From positions 83,861 through 147,860 of the forward strand of contig CALKCX010000003.1 in NCBI GenBank assembly GCA_938083015.1: DNA of 64,000 nucleotides, in the 5' to 3' direction. The DNA comes from an uncultured Candidatus Micrarchaeota archaeon. Its GTDB lineage: Archaea; Micrarchaeota; Micrarchaeia; Anstonellales; J096. Numbering within the stretch: the stretch's first letter is position 1; every line of letters starts with the position of its first letter. The translations under genes were made by a program, and so were the position numbers. The notes beneath the pieces were generated by a model. That model saw nothing but the letters and a program-made list of their open reading frames with translations, was not told where the DNA came from and searched no databases. Below are positions 1 to 64,000 of the stretch, one piece after another.

Positions 1-73
1 TACTTGGAAATCCAAGATTATTTAGAAGATCATAATCTTCGTCGTTTAAATCTTTTACAATTACATTCGCCAT
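1..73 (-). CDS. 5' end of a CDS running off the window (MANVIVKDLNDEDYDLLNNLGFPS...), function unknown
   Basis: ATG at 73-71 on the minus strand, open to position 1. TTTAAA box 96-101 is centred 25.5 nt upstream. Not in the ORF track because it is partial. Confidence 0.35.
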   Translation of the reverse strand, partial: MANVIVKDLNDEDYDLLNNLGFPS

Positions 74-95
74 AATTAACATTCATATAAATAGT

Positions 96-101
96 TTTAA
101 A
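96..101. promoter_or_regulatory. TATA-like TTTAAA box, probably bidirectional
   Basis: Centre is 25.5 nt from the minus-strand ATG at 73 and 36.5 nt from the plus-strand ATG at 135, which also has AGGTGA at 125-130. Confidence 0.5.
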
Positions 102-134
102 AATAGATATTACTTAATAAAGATAGGTGATGAT

Positions 135-404
135 ATGAGAGTAACTACTGCAAAAAACCTACCAGGTAAGAAAGTAATATCGACAGATGGGGAAGAGGTA
201 GGAAATCTTCTTGATATTGAAATTGATCCAAGAACTGGAAAATTATTATACGTTCTCATAGATCCTAATGAAAACTTTCTATATAGAAATGAAGGTAAAT
301 TAAAAATAGAAGATAATAAAATTAAGATAAGTTTTGATGCAGTACTCGCTGCAAGAGATTACGTAATTGTTGATAAAAGATATATATTGATAGGTAGTAA
401 TTAG
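135..404 (+). CDS. PRC-barrel domain protein
   Basis: 89 aa. GKKVISTDGEEVGNLLDIEIDPRTGKLLYVLID fits the PRC-barrel pattern. SD-like AGGTGA lies 4 nt upstream of the ATG. Confidence 0.7.
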   Translation: MRVTTAKNLPGKKVISTDGEEVGNLLDIEIDPRTGKLLYVLIDPNENFLYRNEGKLKIEDNKIKISFDAVLAARDYVIVDKRYILIGSN

Positions 405-405
405 T

Positions 406-993
406 TTGAAAATACTAGGTATTGATGAGGCCGGTCGAGGTGCATTGATCGGCCCTCTTGTGATAGGTTTTGTTATTCTTGACAAACCTTTATCTTTCAA
501 AGTCTACGATTCTAAACAACTTACTCCTAAACAGAGATTAGTATTGATGGATAAAATAGAAAAAGAAGCTATTAAAGTTGATCATATTAAGATAGAACCG
601 TGGGAAATAGATAAGGCAAATATTAATAATCTTGAATATGATAAAATAAAGAAGTATCTAGAAGGAATAGAAGTAGATGCTGTCTATATAGATGCTTTCA
701 TGGATCCTGCTAAACTTAAAAAATTACATAGATATGTTATTGCTGATTATAAAGCTGATATGAAATATCCTGTAGTAAGTGCTGCTAGTATAGTAGCTAA
801 GGTAAATCGAGATAGATATATAGAAGAATTGAAATCTCAATATGGGGATTTTGGAAGTGGTTATCCTTCTGATCCTAATACTATTAAATTTATTTCAGAT
901 AAAGATAATGTGAAAAAAATATTGAAATATATAAGAAAAAAGTGGAGTACTTATAAAAATTTAAGATTTTTAAACTCTAATGATATATATTAA
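406..993 (+). CDS. rnhB: Ribonuclease HII
   Basis: 195 aa with a TTG start 2 nt after the previous stop. N-terminal ILGIDEAGRGALIGPLVIG is the RNase HII catalytic motif. Confidence 0.9.
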   Translation: MKILGIDEAGRGALIGPLVIGFVILDKPLSFKVYDSKQLTPKQRLVLMDKIEKEAIKVDHIKIEPWEIDKANINNLEYDKIKKYLEGIEVDAVYIDAFMDPAKLKKLHRYVIADYKADMKYPVVSAASIVAKVNRDRYIEELKSQYGDFGSGYPSDPNTIKFISDKDNVKKILKYIRKKWSTYKNLRFLNSNDIY

Positions 994-2137
994 TATGAAG
1001 AAACGTGGTTATGAGCTTTTAGAAACATATCCTAAATATTTAGAACTACAAAGAGATAGATTAAACAAAACCTGGCAAGATCTAATGCGAGAAGGGAAGA
1101 TAGATGTTGTTAATTTAAGAGTTTCATCTCTTTCTAGATTAGTAGAAGAAGCTGTAGGAGAAGCATTAGATATTTATGATAAATCTCCAAATAAACCGCC
1201 TATTCGTTATCGTCTATTGCATTGGAAAAGAATGAGAGAAAGCGGAAATATTGACCGCTTAGAAGATAAAAAGGGGGCCATATTATTCTATTATTCTAAA
1301 CCAATAGCACCTCATGTTACACTTAATGGATTAGAAGATTATGAAAACGCAAATGGAAATCTCGTTAGTATAAGTTCTTTAGCAGATACTTTATTATACT
1401 TTAAATTCGCTTTATTTTCTCTATTCTCAGGAAAACCACTAATAATAGCTGATGAAAGCAGATATGTTTTTAGTCCTTGGAATCAAAAGAGCAGAAGATA
1501 CCCTCTACCTTATCTTGAGATATCGGATAGCGGTGTAATAGATTTATTGGGTAAATACAATGTACCTGTTAAGCAAAGAATGGTCCCAGAGGTACGTTAT
1601 TGTGAAGAAACTAGTATGATTTGGTTAAAATTAGATGATGTCGATCTTAATAAAATATACGGTATGGTCCAAAGTAGAACTGTTGAGATATTAGACGGAG
1701 AAAAGGATGAAAGATATGATAGATTATTACTTAGAGTTGAGCGTTTTATAGATCAACATCATAGTGATTTAAGAACTGTTGTTACGTCTTATCTTCTAGC
1801 TTCTCAAGAGCTATTTTTAGGTAGATATAGAACAATACCTACTGATTTATTACATATAACTATTACAGGTAAAAAAGATGGAAAATATGAATTAAGAACA
1901 CCTGGTAATATCAATCCTAATTATGGAGTAACGTTTATTAATAAAGATGAATTAATAGTTGTACCAATGCATTCTCTTTTAGAATATGTTAAAAATAGTC
2001 AAGAAAGGATAACATTGGTAATAATAAGATCAGAAGGTCAAAGCAATGTTATAATAACATATTATTTCACTACTCCTAAAGCTAGTGAAGAAGCTTATAG
2101 AAATGAATCTATAAAATATATTAAAAGCGTATTATAG
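980..2137 (+). CDS. Hypothetical protein (385 aa)
   Basis: Long ORF overlapping rnhB by 14 nt (alternative ATG at 995). No family recognised by eye. Confidence 0.6.
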   Translation: MIYINMKKRGYELLETYPKYLELQRDRLNKTWQDLMREGKIDVVNLRVSSLSRLVEEAVGEALDIYDKSPNKPPIRYRLLHWKRMRESGNIDRLEDKKGAILFYYSKPIAPHVTLNGLEDYENANGNLVSISSLADTLLYFKFALFSLFSGKPLIIADESRYVFSPWNQKSRRYPLPYLEISDSGVIDLLGKYNVPVKQRMVPEVRYCEETSMIWLKLDDVDLNKIYGMVQSRTVEILDGEKDERYDRLLLRVERFIDQHHSDLRTVVTSYLLASQELFLGRYRTIPTDLLHITITGKKDGKYELRTPGNINPNYGVTFINKDELIVVPMHSLLEYVKNSQERITLVIIRSEGQSNVIITYYFTTPKASEEAYRNESIKYIKSVL

Positions 2138-3040
2138 ATAATAAACTGGTTCACCATTTAATTTTACTCTATAATAAATTCTCTTGTAATACAATTCATC
2201 TATTAAATAAGAATCTTTTAGTATTCTAATATTGAATATAGAATGGGCAGCTGGTATGTTAAATGCAGATGGGTATATGTAAACAACTCCTTGTTTTTTA
2301 CTTACAGTACCCCTTACCCAACCATATTTATCTATAATTCTATTCCAATAGTTTACCTTCTCTCTAGCTTTTAGAAATGCCATATAATTAATATAAACTC
2401 TATCGACTCTTTCTAAAGTAGTTTCTGCTTTGTAATACTTTAAAGCGTGTTTAATATTTCTAAAGCTTATTGATTCTCTAAGTACTTTATATACTTCCCC
2501 TTCTTTATCTACTGTAATATCGTCTTTTATATTATCAAACGTCTCTTGAAAATCTGAGATTTGATCGTTTAATTCTTTCATAGAGATAAATTCTAGATTT
2601 GAAAATAAACCTAGATTTTCTCGCATATCTTCTATTAAATCCATTGTACGTTTGTAAGTAGAATACGATAGATTTAGAACGTGTTTATCAAAAAATTCAT
2701 TCTCTGCGATTATAACAAATTTATTACCGTTTTTAGCAGATCTAGATAGAGATTCAAGGAATAACAACATTGATAAATCCGGTATATAAGATTCGGCTTT
2801 AAGATAATTCTTTATCTTTGCAAGATAAAAGAAAAATGCTATTTTCTTATTAGCTATATTCGTAGGATATTCTATTTTTATCTCTCTAATAAGATTTTCC
2901 AACATCTCTTTTAAGTCTAAGATTGAAATGTTTATATTTTTCAATGCCCTATATCTTTTGATTATATTGTTTTTCTGTTGAAAAGAAAGTTGGGCAATTG
3001 GTGTATTTATAGGGTAATATGGTGTAATTTGTCTATCCAT
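2132..3040 (-). CDS. Hypothetical protein (302 aa)
   Basis: Long ORF convergent with the previous gene, with a 6-nt 3' overlap. TTTAAA 3062-3067 is centred 24.5 nt upstream of its ATG. Confidence 0.6.
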   Translation of the reverse strand: MDRQITPYYPINTPIAQLSFQQKNNIIKRYRALKNINISILDLKEMLENLIREIKIEYPTNIANKKIAFFFYLAKIKNYLKAESYIPDLSMLLFLESLSRSAKNGNKFVIIAENEFFDKHVLNLSYSTYKRTMDLIEDMRENLGLFSNLEFISMKELNDQISDFQETFDNIKDDITVDKEGEVYKVLRESISFRNIKHALKYYKAETTLERVDRVYINYMAFLKAREKVNYWNRIIDKYGWVRGTVSKKQGVVYIYPSAFNIPAAHSIFNIRILKDSYLIDELYYKRIYYRVKLNGEPVYYL

Positions 3041-3061
3041 AACATTAATAGATTAAAACAG

Positions 3062-3067
3062 TTTAAA
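3062..3067. promoter_or_regulatory. Shared TATA-like TTTAAA box for a divergent gene pair
   Basis: Centre is 24.5 nt from the ATG at 3040 (-) and 28.5 nt from the ATG at 3093 (+). Confidence 0.5.
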
Positions 3068-3092
3068 TAACTATGCTGTAATAAATAAATCG

Positions 3093-3608
3093 ATGAAAGA
3101 CATAGAAGATTATATAGAGATGTTAAAGCTATCTCCAAGATATGTATCTATTAAAAGTCTAGAATTATTACCTGATGGTATATATAGATGCTATTGTTCT
3201 GCACATGTAGAAAAAATATACGATAATATTGTGTTTAGTAATAATTTTAAAATAAGATTAGAAAATGTAAACATTCCAATATTTGAAGACGATATTTTAG
3301 TGTTTAGAAATTTTAAGAAAATTGGAAAAGAGCTAATTGTAAACGGAGAAACATTTGTAGATAGAAGTTCTAAAAGGCGTGTAAAAATAGAAAATGGTAC
3401 AATACTTATATTAAAAGGTTTATTGACTAAGGATGGAAATAATATGGTGTTAACAACGCCTAAACGTAAATTACCTTTAATCATAAGTCCAGAATGGCAA
3501 GATATACTTAATAAAAACCTAAGGCGATATATCGTATTGAGAAATGTAACATATCGTGAAGGTAGATTGATACTAAACCAAAGTTCAGAGGTGTATTTGG
3601 AAAGATGA
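3093..3608 (+). CDS. Hypothetical protein (171 aa), first gene of the hmgA operon
   Basis: ORF with a promoter box upstream. Its stop overlaps the hmgA start (ATGA at 3605-3608). Confidence 0.55.
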   Translation: MKDIEDYIEMLKLSPRYVSIKSLELLPDGIYRCYCSAHVEKIYDNIVFSNNFKIRLENVNIPIFEDDILVFRNFKKIGKELIVNGETFVDRSSKRRVKIENGTILILKGLLTKDGNNMVLTTPKRKLPLIISPEWQDILNKNLRRYIVLRNVTYREGRLILNQSSEVYLER

Positions 3609-4846
3609 AGAAGTTTAGAGATATGAATTTAGAAGAAAGAAGAAGGTATCTAGAAGAGATATCTGGTAAAAATTTCAATTCTTTAGAAACAGATTTAGAT
3701 ACGTTAAACAGATTAGTCGAGAATGTTATCGGTAGGATTACATTACCGGTAGGGGTAGTATTTGGCAAAATCAATGGTGTTGATAGAATAATCTTTTTAG
3801 CTATTGAAGAACCGTCTGTAATAGCTGCTGCAAACAAGGCATTCAAGCTATCTGATTGGGTGATAGCATCTTATTCTGGATCGATAATGATAGGAACAAT
3901 CTATTTAAAAACTGATAATTCAATTGCTCTTATACAAGAACTTGAAAAAATAAAAGATCAAATAGATTTAATTGCTAAGACGAAATTACAAAGATTGGAA
4001 AAATATAAAGGCGGATATATTCAAATGAACATATCGAGATTTGATAATATAAGAGGAGAGTTTGTAAAATTAGAATTTCTAATAAACGTAGGAGATGCAA
4101 TGGGGGCCAATATAGTAAATAGTTTTCTTGAAGATATATCTATTGATATAGAAAAATTGATTGGACAGAGAGCTATATTAAGAATATTATCGAATTTTAG
4201 TATACATAGAAAAGTATATATAAAAGCTAGATGGGGGGAAAAATTAAAAGAAGAAATACAATCAAAAGGTTTAGATTATAAAGAACAAATCAACAGATTT
4301 TTAGATGTTATATCTATAGCACATTCTGATATATATAGGAAGACTACCTATAACAAAGGGACCATGAATGGTATATCTGCTGCTGCACTTGCATATGGTC
4401 AAGATTGGAGAGCAATTGAAGCTGGAATACATTCTTATACGAATTATCTACAAATTCCTTTAGTTAACTATTGGGAACAGGATGGAGCAATATATGGTAG
4501 TTTGGAAGCACCTATAGCTGTTGGTAGTGTAGGCGGTAGTGTAAAAAGTCTAAATCATGCTAAAACATTGATGGAAATATCGAATATAAAGGATTCTGGC
4601 GATTTAGCTATGTTAATAGGTGCTGTTGGGTTAGCTAATAACTTTGGGGCAAATCTACATCTAACAATAGAAGGAATACAGAAAGGTCATATGAAGTTAC
4701 ATGCTAGAAATATAGCTATTAGTATAGGAGCAGTAGGTGATGAAATAGATAAGTTGGTTGATATTATGATAAAAGATGGTAAATATTCTTATGAATATGC
4801 TCAAAAGATGTTAGAGATGATTAGACATGATAATTCTAATAGCTAG
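3605..4846 (+). CDS. hmgA: HMG-CoA reductase, class II-like
   Basis: 413 aa. Motifs ENVIGRITLPVGV, AIEEPSVIAAANKA, DAMGANIVNS and AVGSVGG. The EEPSV-AA form is typical of class II enzymes. Confidence 0.9.
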   Translation: MKKFRDMNLEERRRYLEEISGKNFNSLETDLDTLNRLVENVIGRITLPVGVVFGKINGVDRIIFLAIEEPSVIAAANKAFKLSDWVIASYSGSIMIGTIYLKTDNSIALIQELEKIKDQIDLIAKTKLQRLEKYKGGYIQMNISRFDNIRGEFVKLEFLINVGDAMGANIVNSFLEDISIDIEKLIGQRAILRILSNFSIHRKVYIKARWGEKLKEEIQSKGLDYKEQINRFLDVISIAHSDIYRKTTYNKGTMNGISAAALAYGQDWRAIEAGIHSYTNYLQIPLVNYWEQDGAIYGSLEAPIAVGSVGGSVKSLNHAKTLMEISNIKDSGDLAMLIGAVGLANNFGANLHLTIEGIQKGHMKLHARNIAISIGAVGDEIDKLVDIMIKDGKYSYEYAQKMLEMIRHDNSNS

Positions 4847-5792
4847 TGTATTGGCATTTACAATAACTTATATTTTTCTTAAATGGAGTATTCCAAAACT
4901 TAAAAATGAAGGAATTATTGGTAAAGATGTAAATAAACCTAATAGACCAGAAGTAGCTGAGATGGGGGGCCTTGGGGTATTATTAGGTGTTGTATTAGCA
5001 TTATCTTTGATAACAGCATTAGATAGTAAATTTGATGTTAGAATTATCGTATTTATATATTCTATATTACTAACTGGTCTAATAGGTATAATTGATGATA
5101 TATTATCATTACCAAAATGGGCCAAGTTTTTATTACCAATAATAGGATCTATTCCTTTAATAATATACGGTTCTTTAGTAGATACTAAAATCGGAATACC
5201 TTTTATAGGAATGGTAGATTTTGGTATATTTTACGTAATATTAATCTTGCCCATAATGTATACTGGAGCTGCAAATCTTACTAATATATTGGCAGGTTTC
5301 AATGGTTTAGAGTATAGTTTAGCTTTGATAAATTATTTATTTTTATTCATTATGGGAATAATTTATGGAAAAGATCTTATAATTTTATTATCAAGTACTA
5401 TGTTTGCATCTTCATTAGCATTTTTATTATTCAATCGCTATCCTTCTAAAGTATTTCCAGGAGACACTGGAACATTGATAATAGGTGGTTCTATTGTTAG
5501 TATGCTAGTTTTAGATAACTTTGAATCTCTAGCAATACCAATTTTTATTCTATATGGTCTAGATGGAATTATTAAAATATTAAACGGTCTTCCATCTACA
5601 GGATGGTGGGGAGAATATAAAGATGGAAAACTTTATGTTAATAAAAAACCAATAAGTCTTGCTCAAACTATAATGTATTTAACTAAAGGTATATCAGAAC
5701 AAAAATTAGTAGATATCTTAATAATAGCTCAACTTCTAATATTAACTAGCTGGACTGTATTGATGTTTATATTTAAAACTTCAATTGTTTAA
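4827..5792 (+). CDS. Glycosyltransferase family 4 polyprenyl-phosphate HexNAc-1-phosphate transferase (AglH/MraY/WecA-like)
   Basis: 321 aa polytopic protein with NLTNILAGFNGLE and FPGDTGTL motifs of the MraY/WecA family. Confidence 0.8.
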   Translation: MIILIASVLAFTITYIFLKWSIPKLKNEGIIGKDVNKPNRPEVAEMGGLGVLLGVVLALSLITALDSKFDVRIIVFIYSILLTGLIGIIDDILSLPKWAKFLLPIIGSIPLIIYGSLVDTKIGIPFIGMVDFGIFYVILILPIMYTGAANLTNILAGFNGLEYSLALINYLFLFIMGIIYGKDLIILLSSTMFASSLAFLLFNRYPSKVFPGDTGTLIIGGSIVSMLVLDNFESLAIPIFILYGLDGIIKILNGLPSTGWWGEYKDGKLYVNKKPISLAQTIMYLTKGISEQKLVDILIIAQLLILTSWTVLMFIFKTSIV

Positions 5793-5795
5793 AAT

Positions 5796-6575
5796 ATGGA
5801 ATTCATAAATGAATATTTCATTAAACCTATAGAGATGAGAGAAGGTTATAATATAGTTAATACTTTGGTTTACGTTGCTATTGCAATATTGGCATTGTAT
5901 TTAATATCAAGATATTTTAATAAAAAGGGAATTCCTTTTTTAGACGAACGTATGATATTTTCTGCTTTACCATATGCAGTAACAGGTGGTATGATAAGAG
6001 CTATTGTTGATCTTGTAGACAATAAAAATGTTGTTGACGGAATATATACGTTTTATACTTATTCTTACTGGAATGTTACTCCTGGTATATATATTGTAAT
6101 GAGTAGTATATTCTTATTTGTTTATTATCTTGAACATAGATATTCTTTATATAAGATTACAATGGTATTAGGATACGCGTTATTGGTATTTCATTTATTT
6201 TTAATCTTACCACATATATCTAATCTAACGGGTTTATTATCTATAATTATGGCGTATATTCCAGCAGTATTGTTATCATCAACTCCTTTACAGTTTTACG
6301 CTTATCTTGGTCAGGCATTAGATGGTGCATCTACATTTGTAGCTATAGAATTGATTGGAAATTACAGAGAAAAACATCTGGTCGCCTCTGCAATAGGCAA
6401 TATATCTTATTTACTATTCTATCTTATTAAGATACTTATCGTCTATATTATAGATAAACATCCTAATCGAATAGGATTAAAGGAAGAAGATAAAACAATG
6501 GTGTTAGGACTAGCAGCAATACTGGGCCTAGGTATAGGTACTAGAAATATGATTAGAATAATTATGGATACTTAA
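5796..6575 (+). CDS. Polytopic membrane protein (DUF63-like layout)
   Basis: 259 aa with multiple hydrophobic segments. The family assignment is from memory of the general layout only. Confidence 0.45.
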   Translation: MEFINEYFIKPIEMREGYNIVNTLVYVAIAILALYLISRYFNKKGIPFLDERMIFSALPYAVTGGMIRAIVDLVDNKNVVDGIYTFYTYSYWNVTPGIYIVMSSIFLFVYYLEHRYSLYKITMVLGYALLVFHLFLILPHISNLTGLLSIIMAYIPAVLLSSTPLQFYAYLGQALDGASTFVAIELIGNYREKHLVASAIGNISYLLFYLIKILIVYIIDKHPNRIGLKEEDKTMVLGLAAILGLGIGTRNMIRIIMDT

Positions 6576-7801
6576 TCATACAATTCTCTAATATCTTCTA
6601 TATTTTCAAATAGCATTATTAATCTCTCTAAGCTAAGGCCAAAAGCAGCTATTGGGTATACAGCACCTAGCATTTTAGATACTTGTTCTCTAAATATACC
6701 TGCTCCTCCTACTTCTATCCAATCATCTTTTGAACTAAGATAGGCCTCTATCTCTAAACTAGGCTCTGTATATGGAAAATAACTTGGTCTAAACCTAATC
6801 TTATCAAGACCTAATCTAGAATAAAATTGTTCTAAAACGCCCATTAGATGTCCAAATGTTACAGATTTATCTGCGATTATACCTTCAATCTGATGAAACT
6901 CTGCTAGATGTTTATAATCTGTGGCCTCATTTCTAAATACCTTGCCTATAGAGAAATATCTTCCTGATTTGTATTTATATAATGTTATGGCCGATAAAAC
7001 AGTTGTATGAGTTCTAAGTACTAATCTAGAAGCTTCTTCTATATTCCATTCATAATGCCAATACTTTTGATGTTCCTTAGCTATATTATCTGTATCTACG
7101 TCTATAATTACTTTCTTATCAAGATAAAACGTATCTGCTAATTCTCTAGAGGGATGATCTTGAGGTTGAAATAGTATATCGAAATTCCAGAAAGCTGCTT
7201 GTATATAATTTCCCTGCATCTCTCTAAATCCTAATTCATAAAATATTTTAGATACTTTGTTTTTCCATTTTGTAATAATATGATGTTTTGCTCTATAAGC
7301 TGGTTTTATATTTGGAAAGTCTACGAAAGGTATACTTATATTATTATTCTTAAGAGATTCTATATTTATTCTATATTCTCCTTCAGTCCAATTTTGAATT
7401 ACCTCAATACCTTTTGGTGTTATCTTAAAACTATAATATTTGTTTTCTATTTCTTTTACATATCCATGTTCAATAAGGTATTTTGATAAGTCAACATCTT
7501 TTTTTACAAACACCCCATTTTTTATCATTCCTAAAGCTTTTAACACACCTAACATATATTGAGGTATCTTACTTAACTCTGTTCCGTCTTCTAATTTAGT
7601 AAATTCTTCTAATATTTTTTCACCTTTACTATTCAACACTTTAGTTTTTACCACATGTTCCCTCATCTCTACTAGATCTTTTTTACTTAGAAAATAACCG
7701 GTTCTTCTTACAAAGTCTAAATTGCTATCTATCTCTTCATCTTTATACCATTTACCATCTTGTATGGATTTAAGAAATTTATATTCGGCCTTGTTTATCA
7801 T
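6572..7801 (-). CDS. pheS: Phenylalanyl-tRNA synthetase alpha subunit
   Basis: 409 aa. Class II aaRS motifs FRNEATDYKHLAEFHQIEG, GAGIFREQV and FGLSLERL. Confidence 0.9.
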   Translation of the reverse strand: MINKAEYKFLKSIQDGKWYKDEEIDSNLDFVRRTGYFLSKKDLVEMREHVVKTKVLNSKGEKILEEFTKLEDGTELSKIPQYMLGVLKALGMIKNGVFVKKDVDLSKYLIEHGYVKEIENKYYSFKITPKGIEVIQNWTEGEYRINIESLKNNNISIPFVDFPNIKPAYRAKHHIITKWKNKVSKIFYELGFREMQGNYIQAAFWNFDILFQPQDHPSRELADTFYLDKKVIIDVDTDNIAKEHQKYWHYEWNIEEASRLVLRTHTTVLSAITLYKYKSGRYFSIGKVFRNEATDYKHLAEFHQIEGIIADKSVTFGHLMGVLEQFYSRLGLDKIRFRPSYFPYTEPSLEIEAYLSSKDDWIEVGGAGIFREQVSKMLGAVYPIAAFGLSLERLIMLFENIEDIRELYD

Positions 7802-8525
7802 AATATAACACCTTTTTGGTAAATATAAAGAAGATTATAAATAAAGATAAGTAAATCCATACTTCTGGTATTGTTAAGAATTTAGATATGTTATTGTATA
7901 TATTCTTTGAACCTTGTATTATCAATACATCATAAGATACTCTTTTTTTCAATAAAATAATTGGATCGTTTAAAGCAGTATTAGTCCATACGTAAGCATC
8001 TCCTTCTATATTTGGAGTAGGGGATATTTTAATAACTTGATAACTAGGATGAAATCTAAATAATAATCGCTCATTTCCAGTTAATAATATATTATTATTG
8101 CTTGTTCTTGTAAATGCTAGATAATTTGGGTCCATTGCTATTATTTCTAATCTAGATGTTCTGTTTAATATTTGAAACAATCCTTTATTACCAGGCCTTA
8201 TAGTATATTGAATTGTTAAATAAGCAAACCCTGAATTGTAATTTCTAAGAGATATCTGAGAGGCCTCGATGTTTATATTCTCTCTAACTAATCCTTCTCC
8301 AGAGATATGATAACCAAACTTTGTATCATTTATAAATTCTTTCCAATTAGATAATACTCCTGATTTTGATATGTTGATATAACCATCTATATCGTATACT
8401 AATAAAGTATAGAATTCTTTGACTGTTACTGTCATATCGTTGTCTAAGTAAATTTCAACCTTTATGTCTTTAAGTTCTGCAGCTGGTTGTGATTGTGCTA
8501 TTACAATAAGCAAAATTAATATCAT
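7779..8525 (-). CDS. Secreted/membrane-anchored protein, unknown function
   Basis: 248 aa with an N-terminal signal-like segment and a C-terminal TM (VWIYLSLFIIFFIF). Promoter box is 26.5 nt upstream. Overlaps pheS by 23 nt. Confidence 0.55.
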   Translation of the reverse strand: MILILLIVIAQSQPAAELKDIKVEIYLDNDMTVTVKEFYTLLVYDIDGYINISKSGVLSNWKEFINDTKFGYHISGEGLVRENINIEASQISLRNYNSGFAYLTIQYTIRPGNKGLFQILNRTSRLEIIAMDPNYLAFTRTSNNNILLTGNERLLFRFHPSYQVIKISPTPNIEGDAYVWTNTALNDPIILLKKRVSYDVLIIQGSKNIYNNISKFLTIPEVWIYLSLFIIFFIFTKKVLYYDKQGRI

Positions 8526-8547
8526 ATTAAGTATTATTAGATAATGC

Positions 8548-8555
8548 TTTTAAAA
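8548..8555. promoter_or_regulatory. Shared palindromic TATA box TTTTAAAA for a divergent pair
   Basis: Centre is 26.5 nt from the ATG at 8525 (-) and 25.5 nt from the ATG at 8577 (+), within a 51-bp intergenic region. Confidence 0.6.
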
Positions 8556-8576
8556 GCATAGAATAATAATAAACAT

Positions 8577-8996
8577 ATGGATAAGATTAGAAAGGAGAAA
8601 GAGTTGATAATAATAGCTGAAAATAAAACAGGGGCATTACACGAGATATCTTCAAGACTATCTAAGGCCGGAATTAACATAGATTCTATATTCGCTTATG
8701 TAAGTAATTGGGAAGCAATATTTAGATTAGTTACTACAGATTATGAAAGTTCAAGAAAGGAATTGATAAAAATTCCATATGTTAAAAACATAGACATAGA
8801 TGAAGTAGCAGTAGTAAGATTAGAGGATAAACCTGGAAGTCTAGCTAATCTTATGGAAAAATTAAGAAGATTAAACGTTGATATTGAATTAACATACATA
8901 ATTTACAGAGATGGAAAGTATACCGATGTTGCTCTTAAACCTTCTGAGATAAGTGTAGATGCTTTAATAAATTTACTTAAAACTAACAGAATATGA
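8577..8996 (+). CDS. Tandem ACT-domain protein
   Basis: 139 aa. Two ACT-like repeats: IIIAENKTGALHEISSRLSKAGINI and VRLEDKPGSLANLMEKLRRLNVDI. Confidence 0.7.
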   Translation: MDKIRKEKELIIIAENKTGALHEISSRLSKAGINIDSIFAYVSNWEAIFRLVTTDYESSRKELIKIPYVKNIDIDEVAVVRLEDKPGSLANLMEKLRRLNVDIELTYIIYRDGKYTDVALKPSEISVDALINLLKTNRI

Positions 8997-9499
8997 ACTT
9001 AAATGAATTTAAAAATAAAATATTGGGAATGTTACAAAAAGGAGGAGCTTCTAAAAAAGAGCTGTCGATAATAAACAACATCTTATCCCAGAGAATAAGA
9101 CAGATAGAAATATCGAGTATAGCTTTGATATCTGCTTTTATATTATCGTCTAAAGATCCTCAGACAAAGCTAATAGATAGGGCAAAATTAGATGCTAATT
9201 TAGAAAAAGTAGAAAAAATATTTACAAAAGCAATAAATAATATTGAAAATAATTTACCTCCGTTTAGTCAGGATGAACGTAAAGCTCTTATAGAAGTGTT
9301 TAATTCAATAGGATTAGATGGAGATAAGACTGCAGATAGATTTATTACGAATTTTGATCAATTATTAGGTGAAAAGATACTGTCAAATACTTCTGAACTT
9401 AGAATGAGGTTAAACTCTACAAAGAAGATACAACAACCTGTTCAGAATATAAACCAGAATACTATGGAAAAGAAAGAGGAAAATGTCCTTAAAAGGTAG
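8993..9499 (+). CDS. Hypothetical protein (168 aa)
   Basis: ORF coupled by an ATGA overlap to the ACT gene. No family recognised. Confidence 0.5.
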   Translation: MNLNEFKNKILGMLQKGGASKKELSIINNILSQRIRQIEISSIALISAFILSSKDPQTKLIDRAKLDANLEKVEKIFTKAINNIENNLPPFSQDERKALIEVFNSIGLDGDKTADRFITNFDQLLGEKILSNTSELRMRLNSTKKIQQPVQNINQNTMEKKEENVLKR

Positions 9500-9989
9500 G
9501 TTGACAAAAGAGGTAGCTTATTTAGTAGGTTGGTGGCATCTCTTAAAGATTAAGCGTGGAGGTATTGGCATATATGGACCGCATTCGTTTCAGTTTTTAG
9601 AAAATTTTAGAAAATATATACATGATATTGCACCTGAGAATATAAAAGAAGAGAACGGAGTATTTAGATATACGGGGGGAATACAGGGAAGAGGTCTATT
9701 GAAAAAAGTAGAGCGAGAAAGAGATAGAAAGTTTAGATTTGTAAATGAATACTCTGGAATGTATCTACTGGCCTTATATAAAGCTTCTAGAGATTTTGCC
9801 AATATGAATAAGATAGAACTTGATCAAAATATGATAATAGGCGATAATATCGATATTAAGATTATTGACAATCTTGGATATTATGCTTTAGAGCAAGGAA
9901 AAATAGAAAATTGGAAAATAATTAAAATTAAAAGATTTGATTTGTTTAACATGTTAATATCCTCAGTTCCTGATCTTTTTAATCAATGA
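9483..9989 (+). CDS. Hypothetical protein (168 aa)
   Basis: ORF overlapping the previous gene by 17 nt. No family recognised with confidence. Confidence 0.5.
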   Translation: MSLKGRLTKEVAYLVGWWHLLKIKRGGIGIYGPHSFQFLENFRKYIHDIAPENIKEENGVFRYTGGIQGRGLLKKVERERDRKFRFVNEYSGMYLLALYKASRDFANMNKIELDQNMIIGDNIDIKIIDNLGYYALEQGKIENWKIIKIKRFDLFNMLISSVPDLFNQ

Positions 9990-11672
9990 TATCTCTTTGT
10001 ATTCTCTATATAAATCTTGAGATATCATATCTTTCCATTCATCTATATTATTAACGTATACCCATAGAGGTTGATCTAAGATTATGTTTTTATCTATTTC
10101 TCCTCCATTTACAGCTATTGCTACTTCATCTGGAGCTTTTACATTTTTCAATACTTCTTTATTTTTCTGAATTCCAACAATTTCTCCAATGATATCTCCT
10201 TGTCTATTCATCAATTTAAAATTAGTACGTATTTCACCTTCTAGTAATTTTATACCAAATATAGCTGGGTCTTTCTTTCTAAATACGTATTGACCTAATA
10301 CTAGAAGTTTTGCAGGAAAATTATCTCGTCTCATCATTTCAACAATTAATCTATCTCGCTTCTCTTTTACTCTTTCCTTATAATTCTCTACTATTCTGTA
10401 TATTACATCACCTATGATAACACCTATACCATGAGATTCTGCATATTCTAAATCTTTTCTATCTATGTTAACGTTAAAACCTAATACAAATCCATAATCA
10501 GGATTCAAATTGTTCATAGCAATTGCTATTTCAATATCATCTTTCGATATGTTTCCTATACCTATTCTACGTATTGTCAATCCTTCTTTCTCAGCTAATC
10601 TTCTAAAAGCATCTGCACTACCAACAGAATCCGTCTTTATAATTATGCCCTTTTCTCCTTCTTTAAATATATCTATTATCTTACCTTTATCTATTTCTTT
10701 ATTACCACTTATTGGAAAACCTATCATAAGTCCTTCTACATCTCCTGTAAATATTCTCACACCTGCAGCTGCAGCTACTTTTTCTATATTAACATATTTA
10801 TCTTTAGGATTATTTGAAGATATCTTAGGTAAGAATATACCTCTTATTTTTATAGTTTTTATATTGCCATTCATATCTATCGTGTATACTTGTTCACCTT
10901 TTTTTAAAGTACCTTTGTATAAGATAACGTCAATATAATTTCCCTCTGGTGTTCTCTTTATATCGATAATTGTTCCTTTTGCTATCTCATCAGAAGAAAT
11001 TTCTAGAGAATGTTTGAGAAATCTTTGCGAAAGACCACATATTAAACCAATTAATTCAGGAAAACCTTCACCAGTATGAGAAGATACAGGAACTAATGCT
11101 ATAGTTTTAGTAAAATCTCTTATGTTAAAGAATAAATCTGAGTTTAGACCGTATTCTGATAATTCACCTATTCTTCTCCAAATTAAATCTTCAAATTCCT
11201 TTATTGATATAGGGTTTTGCTGCTGAATATTTTCCTGTAAATATAAACTATGTCTTTTCCATCCAGATATAAGATCGAGCTTAGTTAATGCTACTATAAA
11301 CGGAGTTTTATAATTTTTCAACATGTTTATACTCTCTATAGTTTGGGGCTGTATTCCCTGTTTAATATCTATTACCAATATTGCAAGATCTGAAATACTA
11401 CTTCCCTGTTCTCTAAGTAATGTAAATGCCTCATGACCAGGCGTATCTATAAACAATAGACCTGGAATCTTTATTTCAAAATTCCACTTTTTCATCAATT
11501 CTCCAGATATGGATAGAATATGATCTGAACTTAAATAGCTAGCACCGATCATCTGCGTGATTCCACCTGCTTCTTTTGCACTAACATTTGATCTTCTTAT
11601 TCTATCTAGTAAACTGGTTTTACCATGATCAACATGTCCTAATACTGAAATTATCGGAGATCTTAATATCAT
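9963..11672 (-). CDS. infB: Translation initiation factor aIF5B (IF2-type GTPase)
   Basis: 569 aa. GTPase motifs GHVDHGKTSLLD, DTPGHEAF and TKLD. Length and domain order are typical of aIF5B. Confidence 0.9.
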   Translation of the reverse strand: MILRSPIISVLGHVDHGKTSLLDRIRRSNVSAKEAGGITQMIGASYLSSDHILSISGELMKKWNFEIKIPGLLFIDTPGHEAFTLLREQGSSISDLAILVIDIKQGIQPQTIESINMLKNYKTPFIVALTKLDLISGWKRHSLYLQENIQQQNPISIKEFEDLIWRRIGELSEYGLNSDLFFNIRDFTKTIALVPVSSHTGEGFPELIGLICGLSQRFLKHSLEISSDEIAKGTIIDIKRTPEGNYIDVILYKGTLKKGEQVYTIDMNGNIKTIKIRGIFLPKISSNNPKDKYVNIEKVAAAAGVRIFTGDVEGLMIGFPISGNKEIDKGKIIDIFKEGEKGIIIKTDSVGSADAFRRLAEKEGLTIRRIGIGNISKDDIEIAIAMNNLNPDYGFVLGFNVNIDRKDLEYAESHGIGVIIGDVIYRIVENYKERVKEKRDRLIVEMMRRDNFPAKLLVLGQYVFRKKDPAIFGIKLLEGEIRTNFKLMNRQGDIIGEIVGIQKNKEVLKNVKAPDEVAIAVNGGEIDKNIILDQPLWVYVNNIDEWKDMISQDLYREYKEISLIKKIRN

Positions 11673-11693
11673 ATTTTAAAATTTGTATAAAGC

Positions 11694-11699
11694 TTTAAA
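11694..11699. promoter_or_regulatory. Single shared TTTAAA box for the divergent infB and ftsZ-like genes
   Basis: The 49-bp intergenic region has the box at its centre, 24.5 nt from the ATG at 11672 (-) and 25.5 nt from the ATG at 11722 (+). Confidence 0.6.
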
Positions 11700-11721
11700 T
11701 ATTAGATTTGTTTTATAAAAA

Positions 11722-12669
11722 ATGATGAAAATCTACGTAATAGGTGTAGGGGATGCAGGTCTAAATATAATATCGAGAATGAAATTAAGAAAAATAGATA
11801 ATGTTAAGACCATAGGACTAGGATCTTCTTATAATAGTTTAATGGGAGCATTGGCCGATTATAAGATATTATTACCTACGGATATGACAGGACATGGTGC
11901 TGGAGGGAAACCTGAATTAGGAGAGAGAGCAATGATGATTGCTAAAGACAGAGTATTATCTATAATACAAGATCCTGATTTTATATTCATAGTAGCTGGA
12001 ATGGGAGGTGGTACAGGTACAGGAGCGTCTCCTGCTCTTGCTAAAATGCTATCAGATAAGTTTCCATCTGCAATTATAATAGGTGCAGTAACATATCCAT
12101 TTAGATTTGAGAGAGCTAGATTAAGAATAGCTTCTGCAGGAATTGAAAAATTGATTAAACATGTCCATACTTTGATATTAATAGATAATAATAAACTTTT
12201 AGATTACTATCCGAATATAAGTATTACAAAAGCATTCGAGATGGTGGACAATGTAGTTATAGGTGCAGTAACAGGATTAGTTAGTGTGCTAGTCGAAGAT
12301 TCATTGATAAACGTCGATTTAGCTGATCTTAAAGCGTTGTTATCAAAAGGAGGTCTTGTTATGATAGCTAATGGTTCTGGAAGCGGTGCAGATAGGGTAA
12401 AAAGGGCAATTCAATCAACGATATCGCATCCGTTACTTGATGTAGAATACGAAGGAGCTAAAGGTGCAATAGTCCATCTTACTATATCTCAAGATGTTCA
12501 ACTTGGAGAAGTAATAGAAGTTGCTAATCAACTTACTAAAGGTATAGCTGAAATGGGAGAAGTAAAAATGGGGGTAAGAGTTGACGAGAAGGCAAGAGAA
12601 AGTATAGAGGTGACTTTATTTGTAGTTGGTGTAAAATCTCGGCAATTGTTTGGAGAGCAATATGATTAA
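11722..12669 (+). CDS. ftsZ: FtsZ-family tubulin-like GTPase, divergent paralog
   Basis: 315 aa. GMGGGTGTGASPALA signature, GHGAGGKPELGE and NVDLADLK. The first glycine box has diverged (GVGDAGLN). Confidence 0.8.
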   Translation: MMKIYVIGVGDAGLNIISRMKLRKIDNVKTIGLGSSYNSLMGALADYKILLPTDMTGHGAGGKPELGERAMMIAKDRVLSIIQDPDFIFIVAGMGGGTGTGASPALAKMLSDKFPSAIIIGAVTYPFRFERARLRIASAGIEKLIKHVHTLILIDNNKLLDYYPNISITKAFEMVDNVVIGAVTGLVSVLVEDSLINVDLADLKALLSKGGLVMIANGSGSGADRVKRAIQSTISHPLLDVEYEGAKGAIVHLTISQDVQLGEVIEVANQLTKGIAEMGEVKMGVRVDEKARESIEVTLFVVGVKSRQLFGEQYD

Positions 12670-13852
12670 CATTAGAGAAATAGTTGAAAAATTTCTAGGA
12701 AAACCTATAATAGATAAAATAGCAATAGATGAATTCATATTGGAAATACAGAAAAATATGTTATTATCAGATATACCTCCTAAATCTGTGTTTGAGATAA
12801 CTCAGCGGATAAAACAAAAGATTGCCAATGAGAGATTTCCGACTAAACAGATGATAATTAAAGTTTTATACGAGGAATTTAAAAATACTCTTGGAGAAGA
12901 ATATAAACCTGATCTTAGACCTAGACGTATAATGTTTATAGGTCTCTATGGATCTGGTAAGACTACAACGATAGCTAAACTTTGGAAATACTTTTCAGAT
13001 AGAGGAATATCTACAAGAGTTATATCATTTGATGACGAAAGACCTGCTGCCAAAGATCAGTTAAAGCAATTAGTTAGAGACTATACAGATAAATTCAATC
13101 CAAGAGATAATGAAATGTGGTTAATAGATACTCCTGGAAAATCTGTAGAAGATAGGGCATTTATAGAGAAGTTAAAGGATATAAAAATTAAAACTAAACC
13201 AGATGATGTGTTTTTAGTTATAGGTGCTGATACAGGTAAATATGCAGCAAAACTTGCACAGGGATTTTCAGAATTAGGAATAACCGGGGTGGTAATTACG
13301 AAGATAGATGGATCTGGAAAAGCTGGTGGTGCTTTCATTGCTGTAAAAGAACTAAACGTACGTGTAACGTTTGTTGGATATGGAGAAAAAATAGATGATA
13401 TATCTCCTTTTAATCCAGATGATATATTGTCAAGGATGTTCGGATTTATTAATATTAATCAATTAAAAGAGATTAAAAACGATATAAGTAATCAGAAGTT
13501 TGAATATAATTTTGAAACTTATCTAAAAGAATTGAATAGTCTATCTGGAAAGAGTATTGACGATCTCTTAATAGGAATGGGCATAGAAACCAATTTAGAT
13601 CAATCGATGAAACTTCACGAGATGATGAAGAAATTCAATGCTATGATAAACTCTATGACACCAGAAGAGCGTAGAAATCCAGATTTGTTAAAATCTTCAG
13701 ATTCAAGAATAAAGAGAATAGCTAAAGGTGCAGGACTAAAAGAGATAGAGGTAAGAAGTATGTTGAATAAATTTTTCCAATCTAAGAAAATGTTTGAAAA
13801 GATAAAAAACGATAAAGGAATAATTAATTTATTAAAGAAAATAAAGATTTAG
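12650..13852 (+). CDS. srp54: Signal recognition particle protein SRP54 (compact form)
   Basis: 400 aa. GLYGSGKTTTIAKL, LIDTPGK and TKIDGSGKAGGA, plus the M-domain MTPEERRNPDLL...SRIKRIAKGAG. Confidence 0.85.
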   Translation: MESNMINIREIVEKFLGKPIIDKIAIDEFILEIQKNMLLSDIPPKSVFEITQRIKQKIANERFPTKQMIIKVLYEEFKNTLGEEYKPDLRPRRIMFIGLYGSGKTTTIAKLWKYFSDRGISTRVISFDDERPAAKDQLKQLVRDYTDKFNPRDNEMWLIDTPGKSVEDRAFIEKLKDIKIKTKPDDVFLVIGADTGKYAAKLAQGFSELGITGVVITKIDGSGKAGGAFIAVKELNVRVTFVGYGEKIDDISPFNPDDILSRMFGFININQLKEIKNDISNQKFEYNFETYLKELNSLSGKSIDDLLIGMGIETNLDQSMKLHEMMKKFNAMINSMTPEERRNPDLLKSSDSRIKRIAKGAGLKEIEVRSMLNKFFQSKKMFEKIKNDKGIINLLKKIKI

Positions 13853-14501
13853 GTATATTGAATTTAGAAGTATACATTTTAATTATTTCCTTATCTTTAG
13901 ATAGTAAAGGCCATACGATAGAATCTATATGTAATGGAGGTACTTCTGTAAGCTTAGCTATTTCATTCCATCTATCTATTTTCCATCCTAATCTTTCAGT
14001 TAATCTTTTAATTCTTGAATCATAAGGTATAGGTATTGACATCGGGTATGGTATAAATTTATTTGTAAAAATCCTGGCCCCATAGCCATACATCTTTACA
14101 GCAAAATATATCGTTTTTCCTTGACTTTGTAATCTTTCTTCTAAGACATGTTTTAGCAATTCCATATTTTCATAATATTCTATACCAAATACATCTTCTT
14201 CTAATTTTTTAAGTCTATTTATTTTTATACTATGATACAATCTATTACCTCGACTTTTGATTAGAAAATTTTCTATATTATCTTCGGGGTTTTCTAAAAA
14301 ATATTTAGCAAATTCTGTCCAATAATCCTCTCCTGTACTGGTAAGTTGATAACAAACTATTGCGTTTTTTACTATCAATGTTAAAGCTCTATCTCTATCG
14401 ATATTCTTTAGCATTTTAAGAGCTAAATACTGTCTATCTATATTTTCTTCTATATATCTTGCACCTTCTATACCTATATCTTTGATAAATTGTTCAATCA
14501 T
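13824..14501 (-). CDS. Archaeal 8-oxoguanine DNA glycosylase/lyase (AGOG family)
   Basis: 225 aa. AIVCYQLTSTGEDYWTEFAKYF, KTIYFAVKMYGYG, IPIPYDSRIKRLT and PPLHIDSIVW match remembered Pyrobaculum AGOG blocks. Confidence 0.85.
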   Translation of the reverse strand: MIEQFIKDIGIEGARYIEENIDRQYLALKMLKNIDRDRALTLIVKNAIVCYQLTSTGEDYWTEFAKYFLENPEDNIENFLIKSRGNRLYHSIKINRLKKLEEDVFGIEYYENMELLKHVLEERLQSQGKTIYFAVKMYGYGARIFTNKFIPYPMSIPIPYDSRIKRLTERLGWKIDRWNEIAKLTEVPPLHIDSIVWPLLSKDKEIIKMYTSKFNIPKSLFSLIN

Positions 14502-16027
14502 ATTCTAACGACTATTCTATTATTACCCATATGTATATCCTTAGGTTCGATTATTAATTCTTTTTCATTGATAATCTGTTTAGGACTTAATACACTTAAA
14601 CCCAATGCTTGTAAATTTTCAATTTCAATTATCAAAGTCTTACCTGTACTATTACTTTTAGATATTGTTTTTACACTATCTTCTTTATCAATAATTTCTA
14701 TATCTTGCATTTCTACTATTTGATCGTAAATCTTTAATCTAAATACTCCTGTTTTAATCATTTCAGCTGTTAATCTTCTAAACGATCGATCAATATTACC
14801 TAATTTATAACCAATATGGCTAACACCTAAAGCATAGAGGTTTTCATAGTATTGCTGCATTCCCAATACTATTTGAATTTCAACATATTTATTAGATTTA
14901 AGCTTAAGATTAACATGTATTGCTTTGTAATTTGAATGTTTTACCTTATATTCTACCTTAACTTTATCTCCCCAATCGTATATTTTAGAATCTGGTGAAT
15001 AACCATGGCATTCAACATCTATATCTTGTATATATATTTGATGATTTTCAAGTATACGTTTAATTTTATCGATTACAATACCTATTCTTTTCTCATCATC
15101 TATTACTATTTTTATTCCGTTTATATCTTTTATAGAATGTCTAATACCTTCAATATCGTCTAAATCAAGTCCTTTTCTCGTAATCTTTTTATGTATACTT
15201 GTTAAGCTCTTCACTCTGGCAGATACCATCTCTACACCGTCTAATTGCTTAATAGATTTTTTAATCGTATTTAATATTTTACTATCTATTGATAATTCTG
15301 CTCTAATTCTCTCTAATTTTTCTTTATCTTCTCCAAAATATTCGTTTTCTATAGCTTCGGCCACACCAATATATCCTGTTTCTTTGTAAAATTCCATAAA
15401 AAAAGATGCTGCCCGATCCCATTTATGTTTATCACTATTTTTTCTCATAGAATATTCTATTGCAAACAGTGCTCCTGCAATAGTTAAAGCTGCTTTTATC
15501 TCTTTCATACTCTCTAATATTTCTTTAAAGGTTTTTTCTGACTCAAATTGCAATTCATTTAAACTAATTGTTCTAATTATAAATTCGGAAAACTGATCGA
15601 TGAAATCTTTAGTATCTTTTACTTTCAAAGATGTTACCATCCATATCGTCAACTTAAAGACATCGCTATATTGAGAGTATTCAGAGAATTGGCCATTTAT
15701 CAAATGTTGAATAGATGTATCTAATATAGCGGCCACTCTAGAATATCTATTATCAAAATCCTGCCTATCCCAATCATGGCCTAATAGTTTACGATAAAAA
15801 GTATACCATGTATAGTAAAAATCTATACCTACATCAATTAAATTCCTAACTTGTATTATAGGATCGCCATTACTACGTAATGGCCAATTCATTCCTATTC
15901 TAACATCTTTCCATACATCATTATAGAATTTACTCATTATTGTTTCTAATACTCTATTCTTAACGCTTTTTCTTGTTTCCATCTCATGATTAAAATTATG
16001 ATCGTATCTATACACCTGATGTTTCAT
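14498..16027 (-). CDS. RelA/SpoT-like (alarmone synthetase fold) domain protein with unknown N- and C-terminal regions
   Basis: 509 aa from the ATG at 16027 (the track uses a TTG at 16030). Motifs SARVKSLTSIHKKITRK, DINGIKIVI, NYKAIHVNL and VEIQIV...H.GYK appear in RelA_SpoT order. ATGA overlap with the AGOG gene. Confidence 0.6.
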   Translation of the reverse strand: MKHQVYRYDHNFNHEMETRKSVKNRVLETIMSKFYNDVWKDVRIGMNWPLRSNGDPIIQVRNLIDVGIDFYYTWYTFYRKLLGHDWDRQDFDNRYSRVAAILDTSIQHLINGQFSEYSQYSDVFKLTIWMVTSLKVKDTKDFIDQFSEFIIRTISLNELQFESEKTFKEILESMKEIKAALTIAGALFAIEYSMRKNSDKHKWDRAASFFMEFYKETGYIGVAEAIENEYFGEDKEKLERIRAELSIDSKILNTIKKSIKQLDGVEMVSARVKSLTSIHKKITRKGLDLDDIEGIRHSIKDINGIKIVIDDEKRIGIVIDKIKRILENHQIYIQDIDVECHGYSPDSKIYDWGDKVKVEYKVKHSNYKAIHVNLKLKSNKYVEIQIVLGMQQYYENLYALGVSHIGYKLGNIDRSFRRLTAEMIKTGVFRLKIYDQIVEMQDIEIIDKEDSVKTISKSNSTGKTLIIEIENLQALGLSVLSPKQIINEKELIIEPKDIHMGNNRIVVRI

Positions 16028-16048
16028 CAATATTAATTATTTAATCTA

Positions 16049-16054
16049 TTTAAA
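16049..16054. promoter_or_regulatory. Shared TTTAAA box for a divergent pair
   Basis: Centre is 24.5 nt from the ATG at 16027 (-) and 21.5 nt from the ATG at 16073 (+). Confidence 0.5.
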
Positions 16055-16072
16055 AGTTTTTACCAATAAAAT

Positions 16073-16933
16073 ATGAAGATTGCTATAATAGGAGCTAATT
16101 CCAGATTAGCTAAATATATTCTTGAAGTAGTAAATGGTGATCGATTTTCAAGAGATAATATAGAATATAATAAAGAGAGTATACAAAATAAAATCAAAAA
16201 TTATGATTTGGCGATATTAGCAGTAGGTATAACACAAGGTGATGAGAGAAAATTGTATAATGTTAACGTCAAAACTATTCAAGAGATATTAATGGGGTTA
16301 GATACGAAGAAAGTAGTTTTCCTATCTTCTATAGCTGTTTATGGAAGAAAGAATTATGAGAATTATGATGAAAATGCCCCTGTAATCAATAAACCGACAA
16401 AACATGATTTTTATGGATGGACTAAACTATTAGGAGAAAGATTAATTATGGAATATCAAAAAGATTATCTAATTCTTAGAATAGGTACGGTATTTGGTGA
16501 AATGTATGATGAGTATATAAACATGATTAACATTTGGAAGGCCCAAGGACCTTTCTATTTTGGAGATGGCAATAATAAAATACCTTTTATATACGCTAGA
16601 GATATAGCTAAATTTATATCAAAAAATCTATCTAGTCATGGAATTGTAAACGTGACTTCTCAAGGGATAAGATTTTTAGACGTAATAGAAGATGTACGAA
16701 CTGTGTTTAAAATAGATAAGCAGTCTTTACCATTTTACAAATATATAGCAAATAGATATAAAATACCTACATTGATTGGAAAGATTATAGAATTCTACTA
16801 TCAAAATACAGATAGAATTTACCCTCTTACCTTATCTAGATCTTTTAATATCTCTAAGGCCAAATCTATGGGGCTTGAAATTACGCCTTTTAAGGAAGCT
16901 ATTAAATGTTTTTTATCTAAAATAAATATATGA
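16073..16933 (+). CDS. NAD-dependent epimerase/dehydratase family (extended SDR) protein
   Basis: 286 aa. N-terminal Rossmann-like MKIAIIGANSRLA and the catalytic YGWTK (YxxxK) motif. Confidence 0.7.
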   Translation: MKIAIIGANSRLAKYILEVVNGDRFSRDNIEYNKESIQNKIKNYDLAILAVGITQGDERKLYNVNVKTIQEILMGLDTKKVVFLSSIAVYGRKNYENYDENAPVINKPTKHDFYGWTKLLGERLIMEYQKDYLILRIGTVFGEMYDEYINMINIWKAQGPFYFGDGNNKIPFIYARDIAKFISKNLSSHGIVNVTSQGIRFLDVIEDVRTVFKIDKQSLPFYKYIANRYKIPTLIGKIIEFYYQNTDRIYPLTLSRSFNISKAKSMGLEITPFKEAIKCFLSKINI

Positions 16934-17595
16934 TGGTCAAAATCTTAGGTACGGGAAATGCGTTTACTAAATATAGAAATACGTCTATAATGATAGATGA
17001 TATATTAATAGATTGTGGACCGTCTGTTTATACAATATTATTCAAGATGAATATAATACCTGAAAACGTTTTATTGACCCATGGTCATGGAGATCATATA
17101 TTAGGTTTACCAATGTTAATTCTAAAAGCATATTTTAGTAATTTGCACATGAACATATACGCCCAGCCTTACGTCATTGAGCGAATTAAAGGTATATGGG
17201 AAAATTCTTATCCAGAAGTTAGCTTAGATCTTGTAAGTTTTATACCATTAAAAGATAGCGGTATTGTCAAAGTCAACAATATCGTATTTAATTATGAGAG
17301 TAGAAAACATCTTCATATGACATCTTTGATATATAGAATAGGATATTTTGTTTATGCTACTGATGTAGAGGAAACGGAAAACGATTGGGAATTCTATAAA
17401 GATGCTAAAATTGTAATACATGAATTTGGTAATGGTGCTGGGCATACTCCTATAGAAACAGTATTAAAAATAAAAGATAAGGCAAATATTGATAAGTTAT
17501 ATCTTATACATTATCAAGATGATATAATAAGATTACCTATTATGAATAGAGATGATGTTTTTATTGCTAAACCTGGAGATGTAATAAATATTTAA
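16930..17595 (+). CDS. Metallo-beta-lactamase fold hydrolase
   Basis: 221 aa with the LLTHGHGDHILGLP motif. ATGA overlap with the previous gene. Confidence 0.75.
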   Translation: MMVKILGTGNAFTKYRNTSIMIDDILIDCGPSVYTILFKMNIIPENVLLTHGHGDHILGLPMLILKAYFSNLHMNIYAQPYVIERIKGIWENSYPEVSLDLVSFIPLKDSGIVKVNNIVFNYESRKHLHMTSLIYRIGYFVYATDVEETENDWEFYKDAKIVIHEFGNGAGHTPIETVLKIKDKANIDKLYLIHYQDDIIRLPIMNRDDVFIAKPGDVINI

Positions 17596-17631
17596 AGATA
17601 TGTTATCATAAAACATAAAGGTGATGCTTGA

Positions 17632-18060
17632 ATGGGAAAAGGAGCAAATGGAGAATTTGCAGGTAGAAATCTTCTAAAGAAGAGGAAAAAATATAGATGG
17701 AGTGATATAAAATATGTAAGAAGAGTGTTGAAACTTAAAGAGAGATTTGATCCTCTTGGTAAAGCTCCTATGGCATCTGGTATAGTATTACAAAAAGTAG
17801 TAGTAGAGCAAAGACAGCCTCACTCTGGTTTGATAAAAGCAGTAAAAGTCCAGCTTAAGAAAAACGGCAAAGTTATAACTGCACATGCACCAAGAGATAA
17901 AGCTATAACTTTTATAAAAGAACACGATGAAGTTCTAGTAGCAGGTATAGGAGGATCACAAGGAGGACCTATTGGATCTATACCTGGAATTAAGTATAAA
18001 GTTATTGCTGTAGCTAATCTAGATTTACAAATGCTAAGAAAAGGTAAGGTGAAGAGATAG
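17632..18060 (+). CDS. rps12: 30S ribosomal protein uS12
   Basis: 142 aa. The block [21 protein letters not shown]...[11 protein letters not shown] is typical of archaeal S12. AGGTGA lies upstream. Confidence 0.95.
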
Positions 18061-18061
18061 T

Positions 18062-18655
18062 ATGTTATTCGGAAGATGGAGTATGGAAGTTGAAATCAAA
18101 GATAGAAGTCTAAAAGGAGTAATAGATCTTAGAGACGTGTTTCCACATACACATGGTAGACATGCAAACAAGTATATGGGCAAAATAAAGGTAAACATAG
18201 TAGAAAGACTTGCTAATAAACTTATGAGAGGAGGTACAGGAGAAAAGATAAGTGGTAAAGTAATTAGAACTCATGGAAGATTACAAGGTAAAAAATATAC
18301 TGTGTTGAAAATAATATATAAGGCATTTGAAATTATTGAAAATAAAGAAAAAACAAATCCTGTTGAGATGTTAATAAGAGCTATTGAAAATGCTGCACCT
18401 AGAGAAGATATAACTAAGATGGAAATAGCTGGTGTAAGATATCAATTGGCCGTCGATATATCATCTATTAGAAGAGTTGATGTTGCTCTTAGAAATCTAG
18501 TATTGGCAACTATATTAAAACATTGGAGTACAAAGAAACCTATGCATGAAATACTTGCAGAAGAAATCATATTAGCTGCAAAGAATGATGTTACAAATAG
18601 TTATGCTTTGAAGAAAAAGGATGAAATTGAAAGAATAGCTCAATCAGCAAGGTAA
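18062..18655 (+). CDS. rps7: 30S ribosomal protein uS7
   Basis: 197 aa, immediately after rps12 in the conserved S12-S7 order. The pattern ...AIENAAPREDITKMEIAGVRYQLAVDISSIRR is S7-like. Confidence 0.9.
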   Translation: MLFGRWSMEVEIKDRSLKGVIDLRDVFPHTHGRHANKYMGKIKVNIVERLANKLMRGGTGEKISGKVIRTHGRLQGKKYTVLKIIYKAFEIIENKEKTNPVEMLIRAIENAAPREDITKMEIAGVRYQLAVDISSIRRVDVALRNLVLATILKHWSTKKPMHEILAEEIILAAKNDVTNSYALKKKDEIERIAQSAR

Positions 18656-18656
18656 T

Positions 18657-18755
18657 TGCAGGGGGTGGGATTTGAACCCACGCAGCCACAATGGCACCAG
18701 ATATCTCCGCTCTCTCTTGAGTCTGGCCCGTTTGACCAGGCTCCGGCACCCCTGC
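18657..18755 (-). tRNA. tRNA-Leu(CAA) with a 13-nt intron after position 37
   Basis: Cloverleaf folded by hand. Acceptor GCAGGGG/CCCCTGC, anticodon stem CCAGA/TCTGG, loop CT-CAA-G, intron about 18703-18715, long variable arm, T-arm GTGGG-TTCAAAT-CCCAC, discriminator A, no encoded CCA. Confidence 0.85.
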
Positions 18756-18777
18756 TAATCTTAAATTTAACAAAAGT

Positions 18778-18783
18778 TTTAAA
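18778..18783. promoter_or_regulatory. TTTAAA box for tRNA-Leu(CAA), possibly also tfb
   Basis: Centre is 25.5 nt upstream of tRNA position +1 (18755, minus strand) and 37.5 nt from the tfb ATG, which has AAGGTG upstream. Confidence 0.6.
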
Positions 18784-18817
18784 TATCCATATCATAAATA
18801 TTTAAAAAGGTGTTGTT

Positions 18818-19765
18818 ATGACTGATCAGAAACAAGATAAGAGAAGAAATGTTGATGAAGAATCTTTGGTATGTCCTGAATGCGGAAGTACTGATATTGT
18901 AGTTGATCCTGAAACCAATGAATTAGTATGTAGAAATTGTGGTTATGTGATACATGAAGAATTAACTGATTATGGTCCTGAATGGAGAGCTTTTGATCCT
19001 GAACAAAGAACAAGAAGAGCAAGAACAGGTGGACCTTTATCGATAATGAAACCTAACAAAGGATTGACAACAGAAATTGATAGCTCAAATAAAGATAGTC
19101 GAGGTGGTAAGATATCGGCAAAACATCAGAATACTTTAAATAGAATGAGAAAATGGCACAGAAGAATAAGTATGGCCTCGTCTTATGAGAAGAATATGGC
19201 AATGGCTTTACAAGAATTAGAAAAGATGATAGATAGATTACAATTACCTAAGAAGATCGCAGATGAAGCCGCTTACATATATAAGCAGGCCGTAAAGAAG
19301 CAATTAATTCGAGGTAGATTGATTGAAAGTGTAGTAGCTGCAATTATATACGCTGTGTGTAGAATGAATAATATTCCTAAGACACTTGAAGATATAGCTA
19401 ATTTCTCTAATGCAGATAAGAAAGATATAGGTAGAGCTTATAGATTTATAAAAAGAGAATTAGGGTTAAAAATACCTTTGACTACTGCAGAAATATACGT
19501 ACCTAGATTTGCATCTGCATTAGGCCTAGGAGTAGAGGTTCAAGAAAGGGCAAAGGAAATAATTAGAAAGGCCATGGAAAGTTCTATATTATCTGGAAGA
19601 GGGCCTACAGGTATAGCAGCTGCAGCATTATATATAGCAGCTATAGAAAAAGGAGAGAAGAGAACGCAAAAACAAGTTGCTGAACAAGCAGGAGTTACAG
19701 AAGTTACAATAAGAAATAGATATAGAGAATTAAAAGAATTGTTAGGTTTAAATATAGAAGAGTGA
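18818..19765 (+). CDS. tfb: Transcription initiation factor B (TFB/TFIIB)
   Basis: 315 aa. N-terminal zinc ribbon CPECGS...CRNCG, B-reader/linker and two cyclin-fold repeats (e.g. RGRLIESVVAAIIYAVCR, SGRGPTGIAAAALYIA). Confidence 0.95.
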   Translation: MTDQKQDKRRNVDEESLVCPECGSTDIVVDPETNELVCRNCGYVIHEELTDYGPEWRAFDPEQRTRRARTGGPLSIMKPNKGLTTEIDSSNKDSRGGKISAKHQNTLNRMRKWHRRISMASSYEKNMAMALQELEKMIDRLQLPKKIADEAAYIYKQAVKKQLIRGRLIESVVAAIIYAVCRMNNIPKTLEDIANFSNADKKDIGRAYRFIKRELGLKIPLTTAEIYVPRFASALGLGVEVQERAKEIIRKAMESSILSGRGPTGIAAAALYIAAIEKGEKRTQKQVAEQAGVTEVTIRNRYRELKELLGLNIEE

Positions 19766-19766
19766 A

Positions 19767-19852
19767 TGCAGGGGGTGGGATTTGAACCCACGAACCCACA
19801 ATGGGACCAGGTCCTAAACCTGGCGCCTTTGACCAGACTTGGCGACCCCTGC
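19767..19852 (-). tRNA. tRNA-Leu(UAG)
   Basis: Hand-folded. Acceptor GCAGGGG, anticodon stem CCAGG/CCTGG with loop TT-TAG-GA, long variable arm, T-arm GTGGG-TTCAAAT-CCCAC, discriminator A, no CCA. Confidence 0.85.
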
Positions 19853-19874
19853 TCTATTATTTTTAATATACAAC

Positions 19875-19880
19875 TTTAAA
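19875..19880. promoter_or_regulatory. Shared TTTAAA box for tRNA-Leu(UAG) and uppS
   Basis: Centre is 25.5 nt upstream of tRNA +1 (19852, minus) and 28.5 nt upstream of the uppS ATG (19906, plus). Confidence 0.6.
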
Positions 19881-19905
19881 AAAGTATTATCAATATCTAA
19901 TTAGT

Positions 19906-20583
19906 ATGCATGTAGCTATAATTCCAGATGGTAATAGAAGATGGGCCAGGAAAAACAATCTATCTTTAGAAGATGGATATGAAAAAGGAATATTGAAATT
20001 TGCCGAATTTATCAAATGGTCAATTGAATTAGGTGTAAACGAGGTTACAGCATGGGGAATGAGTTATGATAATTACAAAAATAGAAGTATAGAGGTATGG
20101 AATAGTATAAAGAGAATATTGTTAAAATACTATGAAAAATATAAAGATGAAGATGTGTTTCAAAAATATCCTGAGATAAAAGATATAAACTTAAAGCTTT
20201 ACGGGTTTTTCGATGATTTAAATGAGGAAGATAGGGAAAAAATAGAGCTTATTAATAGTAAATTGAATGGCAATAAGTATAAAATTAATATATTAATACT
20301 ATACAATGGTAGAATAGAGATGTTATACGTAATCAATAAATTAATTAAAAGTAATATGACAGAAGTAACTTTAGAACAATTGTATAATAATCTTCTTGTT
20401 AACTCATTTCCTGATATAGTAATAAGAACTGGTGGGCATATAAGAACTTCTGGATTCATGCCTATTCAAACAGAGTATTCAGAATGGTTCTTCTTAGATA
20501 AGCTATGGCCAGAATTTACTAAAGAAGACTATGAAGGTATACTTGAACAATTTAAACGAAGAGAGAGAAATTTTGGAAAATGA
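19906..20583 (+). CDS. uppS: Undecaprenyl/di-trans,poly-cis-prenyl diphosphate synthase (cis-prenyltransferase)
   Basis: 225 aa. N-terminal HVAIIPDGNRRWA motif and IRTGG...SGF block. Confidence 0.9.
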   Translation: MHVAIIPDGNRRWARKNNLSLEDGYEKGILKFAEFIKWSIELGVNEVTAWGMSYDNYKNRSIEVWNSIKRILLKYYEKYKDEDVFQKYPEIKDINLKLYGFFDDLNEEDREKIELINSKLNGNKYKINILILYNGRIEMLYVINKLIKSNMTEVTLEQLYNNLLVNSFPDIVIRTGGHIRTSGFMPIQTEYSEWFFLDKLWPEFTKEDYEGILEQFKRRERNFGK

Positions 20584-21353
20584 AGATAGAAATCGATACA
20601 AAATTGTCTGCTTATGAAAACGCTATTAGATATTTCAATATTGCTAAAGAGCTAAAAAAGAAATTAGAAGGTATGAAAAACGCCTTAACAGAGCTTGATA
20701 AAAAAATAGAAGCTGAAAGAGAGAGATTGAAAAAAGAGGCAGAGATACTTGAAAGTCAAAAGAGAATACTAGTTGAAAAACAATGGTACGAAAGATTTAA
20801 TTGGAGTTTTACATCAACAGGCAAATTGGTATTAATAGGAAGAGATGAGAAACAGAATGAAATATTGGTAAGAAATCATCTTGATCAAAATGACCTATTC
20901 TTTCATGCTAATATAAAAGGAGCAGCTACAGTTATATTAAAAGACGGCAAAGATTCCAATATCTATGAGAAATTAGAAGTAGCTCAATTAGCAGCTAGTT
21001 ATAGTAGAGGATGGAAAGAAAGTATTAGTTATCTAGATGTATATTCTGTAAATAAAGATCAAGTTACTAAAAGCAGTATGGAAGGTTCTCTAGGTACAGG
21101 GGGCTTTCTAATAATTGGAGAAAGAGAATGGTATAAAAATACACCATTAGTATTGAAGATTGGTTTAGATAAAGATAGGTTAATGATAGTCTCTGAATAT
21201 TATAAACGTGATTTAGATAAACCCATATTGTTATCGCCGGGTAATAAATTTAGTAAAGGAGAATTAGCTAAGAGATTATCGAAATATTATAATATTCATC
21301 CTGATGAATTTCTCATGAGATTACCAGCAGGTAGTTATACGATTAGATCTTGA
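20580..21353 (+). CDS. NFACT-R (DUF814) domain protein; short Rqc2/NEMF-like protein lacking the NFACT-N half
   Basis: 257 aa. A coiled-coil N-terminus followed by WYERFNWSFTSTGKLVLIGRDEKQNE...FFHANIKGAATVILK...QLAASYSRGW, the NFACT-R pattern. Confidence 0.8.
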   Translation: MKIEIDTKLSAYENAIRYFNIAKELKKKLEGMKNALTELDKKIEAERERLKKEAEILESQKRILVEKQWYERFNWSFTSTGKLVLIGRDEKQNEILVRNHLDQNDLFFHANIKGAATVILKDGKDSNIYEKLEVAQLAASYSRGWKESISYLDVYSVNKDQVTKSSMEGSLGTGGFLIIGEREWYKNTPLVLKIGLDKDRLMIVSEYYKRDLDKPILLSPGNKFSKGELAKRLSKYYNIHPDEFLMRLPAGSYTIRS

Positions 21354-22524
21354 GCATTTTCTCTCTCCAATATTCTATTTCTAACATATCTTTAAATTCT
21401 ACTAGATCATAACCTAATTTAGATAGTTTAAATCCTTTTGTAGGGTATTTTTTAAAGAACTCTTCAGTAAGTTGTTCAATACTATTTACATATTTTCTAA
21501 CTACGTATAATTTATCTTCTCTAATATACCCTTGTACATCTTTATCTAAATCTACCTTTGGGCCTGGTTGTAATTCTACGTATTTAATATTTGACATAAG
21601 AGGTATTCCTCCAATATACCCGAGATTATTCTTTATTAGTACATGAACATATTCGATAAAAATCCTATTTCTAGCTAAATAATCTCGCCATGCTCTCCCT
21701 ATTCTTCTCAATATTCCATAGGCCTTATCCTCAAGATCATAATCATGTTCAAATATTATTCCAAATTCTCCTTGTCTATTCAATCGCCCTATTTCAAAAT
21801 ATTCTTTACTTGGTTGTTTGAGAAATGCCCTTGCATACAATATAAATCGAGATAGATTGTCTAAAGATACTGCTGCAGCTACATTTCTTGTACCATCTGT
21901 CGGATCGATTACTATTAATTTCTCTTCAAATTCTCTTGACTTTATTCCTTCTATATCTATAATTACGGGCAATTTCCATTTTGATACTTTTTTAAGAAGA
22001 TCTATAAAGTTGTTTCCATAGATAATAAGTAATTCTGTAAGATAACCAGAAAATCCGTTTACGCGATTATCTGCCCCATATAAACCGAGAGTTTTTAGAA
22101 ATAGCTTCAATAATCTTATTTCATCTTTAGTATTTTCATCGGATATCTTAGATATTATATATCTGTAATGTAAAGGCGTTCTATCTACTGCACTGTGATA
22201 ATTTTTTGAAATCGGTACTAAATCGATATTATAATTATCATACCTAATCTTAATATAAGGATGTTCTGAGTATTTGACAATATATTTTATATTTAATTCT
22301 TCCAATCTATTTTTCAATATTTGAAACCCATGATATTTATCGGTTTCTGTTTCATAAAACACATCTAAATCATAATCATCTCTAAGATTTGTACCTTTAG
22401 CTACAGAACCGTATAATTTAAGATCTAGACCTAGCTTATCTTTTAAATCTTGAAATATCTGAATAGCTTTTGAATTATCTGGTCTAATCTTCTGTTTAAG
22501 ATCTAGCAAAAATTCTAGCCCCAT
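21343..22524 (-). CDS. cca: CCA-adding tRNA nucleotidyltransferase (archaeal class I)
   Basis: 393 aa. YGSVAKGTNLRDDYDLDVF catalytic motif. Size is typical of the archaeal CCA enzyme. Confidence 0.85.
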   Translation of the reverse strand: MGLEFLLDLKQKIRPDNSKAIQIFQDLKDKLGLDLKLYGSVAKGTNLRDDYDLDVFYETETDKYHGFQILKNRLEELNIKYIVKYSEHPYIKIRYDNYNIDLVPISKNYHSAVDRTPLHYRYIISKISDENTKDEIRLLKLFLKTLGLYGADNRVNGFSGYLTELLIIYGNNFIDLLKKVSKWKLPVIIDIEGIKSREFEEKLIVIDPTDGTRNVAAAVSLDNLSRFILYARAFLKQPSKEYFEIGRLNRQGEFGIIFEHDYDLEDKAYGILRRIGRAWRDYLARNRIFIEYVHVLIKNNLGYIGGIPLMSNIKYVELQPGPKVDLDKDVQGYIREDKLYVVRKYVNSIEQLTEEFFKKYPTKGFKLSKLGYDLVEFKDMLEIEYWREKMLKI

Positions 22525-23135
22525 GCTTCTAGATGTAATCTTTTAGGTTTTACTTCTTTGCTTATAGATAAGGCAAATTCTTTATTACCGCATACATACA
22601 TGTCTATGTCTTTGTATGGTATTAATTCCTCCATACTTATCCTATTATCTCCTTCTTTTGTATATCTAATATCAAGTTTAAGTCCTAATCTTTCATATAA
22701 TCTAAGTTCAGATTCAAATATGTTTTCTTCTCTGTATTTAAAGCTAGAAAATAGATAAAATTCTCCATCTATTTTATTAGAATAAATATGCCTAAGAATA
22801 CTAATAATTGGAGTTATACCTGAACCTGTAGATACAAACACGACTTTATTTTGATTTTCATATAAGAATCTGCCATAAGGTCCTTTGACCAATACTTCTT
22901 GATTTTTAATATCGTCTAATTTAGATGTGAACATTCCGTCGATTTTAGTTATAAACAATTCTATATATGGGAAGCTTGGAATAGAAGCTATTGAATAAGA
23001 TCTTTCAATGTTTTGATACACGATATTTATGAATTGTCCTGGTTTATAATCTAAATTCTTATCAATAGGATATAGTCTTAATAGATAATTTCGCCCCCCT
23101 ATTAGAATAGAATTTACTTTATATCTAAATTCCAT
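22515..23135 (-). CDS. Ferredoxin-NADP reductase-like FAD/NAD(P)-binding oxidoreductase
   Basis: 206 aa. RSYSIAS (RxYS FAD motif) and VFVSTGSGITP (NAD(P) motif). Promoter box is 24.5 nt upstream. Confidence 0.7.
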   Translation of the reverse strand: MEFRYKVNSILIGGRNYLLRLYPIDKNLDYKPGQFINIVYQNIERSYSIASIPSFPYIELFITKIDGMFTSKLDDIKNQEVLVKGPYGRFLYENQNKVVFVSTGSGITPIISILRHIYSNKIDGEFYLFSSFKYREENIFESELRLYERLGLKLDIRYTKEGDNRISMEELIPYKDIDMYVCGNKEFALSISKEVKPKRLHLEAWG

Positions 23136-23156
23136 ATTAACTATATAGGAGGTTAG

Positions 23157-23162
23157 TTTAAA
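23157..23162 (-). promoter_or_regulatory. TTTAAA box for the FNR-like/cca operon
   Basis: Centre is 24.5 nt upstream of the ATG at 23135. Confidence 0.5.
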
Positions 23163-23166
23163 TATG

Positions 23167-23670
23167 TTATTTCAATATTTTCTCTTTTAGATTTTCTATA
23201 GTTTCTATAGTTAAAAGTTTTAAATCTGAACCACATCTTGGACATTTAAATTGATAATCTAATGAATCTTCATAGCTATAATATACAATACCTTCTATAG
23301 AACAAGATGGACAATAATACAGTTCTTCTCCGTATTCTAATTTACTAATCAATTGACTAAACATCCCGTATACATTTTCTTGTATATATTCGACCAATGC
23401 ATCAAAATCTATACGCCAATAATATGTAATGTAACCAGTTTCATCTGTAATCTTCTTACAAACAATTACCTTTGCATCTTGCATTCTTATCAAGCTTTTT
23501 TGTAAAGATTTGTAAAAAATTCCAGTATCTTGAGCTATTTGTTCTTCTGATACAAAATCCTTATCTTTAAGATAACCTATTAAAACGATACTATCTTCAC
23601 CGAACTTATCTATGAGTAATCTTCTAACTATGTTTAAACCAAGATAGTTTTCTGTAATTTTATCATTCAT
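23167..23670 (-). CDS. tfe: Transcription factor E alpha (TFE/TFIIE-alpha-like), paralog 2
   Basis: 167 aa. Winged-helix region (EEQIAQDTGIFYKSLQKSLIRM...YYWRIDF) followed by a zinc ribbon YYCPSC...KCPRCGS. Confidence 0.75.
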   Translation of the reverse strand: MNDKITENYLGLNIVRRLLIDKFGEDSIVLIGYLKDKDFVSEEQIAQDTGIFYKSLQKSLIRMQDAKVIVCKKITDETGYITYYWRIDFDALVEYIQENVYGMFSQLISKLEYGEELYYCPSCSIEGIVYYSYEDSLDYQFKCPRCGSDLKLLTIETIENLKEKILK

Positions 23671-24175
23671 ATTTTATTATACTTTCTTTATCTAAAGACT
23701 GTAATTGACTACCACATTCTGAACATCTAAATCCAAGATCAACAGCTTGATCAAAATCATATATTTTTATATCAAATCTACTAGAGCAATGAGGGCAATA
23801 ATATAATTCTTCATGTTCAATTCTTAATCTTAAATCCTCAATCTTACCAAACGTCTTATTTTTAATCCAATCTATAAGATCTTCTATACTAAGATTCCAA
23901 TAAAAGTTATACCAATTAGAGTTATTAGTACTTTCCTTTCGATACATCATGATTTTTTCATCGTACATTTTGTTTAAAACTTCTCTTACCTCTTTATTAC
24001 TTATCTGTAATGTTTTTGCAATTTCATCTTCTTTAAATTCCATTAAATTATTTTCAGTAACATATTTTATAACGGCCAATGCATTATTTCCAAGATTATC
24101 TATAATTATTTTTCTTATATCAGGGTCTTCAAGATACTTATTCAATGTATTTTTAGAATCAGAAAACCAATCCAT
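23663..24175 (-). CDS. tfe: Transcription factor E alpha (TFE/TFIIE-alpha-like), paralog 1
   Basis: 170 aa. Winged helix (EDEIAKTLQISNKEVREVLNKM...FYWNLS) followed by a zinc ribbon YYCPHC...RCSECGS. Overlaps paralog 2 by 8 nt. Confidence 0.75.
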   Translation of the reverse strand: MDWFSDSKNTLNKYLEDPDIRKIIIDNLGNNALAVIKYVTENNLMEFKEDEIAKTLQISNKEVREVLNKMYDEKIMMYRKESTNNSNWYNFYWNLSIEDLIDWIKNKTFGKIEDLRLRIEHEELYYCPHCSSRFDIKIYDFDQAVDLGFRCSECGSQLQSLDKESIIKYE

Positions 24176-24196
24176 AAATTATATTAAGATAAACTA

Positions 24197-24202
24197 TTTA
24201 AA
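24197..24202. promoter_or_regulatory. Single shared TTTAAA box for the divergent tfe operon and the ACT/pilus-ATPase operon
   Basis: Centre is 24.5 nt from the ATG at 24175 (-) and 25.5 nt from the ATG at 24225 (+), within a 49-bp intergenic region. Confidence 0.6.
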
Positions 24203-24224
24203 AATACAAACGTTTTATATAATT

Positions 24225-24626
24225 ATGAAAGAGATTAAGATTATTGAAAAATATAGGCCTCTTCTCATTTTAGATATTGCCTCTGTTATGGCCGATAATA
24301 ACATAAATATCGTGAATATTAATACGTATAACATAGGAGATATCGTGGTAATATCTATGTTATTTCAAGACAATGATTATAACAAGGCCTTTAGATTAGC
24401 TAAATCTCGATGGAATGTAGTTACAGATCCAAATATAATTATTGTAGAATTAGAAGATAAACCTGGACAATTGGCAAGATTGGCCAAATTATTATCAGAC
24501 AATAACATAGAATTGAAAAGTACTAATGTTGTGAATAAAATAGGAAATAAGACCTATGTGATGATAATGACTTCTGATAATGAAGCAGCTAAAACAGTAT
24601 TGCAAAGAGACTTTAACGTCTCATGA
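24225..24626 (+). CDS. Tandem ACT-domain protein (paralog of 8577-8996)
   Basis: 133 aa from the ATG at 24225. The track ORF from 23949 is an antisense extension into tfe. Repeat VELEDKPGQLARLAKLLSDNNIEL. Confidence 0.7.
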   Translation: MKEIKIIEKYRPLLILDIASVMADNNINIVNINTYNIGDIVVISMLFQDNDYNKAFRLAKSRWNVVTDPNIIIVELEDKPGQLARLAKLLSDNNIELKSTNVVNKIGNKTYVMIMTSDNEAAKTVLQRDFNVS

Positions 24627-25897
24627 TATCTGGATGGGTTGTATTTGAAGATGGAGATATAAAAATAGATACGATAAGATTGTCTAAAGATGAACTTAAA
24701 TTTGTTGAAGCTTTTTTAAACGAACTTTCTTTAAGAGAAGCAATAGATAAATCTAGAATAGAAATTCTATTAGATGACTTTAGTTCAAAATATAAAATAA
24801 TATTGAAAGCACATCAAAGAGAAAAAATATTAAAGACAATAGATAAATTCTATTTTGGTCTAGGTTATTTAGAAGATTTAATGAATCTAGATAGTGTAGA
24901 AGAAATAGCTGTTATAGGTCTAAACAAACCTATATATGTATATAAAGAAGGATGGCGATCTACTAATATTGGTATATCAAATAGAGACTATTTTATAGAT
25001 ATTGTAAATAAACTATCTTATAAATCTAATAGAAGAATAACTCTTAAAAATCCAAGATTAAATGCAAGTCTAGAGAATTATAGATTACACGCTACAATAG
25101 AACCGATTTCTGAATCAGAATTAACTATTAGGATGTTTAGAAAAAGCAGATTAAGCTATAAAAACTTTATAGATAAAAAAGTATATCCTGTCGAATTATT
25201 AAGTTATTTGGCAATGTTCATGTTTACAGATTCAAATATAGTAGTAGCTGGTAACACTGGTTCGGGCAAAACCAGTTTTCTTAATGTATTGTTATCATTC
25301 ATACCTTATAAAGATAGAATATTAATAATAGAAGAAACTCCTGAAATAGACATTGATCATCCACATAAGGTAAGATTAGTTGAAAATTTAGAATTAGGAG
25401 TTACATTAAGAGATTTAGTATACGATTCATTACGTATGAGAAGCGATAGAAGTGTAATTGGAGAAATTAGAAAACCAGAAGAAGTATTAGCTTTTATAGA
25501 TATCATGCTTTCAGGTCAGTCTAGAGGAAATTATACGACAATGCATGCTCATTCTTGTAAAGAATTGATAAATAGATTAATAACATACGGTGTTTCTAAG
25601 AATGATATAGAATCTATAGATCTTGTAATAATACAAAGACGTATATTAAATGACGATTTAACAGAAATTAGAAGAGCTACTGAAGTAGTATATGTACCAG
25701 AAAATACATTGTTATATATCAATGGAAAATTAGATCATCAAAGCTTTATAAGAATATTAGCTGATAGAATGTTTAAGGATGAAGATTATGTTAGAGCAAG
25801 ATACGGATTGATTAAAGATCATTTGATGACAAGTAATGGTGACGCTAAAGAGTTATTTTATAAATACCAAAAAGAGATATATGGATATAATATATAA
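24623..25897 (+). CDS. Type II/IV secretion-family ATPase (FlaI/PilB/VirB11-like) for a type IV pilus-like system
   Basis: 424 aa. Walker A GNTGSGKTSFLN, Walker B RILIIEETPEI, and SLRMRSDRSVIGEIR and TTMHAHS boxes. Confidence 0.85.
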   Translation: MISGWVVFEDGDIKIDTIRLSKDELKFVEAFLNELSLREAIDKSRIEILLDDFSSKYKIILKAHQREKILKTIDKFYFGLGYLEDLMNLDSVEEIAVIGLNKPIYVYKEGWRSTNIGISNRDYFIDIVNKLSYKSNRRITLKNPRLNASLENYRLHATIEPISESELTIRMFRKSRLSYKNFIDKKVYPVELLSYLAMFMFTDSNIVVAGNTGSGKTSFLNVLLSFIPYKDRILIIEETPEIDIDHPHKVRLVENLELGVTLRDLVYDSLRMRSDRSVIGEIRKPEEVLAFIDIMLSGQSRGNYTTMHAHSCKELINRLITYGVSKNDIESIDLVIIQRRILNDDLTEIRRATEVVYVPENTLLYINGKLDHQSFIRILADRMFKDEDYVRARYGLIKDHLMTSNGDAKELFYKYQKEIYGYNI

Positions 25898-27395
25898 GCT
25901 AATAGATTTATTTCCACCTTTAGTGTATTCAAGCAAATATGATAAGCTATTTAATGCATTGAATTTACCAGTTTCAAGCTCTAGGTATCTAACTAGTATT
26001 CTATTCTTATCTATATTATTGGTCATAATATTTATATTAATTGATATAACGTATTTGTTTATAGCTTTGATAATAACAAGTATTCTTCTATTGTACCCTT
26101 TTCTTAAGTATAGAATGGTGACTAATAATATTAAAGCAGATCTACCTAAATTTATAATAAACATTGGATCTGGATTGTTAATAGGACTTACTTTAGCAGA
26201 ATCTATTCGACTAGCTATGAAAGATAGTAAGATTTTAAAACAGTATTTTGCCCAGTATTTAGAAAAAATAGAACAAGGAGAAAGTATAAACAACGTATTG
26301 CTATCGTTTAGCAATAGATTCTTAGATCAAGAGATTAGACTTACAATATTTCAATTGATTAATTCTTTATTAACTGGTTCAGCTAGAGAGTTAAAACAAC
26401 TAGGAATGCAATTATTGAAAGATCAGATGTTTCAATTTAAAGAGTTTGGAAATAGATTGCAAACTATATCACAATTTTACGTAGTATTTATGCTTTTATT
26501 ACCTGTATATGGCTTTACTATTCTTGTTATGTCTATAGCTTCAGAACAACCTATACCAGATATTATTCCATTGTTTGTATTTTTATTTCCTATGATACTG
26601 TTGGTCTTTATATTAACAGTGTATTTAATAATTCCTACCAATTATCTAATTGACGGTCATCTAGATTTAAATCCATTGATATTTAATTGGTTAGTATTGA
26701 TAATTGCCTATTATTCAAACATAGAAATGTTTTACATTTTAATATTTTATATAATCACATCGATAATTTTATTGTTTTTAAACTTAGATCAGATAAAATT
26801 AAAAGTATATATTGATAGGTTAGAGAAATCAATATTAGACGTGGCCTTGGTAATATCATCCCTACCTAGTTTCAATCTAAAGATACTGTTTGAAAGAATT
26901 GTAAAATATAACATAATTGGTTGGAATCTACTTGCACAGAGAGCTTTAAATATGTATGAAAATGGGGTAAGTGTAAGAGAGATATTTAAAATGTTTTATA
27001 GTATACCTTCAAAATACATTAGATTGTTTATAACAAATTTAGAATACATATATTATTCGGGCATTTCTTCTCATGAAAGAGTAGTAGAATGGTTAGAATC
27101 GTTTATAAATATGATTAATCTTAAAAGAGAAGTAGAATTACAATTAGATGTTTTCAAATACACAATATTGATCTCTCTTTTAATACTTCCTATAATATAT
27201 GCTTATATATACAAATTTACAAATAAGTTAATTGGAATTGAATTATATGTGTTAGGGTATTTACCATTGATAATAGTCGGTGGAGGTATTTCTATGTTAT
27301 CTACGATATATAGATATAAGTTTAGTATGTTATATACTCTATTGTTATCGATATTGGTAGTAATAACTTATTCTCTAATGTTGAATTTATATTAA
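25881..27395 (+). CDS. Polytopic membrane platform protein (FlaJ/TadC/PilC-like)
   Basis: About 504 aa from the ATG at 25881 (track start 25836). Many TM segments in two blocks, directly following the secretion ATPase. Confidence 0.6.
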   Translation: MDIIYKLIDLFPPLVYSSKYDKLFNALNLPVSSSRYLTSILFLSILLVIIFILIDITYLFIALIITSILLLYPFLKYRMVTNNIKADLPKFIINIGSGLLIGLTLAESIRLAMKDSKILKQYFAQYLEKIEQGESINNVLLSFSNRFLDQEIRLTIFQLINSLLTGSARELKQLGMQLLKDQMFQFKEFGNRLQTISQFYVVFMLLLPVYGFTILVMSIASEQPIPDIIPLFVFLFPMILLVFILTVYLIIPTNYLIDGHLDLNPLIFNWLVLIIAYYSNIEMFYILIFYIITSIILLFLNLDQIKLKVYIDRLEKSILDVALVISSLPSFNLKILFERIVKYNIIGWNLLAQRALNMYENGVSVREIFKMFYSIPSKYIRLFITNLEYIYYSGISSHERVVEWLESFINMINLKREVELQLDVFKYTILISLLILPIIYAYIYKFTNKLIGIELYVLGYLPLIIVGGGISMLSTIYRYKFSMLYTLLLSILVVITYSLMLNLY

Positions 27396-27422
27396 AAGTG
27401 AAATTTTTTGTTAAAAATTACT

Positions 27423-27585
27423 AAAAAGGGGGAGAGGGGTCAGTCCCAAAACAGATGCAGGTTTTTAACAACCGGCCGCATTTGTAAAAATTACAATAAT
27501 TTAAGATAAACTTGTAATATTTACAAAAATAAATTAATATCAAACATTTAAATCAAACTTGGAAGTGACCTCTCCCCCCGTTTTG
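27423..27585. other. Nested inverted-repeat element with G/C-rich arms (candidate structured ncRNA, MITE-like or origin-like element)
   Basis: Arms GGGGGAGAGGGGTCA (27428-27442) and TGACCTCTCCCCCC (27566-27579) are complementary. Inner repeat 27481-27496 / 27512-27527 is 15/16 complementary. T-runs flank the element on both strands. It lies in a convergent intergenic gap. Confidence 0.5.
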
Positions 27586-27614
27586 TGATATTTTTTATTA
27601 AAAATTACACTAAA

Positions 27615-28118
27615 TTAAGTATTAAAATGAGTTTTTAGTATTTCATTTAACAGTACTTGAGCTAATTCTACACGTATTTTGTTAGCAATTACGTATTGAG
27701 CTAACATGAATAAACTATCAAATAATTCTATATAATCTGGATTATGTAACATAGTTTGTTTATACTCATCAAGTTCTTGTTTAACAAATATATGACCTCT
27801 ATCTGGATAGTGTCTAATAAGTAAATCTCTTGTATATTGAGAGTAAAATTCTCTATTCGTATTGAATATTACAGCTATAGGATTATCTTTAAGTTCCAAA
27901 TTGTATATCGGATAATTTTTTTGTCTAGATTTTATTTCTTGCCATAATCTTTCTAAATATGTTCTATCATTAATACCTTGTCCATTTTTTTTAAGATATT
28001 CATATCTCTGTTTGTATTTTCCATATCCTTTCATCAAATCTTGCTCTGGAATTATGGTATACATTGCTAAAGCTACTGATGTTTCCATAAAAATAGTCGT
28101 TTTCATTGTTATTCGCAC
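27615..28118 (-). CDS. Hypothetical protein (167 aa) translationally coupled to nrdJ
   Basis: ORF overlapping the nrdJ 3' end by 10 nt. No family recognised. Confidence 0.55.
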   Translation of the reverse strand: MRITMKTTIFMETSVALAMYTIIPEQDLMKGYGKYKQRYEYLKKNGQGINDRTYLERLWQEIKSRQKNYPIYNLELKDNPIAVIFNTNREFYSQYTRDLLIRHYPDRGHIFVKQELDEYKQTMLHNPDYIELFDSLFMLAQYVIANKIRVELAQVLLNEILKTHFNT

Positions 28119-30601
28119 TTACCATAACCACAGTTTAGACATACATGACAACCATTTTCTATTACCAAAGTATACTCTTTACATATAGGACATTGACTCA
28201 TAACTTGCTTATCTATAGGTTTTGGATTGCTTTTTAGAGTCCATTTTTTAAGATGTTCATGCCAAACAGTTGTTATCGTTCCATCAGTTTTAATGTAAGG
28301 TTCTAAACCGCTTATTATGGCCCGCTTTACAGTTTTTGAAATAGGATCATAAAGCTCAACTTCAAATTTTGTCTTTTTATATTCTTCTAATTCTCTAGAT
28401 TTTTTGCTATTAGTATTAAGTATAGCGAATCTACTTCCTTCTCTATATATGGTCACTCCTTTTAATCCTTTTCTCCAAGCTTCTATATAAAGTTTCGATA
28501 TGGTATCTGGATGGACATCTTCAGGTAAATTAATTGTTGAACTTATACTATGATCAACGTATTTTTGTATTCTAGATTGTATTTCAATTCTCTTCATCCA
28601 ATCTATTACATGTGCAGTACGAGTAAGATAATCGGGCAACTCAGGATTATCTGTATTAACTCCATTTTTATCCATCCAATATCTAATTGAAGAATGAAAT
28701 ACGTGAAATGTCTTCTTTAGGTTTTCCGAATATCTTGTGTAAGAAATGCTAAATACAGGTTCTATACCACCACTTACTCCTGTGTATATCTTATCTGAAT
28801 CTACATAAGCTATGACGATATTGCTAATACTACCTGTTGGAGCAATTGATAGTAATGCCACATTTCTAAGACCGTATTTTTCAATCTCTTTTCTTATATC
28901 TAAATCAATACTTTCTTTTATAAATGGCGATTCTAATATAGATTTGGAATAAGCTTCAAACACACCTCTCTCTTTTGCCAATTCTACAGAATAATAATAG
29001 GCCTTATTTGCTATAAATCGCATTACTTTTTCTACTAAATCAATAGCTTGTTCTTCATCGTATTTTAATCTCATGGCCATTAACATATCTGCAACGCCCA
29101 TTACGCCCAATCCTATTCTTCTGGTCAATCTTGCAGACATTCTCTGTTTAGGTAATGGATTCATATGGGTATTCCATTCTACAACATTATCCATAAACCT
29201 TATAGCTATTCTTATTATCTTGTCTAACAATTCATAATCGATCTCTGCATTTTCTTGAAATGGGTTTTTTACAAATCTTACAAGATTAATACTTCCCAAA
29301 TTACAAGATCCACCGTCTTCTAAAGGCACTTCACTACAAGGATTAGTACCAATTATCTTCCTACCTATGTAATCGCTGTTACTGTATTTCACCATATGAC
29401 TCCAGAATATTAATCCAGGTTCTGCAAATTTATAATTACCTATGACAAACAGATTCCATATATCTAAGGCGTTGTATAAATTTCTTATTTCACCGGTTTC
29501 TTGACTAGCAAATATTGTCATAAAATCACCAGCTCTTCTTATAGCATAGATTTGATTGTTTAATTTGACTATGAAATCACCGTATATATCTCTTTTCCAA
29601 ACATCATTCAAATCAACATCAATTTTCATATATTCTAATAAATGTTTTTCATCGTCAAAAATTTTAACTAATTTGTAATTATCAATAGGTTTTGAAGGAA
29701 TATCATAACTATAATGCACATTTACATAATCTTGATCGTATTTAGGAATATTGTAATTCGTAACTTGATACATTAAGATCTTTCCTCTATAATTTAAAGC
29801 TTCTTGCAATGCTTGAAAGAATTCATCTGTAAATTTAATACTTATATTAGCGTATCTTATTTGGAAGTTTTCTATCAACCTTTTCTGCACGATGTTAGCT
29901 TGTTCTTCATTTAGACCAAGATCTTGTTTAATTAAATTAGTTGCCATAGATACATCGTAATTAGGAAAAGATTTAGAAAGAATGAAATTGATTATATCTG
30001 GATGTTTTACATTTATAGTTAACATCAAGGCACCTCTTCTGCCTTGTTGACCTATTAAACCGGTTGTTAGAGAATAAAGATACATAAAAGATACTGCACC
30101 AGTTGATGTATTTGAGGCATTATGAACTATTGCCCCTGCAGGTCTTAATACAGATATATCTGTACCAATACCACCTCCGTATGAATAGGTCCTAGCGGCT
30201 TCATATGCTGTCTGAAATATAGATTCTATAGAATCGTTTTCTATAATTGATACAAAACAATTTGCCAATGTCTTTGATCTATAATCACCAGCACCAGCTA
30301 ATACTCTGCCCCCAGGTATAAAATAACCGTTTCTCATAATTTCAAAGAATTCTTTAGCTATTGTTTCTTTATCATTACTATTATCTATAGCTGCAACGAA
30401 TGAAGCTACTCTTCTATATACATCTTCTGGATGCTCTTCTATTCGATCTTCATTTTTTAACATATATTTTGCTCGAAATATCGATAATGCCAAATAGTCT
30501 CTTTCTTCGTCGTATTTATAAAGATTAGGAATTCTATTAAGATATTCTAAAAGTCTCTTAAAATTCTCGTAGAATTCGGCCTTTATCTTTTTTTCAATCA
30601 T
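28109..30601 (-). CDS. nrdJ: Adenosylcobalamin-dependent (class II) ribonucleotide reductase
   Basis: 830 aa. Blocks LANCFV, GGGIGTDIS.LRP, TNPCSEVPL, SCNLGSINL and a C-terminal Cys cluster CPICK...CHVCLNCGYGKCE. GGTGGGGTGA lies just upstream of the ATG. Confidence 0.9.
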   Translation of the reverse strand: MIEKKIKAEFYENFKRLLEYLNRIPNLYKYDEERDYLALSIFRAKYMLKNEDRIEEHPEDVYRRVASFVAAIDNSNDKETIAKEFFEIMRNGYFIPGGRVLAGAGDYRSKTLANCFVSIIENDSIESIFQTAYEAARTYSYGGGIGTDISVLRPAGAIVHNASNTSTGAVSFMYLYSLTTGLIGQQGRRGALMLTINVKHPDIINFILSKSFPNYDVSMATNLIKQDLGLNEEQANIVQKRLIENFQIRYANISIKFTDEFFQALQEALNYRGKILMYQVTNYNIPKYDQDYVNVHYSYDIPSKPIDNYKLVKIFDDEKHLLEYMKIDVDLNDVWKRDIYGDFIVKLNNQIYAIRRAGDFMTIFASQETGEIRNLYNALDIWNLFVIGNYKFAEPGLIFWSHMVKYSNSDYIGRKIIGTNPCSEVPLEDGGSCNLGSINLVRFVKNPFQENAEIDYELLDKIIRIAIRFMDNVVEWNTHMNPLPKQRMSARLTRRIGLGVMGVADMLMAMRLKYDEEQAIDLVEKVMRFIANKAYYYSVELAKERGVFEAYSKSILESPFIKESIDLDIRKEIEKYGLRNVALLSIAPTGSISNIVIAYVDSDKIYTGVSGGIEPVFSISYTRYSENLKKTFHVFHSSIRYWMDKNGVNTDNPELPDYLTRTAHVIDWMKRIEIQSRIQKYVDHSISSTINLPEDVHPDTISKLYIEAWRKGLKGVTIYREGSRFAILNTNSKKSRELEEYKKTKFEVELYDPISKTVKRAIISGLEPYIKTDGTITTVWHEHLKKWTLKSNPKPIDKQVMSQCPICKEYTLVIENGCHVCLNCGYGKCE

Positions 30602-30623
30602 TTCACCCCACCAAGTTTTTTTG

Positions 30624-30638
30624 ATTGTTTTACAAAAT
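30624..30638. promoter_or_regulatory. Operator-like repeat copy 1, ATTGTTTTACAAAAT
   Basis: Lies between the nrdJ TATA box (30643-30648) and the predicted TSS near 30620. It is 14/15 identical to the copy at 30652-30666. Confidence 0.45.
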
Positions 30639-30642
30639 AATC

Positions 30643-30648
30643 TTTAAA
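30643..30648 (-). promoter_or_regulatory. TTTAAA box for nrdJ (leadered mRNA)
   Basis: Centre is 44.5 nt upstream of the ATG at 30601, predicting a roughly 19-nt leader containing the SD-like GGTGGGGTGA. Confidence 0.5.
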
Positions 30649-30651
30649 AAA

Positions 30652-30666
30652 ATTGTTTTGCAAAAT
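30652..30666. promoter_or_regulatory. Operator-like repeat copy 2, ATTGTTTTGCAAAAT (contains the perfect palindrome TTTTGCAAAA)
   Basis: Starts 28 bp from copy 1, just upstream of the nrdJ TATA box. Confidence 0.45.
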
Positions 30667-30710
30667 ATTATCTCTTAAATCTTCTTGATAAAGATTGTTT
30701 ACATATATAT

Positions 30711-30716
30711 TTTAAA
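30711..30716 (+). promoter_or_regulatory. TTTAAA box for the pilin-like gene
   Basis: Centre is 25.5 nt upstream of the ATG at 30739. A third partial repeat, GATTGTTTACA (30693-30703), abuts it. Confidence 0.55.
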
Positions 30717-30738
30717 GTAAAATGAATAATTTAATTTT

Positions 30739-30957
30739 ATGAAAGCTGCTGTATCTCTTGAAATGGTCATTTTACTAGTCTTGATAATAGCAGCTGTAAT
30801 GATTGTTGGATCTATGCTAATAAGTACTACTCAAAATGCTACTGAAAAGATGGAAAATAAAACATCGACGATAATATCAAGAATTGAAAAAGCTTGTATT
30901 GATGATACTGATTGTGAATTCGGTGAACGATGTGTAAGAGGTGTATGTAAAGGGTGA
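30739..30957 (+). CDS. Class III signal peptide (archaeal type IV pilin-like) protein with a small Cys-rich C-terminus
   Basis: 72 aa. N-terminus MKAAVSLEMVILLVLIIAAV fits the archaeal prepilin motif plus hydrophobic helix. The C-terminus CIDDTDCEFGERCVRGVC has 4 Cys. Confidence 0.7.
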   Translation: MKAAVSLEMVILLVLIIAAVMIVGSMLISTTQNATEKMENKTSTIISRIEKACIDDTDCEFGERCVRGVCKG

Positions 30958-32411
30958 GTTTTTTAATTAAATTAATCTATCTATTGCTACTAAAGCCATA
31001 TGTTTTAGAGTATTTAATAGTCAATAAACTTAAAGCTCTTAGATCTGAATTTAAAATAGAAGATGAGTTAATATCAAATAACGGAGATGGGGCATTGTCA
31101 TTTAGGTATGCTAAGTATCAATCTGGGTTTCCTGAATTGATAATATTGCCAGATAGAGATAGTAGAGAGAGATATAAGTTAATCTACGTATTTTTCTTAC
31201 CATTACTAGCAGTAAAAGATTCTGACTTTAGAAAATTCAATGCAGAATATTATATGATAGTAACATTATTATTAATATATACATTAATTACACCAATATT
31301 TGTTAAAGATGATCTTCTTAGACATCTAAGAACATGGGAAGACGGTAGATTTAAAGATTATAGAGAGTTTTACATAATGGAATGGTCGTTTAGTTTTCCT
31401 ATATATCCTATATGGGATGTATTATATGGAATAACTTATAAGCTTTTTGGAATTTGGTCTGTAAAATTCTGGGAGTTTACAAGTATGTTAATATTTATAG
31501 TAGTTTACACATATGTTACACAGCACTTACCTCAACATATACGTGCTTTACTATTGATCTTTTTAATAGATCTAATTTTTTATCGTATACTATCGGCTAA
31601 ACCTTCAAATATGATTGGTTTTTTAGTCGTACTTCTACCATACATTTCAAATTTTAGATTTTTACTTTCTCTATTTATAGGTATTAGCTATTACTTGTTT
31701 TTCATCTTTCTTATTCCTTATTTAGATTTTAGAGAAGTTCGCTATGCTTTTATCATATCTTTAATATTCTGGTTAATTTGGAGTAACTTCAATTATTTTA
31801 CAGAGATATTTACATTTTTACATTACACTTATCTAGCTAGATTTTATTTTACAATAGCAGAAAACATGAGTCCAATTTTAATCTTTTCTAATGTTGCATT
31901 TGGCGTATTGGTATTTTACTGGTTGTTAAACAATAATTCACGTATTAGTTTAATCAGAGGCCTGTATTTTTTATTATTAAATCAAGTTAGATTTCTAGAT
32001 TCTTTTGTTCTTGTATTAGCTTCTTCTATAAAGGCCCCGAATATACCACCAATCTACGGAATAGTAGCTATTCTCTCAGCATTATTATTTACAGTTAATC
32101 ACGATTTGTTTATTAGTAATGATACCCTTGAATTCCTTAGATTTAACAATACAAAAATTCTATCAATGACAATGGGAGATATGTTTATAATTTTATTCAT
32201 GAGCAATAACATAAGTATAGCACCAGCAATGGAAATTGGATTAACAGATAGAGAATTGTTTAATATGTTGAAAAACCATACTATTGATTGTGAAATTCTA
32301 AAGAGTAAAGGTATAGAATATGTAGTAGACAGGGGCAATATTAAAACGCGTGATTGTTTAACAATTGATAGAATACACAATGGTATTGTTGTTTGGAAAG
32401 TTGAAAAATAA
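30954..32411 (+). CDS. Polytopic membrane protein, unknown function
   Basis: 485 aa with a GTG start overlapping the pilin stop (GTGA). Many TM segments followed by a soluble C-terminal part. Confidence 0.55.
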   Translation: MSFLIKLIYLLLLKPYVLEYLIVNKLKALRSEFKIEDELISNNGDGALSFRYAKYQSGFPELIILPDRDSRERYKLIYVFFLPLLAVKDSDFRKFNAEYYMIVTLLLIYTLITPIFVKDDLLRHLRTWEDGRFKDYREFYIMEWSFSFPIYPIWDVLYGITYKLFGIWSVKFWEFTSMLIFIVVYTYVTQHLPQHIRALLLIFLIDLIFYRILSAKPSNMIGFLVVLLPYISNFRFLLSLFIGISYYLFFIFLIPYLDFREVRYAFIISLIFWLIWSNFNYFTEIFTFLHYTYLARFYFTIAENMSPILIFSNVAFGVLVFYWLLNNNSRISLIRGLYFLLLNQVRFLDSFVLVLASSIKAPNIPPIYGIVAILSALLFTVNHDLFISNDTLEFLRFNNTKILSMTMGDMFIILFMSNNISIAPAMEIGLTDRELFNMLKNHTIDCEILKSKGIEYVVDRGNIKTRDCLTIDRIHNGIVVWKVEK

Positions 32412-32482
32412 TGCGGCCACCGGGATTCGAACCCGGGCCTTCAGCTTGGGAAGCTGACATCCTACCACTAGACTATGGCCGC
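32412..32482 (-). tRNA. tRNA-Gly(CCC)
   Basis: Hand-folded. Acceptor GCGGCCA/TGGCCGC, anticodon stem TCAGC/GCTGA with loop TT-CCC-AA, T-arm CCGGG-TTCGAAT-CCCGG, discriminator A, no CCA. Confidence 0.9.
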
Positions 32483-32504
32483 TATGTTTATATGTACGAA
32501 AATC

Positions 32505-32510
32505 TTTAAA
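32505..32510 (-). promoter_or_regulatory. TTTAAA box for tRNA-Gly
   Basis: Centre is 25.5 nt upstream of tRNA +1 (32482). Confidence 0.6.
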
Positions 32511-33578
32511 CTATTCAACATATATTTGAACAATATCCATGTCTTCTAAAACATGATTTAGTCCTACTTTTTGTCCAGGATATTTTACAGATTTGCCCCA
32601 AACTAATGCATATTTGAAATTCTCTTCAAAATCTCTATGTATTGCTTTACACACATCTAATATACGTGCACCTCGCTTCAATATAAGAGGTTCAGTACTA
32701 ATATCACCTTTCCAAGATTTAGTATATACTCTTATAAATTCGAATTTTTCGTATATTTTGTTTTTAAGTTGTTCTAAAGTATCGCTCATAAAACTGCTTA
32801 CTAATACTGCTTCAGGGTATTTATTTTTAAGACTATTTATATCTTCGATGATATCTATTTTATTTATCACAAGTATTGATTTTATATATACTAAAGAATC
32901 GTCTAGACTATCTATTAAATCTTGAAAATCTACATTCGGGCCTATATATACGTCTGCACTTCGTATACCATTCTCGTTTAATACTCCTAATATTACATCT
33001 TCCGACAAATTAGATCTATTGAAAATCTTCATAGGGCCAGAATCTCTTTTACTTATTCGAATATCTGGTTTTTCTCTATTTAGTCTTATACCAACTTGGT
33101 GTAACATATTGACAAGTGCCTGGTATTGCTTTTCTACAGCATTTGCTTCAACAACTAAAAGTATTAAATCTGCTGTTCTAACAACAGACAACACTTCTCT
33201 ACCTCTTCCCCTGTTTACATCGATAATACCTGGAAGATCTAGAATTTGTATCTGAGCACCTTTATATTCTAATATTCCAGGTATTACTGAAACAGTTGTA
33301 AAAGCATAATAACCTATTTTAGATTCTTTTCCAGTTAAAGCAGTTAAGAGAGAAGATTTACCTACAGAAGGAAAACCGACCAATACAACACGTGCATCTC
33401 CTGTTTTAGGTATATCGAATCCGCCCCCACCACCTTTTTTTAACTCCATTTTTAGTTTTTCTCTTCTAAGTTTCGCTATCTTAGCTAATAATAAACTTAT
33501 ATGTTTTTCAGTAGCTTTATTCTTTTGAGTTCTTCTTATTTCTTCTTCTAATTGTTTTATTTTACTATCAAAATCCAT
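32511..33578 (-). CDS. DRG/Obg-family GTP-binding protein with a C-terminal TGS domain
   Basis: 355 aa. VVLVGFPSVGKSSLLTALT, DLPGII, and an N-terminal basic coiled region typical of DRG. Confidence 0.9.
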   Translation of the reverse strand: MDFDSKIKQLEEEIRRTQKNKATEKHISLLLAKIAKLRREKLKMELKKGGGGGFDIPKTGDARVVLVGFPSVGKSSLLTALTGKESKIGYYAFTTVSVIPGILEYKGAQIQILDLPGIIDVNRGRGREVLSVVRTADLILLVVEANAVEKQYQALVNMLHQVGIRLNREKPDIRISKRDSGPMKIFNRSNLSEDVILGVLNENGIRSADVYIGPNVDFQDLIDSLDDSLVYIKSILVINKIDIIEDINSLKNKYPEAVLVSSFMSDTLEQLKNKIYEKFEFIRVYTKSWKGDISTEPLILKRGARILDVCKAIHRDFEENFKYALVWGKSVKYPGQKVGLNHVLEDMDIVQIYVE

Positions 33579-33603
33579 CTCTAACTATGATGTAAAGCTT
33601 AAG

Positions 33604-33609
33604 TTTAAA
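33604..33609. promoter_or_regulatory. Shared TTTAAA box for the divergent DRG and ftsZ operons
   Basis: Centre is 28.5 nt from the ATG at 33578 (-) and 30.5 nt from the ATG at 33637 (+), which is preceded by AGGTGA. Confidence 0.5.
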
Positions 33610-33636
33610 AATATAACTATAGAATAAACATTATAG

Positions 33637-34734
33637 GTGATGATTGTGGCAGATCAAAACACAGACGAGATGATACTTGAAAATGAGGTTAGTAAAGATG
33701 AAGAGGAAATTTTAAAGTTAATAGAACAAGAACAGGAAAAGATAATGGTAATAGGTGCAGGTGGAGGTGGATCGAATACAATTAATAGACTATTTGAATT
33801 TAGACCTGCTAATAATGTTACTTTAATAGCTGCTAATACTGATGCTAGACATTTACTTGGTATAAAAGCTCATAGAAAAATATTAATAGGTCAACAGTTG
33901 ACAAAGGGAAGAGGGTGTGGTAGTAATCCTGAATGTGGAGAGAAAGCTGCTCAAGAAACAGCAGCTAAGATAAAAGAAGCTTTAAATGGTGCCGATTTAA
34001 TATTCTTGACATGTGGTATGGGGGGTGGTACAGGTACAGGAGCATTACCAGTAATAGCAAAGATAGCTAAACAAGACGTAGGTGCTTTAACAGTTGGAGT
34101 AGTCACTTTGCCATTCCAGGCCGAAGGTAAGATTAGAATGGAAAATGCGATATCTGGTATAAAGAAATTAAAACAGAATGTAGATACGTTGATAATAATA
34201 AAGAATGATAAACTTCTAGATATAGCTAAAGATCTTCCTTTAGATAAGGCATTTAAGATAGCTGATGAAGTATTGGCAAGATCTGTTAAGACTATTGCTG
34301 AGATGTCTGTAAAAGCAGGTTTGATAAACGTGGACTTTGCAGATTTGACAACAGTCTTAAAAAATGGAGGGTATGCAGTAATAGCAATAGGAGAATCGGC
34401 ATTAGAAGGAAGTAAAGAAGAAAGGGCAAAATTGGCAATAGAAACAGCATTATCTAATCCTTTATTAGATGTAGATATATCTACTGCAGATAGGGCATTG
34501 ATAAATATTATTGGTGGAGAAGATTTGGTATTACAAGAGGTAAACTATATCGTTGAAGAGACTAGAAAGAGAATTAACCCTAATGCACATATTATCCATG
34601 GTGCTAGAATAGAACCTGATATGAAAAAATCATCTATAAGAGTATTAGTAGTATTAGCAGGCGTTACATTGCCAAATGATTTCTATGAAGATCAACATAA
34701 TATAAAAGATGTTCTTGGAATAGAAAAGATATGA
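33637..34734 (+). CDS. ftsZ: Cell division GTPase FtsZ
   Basis: 365 aa. IGAGGGGSNTINRL, GMGGGTGTGALPVIA and NVDFADL. Conserved archaeal ftsZ-secE-nusG linkage. Confidence 0.95.
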   Translation: MMIVADQNTDEMILENEVSKDEEEILKLIEQEQEKIMVIGAGGGGSNTINRLFEFRPANNVTLIAANTDARHLLGIKAHRKILIGQQLTKGRGCGSNPECGEKAAQETAAKIKEALNGADLIFLTCGMGGGTGTGALPVIAKIAKQDVGALTVGVVTLPFQAEGKIRMENAISGIKKLKQNVDTLIIIKNDKLLDIAKDLPLDKAFKIADEVLARSVKTIAEMSVKAGLINVDFADLTTVLKNGGYAVIAIGESALEGSKEERAKLAIETALSNPLLDVDISTADRALINIIGGEDLVLQEVNYIVEETRKRINPNAHIIHGARIEPDMKKSSIRVLVVLAGVTLPNDFYEDQHNIKDVLGIEKI

Positions 34735-34922
34735 TAAAACTAAAAGAAGAGATGGATAGTTTAGTTACTACTTATAGAAGATTAAGAAAACCTGATTTAT
34801 TAGAAGTAGAAGGACTGTATAAAAAAATAATGTTAATAACATTTGTAACAGGTCTAATTGGAGTTTTAGTAGTATTATTATCCGCGTTATTTGATGTTAT
34901 AATAAGAACGGTGATTAAATGA
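34731..34922 (+). CDS. secE: Protein translocase subunit SecE/Sec61-gamma
   Basis: 63 aa. RRLRKPDLLE followed by a single TM. Sits between ftsZ and spt5, with ATGA overlaps on both sides. Confidence 0.75.
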   Translation: MIKLKEEMDSLVTTYRRLRKPDLLEVEGLYKKIMLITFVTGLIGVLVVLLSALFDVIIRTVIK

Positions 34923-35377
34923 TATACGTATTACCTGTTGTTACAAGAGATGCCCATATTGTAGCAAAACTTATATATAAGCGAGTATTAGATCTAAAGA
35001 TAGAAGGAATTTGGGCAATATATATGGATCCTAAAATTAAAGGTTATCTTTTTATAGAAGCAGATAATCAAGATGCTGTAAAAAGTGCAATTGCTGGTGT
35101 AAAAGGTATTAAATTAAGATCTCAAGAGATATTGACTATTACTCAAGAGGAATTAGAACAGATCTTAAAGAAATTAATACATGAAGAAAAAGAGGTAATA
35201 AATATAGGTGATATAGTAGAGATAACAAAAGGGCCATTTGCTGGAGAAAAAGCAAAGATAAGAGCTATTAATACTGAAAAAGGAATATACACAGTCGTAT
35301 TACTGGATTTACCTACTGTTATTCCAATAGATTTACCAGCTAAAAACATTAGACTTTTAAAATCTTCTAAAGAATAA
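34919..35377 (+). CDS. spt5: Transcription elongation factor Spt5 (NusG)
   Basis: 152 aa. NGN domain plus the KOW motif GDIVEITKGPFAGEKAKI. Confidence 0.85.
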   Translation: MIYVLPVVTRDAHIVAKLIYKRVLDLKIEGIWAIYMDPKIKGYLFIEADNQDAVKSAIAGVKGIKLRSQEILTITQEELEQILKKLIHEEKEVINIGDIVEITKGPFAGEKAKIRAINTEKGIYTVVLLDLPTVIPIDLPAKNIRLLKSSKE

Positions 35378-35383
35378 AAGATC

Positions 35384-35905
35384 ATGGGATTAAGACCTGC
35401 TAGGACTATTAGAAATAGATTTCAAAAACAAGTTTGGAGTAGATGGAGTAGAAAAAACATGTCTAAAAGTTATGTTAAAGCATTACCTCATAAAGATTTG
35501 AAACAAATCCATAATGGTGTAGGTAAGCCTGAAGATTATAACATAAGATACGATTTAATAGCTTGCGATACCTATTTACATAGAGATAATGCTATAGAAG
35601 CTGCTAGACAGGTAATAGTAAAAAATCTTGAAACTAAGATACCTGGAAACTTCTTATTATTAGTTAGAAAATATCCACATATTGTTATTAGAGAGAATAG
35701 GATGTTAGCAGGAGCTGGGGCAGATAGAATTCAAAAAGGTATGAGAAGATCTTTTGGTAAACCAGTTGATAGGGGGGCAATTGTAAAGGCAGGTGAAGCA
35801 ATATTTTCAATATATCTTAAATCTGATGATAAAGCTTTGGTAGAAGATGTATTTAGGAAAGCTGCTAGAAAACTATCAGGATCTTGGAAGATAGAGCGAA
35901 TATGA
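35384..35905 (+). CDS. rpl10e: 50S ribosomal protein uL16 (L10e)
   Basis: 173 aa. N-terminal MGLRPARTIRN... and the MLAGAGADRIQKGMR block are typical of L10e. Confidence 0.9.
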   Translation: MGLRPARTIRNRFQKQVWSRWSRKNMSKSYVKALPHKDLKQIHNGVGKPEDYNIRYDLIACDTYLHRDNAIEAARQVIVKNLETKIPGNFLLLVRKYPHIVIRENRMLAGAGADRIQKGMRRSFGKPVDRGAIVKAGEAIFSIYLKSDDKALVEDVFRKAARKLSGSWKIERI

Positions 35906-37083
35906 GCGATATAAATACTAAAATAGATCAACTTTTGAATATTCTAAAAGATAAAGATAATATAGATCTGATAGAATTGTCTAATCTTCTAAATGAGAAC
36001 GTAGATAAGGTAAAGGAATGGGTATTGATATTGGAAAGCAATGGATATGTAAAAATTCAGAGTAAACTTTCAGGTACTTACATAAGATTGATTAAATTAC
36101 CTGAAAGTCCTGATAATATTGAGGAGAAGAAGAAAAAGAGAAAAGTTGAGACAAAAGAAGAAACTAAAGAAGAAAAACCTAGAGAAGAAAAACCTGAAGT
36201 TAAAACTAAATATCAACAAAGTTCAGAAATCTTAAAGAGAATAGTAAACTTGAAGAGAGAAATTATGAATATAGATAAAGAGAGAGTAGCTATAATTAAA
36301 GAAAAACTAGATTTGCTTAGACAGGAAAATGAAGCTGTTATAAACAATCTTAGCGATTATATTATAGAACTTGAAGAGAACATTTTAGGAATATCTGATA
36401 AGTTATCCAATACAATACCAAATATAGATAATGAAACATCACAACTATTAGAACAGATTAAGTCATTGATAAAATCTATAGATGGGTATAGAAAAGATAT
36501 TGATGAGTTTAGTAATAAATTAGACGATATAAAAAGCATGTATAAAGATCTAAAAAAATCTTATTTAGCAGAATTTAGAGAAATAGAAGGACTTGTAGAT
36601 GAAATAGATGATCTAAAAGATAAGAAAAAGGATCTCGAAGGAAATATAGCTGGTTTAAAATCTCAGATTGAAACTTTAGAATCTTTGTTTAATAAACTTG
36701 AAACTAGGTATAAAAGATTAGAAACTAGACTTGAAGAGCTTTATGCTAAACTTACGGATATGAATAGGAAATATGAGGAATATGAAAAGAGTGCTTCACA
36801 ATACGAGAATAGACTAATGGAATTAGAAAATATGAAGATAAAGATGAATGACGAATTAAATAGAATTATAGAAACTCTAAGAGATGTAGAAGATAAGGCA
36901 AAACATATTAAATCAAAGGCCCAGAGAGAGATATTAGATAAATATATTGCCGAACTTGAAAATTATATATTGGAAATGGAAAATAAAATGAAAGAAATAG
37001 ATGAAGAAGAAAAACAGATACAAGAGAGAAAAAGGTTATTACAAGAAGAGCTAAAGAGATTAATCGAGAGTTCAAGAAGATAG
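35902..37083 (+). CDS. Winged-helix-like N-terminal domain plus a long coiled-coil protein, unknown function
   Basis: 393 aa from the ATG at 35902 (ATGA overlap with the rpl10e stop). The N-terminal ~70 aa is HTH-like, followed by a K/E-rich linker and ~280 aa of heptad-rich sequence. Confidence 0.6.
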   Translation: MSDINTKIDQLLNILKDKDNIDLIELSNLLNENVDKVKEWVLILESNGYVKIQSKLSGTYIRLIKLPESPDNIEEKKKKRKVETKEETKEEKPREEKPEVKTKYQQSSEILKRIVNLKREIMNIDKERVAIIKEKLDLLRQENEAVINNLSDYIIELEENILGISDKLSNTIPNIDNETSQLLEQIKSLIKSIDGYRKDIDEFSNKLDDIKSMYKDLKKSYLAEFREIEGLVDEIDDLKDKKKDLEGNIAGLKSQIETLESLFNKLETRYKRLETRLEELYAKLTDMNRKYEEYEKSASQYENRLMELENMKIKMNDELNRIIETLRDVEDKAKHIKSKAQREILDKYIAELENYILEMENKMKEIDEEEKQIQERKRLLQEELKRLIESSRR

Positions 37084-37596
37084 ATGGATGATAATCAGAT
37101 AAAAGAAGTTATAGCAAATCTTCATCAACTATTTCAAAATGAAAATACAGATCAATATCCGGTAAAAATAGACGAATCTTTATATAAAAAAGTTCAAAAA
37201 ATAGCAGACGAGTTAAAATACTCTAAAGATATAAATCATGTTCATGCTAGGTATTACAATAATCTATTAGATATTTATGAAAAGCTAATAAATATTAGAA
37301 TTAGAAAGATAATTATAAATGTATTGAACAATAAAGAATTGTTTAGAGATAGATTGACAGAACAAGAATATCAATTATATCAAGATATTAAGAATACGAT
37401 TAATGAACATAAGCTTAGAATGCTTGATCTTGATTTAAATATTAAAATTGAAATAATTGAAGATGTGGATCAATATGTTGATTTAAAAGGTAATAGCAGA
37501 GGTCCTTTTAAGAAAGGTCAGATTATTGAAATAGAGAGAGAAGAAGGAGAATGGTTGATAAATGAGAGAAAAGCTAAAAGAGTAGAAAAATTATAA
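37084..37596 (+). CDS. GINS-like replication factor subunit (tentative)
   Basis: 170 aa. An alpha-helical A-domain-like region (..LINIRIRKIIINVL..LTEQEYQLY..) followed by a small beta C-terminus (GPFKKGQIIEIEREEGEWLINERKAKRV), resembling archaeal GINS. Confidence 0.5.
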   Translation: MDDNQIKEVIANLHQLFQNENTDQYPVKIDESLYKKVQKIADELKYSKDINHVHARYYNNLLDIYEKLINIRIRKIIINVLNNKELFRDRLTEQEYQLYQDIKNTINEHKLRMLDLDLNIKIEIIEDVDQYVDLKGNSRGPFKKGQIIEIEREEGEWLINERKAKRVEKL

Positions 37597-39348
37597 AAAC
37601 ATTACATCATCGTCCGGATGTCTATATAAAGGTTGTTTCAATCTTTTCTGATCTATAACATGACCTATTAGTCCTATTGTTCTTGATAGAACAAACAAAG
37701 CATTTCCGTAACCTAGATTTAACATATTTTCTAAATCAAACCCCTCTTCTTCTAACATATCAAGTAATATTGCAGCTATAGCACCATCAACATTCAATAT
37801 TAATTTTTCCGATTTTTTAAGCATCTCTTTCTCTAATTCAAGAGCATAATTTAGATATTTTTTATATTTAAGATTTTGTTCAGCAAATTTTTTCAACAAT
37901 TCTACTCTTTTATCAGGATTATACTTAGATTTTACCCTATGTCCTATTCCAGGTATGTTCTCACCTTTCTCTTTCATCATATCTATAAACTTCTGCACAG
38001 GTATGTTTTCTTTTACAGCCCAATATATATATCGCATAGCATCGTCTATTGCACCTCCGAATCTAGGACCTATTGTAAGCATTCCAGACGCTACCGAGCT
38101 TACAAGATCTTTTCCTGCTCTAGCAGCTACAATAGAATTATGGGCCCCAGATACATTTGGTCCATGATCTGCTAAAAGAACTAATACGATTTTGATGAAT
38201 TTCTTAAATCTCTCAGATAATCTTGTCTTAAACCATAACAATCCTATTACTTCCTCTATACCTTGATCTATAAGTTCAGATACATGTACACCATTATAGG
38301 CTATTTCCCCATCTATCTCTTTAGATATACTTGAAATTATCGTTGTAGGTCTTCTAACTATTCTCTTTTGAATAGCTATCTTAAAATCAATTGGTAAGGG
38401 ATTGTAAAAACTATCTTGAACTGTTAAACCTAATCTATTCGATATTTTAGAGATTTCGTATTCTATATTTTTAAAACTATCAGGTACTATCACACCGGCA
38501 TCTTTAAGAGCATCCATCTTCTCTTTTGCACCTTCCATCTCAGATCCCATTTTAGCTGCAGCATGCCCAAACTGTACATTCCAAGGAAACAGTTTTGCCG
38601 ATATACCAACAATCCACATTATTAAAGGTTTTGTTATTACTTTTTCTTTTACAAGTTCAGCTAATCTATACTCTTCTTTGCCCCCTATTTCACCTATAGC
38701 TACAATCATCTTTATTTCCGGATCTTGATTCATTCTTAATATATGTTCTAGCATAGTAGATCCAGGAAATACGTCTCCACCTACGGCAACTCCTTCTCTA
38801 GTTCCATTACTATTTCTAGCTACAATTCTAAACATTTCATTTAACAATCCACCACTTCTAGTTACTATACCTACAGAACCTGGTGAATACAATCGACTTT
38901 TAACAATATTATCATAATCTCCGCCTACTACTCCAGCTCTAAGTGCACCAACTGTAATAGCTCCAAATGTAGCTGGTCCAATTATCAATTTTCCCCGAGT
39001 TTTAGCTTTGTATATAAGATCTTTCATATCTCTTTCAGGTACGCCTTCTGCTACAATTACTATTGTTTTTATTGAATCATTATCAAGTAATTCCTTAGTA
39101 GTATTATAAGCAGATCTAAATGAAGATAGATTTATTGCTACATCAGCTTCTATTTGAGATGTTTTATATACCGGTATTAGTATTTCATCCGATCCATAGA
39201 AAAGTTTTTGATATCCAGAATCATTGTGAATAATAGCTTTTATAGATGGAGTTCTGCCTATTATGTAATCATAATCTAATATTCTTTGTATATACTCTGG
39301 TTTATTGTTTATTACAATTACCCTATCTTGTCTACTAAATAACACCAT
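37591..39348 (-). CDS. aclA: ATP-citrate lyase alpha-type subunit (succinyl-CoA synthetase-alpha-like domain fused to a citrate-synthase-like domain)
   Basis: 585 aa. LFSR...ILIPVYK, IVAEGVPE, IIGPATFG, SRLYSPGSVGIVTRSGGLLNEM, GVAVGGDVFPGST, VQFGHAAAK and C-terminal GHRVKSKYNPDKR. Collinear with ACLY/AclA as remembered. Confidence 0.9.
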   Translation of the reverse strand: MVLFSRQDRVIVINNKPEYIQRILDYDYIIGRTPSIKAIIHNDSGYQKLFYGSDEILIPVYKTSQIEADVAINLSSFRSAYNTTKELLDNDSIKTIVIVAEGVPERDMKDLIYKAKTRGKLIIGPATFGAITVGALRAGVVGGDYDNIVKSRLYSPGSVGIVTRSGGLLNEMFRIVARNSNGTREGVAVGGDVFPGSTMLEHILRMNQDPEIKMIVAIGEIGGKEEYRLAELVKEKVITKPLIMWIVGISAKLFPWNVQFGHAAAKMGSEMEGAKEKMDALKDAGVIVPDSFKNIEYEISKISNRLGLTVQDSFYNPLPIDFKIAIQKRIVRRPTTIISSISKEIDGEIAYNGVHVSELIDQGIEEVIGLLWFKTRLSERFKKFIKIVLVLLADHGPNVSGAHNSIVAARAGKDLVSSVASGMLTIGPRFGGAIDDAMRYIYWAVKENIPVQKFIDMMKEKGENIPGIGHRVKSKYNPDKRVELLKKFAEQNLKYKKYLNYALELEKEMLKKSEKLILNVDGAIAAILLDMLEEEGFDLENMLNLGYGNALFVLSRTIGLIGHVIDQKRLKQPLYRHPDDDVMFL

Positions 39349-39371
39349 GATCTTATTGAAGATATAAGTTT

Positions 39372-39377
39372 TTTAAA
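39372..39377 (-). promoter_or_regulatory. TTTAAA box for aclA
   Basis: Centre is 26.5 nt upstream of the ATG at 39348. Confidence 0.55.
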
Positions 39378-39406
39378 TAATCTAGAATAAATTCATGTTT
39401 TTAAAT

Positions 39407-39412
39407 AAAAAA
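39407..39412 (-). terminator. Oligo-T (T6 on the minus strand) directly after the 23S 3' flanking helix
   Basis: A6 on the plus strand abuts the outermost helix segment (39413-39416). Archaeal termination typically occurs at oligo-T tracts. Confidence 0.4.
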
Positions 39413-39426
39413 TGGCTTCCGATTGG

Positions 39427-42351
<2,925 letters not shown>

Positions 42352-42393
42352 AGCCAACCGGCTAGAGCCATTTTATATATACATAAGAAACCT

Positions 42394-42399
42394 TTTAAA
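42394..42399 (-). promoter_or_regulatory. TTTAAA box for the 23S rRNA transcription unit
   Basis: Centre minus 25.5 nt predicts a TSS at about 42371, the base next to the first paired base of the flanking helix (42370). Confidence 0.55.
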
Positions 42400-42402
42400 A
42401 CA

Positions 42403-43170
42403 TTACTCAATTTTTAATATTTTGAATACTCCTTTGAACAATTTTACTATATCTAAAGTAGGCATTTCACTATTTAAGAACGTAATCATCAATTTATTAT
42501 TTGTTAACATAGCGTATCTTTTTAACAAACTTCTCAATGTCTTCATATCTTTTTGTTCTAAACATTTACTTATTTCTAATTCCGTTATGATAATTCTAGC
42601 TTGTTCTATTATACCTCTATTATTTAACATTCTTTCTATCATATTTTGATCGTCTATACCGAATCTCTCCTTAAACCATTTCCAGTCTTTTTTAACGTAT
42701 TTTTCATATATCAATAAAACTGTTTTTTCATCTTCTCCTAATTTAACATGTCTTACAATTTCTCTTATCTTTTCATCTCTTCTTTCTGAATCTTGAATAT
42801 CAAATTCTTCTTTTCTACTTTTCAATTCTAGATAAGCGGCTATTGCTCCTAAAGCACTAGTTTCTGCAAGATAAGTAGCTGTTTTTAACATTTCGTTTAA
42901 TCTGTCATTCAAATCTGCAAGTACATCCATCTCAGCAGTAATGGTTAATCTTTGGAACATTTCTATTATATCATTTCTACCTATTTTTCCAACAGTTTCT
43001 GACAAATCATTACTAACTAAAATTCTAAAATTAAATATATCTTTTAATATTTCATGTACGTCTTTATCATTATATGTTTGATCATCTTTTATCATAGTTT
43101 CTAACATACCGAGCCTCTTAGGAACATCTTCTAATTTAATGCTTTTAGGCTCAATCTGCATTTCCAACAT
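42403..43170 (-). CDS. Hypothetical alpha-helical protein (255 aa)
   Basis: Long ORF with a promoter box 25.5 nt upstream. No family recognised. Confidence 0.55.
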   Translation of the reverse strand: MLEMQIEPKSIKLEDVPKRLGMLETMIKDDQTYNDKDVHEILKDIFNFRILVSNDLSETVGKIGRNDIIEMFQRLTITAEMDVLADLNDRLNEMLKTATYLAETSALGAIAAYLELKSRKEEFDIQDSERRDEKIREIVRHVKLGEDEKTVLLIYEKYVKKDWKWFKERFGIDDQNMIERMLNNRGIIEQARIIITELEISKCLEQKDMKTLRSLLKRYAMLTNNKLMITFLNSEMPTLDIVKLFKGVFKILKIE

Positions 43171-43172
43171 AA

Positions 43173-43178
43173 TTTAAA
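43173..43178 (+). promoter_or_regulatory. TTTAAA box for pus10
   Basis: Centre is 26.5 nt upstream of the ATG at 43202 and only 5.5 nt from the divergent ATG at 43170. Confidence 0.55.
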
Positions 43179-43192
43179 TAAGCTATACTAGA

Positions 43193-43198
43193 TTTAAA
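43193..43198 (-). promoter_or_regulatory. TTTAAA box for the gene 42403-43170
   Basis: Centre is 25.5 nt upstream of the ATG at 43170 and only 6.5 nt from the divergent ATG at 43202. Confidence 0.55.
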
Positions 43199-43201
43199 AG
43201 C

Positions 43202-44170
43202 ATGTTATGTAAGAGATGTGCCCAAATTTATAATTTAGAAGATTTGATTGACATATCAGATAAATGTAAACTATGTAATAACATATGGGAAAAACTATAC
43301 TTACCAGAATTACCTTCAAGAAGAGTAGCTATAAATATAATAGGATTTGATGATAGTCAATATTTATTAAAACCAAAGACTACTTTAAGAGCAGCTATAA
43401 AACAGGATTTAGTAAAAAGATATGATCTTATATTAGATAGCGTAGATCCAGATTACTATATAGAGATCTCTCCACATGGTATAAATATAAAATCTGCTGA
43501 ATTATTTTTATTTGGAAGATATTGGAAACTTAAACCAAATATATCTCAAAAACGATGGAGAAATTTTACATCAGTCGAAGAGTTAATAGGAGAGAAGCTT
43601 AAGCATAAATATGGGGCCAAAAAATATACAATGCATGCATCTGGTAGAGAAGATGTAGATGCTATTAACATTGCTGGTAGACCATTTGTAATGGAATTAG
43701 AAGCACCGTCTAATCATATTGTAACCCCAGAGATTATCATTGATGATAAAGTAGTAGCTTTAATCTATGGTAGAGTAAGAAGAAGATTTAGATCATTAGT
43801 ATCGGATTCGCATTTTGATAAAGGTTATCTATGTTATCATAGAACTTTGAAAGAACATGAAATTACAATATTGAATAGTCTTAAAAATATTAAAATATCA
43901 CAATATACGCCTAAAAGAGTAGAAAAAAGAAGAGCTTTGAAAACGAGATATAGAAAATTATATTATATAACATCATATTCTAACTTTTCAAGATTATACA
44001 CAGAAGCAGGTATGTATGTAAAAGAACTATTTCACGGAGACGAAGGTAGAACAGAACCTAATTTATCAAACATCATAAGGGAAAAGATAAGATGCGATTT
44101 TCTAATAGTATCTCGTATATACGATAGATTTCTTGATATAGCTTTTAATAGATTCAATATCTCCTCTTAA
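43202..44170 (+). CDS. pus10: tRNA pseudouridine synthase Pus10
   Basis: 322 aa. N-terminal Cys pairs (CKRC...CKLC), HASGREDVDAINIAGRPFVMELE and YVKELFHGDEGRTEPNLS blocks. Confidence 0.85.
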   Translation: MLCKRCAQIYNLEDLIDISDKCKLCNNIWEKLYLPELPSRRVAINIIGFDDSQYLLKPKTTLRAAIKQDLVKRYDLILDSVDPDYYIEISPHGINIKSAELFLFGRYWKLKPNISQKRWRNFTSVEELIGEKLKHKYGAKKYTMHASGREDVDAINIAGRPFVMELEAPSNHIVTPEIIIDDKVVALIYGRVRRRFRSLVSDSHFDKGYLCYHRTLKEHEITILNSLKNIKISQYTPKRVEKRRALKTRYRKLYYITSYSNFSRLYTEAGMYVKELFHGDEGRTEPNLSNIIREKIRCDFLIVSRIYDRFLDIAFNRFNISS

Positions 44171-44612
44171 GTAGTTTTGAAATTTGTATTAATATAGCGT
44201 CTCTGTAAGGAGATTTAGGCATATTGCCTATATATTCTGTTAACAATTCTAAAGTCCTGTTTTTATCTATTTTAATGGCCTTATCCAAACTAACCTTAGC
44301 TATATCTAGCTTGTTTGTATAAGCAGCACTTATTGTTAATATTATTAAATCTAGTATATCGTTACTGTCTTTAAGTGATTCTAAAACTTCATCATGTTTA
44401 CCTATATAAAAAGCAGCATAGGAAAACAATCTTGGATATTGGTGTTTAACATGTTTTAAAAACTCGTAAGCGTATTGGTATCGCTTGTATTTGAGAAATG
44501 CAGATCCTAATAGTAAATATCTCGTATTCTTATCTTGAATAGATGTTGCAATTTTCGATATCTCTTCTAACGTCTTAGTACGTAATATGTTTGGAATGTC
44601 TATCATATTCAT
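44154..44612 (-). CDS. TPR-like helical repeat protein (tentative)
   Basis: 152 aa with repeated helix-turn-helix-like segments (YLLLGSAFLKYKRYQYAYEFLKH...). ATGA overlap with the upstream gene. Confidence 0.4.
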   Translation of the reverse strand: MNMIDIPNILRTKTLEEISKIATSIQDKNTRYLLLGSAFLKYKRYQYAYEFLKHVKHQYPRLFSYAAFYIGKHDEVLESLKDSNDILDLIILTISAAYTNKLDIAKVSLDKAIKIDKNRTLELLTEYIGNMPKSPYRDAILIQISKLLKRRY

Positions 44613-45280
44613 CTATATATATTATTCTCTTTAGGCACATCTAATTTTACTTCCTCTATTTCTCTCTTTTTATAAGTCTCTAATACAGATATATCAAGAT
44701 CTATTTTAGTATTGAATAGCTTTTCAAATACTTCTTGAAACTTTCTAATCAAAGATATTGACATATCTATATCAATTGTATTTTTAGTTGAAGATGGGGA
44801 AAATATAGCTATATATCTTATTTCAGGATGAATTTTAGGTAATAACAATGCCAATACTCCTCCGATAGCACCTTCTTTTATAGGACTCATTCCTTCTAAC
44901 ACATCTTCAATATTTGGTATATTTGTTACATAATTATAATTTATATCGGCAATACTACTTAATACTATAATATCGGTAATTTTATACTTTTTTATAGCAT
45001 TTTCTATATATTTATAAACTATTGGAGCTAGCATCATAGATAAAGAGATTTCAGATATAAAAAGATAAATATTAAGTTCGCCCATAACTTTTCTATATAT
45101 TCTTACTGGTGATAATGGCCGGGCTTTATGTATAACAGCTACAGGTGGAAATTTCTTATTATACTTCTGTTCTAACAATTCAAAACCAGGAGAATACGTC
45201 AATGTAAGTCCTACTAAACTACCGATCATTCCTGTTGAATATAAGGTAATAACAAGAACATTCCTATTTCTTTTTACCAT
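44609..45280 (-). CDS. PAC2-family (proteasome assembly chaperone-like) protein (tentative)
   Basis: 223 aa. N-terminal LVITLYSTGMIGSLVG...FPPVAVI... resembles the PAC2 family pattern from memory. Confidence 0.5.
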   Translation of the reverse strand: MVKRNRNVLVITLYSTGMIGSLVGLTLTYSPGFELLEQKYNKKFPPVAVIHKARPLSPVRIYRKVMGELNIYLFISEISLSMMLAPIVYKYIENAIKKYKITDIIVLSSIADINYNYVTNIPNIEDVLEGMSPIKEGAIGGVLALLLPKIHPEIRYIAIFSPSSTKNTIDIDMSISLIRKFQEVFEKLFNTKIDLDISVLETYKKREIEEVKLDVPKENNIYR

Positions 45281-45584
45281 TCTTTTTCACTCGTCTTCTT
45301 ACTAATGGCTCTTCATCCTGAGTTTGCTCAGGCTCTTCAGTATTATTTGGAATCTCTGGTACCTCGGGGTTATCAGGTACAAGATAAGGATGATCAAGCT
45401 GGGTTTTAGAATTGATTTTTAGTATAGAATAAATAGGGCATACTCCTACTAAAGAAGTAGCTATAAGTATGAAAGATGGGACAAATAATATCAATTGATT
45501 CCATATAATACCGACCAACATCAATGCAATTCCAGCTATAAATCTAAGAGACCTATCGATATCTCCTATATTTCGTTCTAACAT
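45264..45584 (-). CDS. DUF2892 (YgaP-like) small membrane protein with an acidic/basic tail
   Basis: 106 aa. NIGDIDRSLRFIAGIALMLVGI plus a second TM, the typical DUF2892 layout. Confidence 0.6.
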   Translation of the reverse strand: MLERNIGDIDRSLRFIAGIALMLVGIIWNQLILFVPSFILIATSLVGVCPIYSILKINSKTQLDHPYLVPDNPEVPEIPNNTEEPEQTQDEEPLVRRRVKKNGKKK

Positions 45585-45607
45585 ATTTTATATAATTTAC
45601 TTAAGAA

Positions 45608-45613
45608 TTTAAA
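45608..45613 (-). promoter_or_regulatory. TTTAAA box for the DUF2892/PAC2/TPR operon
   Basis: Centre is 26.5 nt upstream of the ATG at 45584. Confidence 0.5.
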
Positions 45614-45615
45614 TG

Positions 45616-47148
45616 TTATCGTTTCAATATGAATAAAATTGCCCCAATTAAGATTAAAGGTATTAAGATAAATATCCAAGGGAATTCTTCGTCTTTTAAT
45701 ATTCGGACGTAATATTCTATAGGTTCGTGGCATTTTTCATATATTCTTATTTTATAATCTCCGGGTTCATCAAATCGAATTGATTTTGTTCTAAACATAG
45801 TAGTATTTTCTAACATATCACTAAATCTATATATTTCTATATTCGTCTGTATTGATTGGTTTTTATAATTTGCTACTTCAAATCTAAGCACAGTACCATT
45901 CTTAGTAATATAATAATTATCGACTTTAACATCATCATGATATACGTTGAAGATAAACTGGTTTAGTTTACCTTTAGACAATATTACCAAATCTACTTTA
46001 TCAGATTGACCTACTAGAAAATTTCCTTGATATGGTGCGACACATATAAGATTATATGTTTTAGGACTTAGACTGCCCCATCTTATTTTAGTCTCAGAGC
46101 CAATAGTATTATTATCTATAAATAAAATTGGAATTGTGCCAAAGTAAGTATAATTTATCTCTATGTCTCTACAATAATCAACATAGCTTCTTTTATTGAA
46201 ATAACAGGAATCTGCAGCGTATAAGAATATTGTAGAATTAATATTAGTACCAAACAGTCGTTGATTAGGTATATATATTAAATTTTTATCTATCTGAAAT
46301 TCGTATACTCCAACAGGTATACCATTATATATAAGATAACTGTATTTTCCATCATTGACGAATACAATTTGTTCATCTATATATTTTCTAGTTTTGACCG
46401 TAGGTGGCTCTATATTTAATTTTTTTCCATTCATATATATTCCATCTATTGTATGTACCGCATATTGATCTTCAACTTCAAAAACAGATAATACAGAAGT
46501 ATTAAAATATTTTACATCAATAACATCTCCCATTAGATTTATTACGTATAGCTGTTGATAATACGGTATATATATTTTCGATTCTCCATACCAGATCAAA
46601 GAACTAGTTTTAAGATCGTTTATTTTTACAGTATTATTACCTTGTAATATATACAATACGTCTCCTACTTTAACAGCGAAGTATCTTTTTCCTGCGTATA
46701 TATCATCAATCTTACCAATATCTAAAAGTTCCCCTATTTTATTAAGATCTGAACTAAATATTGTAATTTTATCAAATTCTCTTCCAGTTCTTTTAAGTAC
46801 AGCATATATGTAACCATTAGAATAATATATTTGATTAGCTTCTCCTTGTATATACCTTTGTACTATTACTTGATTGACCATTGCATATTCGACAATACCA
46901 TTTGTAGTAGGCAATATAGCTCTTCTAGGCATATCGATATAACCTGTTCCAATGATATTTCCATATTGAGATCTGTAAATCTGTTCTATAGTATTTGTAT
47001 TAATATTATATAATACCATTCCTTCAGGAGTAGTAATATAAAACAAAGGTCCTTGATAATGTTTTATATCTATAATGTTTAGCTGACTATCTTTAGATAA
47101 TACGGGCAGAGAATAAGATATTAGAATTAAACTAAGTAAAATGAGCAT
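45616..47148 (-). CDS. Large extracellular protein with a signal peptide and C-terminal membrane anchor
   Basis: 510 aa. N-terminal MLILLSLILISYSLPVLS and C-terminal FPWIFILIPLILIGAILFILKR, beta-rich in between. Overlaps rpl11 by 17 nt. Confidence 0.6.
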   Translation of the reverse strand: MLILLSLILISYSLPVLSKDSQLNIIDIKHYQGPLFYITTPEGMVLYNINTNTIEQIYRSQYGNIIGTGYIDMPRRAILPTTNGIVEYAMVNQVIVQRYIQGEANQIYYSNGYIYAVLKRTGREFDKITIFSSDLNKIGELLDIGKIDDIYAGKRYFAVKVGDVLYILQGNNTVKINDLKTSSLIWYGESKIYIPYYQQLYVINLMGDVIDVKYFNTSVLSVFEVEDQYAVHTIDGIYMNGKKLNIEPPTVKTRKYIDEQIVFVNDGKYSYLIYNGIPVGVYEFQIDKNLIYIPNQRLFGTNINSTIFLYAADSCYFNKRSYVDYCRDIEINYTYFGTIPILFIDNNTIGSETKIRWGSLSPKTYNLICVAPYQGNFLVGQSDKVDLVILSKGKLNQFIFNVYHDDVKVDNYYITKNGTVLRFEVANYKNQSIQTNIEIYRFSDMLENTTMFRTKSIRFDEPGDYKIRIYEKCHEPIEYYVRILKDEEFPWIFILIPLILIGAILFILKR

Positions 47149-47599
47149 CTTCCATCTTATCTATTTCTTTTATAACCTCTTTAGGATTTTTCCCATCTAC
47201 AGATAACCCAATACTTAGGCAAGTACCTAACAATTCTTTTACTCTAGCTTTTACATTTTTAGAATTAGATTTATCAATACTGTTTTTAGCTATTTCTATA
47301 ATTTTAACTAAACTTATATTACCTACATATGAATCGTGTTTTGAAGCTCCTTTTTCTATATTAGCTTCTTTTTTTATTAATTCTGTAGAAGGGGGCACCC
47401 CTACTTCTATTTCATAATTTTGCCCTTCGTAATATATGGTTACTGGTACTTTTATACCTTTAAAGTATTTAGTAGCTTTATTAATCTCTTCAATTACCTT
47501 TTGAACAGGAAGTTTAGCAGCACTAAGTGCAGGCCCTAATGGTGGAGTAGGTTTTGCCTCTCCTCCGTCTACCATAACTTTAATTTCTTTTCTTGTCAT
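47132..47599 (-). CDS. rpl11: 50S ribosomal protein uL11
   Basis: 155 aa. VDGGEAKPTPPLGPALSAAKL... is the hallmark L11 N-terminal domain. Confidence 0.9.
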   Translation of the reverse strand: MTRKEIKVMVDGGEAKPTPPLGPALSAAKLPVQKVIEEINKATKYFKGIKVPVTIYYEGQNYEIEVGVPPSTELIKKEANIEKGASKHDSYVGNISLVKIIEIAKNSIDKSNSKNVKARVKELLGTCLSIGLSVDGKNPKEVIKEIDKMEDAHFT

Positions 47600-47623
47600 G
47601 ATCTATTAAAATGAAGTATTATA

Positions 47624-47629
47624 TTTAAA
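47624..47629. promoter_or_regulatory. Shared TTTAAA box for the divergent rpl11 and GGGPS operons
   Basis: Centre is 27.5 nt from the ATG at 47599 (-) and 26.5 nt from the ATG at 47653 (+). Confidence 0.55.
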
Positions 47630-47652
47630 AATATTTAGCAGAATTTAATTCT

Positions 47653-48396
47653 ATGGATGTGATTAGATATTTATACGAAAAAAGAGATAACGGAGAAAAA
47701 TTGTTATTTGCAGTTATAGATCCTCTTGATTATCAATCTTTAGACCATGCTGTTAAAGTAGCAATATCTTCTTATAATGCAGGGTTTGATATGATATTAG
47801 TTGGAGGCTCAATTGGAGTACAAGGAGAGATTTTAGATTACACGGTTAAGATGATAAAAGAAAACGTTAGTATTCCCGTTGTATTATTTCCAGGTAATCT
47901 AGCTACTATTACTAGGTATGCCGATGGAATATATTTTATGAGTTTATTAAATTCTAGAAATCCATATTGGATAACAAGAGTACAATTATTAGCATTACCA
48001 ATGATAAAGAGATTAAACATACAGGTAATACCTACTGCTTATGTTGTAGTAGAACCAGGAGGTACTGTTGGATGGGTAGGTGACGTCGATCTTATACCTC
48101 AGAATAAACCTAAATTATTAGGAGGATTCGCTGCATTAGCAGAAGTATTGGGGTTTAAGCTTTTCTTAGCAGACGTAGGTAGTAATGCTGACAAACACAT
48201 ACCTTTAGAAGGGGTAAGAGAGATAAAGAATAACACAGAATCAATACTAAAGGTAATCGCAGGAGGGGTAAAGAATGAAGAGCAACTTAAGACATTATAC
48301 AAAGCTGGTGCAGATGCAGTACAGATAGGTACTGTGCTAGAGAAAGGAGAGATGCCAGAAAAATTTGCAAGGGTGAAAAGAGAATGGAAAAACTAG
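47653..48396 (+). CDS. Geranylgeranylglyceryl phosphate synthase (PcrB/GGGPS family)
   Basis: 247 aa. VIDPLD, MILVGGSIGV, VVLFPGN, FMSLLNSRNPYWI and IAGGVKNEEQ...GADAVQIGT blocks. Confidence 0.85.
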   Translation: MDVIRYLYEKRDNGEKLLFAVIDPLDYQSLDHAVKVAISSYNAGFDMILVGGSIGVQGEILDYTVKMIKENVSIPVVLFPGNLATITRYADGIYFMSLLNSRNPYWITRVQLLALPMIKRLNIQVIPTAYVVVEPGGTVGWVGDVDLIPQNKPKLLGGFAALAEVLGFKLFLADVGSNADKHIPLEGVREIKNNTESILKVIAGGVKNEEQLKTLYKAGADAVQIGTVLEKGEMPEKFARVKREWKN

Positions 48397-49838
48397 GTTT
48401 TATAATATCAAGTACGAATAATTTTTTTGATTTTCTAATTGAAAAAGAGGTAAAGATTAACGAATACGTCATATCAGATAGTAACATATTTGGTAGAGTC
48501 ATAGGTATAGAGAATTGGAACCCTCTTTTAAATGATGAAATAGTATTAAGATTTCGCGAAGATCTTTTATCTTTTATGTCTAAAAACGATAATTTAGAAG
48601 TAGCTACTGTAAGAGTATTGGGAAAGCTAGATAAAGAGATGGTAACAAATGCTTATGTACCTCCAAAACCTATGGAAGATGTTAAAAGATTAACATTAGA
48701 AAGACTTGAAAAGATCTTAGGAGTAAGACAGGATATAGATGGAATACATATAGGTAATATATTGCCTTATAATCATCCTATAAAAATAGACCCATATCAA
48801 CTTATAGAAAAACATTTTGGAGTTTTAGCTATGAGTGGAGCTGGTAAAAGCAATCTTATATCGCTAATATTGAAAGAATTTGCTCAAAAAGATTTAGGCA
48901 TAAGAGTAGTTGTTCTAGATATGCATAATGAATACTATAAATTCGCTAGAAAATTTCCAACGAAGTATATTTCAATAGACTCTTCAGATATAAGATTACC
49001 TAATGAACATTTAAACAAATACATATTAAATTTAGAAGAATTTAGTGAAAAACAAAAACAATATCTTAACAATGCTTTTAAAGATCTTTCCAATAGGTAT
49101 CCCCCATCTATCAACGATCTTATAGAATATTTTAATAAAAAAGACGATAGTACAGCTAGAGCTATATCATGGAGATTAGAGAAAATAAAAGAATATGGTA
49201 TATTTGCAGAAAGTGTAGAAAGTAATTTATTTAATAAAATAGATTTGCTAAGATCTAGATCTTTGATAATTAACTTCTCAGATTCTTATCAGAATGAAAA
49301 TCTAATGGTAATACGAGCTTACGGTTTATTAGAAGAATTATTAAAGTATAGAAAAGGACTGGGGTCTATAGGAAATAATCCAAGAATACCACCAGTATTG
49401 GTAATTGTAGAAGAGGCACATTTGTTAGCATCTAACGAAGCAATTGAAAATAGCTTAACGCAAGGAGTATTAACTAGAATAGCAAGAGAGGGAAGAAAAT
49501 TCGGTCTATGCTTAGGTATTGTCTCTCAAAGACCACACTATTTAAACCAGACGGTAATGGCCCAACTAAACGTACAAATATTTCTAAGAATGGTCAATCC
49601 AAATGATCTTGATTATATAAAAAATGTAAGCGAATATTTAGATCAGACAGATATTAACTCTATTCCTGATCTAATGCCAGGTCAAGCAATAGTAGCTGGA
49701 CTTTATAAATATCCTTTGTTTATGCAATTCAATTTAATTGATCAAGAACTTAAAGCTGGGTATAATTCTCTTAAGCAGATGAGTGAAGAATGGAATTATA
49801 AAAACAATAATGATTATCAATACTATCAAGAAGATTAA
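48384..49838 (+). CDS. herA: HerA-like (DUF87/FtsK-HerA superfamily) ATPase
   Basis: 484 aa. N-terminal barrel-like region, Walker A AMSGAGKSNLISL, Walker B VLVIVEEAHLLA, and GRKFGLCLGIVSQRP. Confidence 0.8.
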   Translation: MEKLGFIISSTNNFFDFLIEKEVKINEYVISDSNIFGRVIGIENWNPLLNDEIVLRFREDLLSFMSKNDNLEVATVRVLGKLDKEMVTNAYVPPKPMEDVKRLTLERLEKILGVRQDIDGIHIGNILPYNHPIKIDPYQLIEKHFGVLAMSGAGKSNLISLILKEFAQKDLGIRVVVLDMHNEYYKFARKFPTKYISIDSSDIRLPNEHLNKYILNLEEFSEKQKQYLNNAFKDLSNRYPPSINDLIEYFNKKDDSTARAISWRLEKIKEYGIFAESVESNLFNKIDLLRSRSLIINFSDSYQNENLMVIRAYGLLEELLKYRKGLGSIGNNPRIPPVLVIVEEAHLLASNEAIENSLTQGVLTRIAREGRKFGLCLGIVSQRPHYLNQTVMAQLNVQIFLRMVNPNDLDYIKNVSEYLDQTDINSIPDLMPGQAIVAGLYKYPLFMQFNLIDQELKAGYNSLKQMSEEWNYKNNNDYQYYQED

Positions 49839-49879
49839 AAAGATTTTTAAACCTTTTTCTCTATATAATAATTGTTTGG

Positions 49880-50491
49880 GTGTTATTTATGGACCCTTCT
49901 TTATCAAAGATTGTAAAAACTATTCAGAGAGAAGTAGATGTTGAACAAGTTATAGATAACATAGGTGTTTTCATAGATAGAGATGGAAGCATATTATCGA
50001 AGTTTTCTCCTCAAGAATTAGCAGATTATATAAACGAATTAGTAGATGAAGGTGCTTATATTACTGTACAGAATTACGTAGATTCTGTCGATGAACTTGA
50101 ATGGATGTATCAAAAACTACAAGAATTAAAAGAAGGAAGAAGGTTTATCATAATAGCTGTAGATTTAAGAAAAGGTAGAATAGCTGGTTTACTTGAACTT
50201 AAGCCAGATAGGCCTCCATTTCAACATAATTGTGAATTTAGTATTAGTGTTAGACCTGAGTATAGAGGTATGGGCCTAGGAAGTACTATGTTTAAAATAG
50301 CAATTTCAGAAGCTAAGAGATTAGGTTATATAAATATATATCTGTACGTGGCCTCAGAGAATAAGAAAGCAATACGTCTTTATAGGAAACTAGGCTTTAG
50401 GAAGATTGCTGAACTTAAAAAATATAGATCGCATTATGGTAAGTTTATAGATGAAGTAGTTATGGTTTATACTGGTAAAACAAGAGAATGA
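49880..50491 (+). CDS. GNAT-family N-acetyltransferase
   Basis: 203 aa (GTG at 49880, alternative ATG at 49889). VRPEYRGMGLGSTMFKIAISEAKRLG and NKKAIRLYRKLGF acetyl-CoA binding motifs. Confidence 0.8.
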   Translation: MLFMDPSLSKIVKTIQREVDVEQVIDNIGVFIDRDGSILSKFSPQELADYINELVDEGAYITVQNYVDSVDELEWMYQKLQELKEGRRFIIIAVDLRKGRIAGLLELKPDRPPFQHNCEFSISVRPEYRGMGLGSTMFKIAISEAKRLGYINIYLYVASENKKAIRLYRKLGFRKIAELKKYRSHYGKFIDEVVMVYTGKTRE

Positions 50492-50493
50492 TA

Positions 50494-50499
50494 TTTAAA
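50494..50499 (+). promoter_or_regulatory. TTTAAA box for the gene 50520-51308
   Basis: Centre is 23.5 nt upstream of the ATG at 50520. Confidence 0.45.
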
Positions 50500-50519
50500 C
50501 AGAAAAGATATATAGAAAT

Positions 50520-51308
50520 ATGTTGAATCAACAATTTTCTCTTGATAGTGGCCTATTGGCATTGGGGTTTAAGCAAGAACATATAGATATTTTAAAAGGT
50601 TATAAAGCTTTATTTTGTCAAGATTTAACAGACATGGAATTTTATAAAGCAGTAGAGAATACTAATAAGGTAATTTCAATTCATAAAGATTTTGGTGGAT
50701 TTATGAAAGTTTTGAAATATTATATAGAGGAAGTTAGAAAAGAAATATATTCAACATATAATTTTAGAGCAATTGGATATATGAGAAGTCAATTCATAGA
50801 GGCAGGAATGGAATATGAACAAGCTCAAACATTGATAAAATACATAAGAAAAGCACAATTAAAAATATCTCCTTATGACACGATTAATTATGTTAAGTTA
50901 TTATACACACCAGATATTGATTTTCAAGATTTTGTAAAAAAAGTATTGATGGCATTAGCAGAGATAAATCTTAATTTAAGTAATTCAAGATCAATAGTAT
51001 TTAAATATCAAACACCACCTTATATCATTACACAACAAGAATTAGAAAAAGGCATTGAATTAGCTATTGGAAATTCTATAGCTGTTGATAAACAACATTA
51101 TCAAAGGATTAAAGAGTTTGTAGATAATTCAAATATTCCGGATTCAGAATTATTTGAAAAACTTATTTCTAACAAATACTTAGATTCTTATGTTAAACTT
51201 GAAAAGATATTACCATATGTGGACAAAATTGATATTAGATCTTTTGTAACAGCTATATTATACGTGGCATCTGGTGGAAAAACTACTGATGTAAAAAACA
51301 TGTTTTAA
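50520..51308 (+). CDS. Hypothetical protein (262 aa)
   Basis: Long ORF with its own promoter box. No family recognised. Confidence 0.55.
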   Translation: MLNQQFSLDSGLLALGFKQEHIDILKGYKALFCQDLTDMEFYKAVENTNKVISIHKDFGGFMKVLKYYIEEVRKEIYSTYNFRAIGYMRSQFIEAGMEYEQAQTLIKYIRKAQLKISPYDTINYVKLLYTPDIDFQDFVKKVLMALAEINLNLSNSRSIVFKYQTPPYIITQQELEKGIELAIGNSIAVDKQHYQRIKEFVDNSNIPDSELFEKLISNKYLDSYVKLEKILPYVDKIDIRSFVTAILYVASGGKTTDVKNMF

Positions 51309-51312
51309 TACA

Positions 51313-51386
51313 CGGGCCCGAGGGGATTCGAACCCCTGACCTATGGGTTAAAAGCCCACCGCTCTACCAGGCTGAGCTACGGGCCC
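51313..51386 (-). tRNA. tRNA-Lys(UUU)
   Basis: Hand-folded. Acceptor GGGCCCG/CGGGCCC, anticodon stem GTGGG/CCCAT with loop CT-TTT-AA, T-arm AGGGG-TTCGAAT-CCCCT, discriminator G, no CCA. Confidence 0.9.
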
Positions 51387-51408
51387 CTATTAAAATAAAT
51401 AAGATAAT

Positions 51409-51414
51409 TTTAAA
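51409..51414 (-). promoter_or_regulatory. TTTAAA box for tRNA-Lys
   Basis: Centre is 25.5 nt upstream of tRNA +1 (51386). Confidence 0.6.
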
Positions 51415-51461
51415 TGTTTTTACATAGCTTAAAAGATTAAAAAGAGAGAAAAATAAAGAAA

Positions 51462-51760
<299 letters not shown>

Positions 51761-51764
<4 letters not shown>

Positions 51765-52567
51765 ATTTTATCACCTTTAATATAATATCCTATAAATACG
51801 TTTTTATATATTATACTTTCAATACTCATTGATGAATAATAACCTGTATTTGTCGAAAGATTAATGGCCTGATTTAAAGCATTTATCAATATCTTCTCTA
51901 TACTTAAGCTATTAGGATATGATGTATTTATAGCAAGATTTACAACTTGTATTGTTGAATCTTCAATATCTTTAGCTAAGTTTTGATCAAATTCAAATAC
52001 ATTACTTGGGAATTCTGTTTCCCAATCATACGCATAAGCTATTTTTGCCCTTATTTTAAATGGTTTTATACCTAATAATTGTAATGCCTGTGCTTGAATA
52101 CTAGTTATAGTCTGACCTGCTTTGACAAGAGTTGTTGTCTTAGCTATTTTTATTTTACCTTTATCTACTTTTGCATCTAATCCTGCTTGTTTAAGTACTG
52201 ATAAAGATGGACCTGGTGCTAAAGTAGTATCCATTTCTTCAACTATTATATCATCTGTAGCTATTTGACCTGCCTTTGCTGCAACCGATAATTGCTCTTG
52301 TCTTAGAAGTTTTTCCACATTATAAGGAGTGAGATTTGTAAATATAAGCAATACTGGATAATCTATTTGGTAATTGCCTTTTCTAGCTTTAATTAATCTG
52401 TTTACCACAGTTTTTTTCAACACTTTACTATACCCTTCTATTCTGGCCCTGATGTTTTTTTGTAACTGAGCTGGGACTTTTCTTATGTTTATCAAGACCA
52501 TTGTTTTATACTTTTTACTCAATTCTATAAGTTCATCAACTTGTTTACTTAAAATTTTTGATCTCAT
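51761..52567 (-). CDS. rplP0: 50S ribosomal stalk protein P0 (uL10), short form without the acidic tail
   Basis: 268 aa. uL10-like N-terminal domain, in L1-P0-P1 gene order. Ends ...[10 protein letters not shown] without the P1-like tail. Confidence 0.8.
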
Positions 52568-52569
52568 AA

Positions 52570-53199
52570 TTACTCACCTAATTTAACTTTAACAGGAGGA
52601 GACATAGATAATTTAAAGTATATCGACCTTATATTTGATCTAAGTTTTCTCTTATCCAATTCTTCTAATATATACATTGCATTTTCATATAGATCATCTA
52701 TTGACATGTTTTCTGTACCTATTACTAATTGCACAGTAGGTAAGAATTTTCCCCTTGAGGTATATCTAATAAGATGTTTAGCAGCTTCAACAAGTTTTAC
52801 AGGATCCCCAACTATTGGCAATATCGTATTTCCCCTAGTTCCCAGTATTTTACCCCAGACTTTAGCTACATTTGGTATAAACTGTGGCATTACATAAAAT
52901 ACAGAATCTTTAGCAATCTTTTTTACAGTCTTTATATCAATATTATTTATTTCATCTGGTTTTAGTAAATAATCTACATTTACATTTGCCCCTTTTATTT
53001 TATATATCGTTACTTCATCTGCAACAACAATTATCTTGTTAGGTTTACCTTTACCTTTAGGTAATACTAAGCTTAGATTTAATCTATTCTTCTTAAAATC
53101 TACTCCTTTGAAGTTTATTATCATCTCTAGACTTTGAACAAAATTCCTATTCTTTTTATTGGCCATTGCCGCCTCTATACTTTTTCTAATTTCATTCAT
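52570..53199 (-). CDS. rpl1: 50S ribosomal protein uL1
   Basis: 209 aa from the ATG at 53199, preceded by GGAGGTGA (53211-53204). The track start at 53214 is a GTG inside the SD. L1-like blocks are present. Confidence 0.9.
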   Translation of the reverse strand: MNEIRKSIEAAMANKKNRNFVQSLEMIINFKGVDFKKNRLNLSLVLPKGKGKPNKIIVVADEVTIYKIKGANVNVDYLLKPDEINNIDIKTVKKIAKDSVFYVMPQFIPNVAKVWGKILGTRGNTILPIVGDPVKLVEAAKHLIRYTSRGKFLPTVQLVIGTENMSIDDLYENAMYILEELDKRKLRSNIRSIYFKLSMSPPVKVKLGE

Positions 53200-53261
53200 A
53201 TTCTCACCTCCCACTTATAGTGGTAATCGGCATTTATAAATAATAAGATATATTTTAAATA

Positions 53262-53762
53262 TTATCTATTTACCAATCTAGCTGCTATTACATAACCGAT
53301 ATCAAATAAGATAATTGCATAAAAATCTTCAATATATTTTTCTAATTTTATACCTTCTATAGCGTATATCAATAGAGAAAGTATCATCATTCCTAGTAAG
53401 GCCACATATATTAATATTCTCTCATAACCAAACAATTTTATCTCTTTTTCATCATAATATAAAGCTATTAGATATATTAAAAATGGGGCCAATCTAAAAC
53501 TAGAGTTTTCTCCATAGATTAATGATAAGATCAGGCCTAATATAGCAGCTAAAAAATATAAATTCAAAGTTTTAGTATCAATTTTACCTGCAAAGTATAC
53601 TGCTAGAATAATAGCTAACCCCATGACTAGAAAATGAATTAAATAAATGGTCCATAATATTACAGAAATTAAAATCAATATTTTGGCAATTATATCTAAT
53701 TCTCTATCATCAAGATATTTTGATATAAATCCTAGTAAAAATGCAGAGAGATATTGATACAT
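53262..53762 (-). CDS. Polytopic membrane protein (166 aa), unknown function
   Basis: Hydrophobic ORF. TTTAAA 53784-53789 is centred 24.5 nt upstream of the ATG. Confidence 0.5.
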   Translation of the reverse strand: MYQYLSAFLLGFISKYLDDRELDIIAKILILISVILWTIYLIHFLVMGLAIILAVYFAGKIDTKTLNLYFLAAILGLILSLIYGENSSFRLAPFLIYLIALYYDEKEIKLFGYERILIYVALLGMMILSLLIYAIEGIKLEKYIEDFYAIILFDIGYVIAARLVNR

Positions 53763-53769
53763 ATATTAT

Positions 53770-53775
53770 TTTAAA
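53770..53775 (+). promoter_or_regulatory. TTTAAA box for tRNA-Cys
   Basis: Centre is 24.5 nt upstream of tRNA +1 (53797). Crosses the divergent promoter at 53784-53789. Confidence 0.55.
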
Positions 53776-53783
53776 GATAACAT

Positions 53784-53789
53784 TTTAAA
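53784..53789 (-). promoter_or_regulatory. TTTAAA box for the membrane protein gene 53262-53762
   Basis: Centre is 24.5 nt upstream of the ATG at 53762. Confidence 0.5.
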
Positions 53790-53796
53790 TAACAAT

Positions 53797-53888
53797 GCCG
53801 GGTTGGCGGAGCGGCTACGCAACCGGCTGCAGATAGCTCCAGTTATAGTAGAAACCGGTGTAGGTGGGTTCGACTCCCACACCCGGCT
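53797..53888 (+). tRNA. tRNA-Cys(GCA) with a ~21-nt intron after position 37
   Basis: Hand-folded. Acceptor GCCGGGT/ACCCGGC, anticodon stem ACCGG/CCGGT, loop CT-GCA-G, intron about 53833-53853, T-arm GTGGG-TTCGACT-CCCAC. Discriminator U fits tRNA-Cys identity. No CCA. Confidence 0.75.
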
Positions 53889-54135
53889 ATCCTAATCTAT
53901 TCATACTTATGATTTGCACAGAAGATACACCTTCTATTTCAGATAGATTATATTCGATATCTTCGACAGATTGGTCTTCATCTAATATAAAAAGAGCTTG
54001 AATAGCTTTTATACCGAACCCAACATCAACCATTTTAATATCTTTAATATCATAACTGTCTTTAAGTCTTTCTTGAACATTAACTAAATAATCTGGATCA
54101 ACGTTTATTTGAAAAATTACACTCATCTTGGCCAT
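53887..54135 (-). CDS. Elongation factor 1-beta (aEF-1beta)
   Basis: 82 aa. The pattern ...VDVGFGIKAIQALFILDEDQ...IEGVSSVQIISMNR matches the aEF-1beta family. Confidence 0.75.
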   Translation of the reverse strand: MAKMSVIFQINVDPDYLVNVQERLKDSYDIKDIKMVDVGFGIKAIQALFILDEDQSVEDIEYNLSEIEGVSSVQIISMNRLG

Positions 54136-54158
54136 GTTTTTATTTTAATAAGATGTTT

Positions 54159-54164
54159 TTTAAA
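54159..54164 (-). promoter_or_regulatory. TTTAAA box for the aEF-1beta gene
   Basis: Centre is 26.5 nt upstream of the ATG at 54135. Confidence 0.5.
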
Positions 54165-55443
54165 TAATTTTGTCTATCCATTGTCTTATCATTGTTTCTA
54201 AATATCTTAATATGTTTTTAAATTGAGTTTCATAATTATCTCCTTCTATTTCAAATTCATCTAGACGTTTAATATCACCGTTTTCTAAACTAACCGGACT
54301 ATAGATTCTAACATATTTACTACCAGCAATATGTTTAATTATTTTCTCTCTTAAACCTATTGTGTGTTCACTACCTTTCTCTCCTTCTATCCCTTCTATT
54401 ACGATTATCTTATCATATTTCTTTGCCTCTTCTTCATTCTCAGATAACCATCTTTTAAATTGATCTTTATCTATAAGCTGTTCTGAATCTTTTACAGGTT
54501 TTATCATTTCACCTTCAAAAACTGCAAATGGAAACGTAAAATAAATAGAAGCACTTTTAATATTTTTAATCAATTCTTCTCTATCAATAGGTCGTTTATA
54601 ATATGGTCTGCCCAGGCCAGTATAGGTTCTTACTACTTTTACCTTATCTTTATCTGTGAACATATATCGAACACCATTGTAATATTCTCCTTGATAAGGT
54701 ATTGTAAATGGAAGATAATCTAGACTAGGATTATACCCTATTGCATAAAAGAATGATAACACATGTTCTAATTTTGAAGCTAATCTTGACCTTGCTTGTT
54801 TCAAATCACCAGACAATAAACTAAGAATTAAATCAGGATTTGTCTCTAATCTAGGACCTTGATCATATTGTATATCTACTCTTTCTATTCCAAATACTTT
54901 TTCAAGATGTTTTATTAATAAAACGGTATTTTGATTTGCATTTCCAAATTCCATTCCTAAATTTTCACTTCTTATTGGACTATCATGACTAAGAATTTGT
55001 AATTTTCCCATATGATTGTAAGCCGATATAATTTCATTCGAGTTTCCGTTTATCGTATACTTAGTTTGAGTTAGCTTTAAATACGCTTCAAATATGGATA
55101 ATAGAACTGTTAATTTTATTATCGATTCTTCATTCAAACTCATTTCATGAAATATTTTTGCAATATCTTCTCTATTCAATATCGGACTTTCTCGATATCT
55201 CTCTTCATATTTTCTCTCAAAACTCTCTGGTATATGATATTGATTAGCGCTAGTAAAGTATTGAACACCAAATCTTATAATTACCTGATGTTCTCTTCTT
55301 AAACGATCAGCTATTAATAAGGAAGTGGCAACATTTAAAAAGGCACTATCAACATAAGCTATACGTCTCGGGCTTGGATCGTCTGTTTTTTCTATTACTG
55401 GAAAGCCTGCTCCTCCTTCAGATATTATCAATATCTTGCCCAT
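54160..55443 (-). CDS. Hypothetical protein (427 aa)
   Basis: Long uninterrupted ORF. N-terminus MGKILIISEGGAGFPVI. No family recognised. Confidence 0.6.
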   Translation of the reverse strand: MGKILIISEGGAGFPVIEKTDDPSPRRIAYVDSAFLNVATSLLIADRLRREHQVIIRFGVQYFTSANQYHIPESFERKYEERYRESPILNREDIAKIFHEMSLNEESIIKLTVLLSIFEAYLKLTQTKYTINGNSNEIISAYNHMGKLQILSHDSPIRSENLGMEFGNANQNTVLLIKHLEKVFGIERVDIQYDQGPRLETNPDLILSLLSGDLKQARSRLASKLEHVLSFFYAIGYNPSLDYLPFTIPYQGEYYNGVRYMFTDKDKVKVVRTYTGLGRPYYKRPIDREELIKNIKSASIYFTFPFAVFEGEMIKPVKDSEQLIDKDQFKRWLSENEEEAKKYDKIIVIEGIEGEKGSEHTIGLREKIIKHIAGSKYVRIYSPVSLENGDIKRLDEFEIEGDNYETQFKNILRYLETMIRQWIDKII

Positions 55444-55474
55444 TTTTACTGTTTTAAATTAATCTAAAGTGTTT

Positions 55475-56401
55475 TTAAATATATCTTTTTTTCTTCATAA
55501 TGTAAAACGAAATTATTCCACTGCCTATTATCATTATCAATGCAAAATAATAACCTAAAGGATGATTAAGTTCAGGCATATTCTCAAAATTCATTCCATA
55601 TAAACTGGCTATTACTGACATTGGTAAGAATATTGCTGAAATAGCTGATAATAGTTTAGTTGCCTCGGCAGCGCTAAAATTCATAATAAGAAGTGTCTGT
55701 GTAATAAAATTCTGTATTTTATCATCGAGAAGTTCTGCATCTTTGTTTAACATTCCCCATTTATCTAAGAGATCTTCATAGTATATTCTAGTATTCTCAT
55801 CAAATAAATCTCGTTTTATGTTTATAAACACATCTCTATAAAATTGATTCTGTTTTCTTATAATACTTAACATATCTTTTATATCGAATATTTTGAATAT
55901 GTACTTCTGGTCTAATTCTGAAATTGCTATATTAGACAATTTGCGCTCATAATTCTTGTATTTACTCTCTAAGTAATCCAATATAAATAAGTTATCAGAA
56001 ATAACATTGTCGATTATTAAGTATAATAAAAATATATTGCCAACGAATTTTTTAACAGAATATAGCTTCATAATTTTATTTAAGAATTCTAACGTATGAT
56101 CATCTACTATTAATATCAATAAATTATCTTTGATAATTAATGAAAATTGATAAGAATTTATCGTATTATTCTGTATATCTATAGAATTTAGAGATAGAGT
56201 AAGTATTTTTAAGTCATCTATATTTTCATACTTAATAATATCTTCTTGCAATACATCTTGAATAAACAAAGGTTGAATTTGAAGTTTATTTAAAACTTCA
56301 ACTATATCGTCTTCGTTTTTATTGAGAATTAATAAGTATTCGTGTTTATCATCGTATTCCTTAGTTTCTATTAGAGTTTTATCAACTTTATAGATCTTCA
56401 T
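55475..56401 (-). CDS. corA: CorA-family magnesium/cobalt transporter
   Basis: 308 aa. YGMNFENMPEL (GMN signature) between two C-terminal TM helices. Confidence 0.85.
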   Translation of the reverse strand: MKIYKVDKTLIETKEYDDKHEYLLILNKNEDDIVEVLNKLQIQPLFIQDVLQEDIIKYENIDDLKILTLSLNSIDIQNNTINSYQFSLIIKDNLLILIVDDHTLEFLNKIMKLYSVKKFVGNIFLLYLIIDNVISDNLFILDYLESKYKNYERKLSNIAISELDQKYIFKIFDIKDMLSIIRKQNQFYRDVFINIKRDLFDENTRIYYEDLLDKWGMLNKDAELLDDKIQNFITQTLLIMNFSAAEATKLLSAISAIFLPMSVIASLYGMNFENMPELNHPLGYYFALIMIIGSGIISFYIMKKKRYI

Positions 56402-56402
56402 A

Positions 56403-57764
56403 TCAATATTGCTTAGCTATGTATACAACATGTTCCGCCTTTCTACCAGATACTATACATTGACCTTCAGGTTTTTCATCTTTATCTATTCTTACTCCCC
56501 GTATCTCTGCTTTAAACTTCTCTTTTATTTCTCTATAATACTCTTCTCCTTCTTTATATATACTATAGAATGGGGCCCTGGCAATTCCCCCTATTTCTAA
56601 TATTTTGCCCACATCTTCAATAGATTTAGCATCGTATATTTTCATTTTATAATCTAAATCCTTGTCATTTAATTCTAAATATTTATCAAGACTTTCTCCT
56701 AAATCTATACGCTCTTTCTTACCAGATCTTGTGGATATTTCAATAGTATTGTTGTCTTTTTCAATTTTACCTATGATTATCTTAATAGGTACTCCTTTTT
56801 TATCCCAATAATAGAATTTATTCCCAGGAGTAATTCCATCTCTATTATCTATGTGTATTCTATATTTATTAGCGTATACATTATAGACTTTATTTACATA
56901 TTCGTCTACATCACCAATAGGTATTATTACAGCTTGATATGGGGCAATTGAAGAAGGCAATCTTAACCCAATTTCATCGGCATGTATATATATTAATGCG
57001 GCCAATATTCTATTTATACCTATTCCGAAACACGTCTGATGTACATATTTTTCATTTTCATCTCGATCTACATATTTTATATTAAATACTTTAGCGAAAT
57101 TCTCACCAAGATAATGAGTTGTAGCAATTTGCAATACTTTACCATCGGGCAATAATGTATCAATAGCATATGTCTCTACTGCTCCTGCAAATCTATCCCA
57201 ATCAGGTCTTCTAAACATTAAAAAATCCAGTTTTAACCTATCTTTTATTACATTATTAGCTATTTCTAAATCTTTATTAATTTGAGTTCTTGCATGTTCT
57301 TGATCTGGAAAAGCATCATGCGTTTCTATCCAAAGGAATTCTCTACCTCTAATCAAAGGTCTAGTAGCTTTAGTCTCATATCTCCAAACAGTTCCTGATA
57401 GATAGTATTTTACAGGTAAATCTCTCCAGCTCTTTATCCATAGAGAATACATAGGGTATATTGCTGTTTCAGAAGTAGGTCTAAGTACATATTTGTCTTG
57501 TAACTCATTTAGACCAGCTTTAGTAATCCAAAATACCTCTCCTTCAAAACCTTTGAAATGTTCACCTTCTAATCTTAAATTATTCTCAGGTATAATAGCT
57601 GGAAAATGTATTGGTAAATGTCTATCTTTTTCAAGTTGTTCTTCAAATAATTTATATAAATTTTTAATTATCATCATACCATACGGTTTTATTACTATAA
57701 ATCCCTTTGCAGGATATCTTATATCGACTATATCACCTAATTCTAGTAAAGAATCATAATCCAT
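56403..57764 (-). CDS. proS: Prolyl-tRNA synthetase (archaeal/eukaryotic type)
   Basis: 453 aa. LRPTSETAIY, RGREFLWIETH, and a C-terminal ...YIAKQY ending in Tyr. Confidence 0.9.
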   Translation of the reverse strand: MDYDSLLELGDIVDIRYPAKGFIVIKPYGMMIIKNLYKLFEEQLEKDRHLPIHFPAIIPENNLRLEGEHFKGFEGEVFWITKAGLNELQDKYVLRPTSETAIYPMYSLWIKSWRDLPVKYYLSGTVWRYETKATRPLIRGREFLWIETHDAFPDQEHARTQINKDLEIANNVIKDRLKLDFLMFRRPDWDRFAGAVETYAIDTLLPDGKVLQIATTHYLGENFAKVFNIKYVDRDENEKYVHQTCFGIGINRILAALIYIHADEIGLRLPSSIAPYQAVIIPIGDVDEYVNKVYNVYANKYRIHIDNRDGITPGNKFYYWDKKGVPIKIIIGKIEKDNNTIEISTRSGKKERIDLGESLDKYLELNDKDLDYKMKIYDAKSIEDVGKILEIGGIARAPFYSIYKEGEEYYREIKEKFKAEIRGVRIDKDEKPEGQCIVSGRKAEHVVYIAKQY

Positions 57765-58262
57765 CTATCCCACCTCGTATATACCAGTGTATCCGAAGAC
57801 TATGAAGAATAAATACTTTAAAGCTGGCGTAATAAGTAAAGTCAAAGCCAATATATATGCTGCTAATAGCATAGCTACTGCAACATTACCATTTTTTAAT
57901 TCTACAACGGTATTAAACTTACCTAAGTTTAAATACTTAAATACTTGATAAGCTATGAATATTGTAGTTATTCCTACTATTATAGTAAAACTAAATCTAA
58001 GTATATCGTAAATTAAACTTTTAATAAAATGATTTATATTGAGAACTACAAAGGATTCTCTAAAGATATCACTTAACATAATACTGGTAGATATTATTAT
58101 TGCACTTAACACAAGACCAATACTTTGATTTTTCTTCTTTACTTCTGTCATTTCTTCAATCTCTTTTGTTAATAGATCGAATATTCTTATACTTATTAAC
58201 AACATTATTAGACCGAATATAAGATTGATTAGCATCTTTAGTATTGCAAGGTATACTTCCAT
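57765..58262 (-). CDS. DUF350-like membrane protein
   Basis: 165 aa. Two repeats, the second ELKNGNVAVAMLLAAYILA, match the DUF350 pattern. Promoter geometry favours an internal start at 58235. Confidence 0.6.
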   Translation of the reverse strand: MEVYLAILKMLINLIFGLIMLLISIRIFDLLTKEIEEMTEVKKKNQSIGLVLSAIIISTSIMLSDIFRESFVVLNINHFIKSLIYDILRFSFTIIVGITTIFIAYQVFKYLNLGKFNTVVELKNGNVAVAMLLAAYILALTLLITPALKYLFFIVFGYTGIYEVG

Positions 58263-58264
58263 GC

Positions 58265-58270
58265 TTTTAA
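58265..58270 (-). promoter_or_regulatory. TTTTAA box within repeated GCTTTTAAT motif, copy 1
   Basis: Predicts a TSS near 58242, upstream of the internal ATG at 58235 of the DUF350 gene. Confidence 0.4.
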
Positions 58271-58334
58271 TACTATCCTTAAGTTTTTATGTTTTTGTTT
58301 TAGCTTTTTCTTTAAGATCTATAAAAAGTTTAGT

Positions 58335-58556
58335 TCACGATGACTTGTATGAAAAATATTCAACTACTCGAAGAAATACCCAAATTAATATTGCGACAAT
58401 TGATAACATAATTACAATTATAAAAGCTTTTTTTAATCCCGGATCGGGCATTAAAAACTTTATCACAATTGCCCCTATAGCCATTATTAAGAAAAGCAGA
58501 ATAAAAACAATAAATATAAAGATCATATCATTAATTATCAAACTAACAGGCACCAT
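58335..58556 (-). CDS. Small two-TM membrane protein (73 aa)
   Basis: Hydrophobic ORF. The box in the TAGCTTTTAAT motif (58579-58584) is centred exactly 25.5 nt upstream of its ATG. Confidence 0.55.
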   Translation of the reverse strand: MVPVSLIINDMIFIFIVFILLFLIMAIGAIVIKFLMPDPGLKKAFIIVIMLSIVAILIWVFLRVVEYFSYKSS

Positions 58557-58578
58557 ATAGTTATGATATAATTTTAGC

Positions 58579-58584
58579 TTTTAA
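58579..58584 (-). promoter_or_regulatory. TTTTAA box within repeated GCTTTTAAT motif, copy 2
   Basis: Centre is 25.5 nt upstream of the ATG at 58556. Confidence 0.5.
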
Positions 58585-58640
58585 TATTTTTTATTTTCAA
58601 ATCTAAATTGCTTAAAATGCTAAAAATCTATTGTAAGGTA

Positions 58641-58763
58641 TCAAGAGAAGGTGTTTAAAAGGAACACTATTATAATAGGAAGGGTGAATATTAAGAAAAC
58701 TACTAATGATATAATGAATATAATTAACATTATATCTGGCGATTCAGAACTTTCTTCGTCCAT
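58641..58763 (-). CDS. Micro-ORF encoding a 40-aa single-TM peptide (MDEESSESPDIMLIIFIISLVVFLIFTLPIIIVFLLNTFS)
   Basis: Translated by hand and below the ORF-track cutoff. An acidic N-terminus followed by a hydrophobic helix. Promoter box is centred exactly 25.5 nt upstream. Confidence 0.45.
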   Translation of the reverse strand: MDEESSESPDIMLIIFIISLVVFLIFTLPIIIVFLLNTFS

Positions 58764-58785
58764 ATTTTATAATATGACTTTAGCT

Positions 58786-58791
58786 TTTTAA
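58786..58791 (-). promoter_or_regulatory. TTTTAA box within repeated GCTTTTTAAT motif, copy 3
   Basis: Centre is 25.5 nt upstream of the ATG at 58763. Confidence 0.5.
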
Positions 58792-58958
58792 TACTATTTT
58801 AATAGCTTTATCTTATCGTCAAAATAATATCAATTATCTTTATAACAATTATTATAACAACTATAGCAACCACCAATTCTAATATATTTTTCACAAAATC
58901 CGTTTTCCATTCATGTTTTTAGTATGTTTTTTATTTTTTATTCTTTCTAATAACAAAC

Positions 58959-59900
58959 ATGTTTAAATTCCAAGCTAAACAAGAGATAAAAGACAGATAT
59001 GATGTGGTAATCATAGGAGGGGGGCCTGCAGGAGTAGCTGCAGCAATATACGCTAAAAGATCTGGAGCTAATACTTTGATAATCGATGCTAATAAGATAG
59101 GTGGTAATATTCTAAACACATGGTTAGTAGAAAACTATCCTGGTTTTAAATCAATATCTGGTCAAGAATTAGGTCAAAAATTTAAAGATCAATTATTATA
59201 TTTGGGCGTAGATATTTTAGAGCATTCTCCTGTTAGAAGTGTTGATTTGAAAGCTAAGAAGATTGAAACATATGATAAAACAATATTTTCTTCATCTATA
59301 GTATTGGCAATGGGGATAAAATCTAAAAAATTAGGTGTGCCTGGAGAAGATAGATTTTTTGGTAAAGGCGTATCTACATGTGCTATATGTGATGCACCGT
59401 TTTATAAAAATAAGATTGTTGCTGTTGTTGGTGGTGGAGATTCAGCTATAAAAGAAGGTATTTTCATATCAGATTTTTCTAAGAAAATGTATTTAATTCA
59501 TAGACGAGATACTTTTAGGGCAGAGCAAGCTAATATAGATAGGTTAAAGACTAAGGATAATGTAGAATTTATATTGAATTCTGTAGTAGAAGAAATATAC
59601 GGAGATGATCAAGTTCAAGGTGTGAAAATTAGAAATCTAATAACAAATCAAGTTACAGATTTAAAAATAGATGGCCTATTCGTATTTATAGGGTATTCCC
59701 CGAATGTTGAAATAGTAAAAGGACAAGTAGAATTAAAAGACGATTATATTGTTACCGATCAGAATTATCAGACTAATATAGAAGGAGTGTTTGCTGCAGG
59801 AGACATTAGATATGGATCTTTTAAACAGCTTATCAACGCTTTATCAGAAGGAGCTATAGCAGGTTACAATGCAGCACATTATTCACAAAAATTTAAATAA
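58959..59900 (+). CDS. trxB: Thioredoxin reductase
   Basis: 313 aa. VVIIGGGPAGVAAAIYA, redox CAICDA, VVGGGDSAIKEG and a C-terminal GD motif (FAAGDI). Confidence 0.9.
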   Translation: MFKFQAKQEIKDRYDVVIIGGGPAGVAAAIYAKRSGANTLIIDANKIGGNILNTWLVENYPGFKSISGQELGQKFKDQLLYLGVDILEHSPVRSVDLKAKKIETYDKTIFSSSIVLAMGIKSKKLGVPGEDRFFGKGVSTCAICDAPFYKNKIVAVVGGGDSAIKEGIFISDFSKKMYLIHRRDTFRAEQANIDRLKTKDNVEFILNSVVEEIYGDDQVQGVKIRNLITNQVTDLKIDGLFVFIGYSPNVEIVKGQVELKDDYIVTDQNYQTNIEGVFAAGDIRYGSFKQLINALSEGAIAGYNAAHYSQKFK

Positions 59901-60547
59901 TCTAATACAGGTTCTAAATCGCTTAGTATACCAAGTTTAGATAGAAGTCGTCTATCTATACATATAATACTTAATTTATACTCACCACCTATTACTCGAT
60001 AATAGGCAAGTTGTCTATCATAATGTTCAGATAATACTACAAATCTACCTTCTTTACAATCTAAACACATTGTCCCGTTATCGAAATCTATTTTTACTAT
60101 TTTATCTAATAATACTCGATTAGCTAAGGATCCGTCTCCTAAATGTCTTATAATACCATTAGTATACTTTATGTATTCTAAAGAATTTAGAGATTCTATT
60201 GGTATAATCACCGTTCTCGTATGTTTAGATATACACATGTCTTTATGTTTATAGAATTTTATCACCTTGGCAAGAAGCGCAATATGATTTTCTTTAATAA
60301 GTATTTTAATCATTTCTATTAAAATCTTAGTCTTAGGAGATCTAACTGTACGTGACAATACATCTAGACCATTGTATATACTATAAAGAGTATTAGCATA
60401 TAATAACAGATGATTTATAAAATTATATTCATGAATATATAGACAGCTTTTAATATAGCTAATAATAGTAATATTTGGTTGATCGATCTTAGGTAATGAA
60501 ATTAAACTAAGTATGATTATCAAATATAAAAATAGATAATGTATCAT
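59879..60547 (-). CDS. Hypothetical protein (222 aa) with an N-terminal hydrophobic segment
   Basis: ORF coupled (ATGA) to the upstream NfeD gene. No family recognised. Confidence 0.5.
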   Translation of the reverse strand: MIHYLFLYLIIILSLISLPKIDQPNITIISYIKSCLYIHEYNFINHLLLYANTLYSIYNGLDVLSRTVRSPKTKILIEMIKILIKENHIALLAKVIKFYKHKDMCISKHTRTVIIPIESLNSLEYIKYTNGIIRHLGDGSLANRVLLDKIVKIDFDNGTMCLDCKEGRFVVLSEHYDRQLAYYRVIGGEYKLSIICIDRRLLSKLGILSDLEPVLDYLNFCE

Positions 60548-60993
60548 TCATCCTTAGTTACTATCAATATATTGCCCTCTATTTTATCTATGTTTACATT
60601 ATCACCAATCTCTAGTTTTTGTTTAGATTCTGCAATCCATTCTACACCACCAACGTCTACAACATATCTATTTTGATCTAATATTTTCTTTATCTTGCCT
60701 TTGTTTGATCTTATACCAAAAAGCTTTTTATCATCAAAATTTACATCTACTTTTTCATCTCCTTTGTATAATGTTGTTATATATCTAAAATAAATATACG
60801 AAGGTATTAGACCGAATAGTAATGAAATTCCTAAATTAAAACTAATGTCAAGGCCTAGATTAGACATTATGAAATATAAAACAGAGGCACTTAACATCCA
60901 TACGCCTAAAAAACCTAAGAATACGGTGTTTAATAAGAATATATCTATTAAAAATATAATAATGCCTATTATCAATAATATGTATTCGAACAT
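60544..60993 (-). CDS. NfeD-family membrane protein (short form)
   Basis: 149 aa. N-terminal TM helices and a C-terminal OB-like GKIKKILDQNRYVVDVGGVEWIAES...GDNVNIDKIEGNILIV. Immediately downstream of the stomatin gene. Confidence 0.8.
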   Translation of the reverse strand: MFEYILLIIGIIIFLIDIFLLNTVFLGFLGVWMLSASVLYFIMSNLGLDISFNLGISLLFGLIPSYIYFRYITTLYKGDEKVDVNFDDKKLFGIRSNKGKIKKILDQNRYVVDVGGVEWIAESKQKLEIGDNVNIDKIEGNILIVTKDE

Positions 60994-61962
60994 TTACTTA
61001 TCTTTATCACTCTTTAAGTATTCTGCTGCTAATACTAATGAACTAACCTGTTGAGCAGATTCGTATGGAATTACTATTGATTTAGAATTATTTGCCAATT
61101 CTGGTAGTTTATTGTAATAAGTATATAATAACAATTCTTTACCACCTTTCTTCTCAAGTTGTTCTCTTATCATTTCCATAACTTTAGCTTCACTTTCTCC
61201 AATCAACATCCTTGCCCTTGCCTCTGCTTGAGCTTTCATCTCAATACCTCTTGCCTCTGCCTGCATTCTTAAAACATAAGAATTAGCTTCTGCCTCTGCC
61301 TTTAATACTGTTGATCTTGCATCTCCTTCTGCTCTTAATATATTTGATTGTTTATAACCTTCTGCTCTTAATATTGCATCCTGTCTATCGGCCTCTGCTA
61401 AGGTAATCTTTGCTCTCTTTTCTCTCTCTGCAGTCATCTGTTGTGCCATTGCCTCTTGTATCTTAGGAGGAGGATCTATTCTCTTAACTTCTACTTTAGT
61501 AATCTTCACCCCCCATTTATCGGTTTCTATATCTAATGTTTCTCTCATTCTAGCATTCAATGATTCTCTAGCAGATAATAATTGATCTAATTCTAATTCA
61601 CCTATTCTAGCTCTTAGAGTAGTCTGAGCAAGTTGAGATATAGCTAGTATAACATCGCTTACACCGAATACTGCTTTTTCTGGATCTGTTATTTGATAGT
61701 ATACTACTGCATCTACTAAAACATTTACATTATCTTTGGTAATCACTTCTTGTGGTCTAATATCTATTAGAGATTCTCTTAGATCTACTTTTATTATACT
61801 TTCTAAGATAGGTACTATTATGTGTACTCCTGGTCCAAGTTTTGATACATATCTACCTAATCTCATCTTTAGTCCTAATTCAGACTGGTTTATCACAACT
61901 ATTGGTCTAAATACTATTATTAGTATAATTAAGACTATAAACAACCAGAATAGAAAGCTCAT
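60994..61962 (-). CDS. SPFH/band-7 (stomatin/prohibitin-like) protein
   Basis: 322 aa. TM anchor, an SPFH core (..VITKDNVNVLVDAVVYYQITDP..TLRARIGELELDQLL..) and an Ala/Glu-rich coiled tail. Confidence 0.9.
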   Translation of the reverse strand: MSFLFWLFIVLIILIIVFRPIVVINQSELGLKMRLGRYVSKLGPGVHIIVPILESIIKVDLRESLIDIRPQEVITKDNVNVLVDAVVYYQITDPEKAVFGVSDVILAISQLAQTTLRARIGELELDQLLSARESLNARMRETLDIETDKWGVKITKVEVKRIDPPPKIQEAMAQQMTAEREKRAKITLAEADRQDAILRAEGYKQSNILRAEGDARSTVLKAEAEANSYVLRMQAEARGIEMKAQAEARARMLIGESEAKVMEMIREQLEKKGGKELLLYTYYNKLPELANNSKSIVIPYESAQQVSSLVLAAEYLKSDKDK

Positions 61963-61964
61963 GG

Positions 61965-62615
61965 TCAGAAACTAAATGTGTTAACGTCTTCTTCAAGCTC
62001 TATATAGCTTCTTGCTTGATCTTTATCTATTTTTATCTCAGGAAATGTATCGTAATGTACTCCAACATATCGTTTAGATCTTAACAATTCTCTTACAACA
62101 TCCATATCTTCGTAACTCATAGTAAATCTACCACCTATAGGAAGTATAGCTAAATCAAGATTTGGATAGATCTTTGATATAACTTCAAAATCCTTCATCA
62201 CAGCTGTATCACCAGCATGATATATTGAATGTTTACCGTCACTTATTACATATGTAACAGGTATTCCAAATGGACAAGTATGAATAGCAGGAAACATGTG
62301 TATTTTTAAATTTCCATCTTTAATATATCCACCCACATTCATAGGCAATACTGCAATTGCTCCTCTTTTTTTAGCTTCTTGAGTTAATTCAATAGTACCG
62401 ACGAGTTTTACACCTTTTTTAGATATTGCAATAGCTTCATCAAAACCATGATCATGATGACCATGAGTTAATAGAACATAATCTAAAGACATTTTAAATA
62501 CCTGTTCTAAGTTTACAGTTGCTCTAGTATTACCGTTTATCCAAGGATCTATGATAAGTTTTTTTCCATCAGCTTCTACATATACCATAGAATGACCTAA
62601 TAGTTTTACTATCAT
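61965..62615 (-). CDS. Metal-dependent hydrolase, beta-lactamase fold (UPF0173-like)
   Basis: 216 aa from the ATG at 62615 (MIVKLLGHSMVYVE...LLTHGHHDH). The box at 62638-62643 is centred 25.5 nt upstream. The longer track ORF would run through tRNA-Ser. Confidence 0.8.
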   Translation of the reverse strand: MIVKLLGHSMVYVEADGKKLIIDPWINGNTRATVNLEQVFKMSLDYVLLTHGHHDHGFDEAIAISKKGVKLVGTIELTQEAKKRGAIAVLPMNVGGYIKDGNLKIHMFPAIHTCPFGIPVTYVISDGKHSIYHAGDTAVMKDFEVISKIYPNLDLAILPIGGRFTMSYEDMDVVRELLRSKRYVGVHYDTFPEIKIDKDQARSYIELEEDVNTFSF

Positions 62616-62637
62616 AATTATCATAAGTAACAATATG

Positions 62638-62643
62638 TTTAAA
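62638..62643 (-). promoter_or_regulatory. TTTAAA box for the hydrolase/stomatin/nfeD operon
   Basis: Centre is 25.5 nt upstream of the ATG at 62615. Confidence 0.55.
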
Positions 62644-62658
62644 AAGATTTTGGAAATA

Positions 62659-62743
62659 CGCCGAGGGTGGGATTTGAACCCACAAACCCTTACGGGAACC
62701 AGCTCTCCAGGCTGGCGCGTTGACCTGGTTCCGCCACCTCGGC
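62659..62743 (-). tRNA. tRNA-Ser(GGA)
   Basis: Hand-folded. Acceptor GCCGAGG/CCTCGGC, anticodon stem CCAGC/GCTGG with loop CT-GGA-GA, long variable arm, T-arm GTGGG-TTCAAAT-CCCAC, discriminator G, no CCA. Confidence 0.85.
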
Positions 62744-62764
62744 AATTTAAATTTTTCAATCATT

Positions 62765-62770
62765 TTTAAA
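62765..62770 (-). promoter_or_regulatory. TTTAAA box for tRNA-Ser
   Basis: Centre is 24.5 nt upstream of tRNA +1 (62743). Overlaps the stop codon of the TrkA-like gene. Confidence 0.5.
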
Positions 62771-63314
62771 ATCTAGCTACTATTATCGTATCTTCAGGTT
62801 GTATTATATATTCGGGGTTTTTAATAATCTCTGTTTTTTTATTTATTACAAATAGACTGTTTTTCAATTCAGCTAATCTCTTACCAGCATAGTTCTTTCC
62901 ACCTATAACATCTAGTTTATTCATAAATATTGCATTGTATAAAGGCTCTTTAAAACTTCTCAATATTATATTTTTGGCAATCTCTGTTTTTGACAATGCC
63001 TTTACCCCTATTTTTTCCATAATACCTTTATAAGTATCATCTTCTACATAGCATATTACGTTTTTAACTCCTTTTGATAGAGAAAGAATAGATAACATAA
63101 CATTTGCACTGGTATTATCGGAAATGAAAAAAGCTATATCAAAATCCATTTCTATTTCTTGAATCATCTTCATATCCACATATTCTAATTCATAGCTTTC
63201 TGCTATAGATTCCATAAGTTCCACATCTTCATCGCTAATTATTATCTGATGATCTCGAAATACATTAATTATGTATTCTCCTATCTGGTTTAGTCCAAAT
63301 ACAAAGATCTTCAT
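62766..63314 (-). CDS. trkA: TrkA/RCK-like K+ transport regulatory protein (tentative)
   Basis: 182 aa. N-terminal Rossmann-like MKIFVFGLNQIGEYI and a C-terminal TrkA_C-like segment (..IIQPEDTIIVARF). Adjacent to the TrkH-like gene. Confidence 0.55.
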   Translation of the reverse strand: MKIFVFGLNQIGEYIINVFRDHQIIISDEDVELMESIAESYELEYVDMKMIQEIEMDFDIAFFISDNTSANVMLSILSLSKGVKNVICYVEDDTYKGIMEKIGVKALSKTEIAKNIILRSFKEPLYNAIFMNKLDVIGGKNYAGKRLAELKNSLFVINKKTEIIKNPEYIIQPEDTIIVARF

Positions 63315-63327
63315 GATATTATAAATA

Positions 63328-64000
63328 TCATCTATTTAAAAGCTTGAAGATCAATACTAAGAAAGGGATAATTTCTATTCTCGATATATAAAGGGCCATT
63401 ATTAAATATATTTTAAATTGATCTGAAGTATTAGAATAGTCTATAAGAGAATAACCACAATTACTAATTACAGAAGCAGAATTAAATATACTTTCTCTTA
63501 ATCCAAAACCTTCTATTAGATGTACTACAACTGTTATTAAATACGTAACTAAAAACAGGGTAATGATAAGAATATTTTCATTTACTATCTTAGATTTTGA
63601 ATTATAGAATTTACTAAATATATAATTTCGAATGTTTACTATAGCTCCCCAAAGTCTATTTATTTTAATTCCTCCTGCAGTAGATGCTACCATACCTCCG
63701 ATTAACATAGCTATAGAGTAAATAAATATATGAATGTCTTTAAGTTCTGGTCTAGTTAATTCATAACCACCTGAAGTAGCAGTTGTAAGCGTAAGTAATA
63801 TAGCGTCATTTAAATCTAAACCTGTTAAATGCGATATTAAAGCTATTGAAAAGAGATATATTAAAAATATAAAAGCACCTTTAAGTTCTTTTTTATATAT
63901 GTAAACTACTGCCGATATAGAAGATATTAACATACCGATACCTACTATATATTTTTGAATGATATCTAAATTATCGTCTATAGTTTTAAATCCACCATTA
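63328..64000 (-). CDS. trkH: TrkH/KtrB-family cation transporter, C-terminal part (gene continues beyond the window)
   Basis: The frame stays open upstream of the track Met at 63933 to position 64000. MVASTAGGIKINR and SNCGYSL segments are typical of TrkH/KtrB. Confidence 0.65.
   Translation of the reverse strand, partial: NGGFKTIDDNLDIIQKYIVGIGMLISSISAVVYIYKKELKGAFIFLIYLFSIALISHLTGLDLNDAILLTLTTATSGGYELTRPELKDIHIFIYSIAMLIGGMVASTAGGIKINRLWGAIVNIRNYIFSKFYNSKSKIVNENILIITLFLVTYLITVVVHLIEGFGLRESIFNSASVISNCGYSLIDYSNTSDQFKIYLIMALYISRIEIIPFLVLIFKLLNR

Follow-up and report, generated by a model that had tools for sequence, protein, structure and literature searches.

A very divergent RelA/SpoT synthetase-fold protein with two orphan flanking domains in hot-spring Micrarchaeota

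In the window studied here, that is, the whole stretch of 64,000 nucleotides analysed from an uncultured Candidatus Micrarchaeota archaeon, one gene encodes a protein genuinely related to the alarmone (ppGpp) synthetases of bacteria but very divergent from them, an enzyme variant rather than a new system. Judging from sequence and predicted structure, this 509-aa protein is probably a lineage-specific enzyme of the RelA/SpoT (RSH) superfamily, built of a very divergent SYNTH core of the small alarmone synthetase (SAS) type, apparently catalytically intact, and of two orphan domains on either side of it. The gene and the domains of its product are located as follows.

14498..16027, minus strand: gene of the 509-aa three-domain RSH-type protein, ATG start (from the ORF list)
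16030, minus strand: alternative TTG start of the RSH-type gene
14498-14500, minus strand: stop codon of the RSH-type gene
15329..16027, minus strand: N-terminal all-alpha orphan domain, aa 1 to about 233 (AlphaFold2 model, conservation)
14744..15328, minus strand: SAS-type SYNTH (RelA_SpoT) catalytic domain, aa about 234-428 (PF04607, PDB profile search, Foldseek)
14501..14743, minus strand: C-terminal beta-rich orphan domain, aa about 429-509 (AlphaFold2 model)

The product of this ORF is identical to the 509-aa protein P0001 deposited in NCBI/ENA. The first-pass annotation of the window had given the gene a span of 14498-16030 and a length of 509 aa; the ORF exists, but the end coordinate lies one codon too far, since the ATG at 16027, and not the TTG at 16030, yields 509 aa. 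The GC content of the gene (0.28) is the same as that of the rest of the window, without any compositional anomaly.

The middle part of the protein is a genuine, very divergent RelA/SpoT synthetase-fold domain. The RelA_SpoT profile of Pfam (PF04607), whose curated cut-off is 27 bits, scored 36.4 bits over aa 271-386 (E=6.9e-9). Across the family this match is marginal, the member P0004 reaching 27.6 bits, just above the cut-off, and the member P0003 having no PF04607 match at E<=0.01. When the window protein was used in a profile search of the PDB, the best matches were RelP/YwaC (9.2e-7) and RelQ/YjbM (about 1e-4). The AlphaFold2 model of the 509-aa protein (pLDDT 81.5, pTM 0.81) displays in its SYNTH domain the secondary-structure order b1-a-b2-a-b3-loop-b4-b5-a, and in the Foldseek comparison of the full model with the PDB, RSH synthetases (RelQ, RelP, Rel, RelA and SpoT) accounted for all 50 matches listed, with a probability of 0.97-1.00, E values from 7.5e-5 and TM-scores of 0.4-0.55 normalised to the SAS targets. 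A search of viral folds likewise gave RelA/SpoT or Tas1-like proteins as its best matches. The RelA/SpoT core motifs quoted in the first-pass annotation were all recovered, in the order given, from the sequence and the alignment. The protein falls into the SAS class sensu Atkinson 2011, SYNTH being its sole RSH domain with no HD, TGS or ACT match at E<=10, although with two non-RSH orphan domains fused to SYNTH it is not small. Exceptions to the single-domain organisation of SAS were noted by Atkinson et al., for example actRel fused to DUF429 (PMC3153485).

Four motifs carry the residues expected for catalysis.

15173..15217, minus strand: predicted donor-ATP phosphate-binding motif R271-V-K273-S-L-T-S277-I-H-K-K281-I-T-R284-K285 (alignment to SaRelP and FaRel2)
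15110..15127, minus strand: predicted Mg2+-binding Asp motif D301-I-N-G-I-K306 (alignment to SaRelP and FaRel2)
14915..14929, minus strand: predicted end of the G-loop and acceptor-stacking motif Y367-K-A-I-H371 (alignment to SaRelP and FaRel2)
14804..14881, minus strand: predicted catalytic E383-I-Q385 strand and the helix leading to H404-x-x-Y407-K408 (alignment to SaRelP)

Conservation was read from an alignment of six family members, 28-52% identical to one another, in which R271, K273, S277, K281, K285, D301, G304, Y367, A369, H371, E383, H404, Y407 and K408 are invariant. R271, K273, S277, K281 and R284 align to R78, K80, S84, K88 and R91 of SaRelP, the roles of whose residues (ATP phosphates, Mg2+, stacking, ribose) were taken from PMC5794853, and to the donor-motif residues R64, K66, S70, K74 and R77 of FaRel2 (PMC11782079). 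R284 is replaced by Asn in one subclade, its neighbour K285 being present in all members. D301 corresponds to D107 of SaRelP and D90 of FaRel2, and Y367 to Y151 and Y128, respectively; in FaRel2, substituting either of these two residues kills activity (Kurata et al.). E383 corresponds to E174 of SaRelP, a Mg2+ ligand, and H404 to H190, which contacts the ribose. Of the two Arg that sandwich the donor adenine, the first is R271, whereas the second position (R112 in SaRelP, R269 in RelSeq) is variable, being occupied by K306 here and by K/K/A/R/R/R across the family. The base-contacting Gln (Q385) is retained in 4 members and is His in the 2 others, which form one subclade, and the E-x-Q-x-R-T motif is incomplete in all six, its Arg-Thr being changed to V-L, I-E or V-G.

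The loss of this Arg-Thr, the variable second stacking Arg, the replacement of the Gln by His and a constraint weaker than in the adjacent genes are what a dead pseudo-enzyme would display, if the fold served only to bind nucleotides or to provide a scaffold. Such a protein would not be expected, however, to keep its Mg2+ ligands, its acceptor Tyr and nearly all of its triphosphate ligands invariant at about 30% identity, and in a five-member alignment 10 of the 19 invariant positions of the SYNTH domain are known functional residues, a pattern unusual for a dead enzyme; we consider this explanation quite improbable. From the conserved residues, the 509-aa protein most likely functions as an ATP-dependent pyrophosphokinase, in which R271, K273, S277, K281 and R284 would hold the triphosphate of ATP, D301 and E383 would hold Mg2+, and the acceptor purine would be stacked on Y367 within the long G-loop, so that the beta,gamma-pyrophosphate of ATP would be transferred to the 3'-OH of the acceptor ribose. 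The likeliest acceptor appears to be a purine nucleotide, giving a product of the (p)ppGpp or (pp)pApp type, the 3' adenosine of tRNA being the main alternative. A hint comes from the basic residues around Y367 (K or R at +1 in all six members, Lys or Arg at -3 to -12 in most), which fit an acceptor patch of the alarmone-synthetase type. A positive patch of this kind is reported for alarmone synthetases and is reported to be smaller in the tRNA-targeting FaRel2, and no sequence signature separates the tRNA-modifying from the nucleotide-modifying SAS (Kurata et al.). In the two archaeal model organisms that were assayed, (p)ppGpp was undetected (PMC8646023).

Both flanking domains are confined to this family and presumably regulate or target the enzyme. 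The N-terminal domain is modelled as nine helices (pLDDT about 82) and contains about 30 positions invariant across the six members, with a peak of conservation at aa 178-231 (KAAL.IAG.LFA.EY ... EFYKE.GY.GV); it is as well conserved as the catalytic domain. It had no significant match in Pfam, in PDB sequences or in PDB folds, and zero matches outside the family among 1.84 billion representative proteins. The C-terminal domain, the least conserved of the three, is modelled as 7 strands and 2 short helices (pLDDT 65-86). The description of a three-part protein with unassignable flanks given by the first-pass annotation is therefore borne out. For the C-terminal domain, an assignment to PDZ (PDZ_2, sub-threshold at E=0.011, in one of the six members) or to an eL32-like fold (eL32 C-terminus, sub-threshold at E=0.025, inconsistent between members) was rejected, as was TGS: in none of the six members did these roughly 80 residues match TGS or ACT in Pfam at E<=10.

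The order of a helical part, SYNTH and a small C-terminal domain resembles that of the long RSHs, and the Foldseek alignments to Rel and RelA structures span 330-465 columns, which could suggest a degenerate long RSH whose N-terminal HD hydrolase would have decayed to a pseudo-hydrolase like that of RelA, and whose C-terminal domain would be of a decayed TGS type. These long alignments have, however, E values no better than those restricted to SAS, TM-scores of 0.2-0.38 and an rmsd of 11-16 A. The N-terminal domain modelled alone gave a best E of 0.46 in the PDB fold search, where generic helical bundles came up and the 50 matches listed included no RSH hydrolase; HD_4 was absent from the Pfam results at E<=1 as well as at E<=10. 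The segment LLGHDWDRQD, earlier taken for a weak remnant of the HD motif, does not stand as such, since GHDW is deleted in the orthologue that is 51% identical and the HD dipeptide is unconserved in the other members. The modelled C-terminal domain opens with five consecutive strands, an order judged not to suit the beta-grasp fold of TGS. Descent from a long RSH in this form is thus regarded as very improbable indeed, and the SAS-type core with orphan flanks remains the preferred description.

The distribution of the family is extremely narrow. In an exhaustive HMMER search of 1.84 billion representative proteins, the three-domain architecture was found in only four clusters, and the best matches beyond the family (E about 1e-6) covered the SYNTH domain only. 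The family came to light through this exhaustive search, since word-index searches, run with the protein or with an alignment of 5 members, recovered a single orthologue besides the query protein. A scan of GTDB gave no loci with a 2-sequence alignment and 3 loci with a 5-sequence alignment, and a metagenome scan added one more. P0012, a protein of 358 aa, shares the motif variants DxNGxK, NYxAIH and ELQIMG; its 3-kb contig offered no gene context. All the named records with the architecture are MAGs of streamlined hot-spring Micrarchaeota (Anstonellales-type), and the known family amounts to about 10 sequences, none from a cultured organism.

In all nine loci examined (the window and eight related ones), the position of the gene within one and the same housekeeping block (S12/S7, epimerase, AGOG, SRP54, FtsZ, aIF5B) is unchanged, with AGOG and the NAD-dependent epimerase as its neighbours in every case, and no mobile-element or defence-island neighbour was found at these loci. 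The gene is under purifying selection, with dN/dS values of 0.22-0.29 for the whole gene and under 0.7 for every domain. This dN/dS is nevertheless the highest of the block, the constraint being two- to twenty-fold weaker than in the neighbours, and the RSH protein is 28-51% identical between genomes versus 59-97% for the neighbour proteins. On these comparisons of sequence and gene order, we regard it as a chromosomal gene passed on vertically within a small clade of streamlined, low-GC hot-spring Micrarchaeota of the Anstonellales type.

The weaker constraint also fits a conflict-related role, and the first-pass annotation had framed the protein by reference to toxSAS, CapRel and phage defence. 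According to this explanation, it would be a fusion toxin like the toxSAS or CapRel, held in check by autoinhibition; its SYNTH domain would pyrophosphorylate the 3' CCA of tRNA or drain ATP as (pp)pApp, and one of its two orphan flanks would be an antitoxin and sensor in cis, freed by a virus or host cue. A single multi-domain polypeptide with lineage-specific, fast-evolving flanks, a low identity between genomes and the top dN/dS of the block are in agreement with this, and a tRNA substrate is not excluded by any sequence signature (Kurata et al.). The candidate defence protein PDC-S33 of PADLOC was matched at E=8.8e-5, but the match is weak, spans SYNTH only and concerns one of four members; PADLOC and PHROGs together gave nothing besides it. 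In the same way, a CapRel chain (7ztb) is among the weak PDB sequence matches (E=0.05), but the housekeeping SAS RelP and RelQ outscore it. The fixed slot in a housekeeping block in every genome, away from mobile or defence genes and with a normal GC of 0.28, stands against a toxin. A cognate antitoxin was also absent from the family loci, whether as an adjacent SAH, pZFD, Tis1-like or Panacea-type gene or as a fused pZFD with its YXXY motif, which a direct reading of the C-terminal sequences did not reveal. The defence framing was consequently given up, and we regard a toxin as unlikely.

The region on both sides of the RSH-type gene comprises two further features.

13824..14501, minus strand: AGOG (archaeal 8-oxoguanine DNA glycosylase/lyase) gene (PF09171)
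16047..16055, minus strand: TATA-like box TTTTAAATA between the divergent genes (intergenic distance 45 bp), start at -28/-27 from the ATG

The downstream gene is identified as AGOG by PF09171, for which it reaches 177.2 bits (E=5e-52) where the cut-off is 26.1, and scores 227.5 bits with NCBIfam PRK13280.1-2, just under the equivalog cut-off of 240. The ATG start of AGOG and the stop codon of the RSH gene are interlocked in the ATGA at 14498-14501, as had been described and as is read directly from the sequence. The overlap had been taken as a sign of functional pairing, but it says little on function, since 18 of the 47 pairs of same-strand neighbours in the window (38%) overlap, the shared stretch being exactly 4 nt in 9 cases; in streamlined Anstonellales, the median proportion of overlapping genes is 39% (PMC12892359). 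The pairing and the overlap are kept in every family locus assembled on that side, but the entire block is kept too, and AGOG was not retained as a specific functional partner. More distant AGOG genes lie in oxidative-stress neighbourhoods, where their partner is instead an AsnC-type regulator.

Upstream, the sequence TTTAAA is present at 16049-16054, at -27 from the RSH ATG, and its earlier interpretation as the pair's own promoter is plausible, this distance being typical of the window, where the first genes of transcription units mostly have such boxes at -29 to -27 (the modal position). No TATA-like box was present in the 60 nt upstream of the AGOG ATG. The box at 16047..16055 is thus probably the promoter of a leaderless bicistronic RSH-AGOG transcript. 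A more ambitious reading, speculative and rather unlikely, would be that the clade runs its own alarmone-type signal, with the orphan domains acting as new sensor modules and with expression tied to the repair of oxidative damage by AGOG, as a vertically inherited stringent-like pathway and not a recent import from bacteria.

RSH enzymes are central in bacterial stress physiology and, as toxSAS, in phage defence, while archaeal RSHs are rare and thought to be imported. The Micrarchaeota family is a fixed part of the core genome in a lineage of hyperthermophilic symbionts that is extremely reduced, and it stands out by a core that appears catalytically intact, by having no close bacterial relative and by two domains with no detectable relatives. 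No biochemically characterised archaeal RSH was found in the literature. Characterisation of this one would reveal what use is made of such a pyrophosphokinase in an organism stripped of most metabolic pathways, and could uncover new regulatory domains for the SYNTH fold. With only about 10 sequences known, all from uncultured organisms, its practical importance is limited.

Among the known systems, RelP (YwaC, SAS2) and RelQ (YjbM, SAS1) of Firmicutes are the best matches in sequence and among the best in fold. They have in common with the Micrarchaeota protein the core b1-a-b2-a-b3-G-loop-b4-b5-a and, as predicted from the alignment, the same ATP-phosphate ligands, Mg2+ Asp/Glu pair, stacking Tyr and ribose-contacting His. 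In contrast, they are bacterial, single-domain proteins of about 210-230 aa, whereas the archaeal protein has 509 aa and two orphan domains, and scores 23.7 bits with the RelQ equivalog NF053588 (NCBIfam), far from its cut-off of 320. Relative to RelP and RelQ, it has also lost the Arg-Thr of EXQXRT, has Lys in place of the second adenine-stacking Arg and carries a 5-residue insertion before H-x-x-Y-K, and the G-loop of its family is much longer and of variable length. CapRel(SJ46) and the toxSAS (FaRel2, PhRel, Tas1) likewise fuse SYNTH to a lineage-specific non-catalytic domain; the residues R64, K66, S70, K74, R77, D90, Y128 and E145 of FaRel2 match the catalytic residues of the Micrarchaeota protein, and fast-evolving flanks are found on both sides of the comparison. 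CapRel, however, is regulated by a C-terminal pseudo-Zn-finger with YXXY, a motif missing from the C-terminal domain described here, and the Micrarchaeota protein has instead a large conserved N-terminal helical domain; its gene is vertically inherited in a housekeeping block, without a toxin-antitoxin-like or defence context. The long RSHs (Rel, RelA, SpoT) have a homologous SYNTH domain and a superficially similar order of helical N-terminal part, SYNTH and C-terminal extension, but HD, TGS and ACT/RRM are not detectable by sequence in the Micrarchaeota protein.

The first-pass annotation knew of no precedent in a reduced archaeal genome. An RSH in such an archaeon is not unprecedented, since RelA/SpoT homologues were reported in other DPANN phyla, namely in Diapherotrites, Woesearchaeota, Pacearchaeota and Nanoarchaeota (PMC8407392), and sporadic archaeal SAS named divRel are also reported (PMC3153485); these reports omit the Micrarchaeota and credit transfer from Bacteria (PMC8407392, PMC3153485). 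The DPANN RSHs and divRel are thus, like the present family, RSH-family genes of archaea, including genome-reduced DPANN, but the Micrarchaeota family differs from them in having no close bacterial relative and a unique three-domain architecture, and in these two respects, family and architecture, it appears to be new to the literature.

The assignment of the window protein to the RelA/SpoT family, first made from its core motifs, is real as judged by profile searches and by a predicted fold. The gene (RSH) and the features close to it are the following:

13824..14501, minus strand: AGOG (8-oxoG DNA glycosylase) gene, PF09171 E=5e-52
14498..16030, minus strand: RSH reading frame of the ORF list, from TTG; the next codon, ATG at 16027, gives 509 aa
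16047-16055: TATA-like box TTTTAAATA, inside the 45-bp divergent intergenic region upstream of RSH
16930-17595, plus strand: MBL-fold hydrolase gene, Lactamase_B_2 E=6.6e-13, matching anti-Pycsar Apyc1 weakly (E=0.01)

The 509-aa form is identical to the NCBI/ENA entry P0001. Over aa 271-386 Pfam RelA_SpoT (PF04607) scored 36.4 bits (E=6.9e-9), above its curated cut-off of 27, and since databases already hold this match, an annotation pipeline would flag the protein. When family profiles were compared with solved structures, RelP/YwaC (9.2e-7), S. aureus RelP (1.5e-6) and RelQ/YjbM (about 1e-4) were retrieved, and CapRel was also matched weakly. The AlphaFold2 model, built from a five-sequence family alignment, reached an unexpectedly high confidence (pLDDT 81.5, pTM 0.81), and its aa 265-425 follow the canonical order b1-a-b2-a-b3-G-loop-b4-b5-a. 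All 50 matches listed by Foldseek against the PDB were RSH synthetases (RelQ, RelP and the catalytic regions of Rel/RelA/SpoT); among predicted viral structures, the top matches were RelA/SpoT and Tas1-like proteins, spanning about 200 columns.

By sequence alignment, the predicted catalytic positions also match known synthetase active sites, as the first-pass annotation required. Residue roles were taken from S. aureus RelP (SaRelP, PMC5794853) and FaRel2 (PMC11782079) and transferred via HMMER alignments, and conservation was scored on a six-member alignment, the members being 28-52% identical to the window protein.

Putative active-site residues of the RSH protein
Triphosphate ligands: SaRelP R78, K80, S84, K88 = R271, K273, S277, K281; invariant in six members
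Triphosphate ligand: SaRelP R91 = R284; Asn in one subclade, the neighbouring K285 being invariant
Mg2+ ligands: SaRelP D107, E174 = D301, E383; invariant in six members
Acceptor-stacking Tyr: SaRelP Y151 = Y367; invariant in six members
Ribose-contacting His: SaRelP H190 = H404; invariant in six members

H371, Y407 and K408 are further invariant residues in the six members, and known functional residues make up 10 of the 19 invariant positions of the catalytic (SYNTH) domain in the five-member alignment. Substituting the FaRel2 residues that correspond to D301 and Y367 abolished activity. Three features depart from the canonical site: at the position of the second adenine-stacking Arg (RelP R112, RelSeq R269) the window protein has Lys and the family as a whole K/K/A/R/R/R, none of the six members keeps the Arg-Thr of EXQXRT, and the Gln of that motif is replaced by His in one subclade. 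The G-loop is long and differs in length between family members, and a five-residue insertion before H404 falls where the model has low confidence (aa 399-403).

The N-terminal domain (aa 1-~233) is predicted to form nine helices. Modelled alone (pLDDT 81.8), it gave no significant fold match in the PDB (best E=0.46, to 14-3-3, C3PO and BAR-type bundles), no RSH hydrolase was present among the 50 fold matches listed, and searches of Pfam and PDB sequences returned no match, the best E-values (0.004 and 0.04) belonging to unrelated families that differed by member. The LLGHDWD stretch, earlier proposed as a weak remnant of the HD motif, does not hold up: in the 51%-identical orthologue a deletion removes GHDW (and with it the HD pair), and the other members have unrelated residues there. 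Foldseek also aligned the protein over long stretches to Rel structures with two domains, but the rmsd of these alignments is 11-16 A and their E-values are no better than those of SAS-only matches; they are no sign of a pseudo-HD domain. The domain, with about 30 invariant positions, is as conserved as the catalytic domain, which argues from sequence that it is an integral part of the enzyme; aa 178-231 are the best-conserved stretch of the entire protein.

The C-terminal domain (aa ~429-509), with seven strands and two short helices predicted, is the most variable part, and its matches were all sub-threshold and inconsistent (E=0.011 for PDZ_2, seen in one member of the six, and E=0.025 for the C-terminus of eL32). 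The latter concerns the segment GKTLIIEIENLQALGLSVLSPK (aa ~460-484; 14501-14650, minus strand), which weakly resembles a C-terminal segment of eL32, below significance against PDB sequences, and is absent from the lineage of L010, a related locus.

The proposed coupling to AGOG stands as a physical arrangement. The ATGA shared by the RSH stop and the AGOG start at 14498-14501 is read directly from the sequence, and the two genes overlap by 4-20 nt at every locus with an assembled junction. As evidence for a functional link this arrangement is weak: overlaps are common, a crude ORF-based gene call giving them for 18 of the window's 47 same-strand neighbour pairs (nine by exactly 4 nt) and for 8 of 11 convergent pairs, and the conservation of the pair is inseparable from that of its block, which is syntenic as a whole in every genome. 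At every locus S7, S12, the MBL-fold gene where present and an epimerase gene point one way, RSH and AGOG the other, SRP54 and FtsZ back again, and aIF5B away from them. The AGOG protein itself scored 227.5 bits against the NCBIfam equivalog PRK13280.1-2, slightly below the cut-off of 240. Extreme packing is seen, for example, at 12650-12669, 13824-13852 and 16930-16933, and the convergent genes SRP54 and AGOG share 29 nt at their 3' ends.

The box upstream of RSH lies at -28/-27 relative to the ATG, and first-gene boxes in the window concentrate at -29 to -27, a spacing that implies leaderless mRNAs. AGOG has no TATA-like box in the 60 nt before its start, and co-transcription of RSH and AGOG is plausible from the sequence. 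Gene starts apparently fall into two classes (example upstream regions 17632, 18818, 135 and 52570), most first genes having a TTTAAA-type box at -29 to -27 and a minority (S12, TFB and others) a box near -40 with a GGTG Shine-Dalgarno-like element right before the start codon.

The MBL-fold gene, whose product resembles a nucleotide phosphodiesterase, lies two genes from RSH and shares 4 nt with the epimerase gene. The two nearest orthologous loci, L001 and L002, also have it, their precomputed Apyc1 match being unmarked, but L003, L005, L006 and L010, family loci that are further removed, lack it. Upstream of AGOG genes that are more distant (46-48% identity) stands an AsnC-type regulator gene instead, and peroxiredoxin, rubrerythrin and thioredoxin genes surround them. 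In the archaeal contigs L011 (4573-5732) and L012 (289-1421) the upstream AsnC/Lrp-type HTH regulator gene overlaps AGOG, the pair standing among peroxiredoxin, rubrerythrin-like, desulfoferrodoxin and thioredoxin genes in L011 and near thioredoxin and peroxiredoxin genes in L012, apparently an oxidative-stress setting for 8-oxoG repair.

Within the syntenic block RSH encodes by far the fastest-evolving protein.

Protein identity between the window and related loci
L001: RSH 51%, AGOG 71%, FtsZ 88%, S12 97%
L002: RSH 31%, AGOG 61%, FtsZ 72%, S12 94%
L003, L005, L006, L008: RSH 28-29%, AGOG 59%, FtsZ 72%, S12 94%

Its dN/dS was 0.22-0.29, against 0.005-0.16 for the neighbours in unsaturated comparisons, which indicates purifying selection, and constraint is present in all three domains. 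By these measures RSH is a working gene, but either under weak constraint or adapting rapidly.

Among 1.84 billion representative proteins, searched exhaustively with HMMER, only four clusters have the three-domain architecture (the query's own and those of P0003, P0004 and P0005); all other matches are confined to the SYNTH domain, at E>=1e-6, or comprise several stretches of a very long protein. A few further members came from GTDB genomes, JGI metagenomes and the neighbours of AGOG genes, among them the 497-aa one of L010. All titled family records are MAGs of 'Candidatus Micrarchaeota' or 'Candidatus Anstonellales', the latter placed under the phylum Microcaldota in the NCBI taxonomy. P0012, a 358-aa protein on a 3-kb contig (L009 593-1669), has the unusual motif variants of the family (DLNGVK, NYPAIH and ELQIMG without Arg-Thr) and lacks its flanks; its sequence may represent a distant sister lineage of the family SYNTH domain. 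P0007 (442 aa) and P0010 (431 aa), both from the HMMER search, each have two complete canonical SAS domains in tandem, both stretches being confirmed by Pfam in P0007.

The window is archaeal and includes FtsZ, SRP54, ribosomal proteins S12 and S7, TFB and an isolated LSU rRNA gene:

18657-18755, minus strand: tRNA match, 99 nt, from Rfam, not called by ARAGORN
39443-42335, minus strand: complete archaeal LSU rRNA gene
53797-53888, plus strand: tRNA-Cys, 92 nt, from ARAGORN, not listed by Rfam at gathering score

No SSU or 5S rRNA match occurs within the 64 kb, so that the rRNA genes are unlinked here, and the two tRNAs, being longer than standard, may carry introns. The window, with a GC content of about 29%, about 89% of its bases in crude ORF calls and overlaps between 38% of same-strand neighbours, resembles the description of Redboyarchaeum, a streamlined hyperthermal genus of Anstonellales whose genomes are GC-poor and densely coding, a median of 39% of their genes overlapping (PMC12892359).

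The best-supported reading of the alignments and the model is that the protein would be an active SAS-type ATP-dependent pyrophosphokinase with two family-specific accessory domains. Its acceptor is not assignable from sequence; according to Kurata et al., no signature separates tRNA-modifying from nucleotide-modifying SAS. Alarmone synthetases bear an extensive positive patch beside the stacking Tyr, smaller in the tRNA-targeting FaRel2; in our family a basic residue right after Y367 is kept throughout and several Lys/Arg occupy the preceding 12 residues in most members, by analogy a weak hint of a nucleotide acceptor. A fused toxin of the CapRel type, the comparison first drawn, is a less probable alternative: housekeeping RelP and RelQ match better than CapRel, the YXXY motif of the CapRel/ATfaRel2 pseudo-Zn-finger type was not found in the C-terminal domain, the neighbours include no antitoxin-like gene, and the gene sits in a vertically inherited housekeeping block.

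The SAS-type pyrophosphokinase proposed here can be set beside earlier archaeal reports. Atkinson et al. found archaeal RSHs only sporadically and ascribed them to transfer from bacteria (PMC3153485), Li et al. listed RelA/SpoT as bacterial acquisitions in Diapherotrites, Woesearchaeota, Pacearchaeota and Nanoarchaeota, Micrarchaeota not being listed (PMC8407392), and (p)ppGpp was not detected in Haloferax and Sulfolobus (PMC8646023); in papers on Micrarchaeota and Anstonellales we found no mention of RelA, ppGpp or alarmones. The fold, the chemistry and the presence of RSH genes in DPANN are thus already known. The family is a new variant by the arrangement of its domains, by the absence of close relatives in bacteria, by being fixed in a core syntenic block and by its confinement to one hyperthermal streamlined clade.

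Follow-up and report, generated by a model that had tools for sequence, protein, structure and literature searches.

A mirror-symmetric, single-copy non-coding element conserved between two convergent operons in an Anstonellales clade

The convergent gap and the parts of the element

In the window (the whole 64,000-nucleotide stretch of DNA analysed), a type-IV-pilus-like membrane gene converges on a small ORF and the class II ribonucleotide reductase (RNR) operon to which that ORF belongs. The 219-nt gap between them is filled entirely by one element of ~230 bp (~27388–27620), larger than the 27423–27585 region of the original prediction, and its dyad symmetry extends to both flanking stop codons. 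The genes and features are listed below; those for which no strand is given are unstranded.

25881–27395, plus strand: T2SSF/FlaJ-like polytopic membrane gene, 504 aa using the start of the relatives (listed ORF start 25836)
27388–27403: left outer motif TATATTAAAAGTGAAA, a degenerate window copy of the clade palindrome TTCACTT-WW-AAGTGAA
27404–27421: left inner flank, a T6 run (27404–27409) and the box AAAAATTAC (27413–27421)
27428–27449: left arm, purine tract GGGGGAGAGG (27428–37) and core GGTCAGTCCCAA (27438–49)
27457–27496: polar conserved module, consisting of a GG block, GCAGG (27457–61), an A/T stretch TTTTTAAC (27462–69), the GC knot AACCGGCCGCA (27470–80) and an A/T palindrome TTTGTAAAAATTACAA (27481–96)
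27497–27558: variable A/T-rich spacer, holding a second palindrome copy TTGTAATATTTACAAA (27512–27527)
27559–27579: right arm, core TTGGAAGTGACC (27559–70) and pyrimidine tract TCTCCCCCC (27571–79)
27587–27596: right inner flank GATATTTTTT, mirror of the AAAWTTWC box (minus strand AAAAATATC)
27605–27620: right outer motif TTACACTAAATTAAGT (minus strand ACTTAATTTAGTGTAA), overlapping the stop of the minus-strand 167-aa ORF (27615–27617)
27615–30601, minus strand: operon of class II (B12-dependent) ribonucleotide reductase and small ORF, from Pfam and homologue names
27615–28118, minus strand: small ORF after RNR, 167 aa as listed, 157 aa from the start of the relatives
28109–30601, minus strand: class II RNR gene, ribonucleotide reductase by Pfam, with homologues named adenosylcobalamin-dependent

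The T2SSF/FlaJ-like gene is the final gene of an ACT / T2SSE-ATPase / T2SSF operon. Its product is 100 % identical to the 504-aa protein P0001, the PF00482 match is weak in relatives, and its TAA stop codon (27393–27395) lies inside the left outer motif. On the other side, the naming of the RNR operon in the original prediction is confirmed by Pfam. The small ORF beside RNR is clade-specific, and its predicted structure is all-helical (pLDDT 64.5), with no match to PDB folds at E ≤ 0.001. Similarity to the TSCPD protein found 3' of RNR in a more distant relative (L137) was not detectable, and the small ORF was rejected as a partner protein. A link to the RNR promoter through an NrdR-like operator was likewise rejected: palindromes upstream of RNR are not conserved and differ from those of the element.

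The spacing of the two operons is exceptional, because seven of the eight convergent CDS pairs in this genome overlap, by 4–29 nt. At the remaining convergent junctions a CDS meets a tRNA gene, and the two abut within 0–4 nt. The one other long gap examined as an origin candidate (696 nt) holds small membrane ORFs. Within the element there are open frames, but frame and stop positions vary among relatives; there is no conserved ORF, and a small protein gene was rejected.

Both halves of the element share a common layout: the outer AAGTGAA palindrome at the stop codon, AAAWTTWC, a purine tract of 10–14 nt, and an invariant GGTCA-N-TTCCAA core. The invariant positions of the arm are G..G..G..G, GTCA, T, CC and A. 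The spacing from the outer palindrome to AAAWTTWC is fixed at 23–24 nt (11/12 half-sites, counted by eye). In the window, the left box AAAAATTAC ends 23 nt past AAG and 6 nt ahead of the purine tract. Its minus-strand sequence, GTAATTTTT, forms a T-run right after the 3' arm of that strand. Within the same inner flank AAAATTAC is invariant across relatives. The right inner flank provides the plus-strand T6 run, 11 nt past the 3' arm. In the outer motif AAGTGAA is the conserved portion, while the centre is loosely TATA-like; the left copy scores 5.6 bits as a TATA box, in the top 0.3 % of window 10-mers. Matches to the outer palindrome in relatives occur solely at the two ends of the element gap. 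G+C content is 65 % in the arms, 22 % in the interior and 12 % in the flanks. The interior, ~110 nt and A/T-rich, is divided between the conserved polar module and a neutral half. The GC knot and TTTGTAAA recur in five lineages, placed 22–27 nt from one arm.

All of the sequence features originally described were recovered. The outer arm GGGGGAGAGGGGTCA at 27428–27442 has an imperfect reverse complement at 27566–27580, and a search of the 64 kb allowing up to three mismatches found this single pair against 0.13 expected. The predicted GG bulge is present: the best pairing is 10 perfect bp between GGGGGAGAGG (27428–37) and CCTCTCCCCC (27569–78), continued inward by the GG bulge, TCA/TGA, a G-G mismatch and CCAA/TTGG, so that each arm reaches ~22 nt. 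The inner repeats (27481–27496 and 27512–27527) are 15/16 complementary as stated, and the second copy, TTGTAATATTTACAAA, can pair with 27481–96. Each is also itself a palindrome, TTGTAAnnnTTACAA, with three matches against 0.73 expected. The GC knot at 27470–80 and the TTTAAA at 27547–52 are both there, but the latter is not conserved among relatives. The flanking TTAAAAATTAC strings lie within a longer 24-nt direct repeat (27398–27421 and 27585–27608, 22/24 identical), and the T-runs beyond the structure exist on both strands. In most lineages T4–T6 runs follow the arms on both strands, starting 1–12 nt past them; they are absent from some. Both strands fold strongly compared with shuffled sequence (z = -5.4 and -5.0), since the inverted repeat alone gives this.

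Conservation, copy number and inversion of the core

Six related lineages carry the element in the corresponding gap; their identity to the window is 47–71 % for the pilus-gene protein and 61–78 % for RNR. Non-conservation of the arms in close relatives had been named at the outset as a sign of a chance or simple terminator hairpin; instead, the arms are kept and the element is conserved at the same locus. The most informative comparison is between L124 and L131, where 12–16 % of third codon positions differ. Flanks, arms and polar module show no differences in 154 nt, compared with seven in the remaining 52 nt (P ~4e-9). The polar-module equivalent carries zero substitutions, and the other half of the interior changes at an approximately neutral rate. 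By this comparison purifying selection acts on ~150 nt of the gap. The single SNP between the window and its near-identical relative L121 falls in the variable A/T-rich spacer. Motif order and spacing are common to all 12 half-sites. The flanks of each side form their own orthologous lineage, left apart from right, so each half is under selection of its own. The more distant relatives L137, L138 and L139 have lost synteny, and their retrieved regions (~20 kb around RNR) lack the element.

The 64-kb window contains the element once, and ~196 kb of related loci likewise gave none of the dispersed copies expected of a MITE. A metagenome scan added a single true homologue, which lies at the orthologous locus; a scan of viral contigs gave none. 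An arms-only pattern, too loose to be specific, matched >120 G/C-rich bacterial loci in genome contigs, an unrelated repeat family, and no A/T-rich archaeal locus. The MITE proposed earlier, or a relic of a mobile element that duplicated its target and carries inverted repeats at its termini, would account for the G/C-rich inverted termini and the 22/24 direct repeat on either side. The element occurs as a single copy, however, so that it is not a MITE, and it occupies the same syntenic site in every relative examined with no presence/absence polymorphism. The flanks once taken for target-site duplications are mirrored, functional-looking motifs conserved in all lineages, and the element has diverged in step with the genome. 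A mobile origin is therefore extremely improbable. Taken together, the gap is an autonomous, single-copy, non-coding locus, mirror-symmetric and strongly constrained, specific to one clade of the Anstonellales (DPANN).

Comparison of the window with its closest relative, L122, reveals that the core is inverted. The two are identical at 107/134 positions when one is reverse complemented and at 91/134 when aligned forward (z = -5.8), whereas the flanks are collinear (37/42 and 38/46 identical). The window and L123 have the polar module toward the pilus gene; L122, L124, L131, L127 and L135 have it toward RNR. Given the ranking of these lineages by protein identity, its presence on opposite sides implies at least two flips, and the repeat-bounded core has probably inverted two or more times within the clade. 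Both orientations exist between species only: no orientation polymorphism was seen within the sets of near-identical assemblies (window/L121, L124/125/126, L127/128/129 and L135/136).

These inversions raise the question of a programmed invertible element, an archaeal inverton, in which the repeats would serve as recombination sites and the polar module, as a promoter or binding site, would flip toward the pilus or the RNR operon. Besides the inverted core with collinear flanks and the opposite positions of the polar module, the size of the segment and its 22–25 bp repeats are within the range of bacterial invertible promoters, and a cell-surface (pilus-like) operon adjoins. This is nevertheless a quite unlikely explanation. 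The near-identical assemblies are all in one orientation, no recombinase domain appeared among the 41 window ORFs scanned, a subset of those in the window, and the arms have no internal dyad of the sort usual in recombinase core sites. With the two neighbours converging, nothing but antisense targets lies downstream; rare recombination between inverted repeats accounts equally well for the flips between species. It is similarly improbable that an invertible cassette moves a polar regulatory module between the 3' ends of the pilus and RNR operons, acting through antisense transcription or a protein roadblock. If it did, it would represent a previously undescribed kind of archaeal phase-variation switch.

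Small RNA, DNA site or shared 3' structure

Of the possible identities of the element, a small hairpin-RNA locus or a protein-bound DNA site is the most likely, in preference to a mobile element or a plain terminator. The structured ncRNA of ~100–165 nt in the original prediction survives as the leading, though weakly supported, reading, in the form of a clade-specific hairpin small-RNA locus. It lacks a match in Rfam, and its promoter-like boxes are mediocre.

As envisaged, a hairpin RNA of ~165–175 nt, possibly one per strand, would start a few nt past AAAWTTWC, 6–7 nt ahead of the purine tract and 23–24 nt downstream of the A/T centre of the outer AAGTGAA palindrome. Such a start would match the TATA-to-start geometry of the tRNA and leaderless mRNA promoters of the genome, where a TATA box stands 16–23 nt from the start codon or from the 5' end of the tRNA, with boxes serving both directions. 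The transcript would run from a G-rich 5' arm through the A/T-rich interior to a C-rich 3' arm, and may end at the T-run of the opposite flank, which is the reverse complement of the A-rich box of the other side. Stable RNAs of the genome terminate in T5–6. The functional part would be the closing helix of 22–25 bp, with invariant GGUCA-N-UUCCAA / UUGGAA-N-UGACC, which presumably serves as a platform for protein binding. Constraint would also act on the polar module, as a second segment, leaving the remainder as a free linker. Both flanks carry mirror-image signals, so inversion of the core need not silence the locus, which fits the inversions between lineages. Transcription, transcript ends, protein partner and role are all inferred.

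Several observations are consistent with such an RNA. A 219-nt convergent gap is retained where convergent pairs otherwise overlap, and it is conserved at orthologous positions under purifying selection, with all 12 half-sites alike and the halves selected separately. The flank spacing resembles the local TATA geometry, T4–T6 runs follow the arms in most lineages, and the arms are far richer in G+C than interior or flanks. The closing helix is kept in every sequence (95.7 % of cells paired), and four of its 18 pairs show double changes.

Other observations weaken it. Only five of the 12 outer boxes fall in the top 1 % of window 10-mers against the local TATA profile and two score below zero; they are moderate TATA matches, and it is AAGTGAA, not the A/T centre, that is conserved. 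Covariation is weak: 12 of the 18 stem pairs are invariant, and shuffle controls gave 2–3/500 for percent paired and covariation score but 63–64/500 for pair and type counts. The 5' arm is always purine-only, with no compensation of the transversion type, which resembles sequence read-out more than helix maintenance. The interior, at 22 % G+C and half neutral, is unlike the tRNA and rRNA of the window. No strand is consistently favoured: folding energy and wobble pairs are mixed across strands, with G-U (5) and A-C (4) wobbles in the stem showing no bias. Covariance-model searches of the window and three relatives at permissive E-values gave nothing past the gathering threshold for any Rfam family, including SRP, RNase P, 5S, C/D and H/ACA; the best hits (E 0.4–8) were to unrelated eukaryotic lncRNA/miRNA models. 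By eye, none of SRP helix 8, RNase P, C/D, H/ACA, k-turn, BHB and SECIS fits. Finally, every conserved motif is strand-symmetric and would suit recognition of double-stranded DNA equally.

The second candidate, possible if somewhat doubtful, is a protein-bound double-stranded DNA site, in which the mirrored boxes (the outer palindromes, and the purine tract with GGTCA-N-TTCCAA) would bind symmetric protein assemblies around an A/T-rich spacer. It may be an origin unlinked to orc1/cdc6, in which non-canonical ORB-like boxes flank an unwinding element, or a chromosomal cis site, for example in segregation, condensin loading or boundary formation. In published archaeal origins, inverted conserved repeats, some of them G-rich at their ends, flank a region rich in A/T, and ORBs and G-strings have been described (PMC4010727, PMC3528665). 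The geometry here matches: inverted arms (27428–49 and 27559–79), conserved in six lineages, enclose an interior of 22 % G+C. Also in line with a DNA site, the arm cores are invariant in sequence and not merely in pairing, the purine tracts stay purine-only with A positions loosely matched between arms, and every conserved motif is palindromic or dyadic. Half of the spacer is neutral yet still A/T-rich, inversion of the core is tolerated, and the element is single copy; all three suit such a site.

The origin-like arrangement first proposed has its A/T-rich stretch between inverted conserved repeats, but no initiator gene was seen beside it, and the gene strands are convergent, not divergent. 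The 41 window ORFs scanned gave no Orc1/Cdc6, WhiP, AAA+/Cdc6 or other initiator domain, and the two ORFs of the right size without a Pfam hit (385 and 427 aa) give no AAA+ signal; such initiators are also absent from the gene calls of the syntenic relatives (L121–L136). The ORB pattern is a dyad, TCCA..TGGA, with the G-string 3' of GGAAA on the same strand. The arms appear not to match this consensus, their homopurine run being 5' of TTCCAA. Gene strands converge on the region and GC skew tracks the coding strand only. In the more distant relatives, the ~20 kb surrounding RNR did not show the element, and a DNA site leaves the T-runs and the polar module unexplained.

The earlier suggestion of an elaborate bidirectional terminator is insufficient, given the overlap of the other convergent pairs and the ~150 nt under selection. 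A related and unlikely proposal is a shared 3' hairpin, in which both convergent mRNAs end in a large hairpin and T-run acting as a terminator or a 3'-UTR stabilizer. The position of the element at the 3' ends of two convergent operons agrees with this, as do the G/C-rich stem followed by T-runs on both strands and the dyad, through which either transcript would form the same hairpin. A5 and T4 bracket the stem in the window and L122, as in a bacterial bidirectional terminator. L127 and L135, however, lack this bracket and the T-run right behind the pilus gene. A dedicated spacer is not needed in this genome, since convergent pairs overlap and tRNA genes abut CDSs. The stem encloses ~110 nt, unlike an intrinsic terminator, and this "loop" carries the constrained polar module. 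Neither the invariant arm cores nor the outer AAGTGAA is required for termination. A terminator scan found no site using the outer arms as a stem, and AAGTGAAATTTTT does not mark gene ends in general, with 9 matches against 11 expected.

Comparison with known systems

The DPANN archaea have tiny, tightly packed genomes in which non-coding elements are nearly undescribed. Here, a 230-bp element is kept under strong selection where convergent genes otherwise tolerate no spacer, with a mirrored design in which the core can flip while the flanking signals are retained. If an RNA, it would represent a new archaeal family with an unusual inversion-tolerant locus; if a DNA site, it could give Micrarchaeota-type archaea their first candidate origin or chromosomal cis-element, one unlinked to orc1/cdc6. 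Under either reading it is a concrete target, testable on public read sets.

6S RNA, Y RNA and similar molecules are hairpin RNAs with a closing stem. The predicted ~165-nt RNA would resemble them in that its ends form a long conserved helix, which could serve as a protein platform around a poorly conserved interior. It differs in having no similarity to Rfam by sequence or covariance model, no Ro/Rsr-like partner gene near the element, a very A/U-rich interior and a locus that is mirror-symmetric as DNA.

Thermococcales and Methanosphaera dif sites are reported to have inverted repeats on their flanks (Cortez et al. 2010, PMC2958812). The element is, similarly, a unique conserved intergenic site toward which local gene orientation converges, with a G/C-rich hexamer between A/T-rich sequences. 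By inspection of the oriented alignment against the Pyrococcus abyssi dif sequence, ATTGGATATAATCGGCCTTATATCTAAA, no similarity was seen. The conserved 11-6-11 inverted repeat of Xer/dif sites is found neither at the GC knot nor elsewhere in the element: the arms match 6–7 of 11 positions, not conserved between lineages, and the A/T palindrome is a 7-3-7 arrangement. The element was rejected as a Xer/dif site.

Bidirectional terminators and REP-like hairpins share with the element a G/C-rich stem between convergent genes and T-runs on both strands. In contrast to these, the element has a 110-nt interior with a selected module and sequence-invariant stem cores, and it is unique in a genome whose other convergent pairs are spacerless.

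Bacterial invertible promoters (fimS, hin and the Bacteroides PS loci) are bounded by repeats of ~20–25 bp enclosing 100–200 bp. The element likewise has ~20–25 bp inverted repeats around a 100–200 bp segment, present in both orientations beside a surface-appendage operon. Its orientations differ between species only, a recombinase was not found nearby, and it is situated at gene 3' ends, in an archaeon.

In comparison with an archaeal oriC, the element lacks an adjacent orc1/cdc6 or whiP, its box sequence and G-tract polarity appear unlike ORB and mini-ORB, and its outer palindromes overlap stop codons in a convergent setting, not upstream of an initiator gene. The likeness lies in the ~22 bp inverted boxes with G-rich outer ends around a ~110 bp A/T-rich stretch, and in an intergenic position that is single copy and syntenically conserved.

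Setting and anatomy of the element

The window is archaeal, with ~29% G+C, and its nearest homologues are labelled Candidatus Anstonellales or Micrarchaeota (DPANN archaea) in their source records. Gene layout is compact: seven of the eight convergent CDS pairs overlap by 4–29 nt, and tRNA genes abut CDS at distances of 0–4 nt. Divergent pairs are separated by ~50-nt gaps with one central TTTAAA(A) box, 16–23 nt from both start codons (e.g. 3040–3093, 8525–8577 and 24175–24225), a layout suggesting that both genes use one bidirectional TATA box and that their mRNAs are leaderless. The exception to this compactness is the 219-nt convergent gap filled by the element, which must hold something functional because the genome is otherwise so compact. 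Its neighbours are as follows.

Left: T2SSF/FlaJ-like (pilus-like) membrane gene, preceded by a T2SSE ATPase gene
Right, other strand: class II, B12-type ribonucleotide reductase (RNR) and a clade-specific helical small ORF

On re-inspection, the original description of 27423–27585 matched the sequence, and the element is larger than reported there: dyad symmetry covers 53 nt per side and reaches the stop codon of the neighbouring gene at either end. In a search of the 64-kb window, the arm GGGGGAGAGGGGTCA (27428–27442) had a single partner, on the opposite strand at 27566–27580, against 0.13 matches expected by chance. Optimal pairing joins GGGGGAGAGG with CCTCTCCCCC in 10 perfect base pairs and extends inward through a GG bulge, TCA/TGA, a G-G mismatch and CCAA/TTGG, giving ~22 nt per arm. 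The arms have 65% G+C against a background of 12–22%. The inner repeat (27481–27496 and 27512–27527) is complementary at 15 of 16 positions, as first described, and both of its arms are individually palindromic (TTGTAAnnnTTACAA). The flanking TTAAAAATTAC strings are likewise present, as part of a longer 24-nt direct repeat (identity 22/24). Relative to shuffled sequence, folding of both strands is better by ~5 standard deviations; this score only restates that the region is an inverted repeat.

Conservation, selection and interspecies inversion

Five clusters with homology to the pilus-gene product, together with the top-ranked RNR homologues, yielded syntenic contigs from independent samples; a metagenome scan contributed one more, L131. 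The equivalent gap is 206–230 nt in all of them and can be aligned across six lineages (the window with the near-identical L121; L122; L123; L124 with L131; L127; L135 with L136). The arms, whose absence from close relatives the original prediction had allowed for, are kept across all six. The element is absent from the retrieved regions of the distant Micrarchaeota/Anstonellales L137 and L139, where synteny is lost.

For every lineage the left half was aligned to the reverse-complemented right half. All 12–14 half-sites have one common layout.

Part 1: outer palindrome TTCACTT-WW-AAGTGAA, overlapping the stop codon
Part 2: box AAAWTTWC, 23–24 nt inward of the outer palindrome
Part 3: purine-only tract of 10–14 nt, 6–7 nt beyond AAAWTTWC
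Part 4: invariant GGTCA-N-TTCCAA core, next after the purine tract

Across species, left flanks resemble one another and so do right flanks; the halves have therefore not been homogenized by gene conversion. Each half is maintained by selection for identical features. Between L124 and L131, third codon positions of the flanking genes differ at 12–16%. All seven differences in the gap are confined to one 52-nt interior stretch, and there are none in the remaining 154 nt of flanks, arms and one interior half (P ~4e-9 at the lower neutral rate). By these comparisons the element is strongly selected.

The constrained interior half (27457–27496), here termed the polar module, starts 8–10 nt from one arm with a GG block, which is followed by an A/T stretch, then a G/C-rich knot, then the palindrome TTTGTAAAAATTACAA. 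Knot and palindrome lie 22–27 nt from the arm, and three lineages have a self-complementary hexamer as the knot (CGGCCG, GCGCGC and ACGCGT). The window, L121 and L123 have the module at the pilus-gene end of the gap; in L122, L124, L131, L127 and L135 it is at the RNR end. Comparison of the window with its closest relative, L122, finds 107 of 134 core positions identical in reverse complement against 91/134 forward (z = -5.8), with collinear flanks (37/42 and 38/46). This alignment is firm evidence that the core is inverted between the two while the flanks stayed fixed. At least two inversions in the clade are likely, given the ranking by protein identity: L123 has the orientation of the window, and L122 that of the remaining lineages. 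For more distant lineages, where global-alignment signals are weak, orientation was called from the polar module. No orientation difference was found among near-identical assemblies, which all agree; a programmed invertible switch is improbable.

Other loci in the window

Further loci are listed by position.

11722–12669 (+) and 33637–34734 (+): two FtsZ paralogues (315 and 365 aa), <22 kb apart
18657–18755 (-): 99-nt tRNA (Rfam, 45.9 bits), uncalled by ARAGORN
27615–28118 (-): the clade small ORF, an all-helical protein of 150–175 aa in the slot after RNR, co-occurring with the element
39443–42335 (-): solitary LSU rRNA gene with its own promoter-like box and processing-stem flanks
53797–53888 (+): 92-nt tRNA-Cys
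58262–58959: 696-nt stretch without a large ORF, with small hydrophobic minus-strand ORFs (73 and 40 aa) and a 22-nt TTATGATATAATTTTAGCTTTT-like box in three copies

The 99-nt tRNA is probably a second, intron-bearing tRNA-Leu, because its acceptor and T-arm ends are identical to those of tRNA-Leu at 19767–19852; the tRNA-Cys may also bear an intron. The rRNA genes are unlinked, since the 64-kb window has no SSU or 5S gene with the LSU. Small membrane-protein genes with repeated promoters may be clustered at 58262–58959. The small-ORF protein gave neither a Pfam match below E = 0.001 nor a significant match to any PDB fold. Distant Micrarchaeota/Anstonellales have a TSCPD-domain gene after class II RNR (8406–9017 in L137; 12541–13170 in L139), and the L137 protein is not detectably similar to the small-ORF protein. 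Gene strands converge on 27–38 kb (~64% of coding length on the plus strand to the left, ~68% on the minus strand to the right), and cumulative GC skew over 1–64000 peaks near 36–38 kb, a pattern that might mark a terminus-like zone or be no more than local fluctuation.

Candidate functions and relation to known elements

Transcription, RNA ends, binding partners and function of the element are treated here as predictions. The highest-ranked candidate, a tentative one, is a hairpin small-RNA locus specific to the clade, with promoter/terminator flanks in mirror image. In its favour, the arms are G/C-rich, the closing helix is paired in 95.7% of cells, with double changes at four pairs, and in most lineages the arms are followed by T-runs on both strands. 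The AAAWTTWC box ends 23–24 nt from the A/T centre of the outer palindrome, a spacing similar to the TATA-to-start distance (16–23 nt) at this genome's tRNAs and leaderless mRNAs, where the boxes serve both directions. Each flank may act as promoter for one strand and terminator for the other, a double role that would explain both the shared flank features and the tolerated core flip. The structured-RNA reading of the original prediction gains from the helix and T-runs, but is weakened by mediocre promoter boxes and by 12 of 18 stem pairs being without any variation. Against the local TATA profile, 5/12 outer boxes rank in the best-scoring 1% of the window's 10-mers and two score below zero (moderate overall), and their conserved letters are AAGTGAA, not the A/T centre. 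Neither G-U against A-C counts in the stem (5 vs 4) nor folding energies consistently favour one strand.

The moderate boxes, invariant pairs and lack of strand preference would suit a protein-bound double-stranded DNA palindrome, including an origin unlinked to orc, a possible but less probable reading. All conserved motifs are palindromic or dyadic, the purine tract remains purine-only with A positions loosely matched, and half of the interior is neutral and A/T-rich. Published general descriptions of archaeal origins place an A/T-rich region between inverted repeats, some of which carry G-strings (PMC4010727, PMC3528665), and the element's geometry fits this part of the origin-like proposal. 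The neighbour that would define an origin is missing: no Orc1/Cdc6 domain occurs among the 41 window ORFs scanned, in keeping with the earlier remark that none is nearby, or in the gene calls of syntenic relatives. Genes converge on the region rather than diverge, and GC skew merely tracks the coding strand. The boxes do not appear to match the ORB motif. A shared 3' hairpin or terminator, ranked next and ahead of the invertible switch, is unlikely: the proposed elaborate bidirectional terminator is insufficient to explain the gap because other convergent pairs here mostly overlap without a spacer, and a generic terminator motif was rejected.

A small protein gene inside the element was also rejected, as was a dif site (no 11-6-11 repeat). 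The covariance-model check suggested for an ncRNA was run, and Rfam searches matched no known RNA family. Lowest ranked is the MITE reading, which is ruled out, to within a very slight chance, by orthologous position in all relatives and by single-copy status in the window and ~196 kb of related DNA, and scans of sequence collections turned up no dispersed copies. In many G/C-rich bacteria, including Planctomycetota, Alpha- and Gammaproteobacteria and Legionella, at least 120 loci (L001–L120) carry inverted arms GGGGGAGAGGGYTRGGGTGAGGGGG ... CCCCCTCACCCYARCCCTCTCCCCC, ~140–160 nt apart and often several per genome. These arms make up a REP/MITE-like repeat family of wide distribution, with no relation to the archaeal element. 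The element itself is real, unique in its genome and unassigned to any known family.

Follow-up and report, generated by a model that had tools for sequence, protein, structure and literature searches.

RNase P is almost universal. Leaderless tRNA genes were reportedly described in Nanoarchaeum equitans by Randau, Schroder and Soll in 2008. In this archaeon tRNA-Tyr, tRNA-His and initiator tRNA-Met carry an extra purine at position -1. N. equitans has been described as the one known organism that lacks RNase P (PMC3491384); a box A of sequence TTTAAA lies 26 nt upstream of its tRNAs and RNA-seq demonstrated that tRNA leaders are absent (PMC3491384, PMC10100707). The order of events proposed for N. 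equitans is that genome shrinkage removed the tRNA leaders first and that loss of RNase P came afterwards (PMC2614490). At least one gene for a subunit of ribonucleoprotein RNase P is present in every archaeal genome surveyed, DPANN included (PMC6380272). The nanoarchaeote Nst1 from Obsidian Pool, which has a reduced DPANN genome and is related to the leaderless-tRNA lineage, keeps a shortened RNase P RNA together with three protein subunits (PMC3655853), so that RNase P status can vary even between close relatives. Thermoproteaceae (Pyrobaculum) have a type T RNase P with a shortened RNA and Rpp21 lost, according to work cited in PMC4919917. Among archaeal mRNAs, 72% of those of Haloferax volcanii are leaderless (PMC4983044), and the TATA-to-start-site distance in Thermococcus kodakarensis was measured at approximately 23 bp (PMC4247193).

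Here we describe a 64-kb stretch of archaeal DNA, referred to throughout as the window, in which a TTTAAA hexamer is found at a near-constant distance upstream of each of six tRNA genes. As in N. equitans, the hexamer sits at a fixed distance of approximately 26 nt from the 5' end of the tRNA, the first base of the six tRNAs is a purine, each tRNA gene has its own promoter and the genome is that of a tiny, AT-rich, compact DPANN archaeon. The two systems differ in phylum, N. equitans belonging to the Nanoarchaeota and the present host to the Micrarchaeota near Anstonellales, and in that N. equitans has split tRNA genes whereas none was seen among the six examined here. In N. equitans the absence of RNase P and the 5'-triphosphate tRNA ends have been demonstrated and the pattern covers all of its tRNAs, whereas here promoter placement alone was read from the sequence, for six tRNAs. 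The original prediction had named N. equitans as precedent, and this stands with respect to promoter placement, but as an analogy rather than a relationship given that the host is not a nanoarchaeon. In H. volcanii some tRNA genes belong to operons or lie within rRNA units, and a leader of 300 nt occurs; by comparison, the window would extend the leaderless rule to tRNAs and to the 23S rRNA precursor. We place the probability that the six tRNA genes have precise leaderless-type initiation, with one box-to-start rule for everything transcribed, at about 0.65.

The host organism

By homology, the host is a Micrarchaeota (DPANN) archaeon near the order Anstonellales, compact and with a GC content of 30%. 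The closest homologues of the window TFB were two Logan sequences (94% and 88% identity), with the nearest named homologues found in a Candidatus Anstonellales archaeon (77%) and a Candidatus Micrarchaeota archaeon (74%), and a ribonucleotide reductase search agreed with this placement. Window proteins also matched Logan run ERR9287632. Housekeeping genes present in the window include those for HMG-CoA reductase, a PcrB-family protein, a prenyltransferase, ribosomal proteins and aminoacyl-tRNA synthetases. N. equitans itself, suggested as the source by the 30% GC content and the TTTAAA boxes, was rejected because the nearest named homologues were from Anstonellales and Micrarchaeota and because lipid-pathway genes are encoded. 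A claim of hyperthermophily was also dropped, as the GC content of the 23S rRNA is merely 53.5%.

Several protein-coding genes of the window deserve mention in their own right (Table 1). FtsZ is encoded by two paralogues. The protein with a RelA/SpoT nucleotidyltransferase region, which is unusual in archaea, is fast-evolving, with 51% identity to the sister species against an average of approximately 78%. A fusion of a CoA-ligase with a citrate-synthase C-terminal domain resembles ATP-citrate lyase or citryl-CoA lyase and is encoded in an otherwise reduced genome. Finally, a 427-aa protein lacking a Pfam match is clade-restricted, with 8 homologues among 5.8 billion proteins, and its place between CorA and aEF-1beta is conserved.

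tRNA genes and their TTTAAA boxes

Six tRNA genes were identified in the window as the union of five Rfam and five ARAGORN predictions, and all six were recovered by ARAGORN when introns were permitted. The mature +1 position of each was confirmed by acceptor-stem pairing, inspected by eye. For tRNA-Ser the ARAGORN call was one base longer at the 5' end, and Rfam together with acceptor pairing placed +1 at 62743. With the acceptor stems checked, all six tRNAs begin with G, as had been claimed; tRNA-Tyr, tRNA-His and initiator tRNA-Met are absent from the window. CCA is encoded in none of the six genes, consistent with the presence in the window of a gene for the CCA-adding enzyme. The introns of tRNA-Cys(GCA) (approximately 21 nt) and tRNA-Leu(CAA) (approximately 13 nt) vary among close relatives, with identical exons. 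A GC-island scan of the 30%-GC window returned the six tRNAs and the 23S rRNA and nothing else, indicating that no tRNA or other GC-rich structured RNA had been overlooked, and no further tRNA was found in flanks of 4.3 kb and 4.6 kb taken from ERR9287632 contigs. These six tRNAs are a sample of the roughly 40 or more expected per genome.

Table 1. Features of the 64-kb window. Gap counts the bases that separate the final A of TTTAAA from the start named under Details.
Feature	Position	Strand	Gap (nt)	Details
tRNA-Leu(CAA)	18657-18755	-		Intron-containing, 5' G, CCA not encoded; Rfam/ARAGORN
TTTAAA (TATA/box A) of tRNA-Leu(CAA)	18778-18783	-	22	tRNA +1
tRNA-Leu(UAG)	19767-19852	-		
TTTAAA of tRNA-Leu(UAG)	19875-19880	-	22	tRNA +1
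tRNA-Gly(CCC)	32412-32482	-		
TTTAAA of tRNA-Gly	32505-32510	-	22	tRNA +1
tRNA-Lys(UUU)	51313-51386	-		
TTTAAA of tRNA-Lys	51409-51414	-	22	tRNA +1
tRNA-Cys(GCA)	53797-53888	+		Intron-containing; ARAGORN only, missed by Rfam tRNA model
TTTAAA of tRNA-Cys	53770-53775	+	21	tRNA +1
tRNA-Ser(GGA)	62659-62743	-		Rfam
TTTAAA of tRNA-Ser	62765-62770	-	21	tRNA +1
23S rRNA	39443-42335	-		Rfam; flanking processing stem 39401..42371 (lower coordinate approximate)
TTTAAA of stand-alone 23S rRNA unit	42394-42399	-	22	First processing-stem base, 42371
TFB gene	18818-19765	+		Basal transcription factor setting start-site distance; between the two tRNA-Leu genes
TFE-alpha gene 1	23167-23670	-		Tandem paralogue
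TFE-alpha gene 2	23663-24175	-		Tandem paralogue
CCA-adding enzyme gene	21343-22524	-		
FtsZ paralogue	11722-12669			
FtsZ paralogue	33637-34734			
RelA/SpoT-region protein	14498-16030	-		510 aa
CoA-ligase/citrate-synthase fusion	37591-39348	-		585 aa
Protein without Pfam match	54160-55443	-		427 aa

Each tRNA gene has its own TTTAAA box, none being arranged in tandem with another or located inside the 23S rRNA unit. From the final A of the box to tRNA +1 the gap is 22 nt for four genes and 21 nt for two, equivalent to box-centre distances of 25.5 nt (four genes) and 24.5 nt (two genes). Motif search, Rfam and ARAGORN reproduced the predicted box and tRNA coordinates, and these spacings, at every position. 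TTTAAA is not enriched overall, with 119 copies in 64 kb against 102.5 expected; 0.4% of G positions have a TTTAAA at either offset, and the probability of finding all six by chance is approximately 3e-15. No clear common motif resembling a BRE, the purine-rich element next to the TATA box that sets promoter direction, was apparent in the 7-8 nt upstream of the six tRNA boxes, a point against the promoter reading.

A number of the boxes are placed in close contact with neighbouring genes. That of tRNA-Leu(CAA) is palindromic and is also 34 nt from the start codon of the divergent TFB gene, and that of tRNA-Leu(UAG) is 25 nt from the start codon of a divergent prenyltransferase gene (Pfam Prenyltransf, undecaprenyl-diphosphate-synthase family). 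The tRNA-Cys box is interleaved with a second box (53784-53789) located 21 nt from a divergent gene starting at 53762. The tRNA-Gly box immediately adjoins the stop codon of an upstream GTPase gene (MMR_HSR1/TGS domains) and the tRNA-Ser box overlaps the TAA stop codon of an upstream TrkA-like gene. Such contacts with stop codons favour an alternative reading in which the arrangement is a by-product of genome streamlining in an organism with normal RNase P, promoters being packed, leaders being as short as 0-3 nt and still removed by a conventional enzyme that also processes the other tRNAs, and the exact spacing having no special meaning. This is a serious alternative, although its likelihood falls somewhat below an even chance.

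One box-to-start distance across the window

The spacing is not confined to tRNA genes. Among ORFs with a minimum length of 80-100 aa, the distance from TTTAAA to ATG in the window peaks sharply at 21-23 nt, which is the signature of leaderless mRNAs starting at ATG and bears out the earlier claim that start codons have a similar spacing. Start-codon gaps spread over 18-25 nt, reflecting either some flexibility of initiation or untranslated leaders of 0-4 nt. The stand-alone 23S rRNA unit also has a TTTAAA box, and its 22-nt gap to the first base of the processing stem agrees with the 25.5 nt stated earlier from box to flanking helix. TTTAAA in the window is therefore placed as an archaeal TATA box would be, preceding tRNA +1, the 23S stem and the start codons of leaderless genes by 21-23 nt. 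Because the gap to tRNA +1 matches those to leaderless start codons (21-23 nt) and to the 23S stem (22 nt), box placement makes tRNA +1, to within 1 nt, the most likely start of transcription at the six tRNA genes. That the same spacing is seen at protein genes is equally what streamlining would produce.

The 23S rRNA gene stands alone, with 16S, 5S and tRNA genes not nearby, and forms a minimal transcription unit comprising the box, a gap of 22 nt, the long processing stem and a T-run into which the 3' arm of the stem runs directly. An isolated 16S gene was seen in a relative (L066 15518-17004), beside the L1-L10-L12 operon and tRNA-Lys. Genes for TFB and two TFE-alpha paralogues are present in the window (Table 1), and no TBP gene was found within its 64 kb.

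Many of the TTTAAA boxes are palindromes that seem to act in both directions. Eight spacers of 42-62 bp between divergent gene pairs (3041-3092, 8526-8576, 11673-11721, 16031-16072, 18756-18817, 19853-19905, 33579-33636 and 47600-47652) contain a palindromic TTTAAA 18-27 nt from both starts (34 nt for TFB), two of them with a second, off-position copy; an example of such a shared box is ATGCTTTTAAAAGCAT at 8545-8560. At these pairs one TATA box apparently drives leaderless transcription both ways. Two shorter divergent spacers, 43171-43201 (31 bp) and 53763-53796 (34 bp), contain two TTTAAA boxes each, every box being 21-23 nt from the far gene such that the promoters are interleaved and cross. 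Single boxes shared by two genes across spacers of approximately 50 bp, and interleaved promoters in spacers of 31-34 bp, are further points in favour of streamlining.

Comparison with related organisms

Syntenic loci from four relatives were compared with the window, percentages being mean amino-acid identity to the window: a sister organism in SRR23854656 (approximately 77% over 25 matches, or approximately 78% without one paralogous FtsZ match), an organism in SRR23854657 (approximately 67% over all 13 matches), Anstonellales genomes (approximately 62%) and GCA_026414465.1 (approximately 59%). Three metagenome contigs, the three loci returned by a search for a tRNA-Lys 42-mer identical to that of the window, were added; a metagenome scan with ribosomal protein L10 gave no match. 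A 122-bp stretch of the TFB gene that is 98% identical to the window (L051 2-123 against window 19601-19722) lies at one end of a contig (43% GC, from a metagenome-assembled genome) that is unrelated in other respects; it is probably an assembly chimera and was left out of the comparison. TFB matches among species-representative genomes came from Micrarchaeota (up to 60% identity) and Thermoplasmatota; no fixed box was seen upstream of tRNA-Glu and other tRNAs in these matches, which are too distant to serve as good controls.

At protein genes of the relatives, too, the distance from TTTAAA to ATG has its peak at 21-24 nt. For tRNAs that are orthologous or near-identical to those of the window, the gap ranges over 19-31 nt overall and 24-26 nt in the closest relatives. 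Individual values are 26 and 24 nt for tRNA-Leu(CAA), 25 nt for tRNA-Leu(UAG), 21 nt (sister organism, locus L065) and 23 nt for tRNA-Cys, 26, 31, 24 and 19 nt for tRNA-Lys with one further gene lacking a box, and approximately 25 nt (degenerate box) and 25 nt for tRNA-Ser. A gap of 21-22 nt is found at 6/6 window tRNAs and 1/12 in relatives (Fisher p = 3.8e-4), and gap variance amounts to 0.27 for the window and 9.3 for relatives. Across these loci the tight spacing of 21-22 nt is therefore a derived, lineage-specific feature that looks selected, and this lineage specificity makes the six-tRNA observation stronger. Since the spacing is not common to the sister species, the trait must be recent or partly coincidental.

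Simple coincidence, with leaders short but normally distributed and the six tRNAs all drawn from the lower tail, is favoured by the small sample and on the 21-nt gap that the sister tRNA-Cys at L065 also has, but the Fisher test and the difference in variance count against it and we regard it as very improbable. In the tRNA-Cys spacer the window and sister sequences differ by two offsetting 1-nt indels that leave the gap at 21 nt. For streamlining the comparison cuts both ways. The wide range of gaps in relatives and the tRNA-Lys without a box imply short leaders and, evidently, 5' processing in their clade, in line with a normal RNase P, yet compaction alone predicts the spread seen in these relatives and not 6/6 genes within 21-22 nt.

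The tRNA-Lys locus is also informative in this respect. The sister tRNA-Lys (SRR23854656) is identical in sequence to that of the window but has no TTTAAA box, and begins 36 nt past the L12 stop codon (L065 12487-12522), just behind a run of seven T residues. Its transcription together with the L1-L10-L12 operon is possible and would make 5' processing necessary. In the window the spacer after the L12 stop codon is 75 nt and consists of T-runs followed by a clean TTTAAA box. A longer spacer with a box in the window, against a shorter one without a box in the sister, is the opposite of compaction. Packing with RNase P retained thus explains the shared promoter architecture but not the uniform gap of 21-22 nt or the lengthened tRNA-Lys spacer.

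Search for RNase P components

RNase P RNA was not detected in the 64-kb window at the Rfam gathering threshold or at E <= 1, nor at Rfam gathering thresholds in 113 kb comprising flanks and the loci of relatives. Pop5, Rpp21, Rpp29, Rpp30 and HARP were not found among window proteins using Pfam, with ten unannotated proteins searched at E <= 1. No RNase P family was identified by NCBIfam among 10 unannotated proteins of two relatives' loci (L056 and L066), these proteins including NAC, L18e and a phosphomevalonate-kinase-like protein. For the host itself the search reached approximately 73 kb (the window, which is part of a 175-kb contig, plus approximately 9 kb of flanks), making it a weak test of low power. 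In the literature searched, no paper connected leaderless tRNAs or loss of RNase P with Micrarchaeota or DPANN.

These results bear on the most far-reaching reading of the window, a full N. equitans-like state in which RNase P has been lost or is being lost and all tRNAs are leaderless with 5' triphosphates. Neither RNase P RNA nor RNase P protein families were encountered in the window, which contains no other GC-rich RNA island, but with approximately 73 kb of a single organism searched the expected chance of meeting an RNase P gene was low. The strict spacing of all six tRNAs, derived relative to every relative sampled, their initial G residues and their individual promoters would fit such a state, as would the leaderless-first, loss-later order proposed for N. 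equitans (PMC2614490). Against it, a sister with gaps of 25-26 nt and a box-less tRNA-Lys means that any loss would have to be very recent. The tRNAs that would be diagnostic, those for Tyr, His and initiator Met, lie outside the window, and the prior is very low with N. equitans the only known case (PMC3491384). The presence of RNase P subunit genes in all archaeal genomes surveyed, DPANN included (PMC6380272), favours instead a streamlined genome with RNase P retained. On balance the full N. equitans-like state appears unlikely.

Discussion

The data presented here point to precise leaderless-type initiation at six tRNA genes of a Micrarchaeota archaeon. In the mechanism proposed, TBP and TFB bound to TTTAAA would place RNA polymerase to start 22-23 bases downstream, on the G that forms position +1 of the mature tRNA or within one base of it. 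Primary tRNA transcripts would then have a 5' triphosphate and a leader that is absent or at most 1 nucleotide long. Maturation would then be limited to intron removal (Leu-CAA and Cys), trimming of the 3' end and addition of CCA, with RNase P unnecessary for these six tRNAs if the start site is as proposed. The same box-to-start rule would operate at leaderless protein genes, at the 23S rRNA unit and at the palindromic boxes shared by divergent genes. In the four tRNAs with a 22-nt gap a purine occupies position -1 (A in three, G in the fourth), and initiation at -1 with a 1-nt leader is therefore equally possible for these. A start at +1 fits both the distance of approximately 23 bp in T. 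kodakarensis and the arrangement in N. equitans, which supports leaderless transcripts. The original prediction of leaderless tRNA transcripts thus gains support, at the level of box placement, from gaps that match those at start codons, at the 23S stem and in published archaeal systems.

The exact spacing of 21-22 nt, as a derived feature of this lineage, points to selection for precise leaderless initiation. On the evidence of promoter sequence, the window is a real instance of tRNA promoter placement of the N. equitans type in another phylum, probably arisen by convergence. It is improbable, although worth stating, that this represents a second, convergent RNase P-free life, with all tRNAs leaderless, the enzyme lost or being lost and the transition caught between congeneric sisters. 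The Thermoproteaceae, in which tRNA 5' processing is reduced and not abolished, offer by analogy a possible intermediate model for the host.

The window shows what would be the first step of the proposed route to RNase P loss in an unrelated DPANN phylum, and the existence of sister lineages without that step makes the transition datable and dissectable from few genomes. Should the host possess RNase P, it would show that promoters can be placed strictly for leaderless tRNAs before the enzyme is lost. Should the remainder of the genome agree with the window, RNase P-independent tRNA synthesis would be a recurrent result of genome reduction and not a one-off, and this organism would provide a second natural system of 5'-triphosphate tRNAs.
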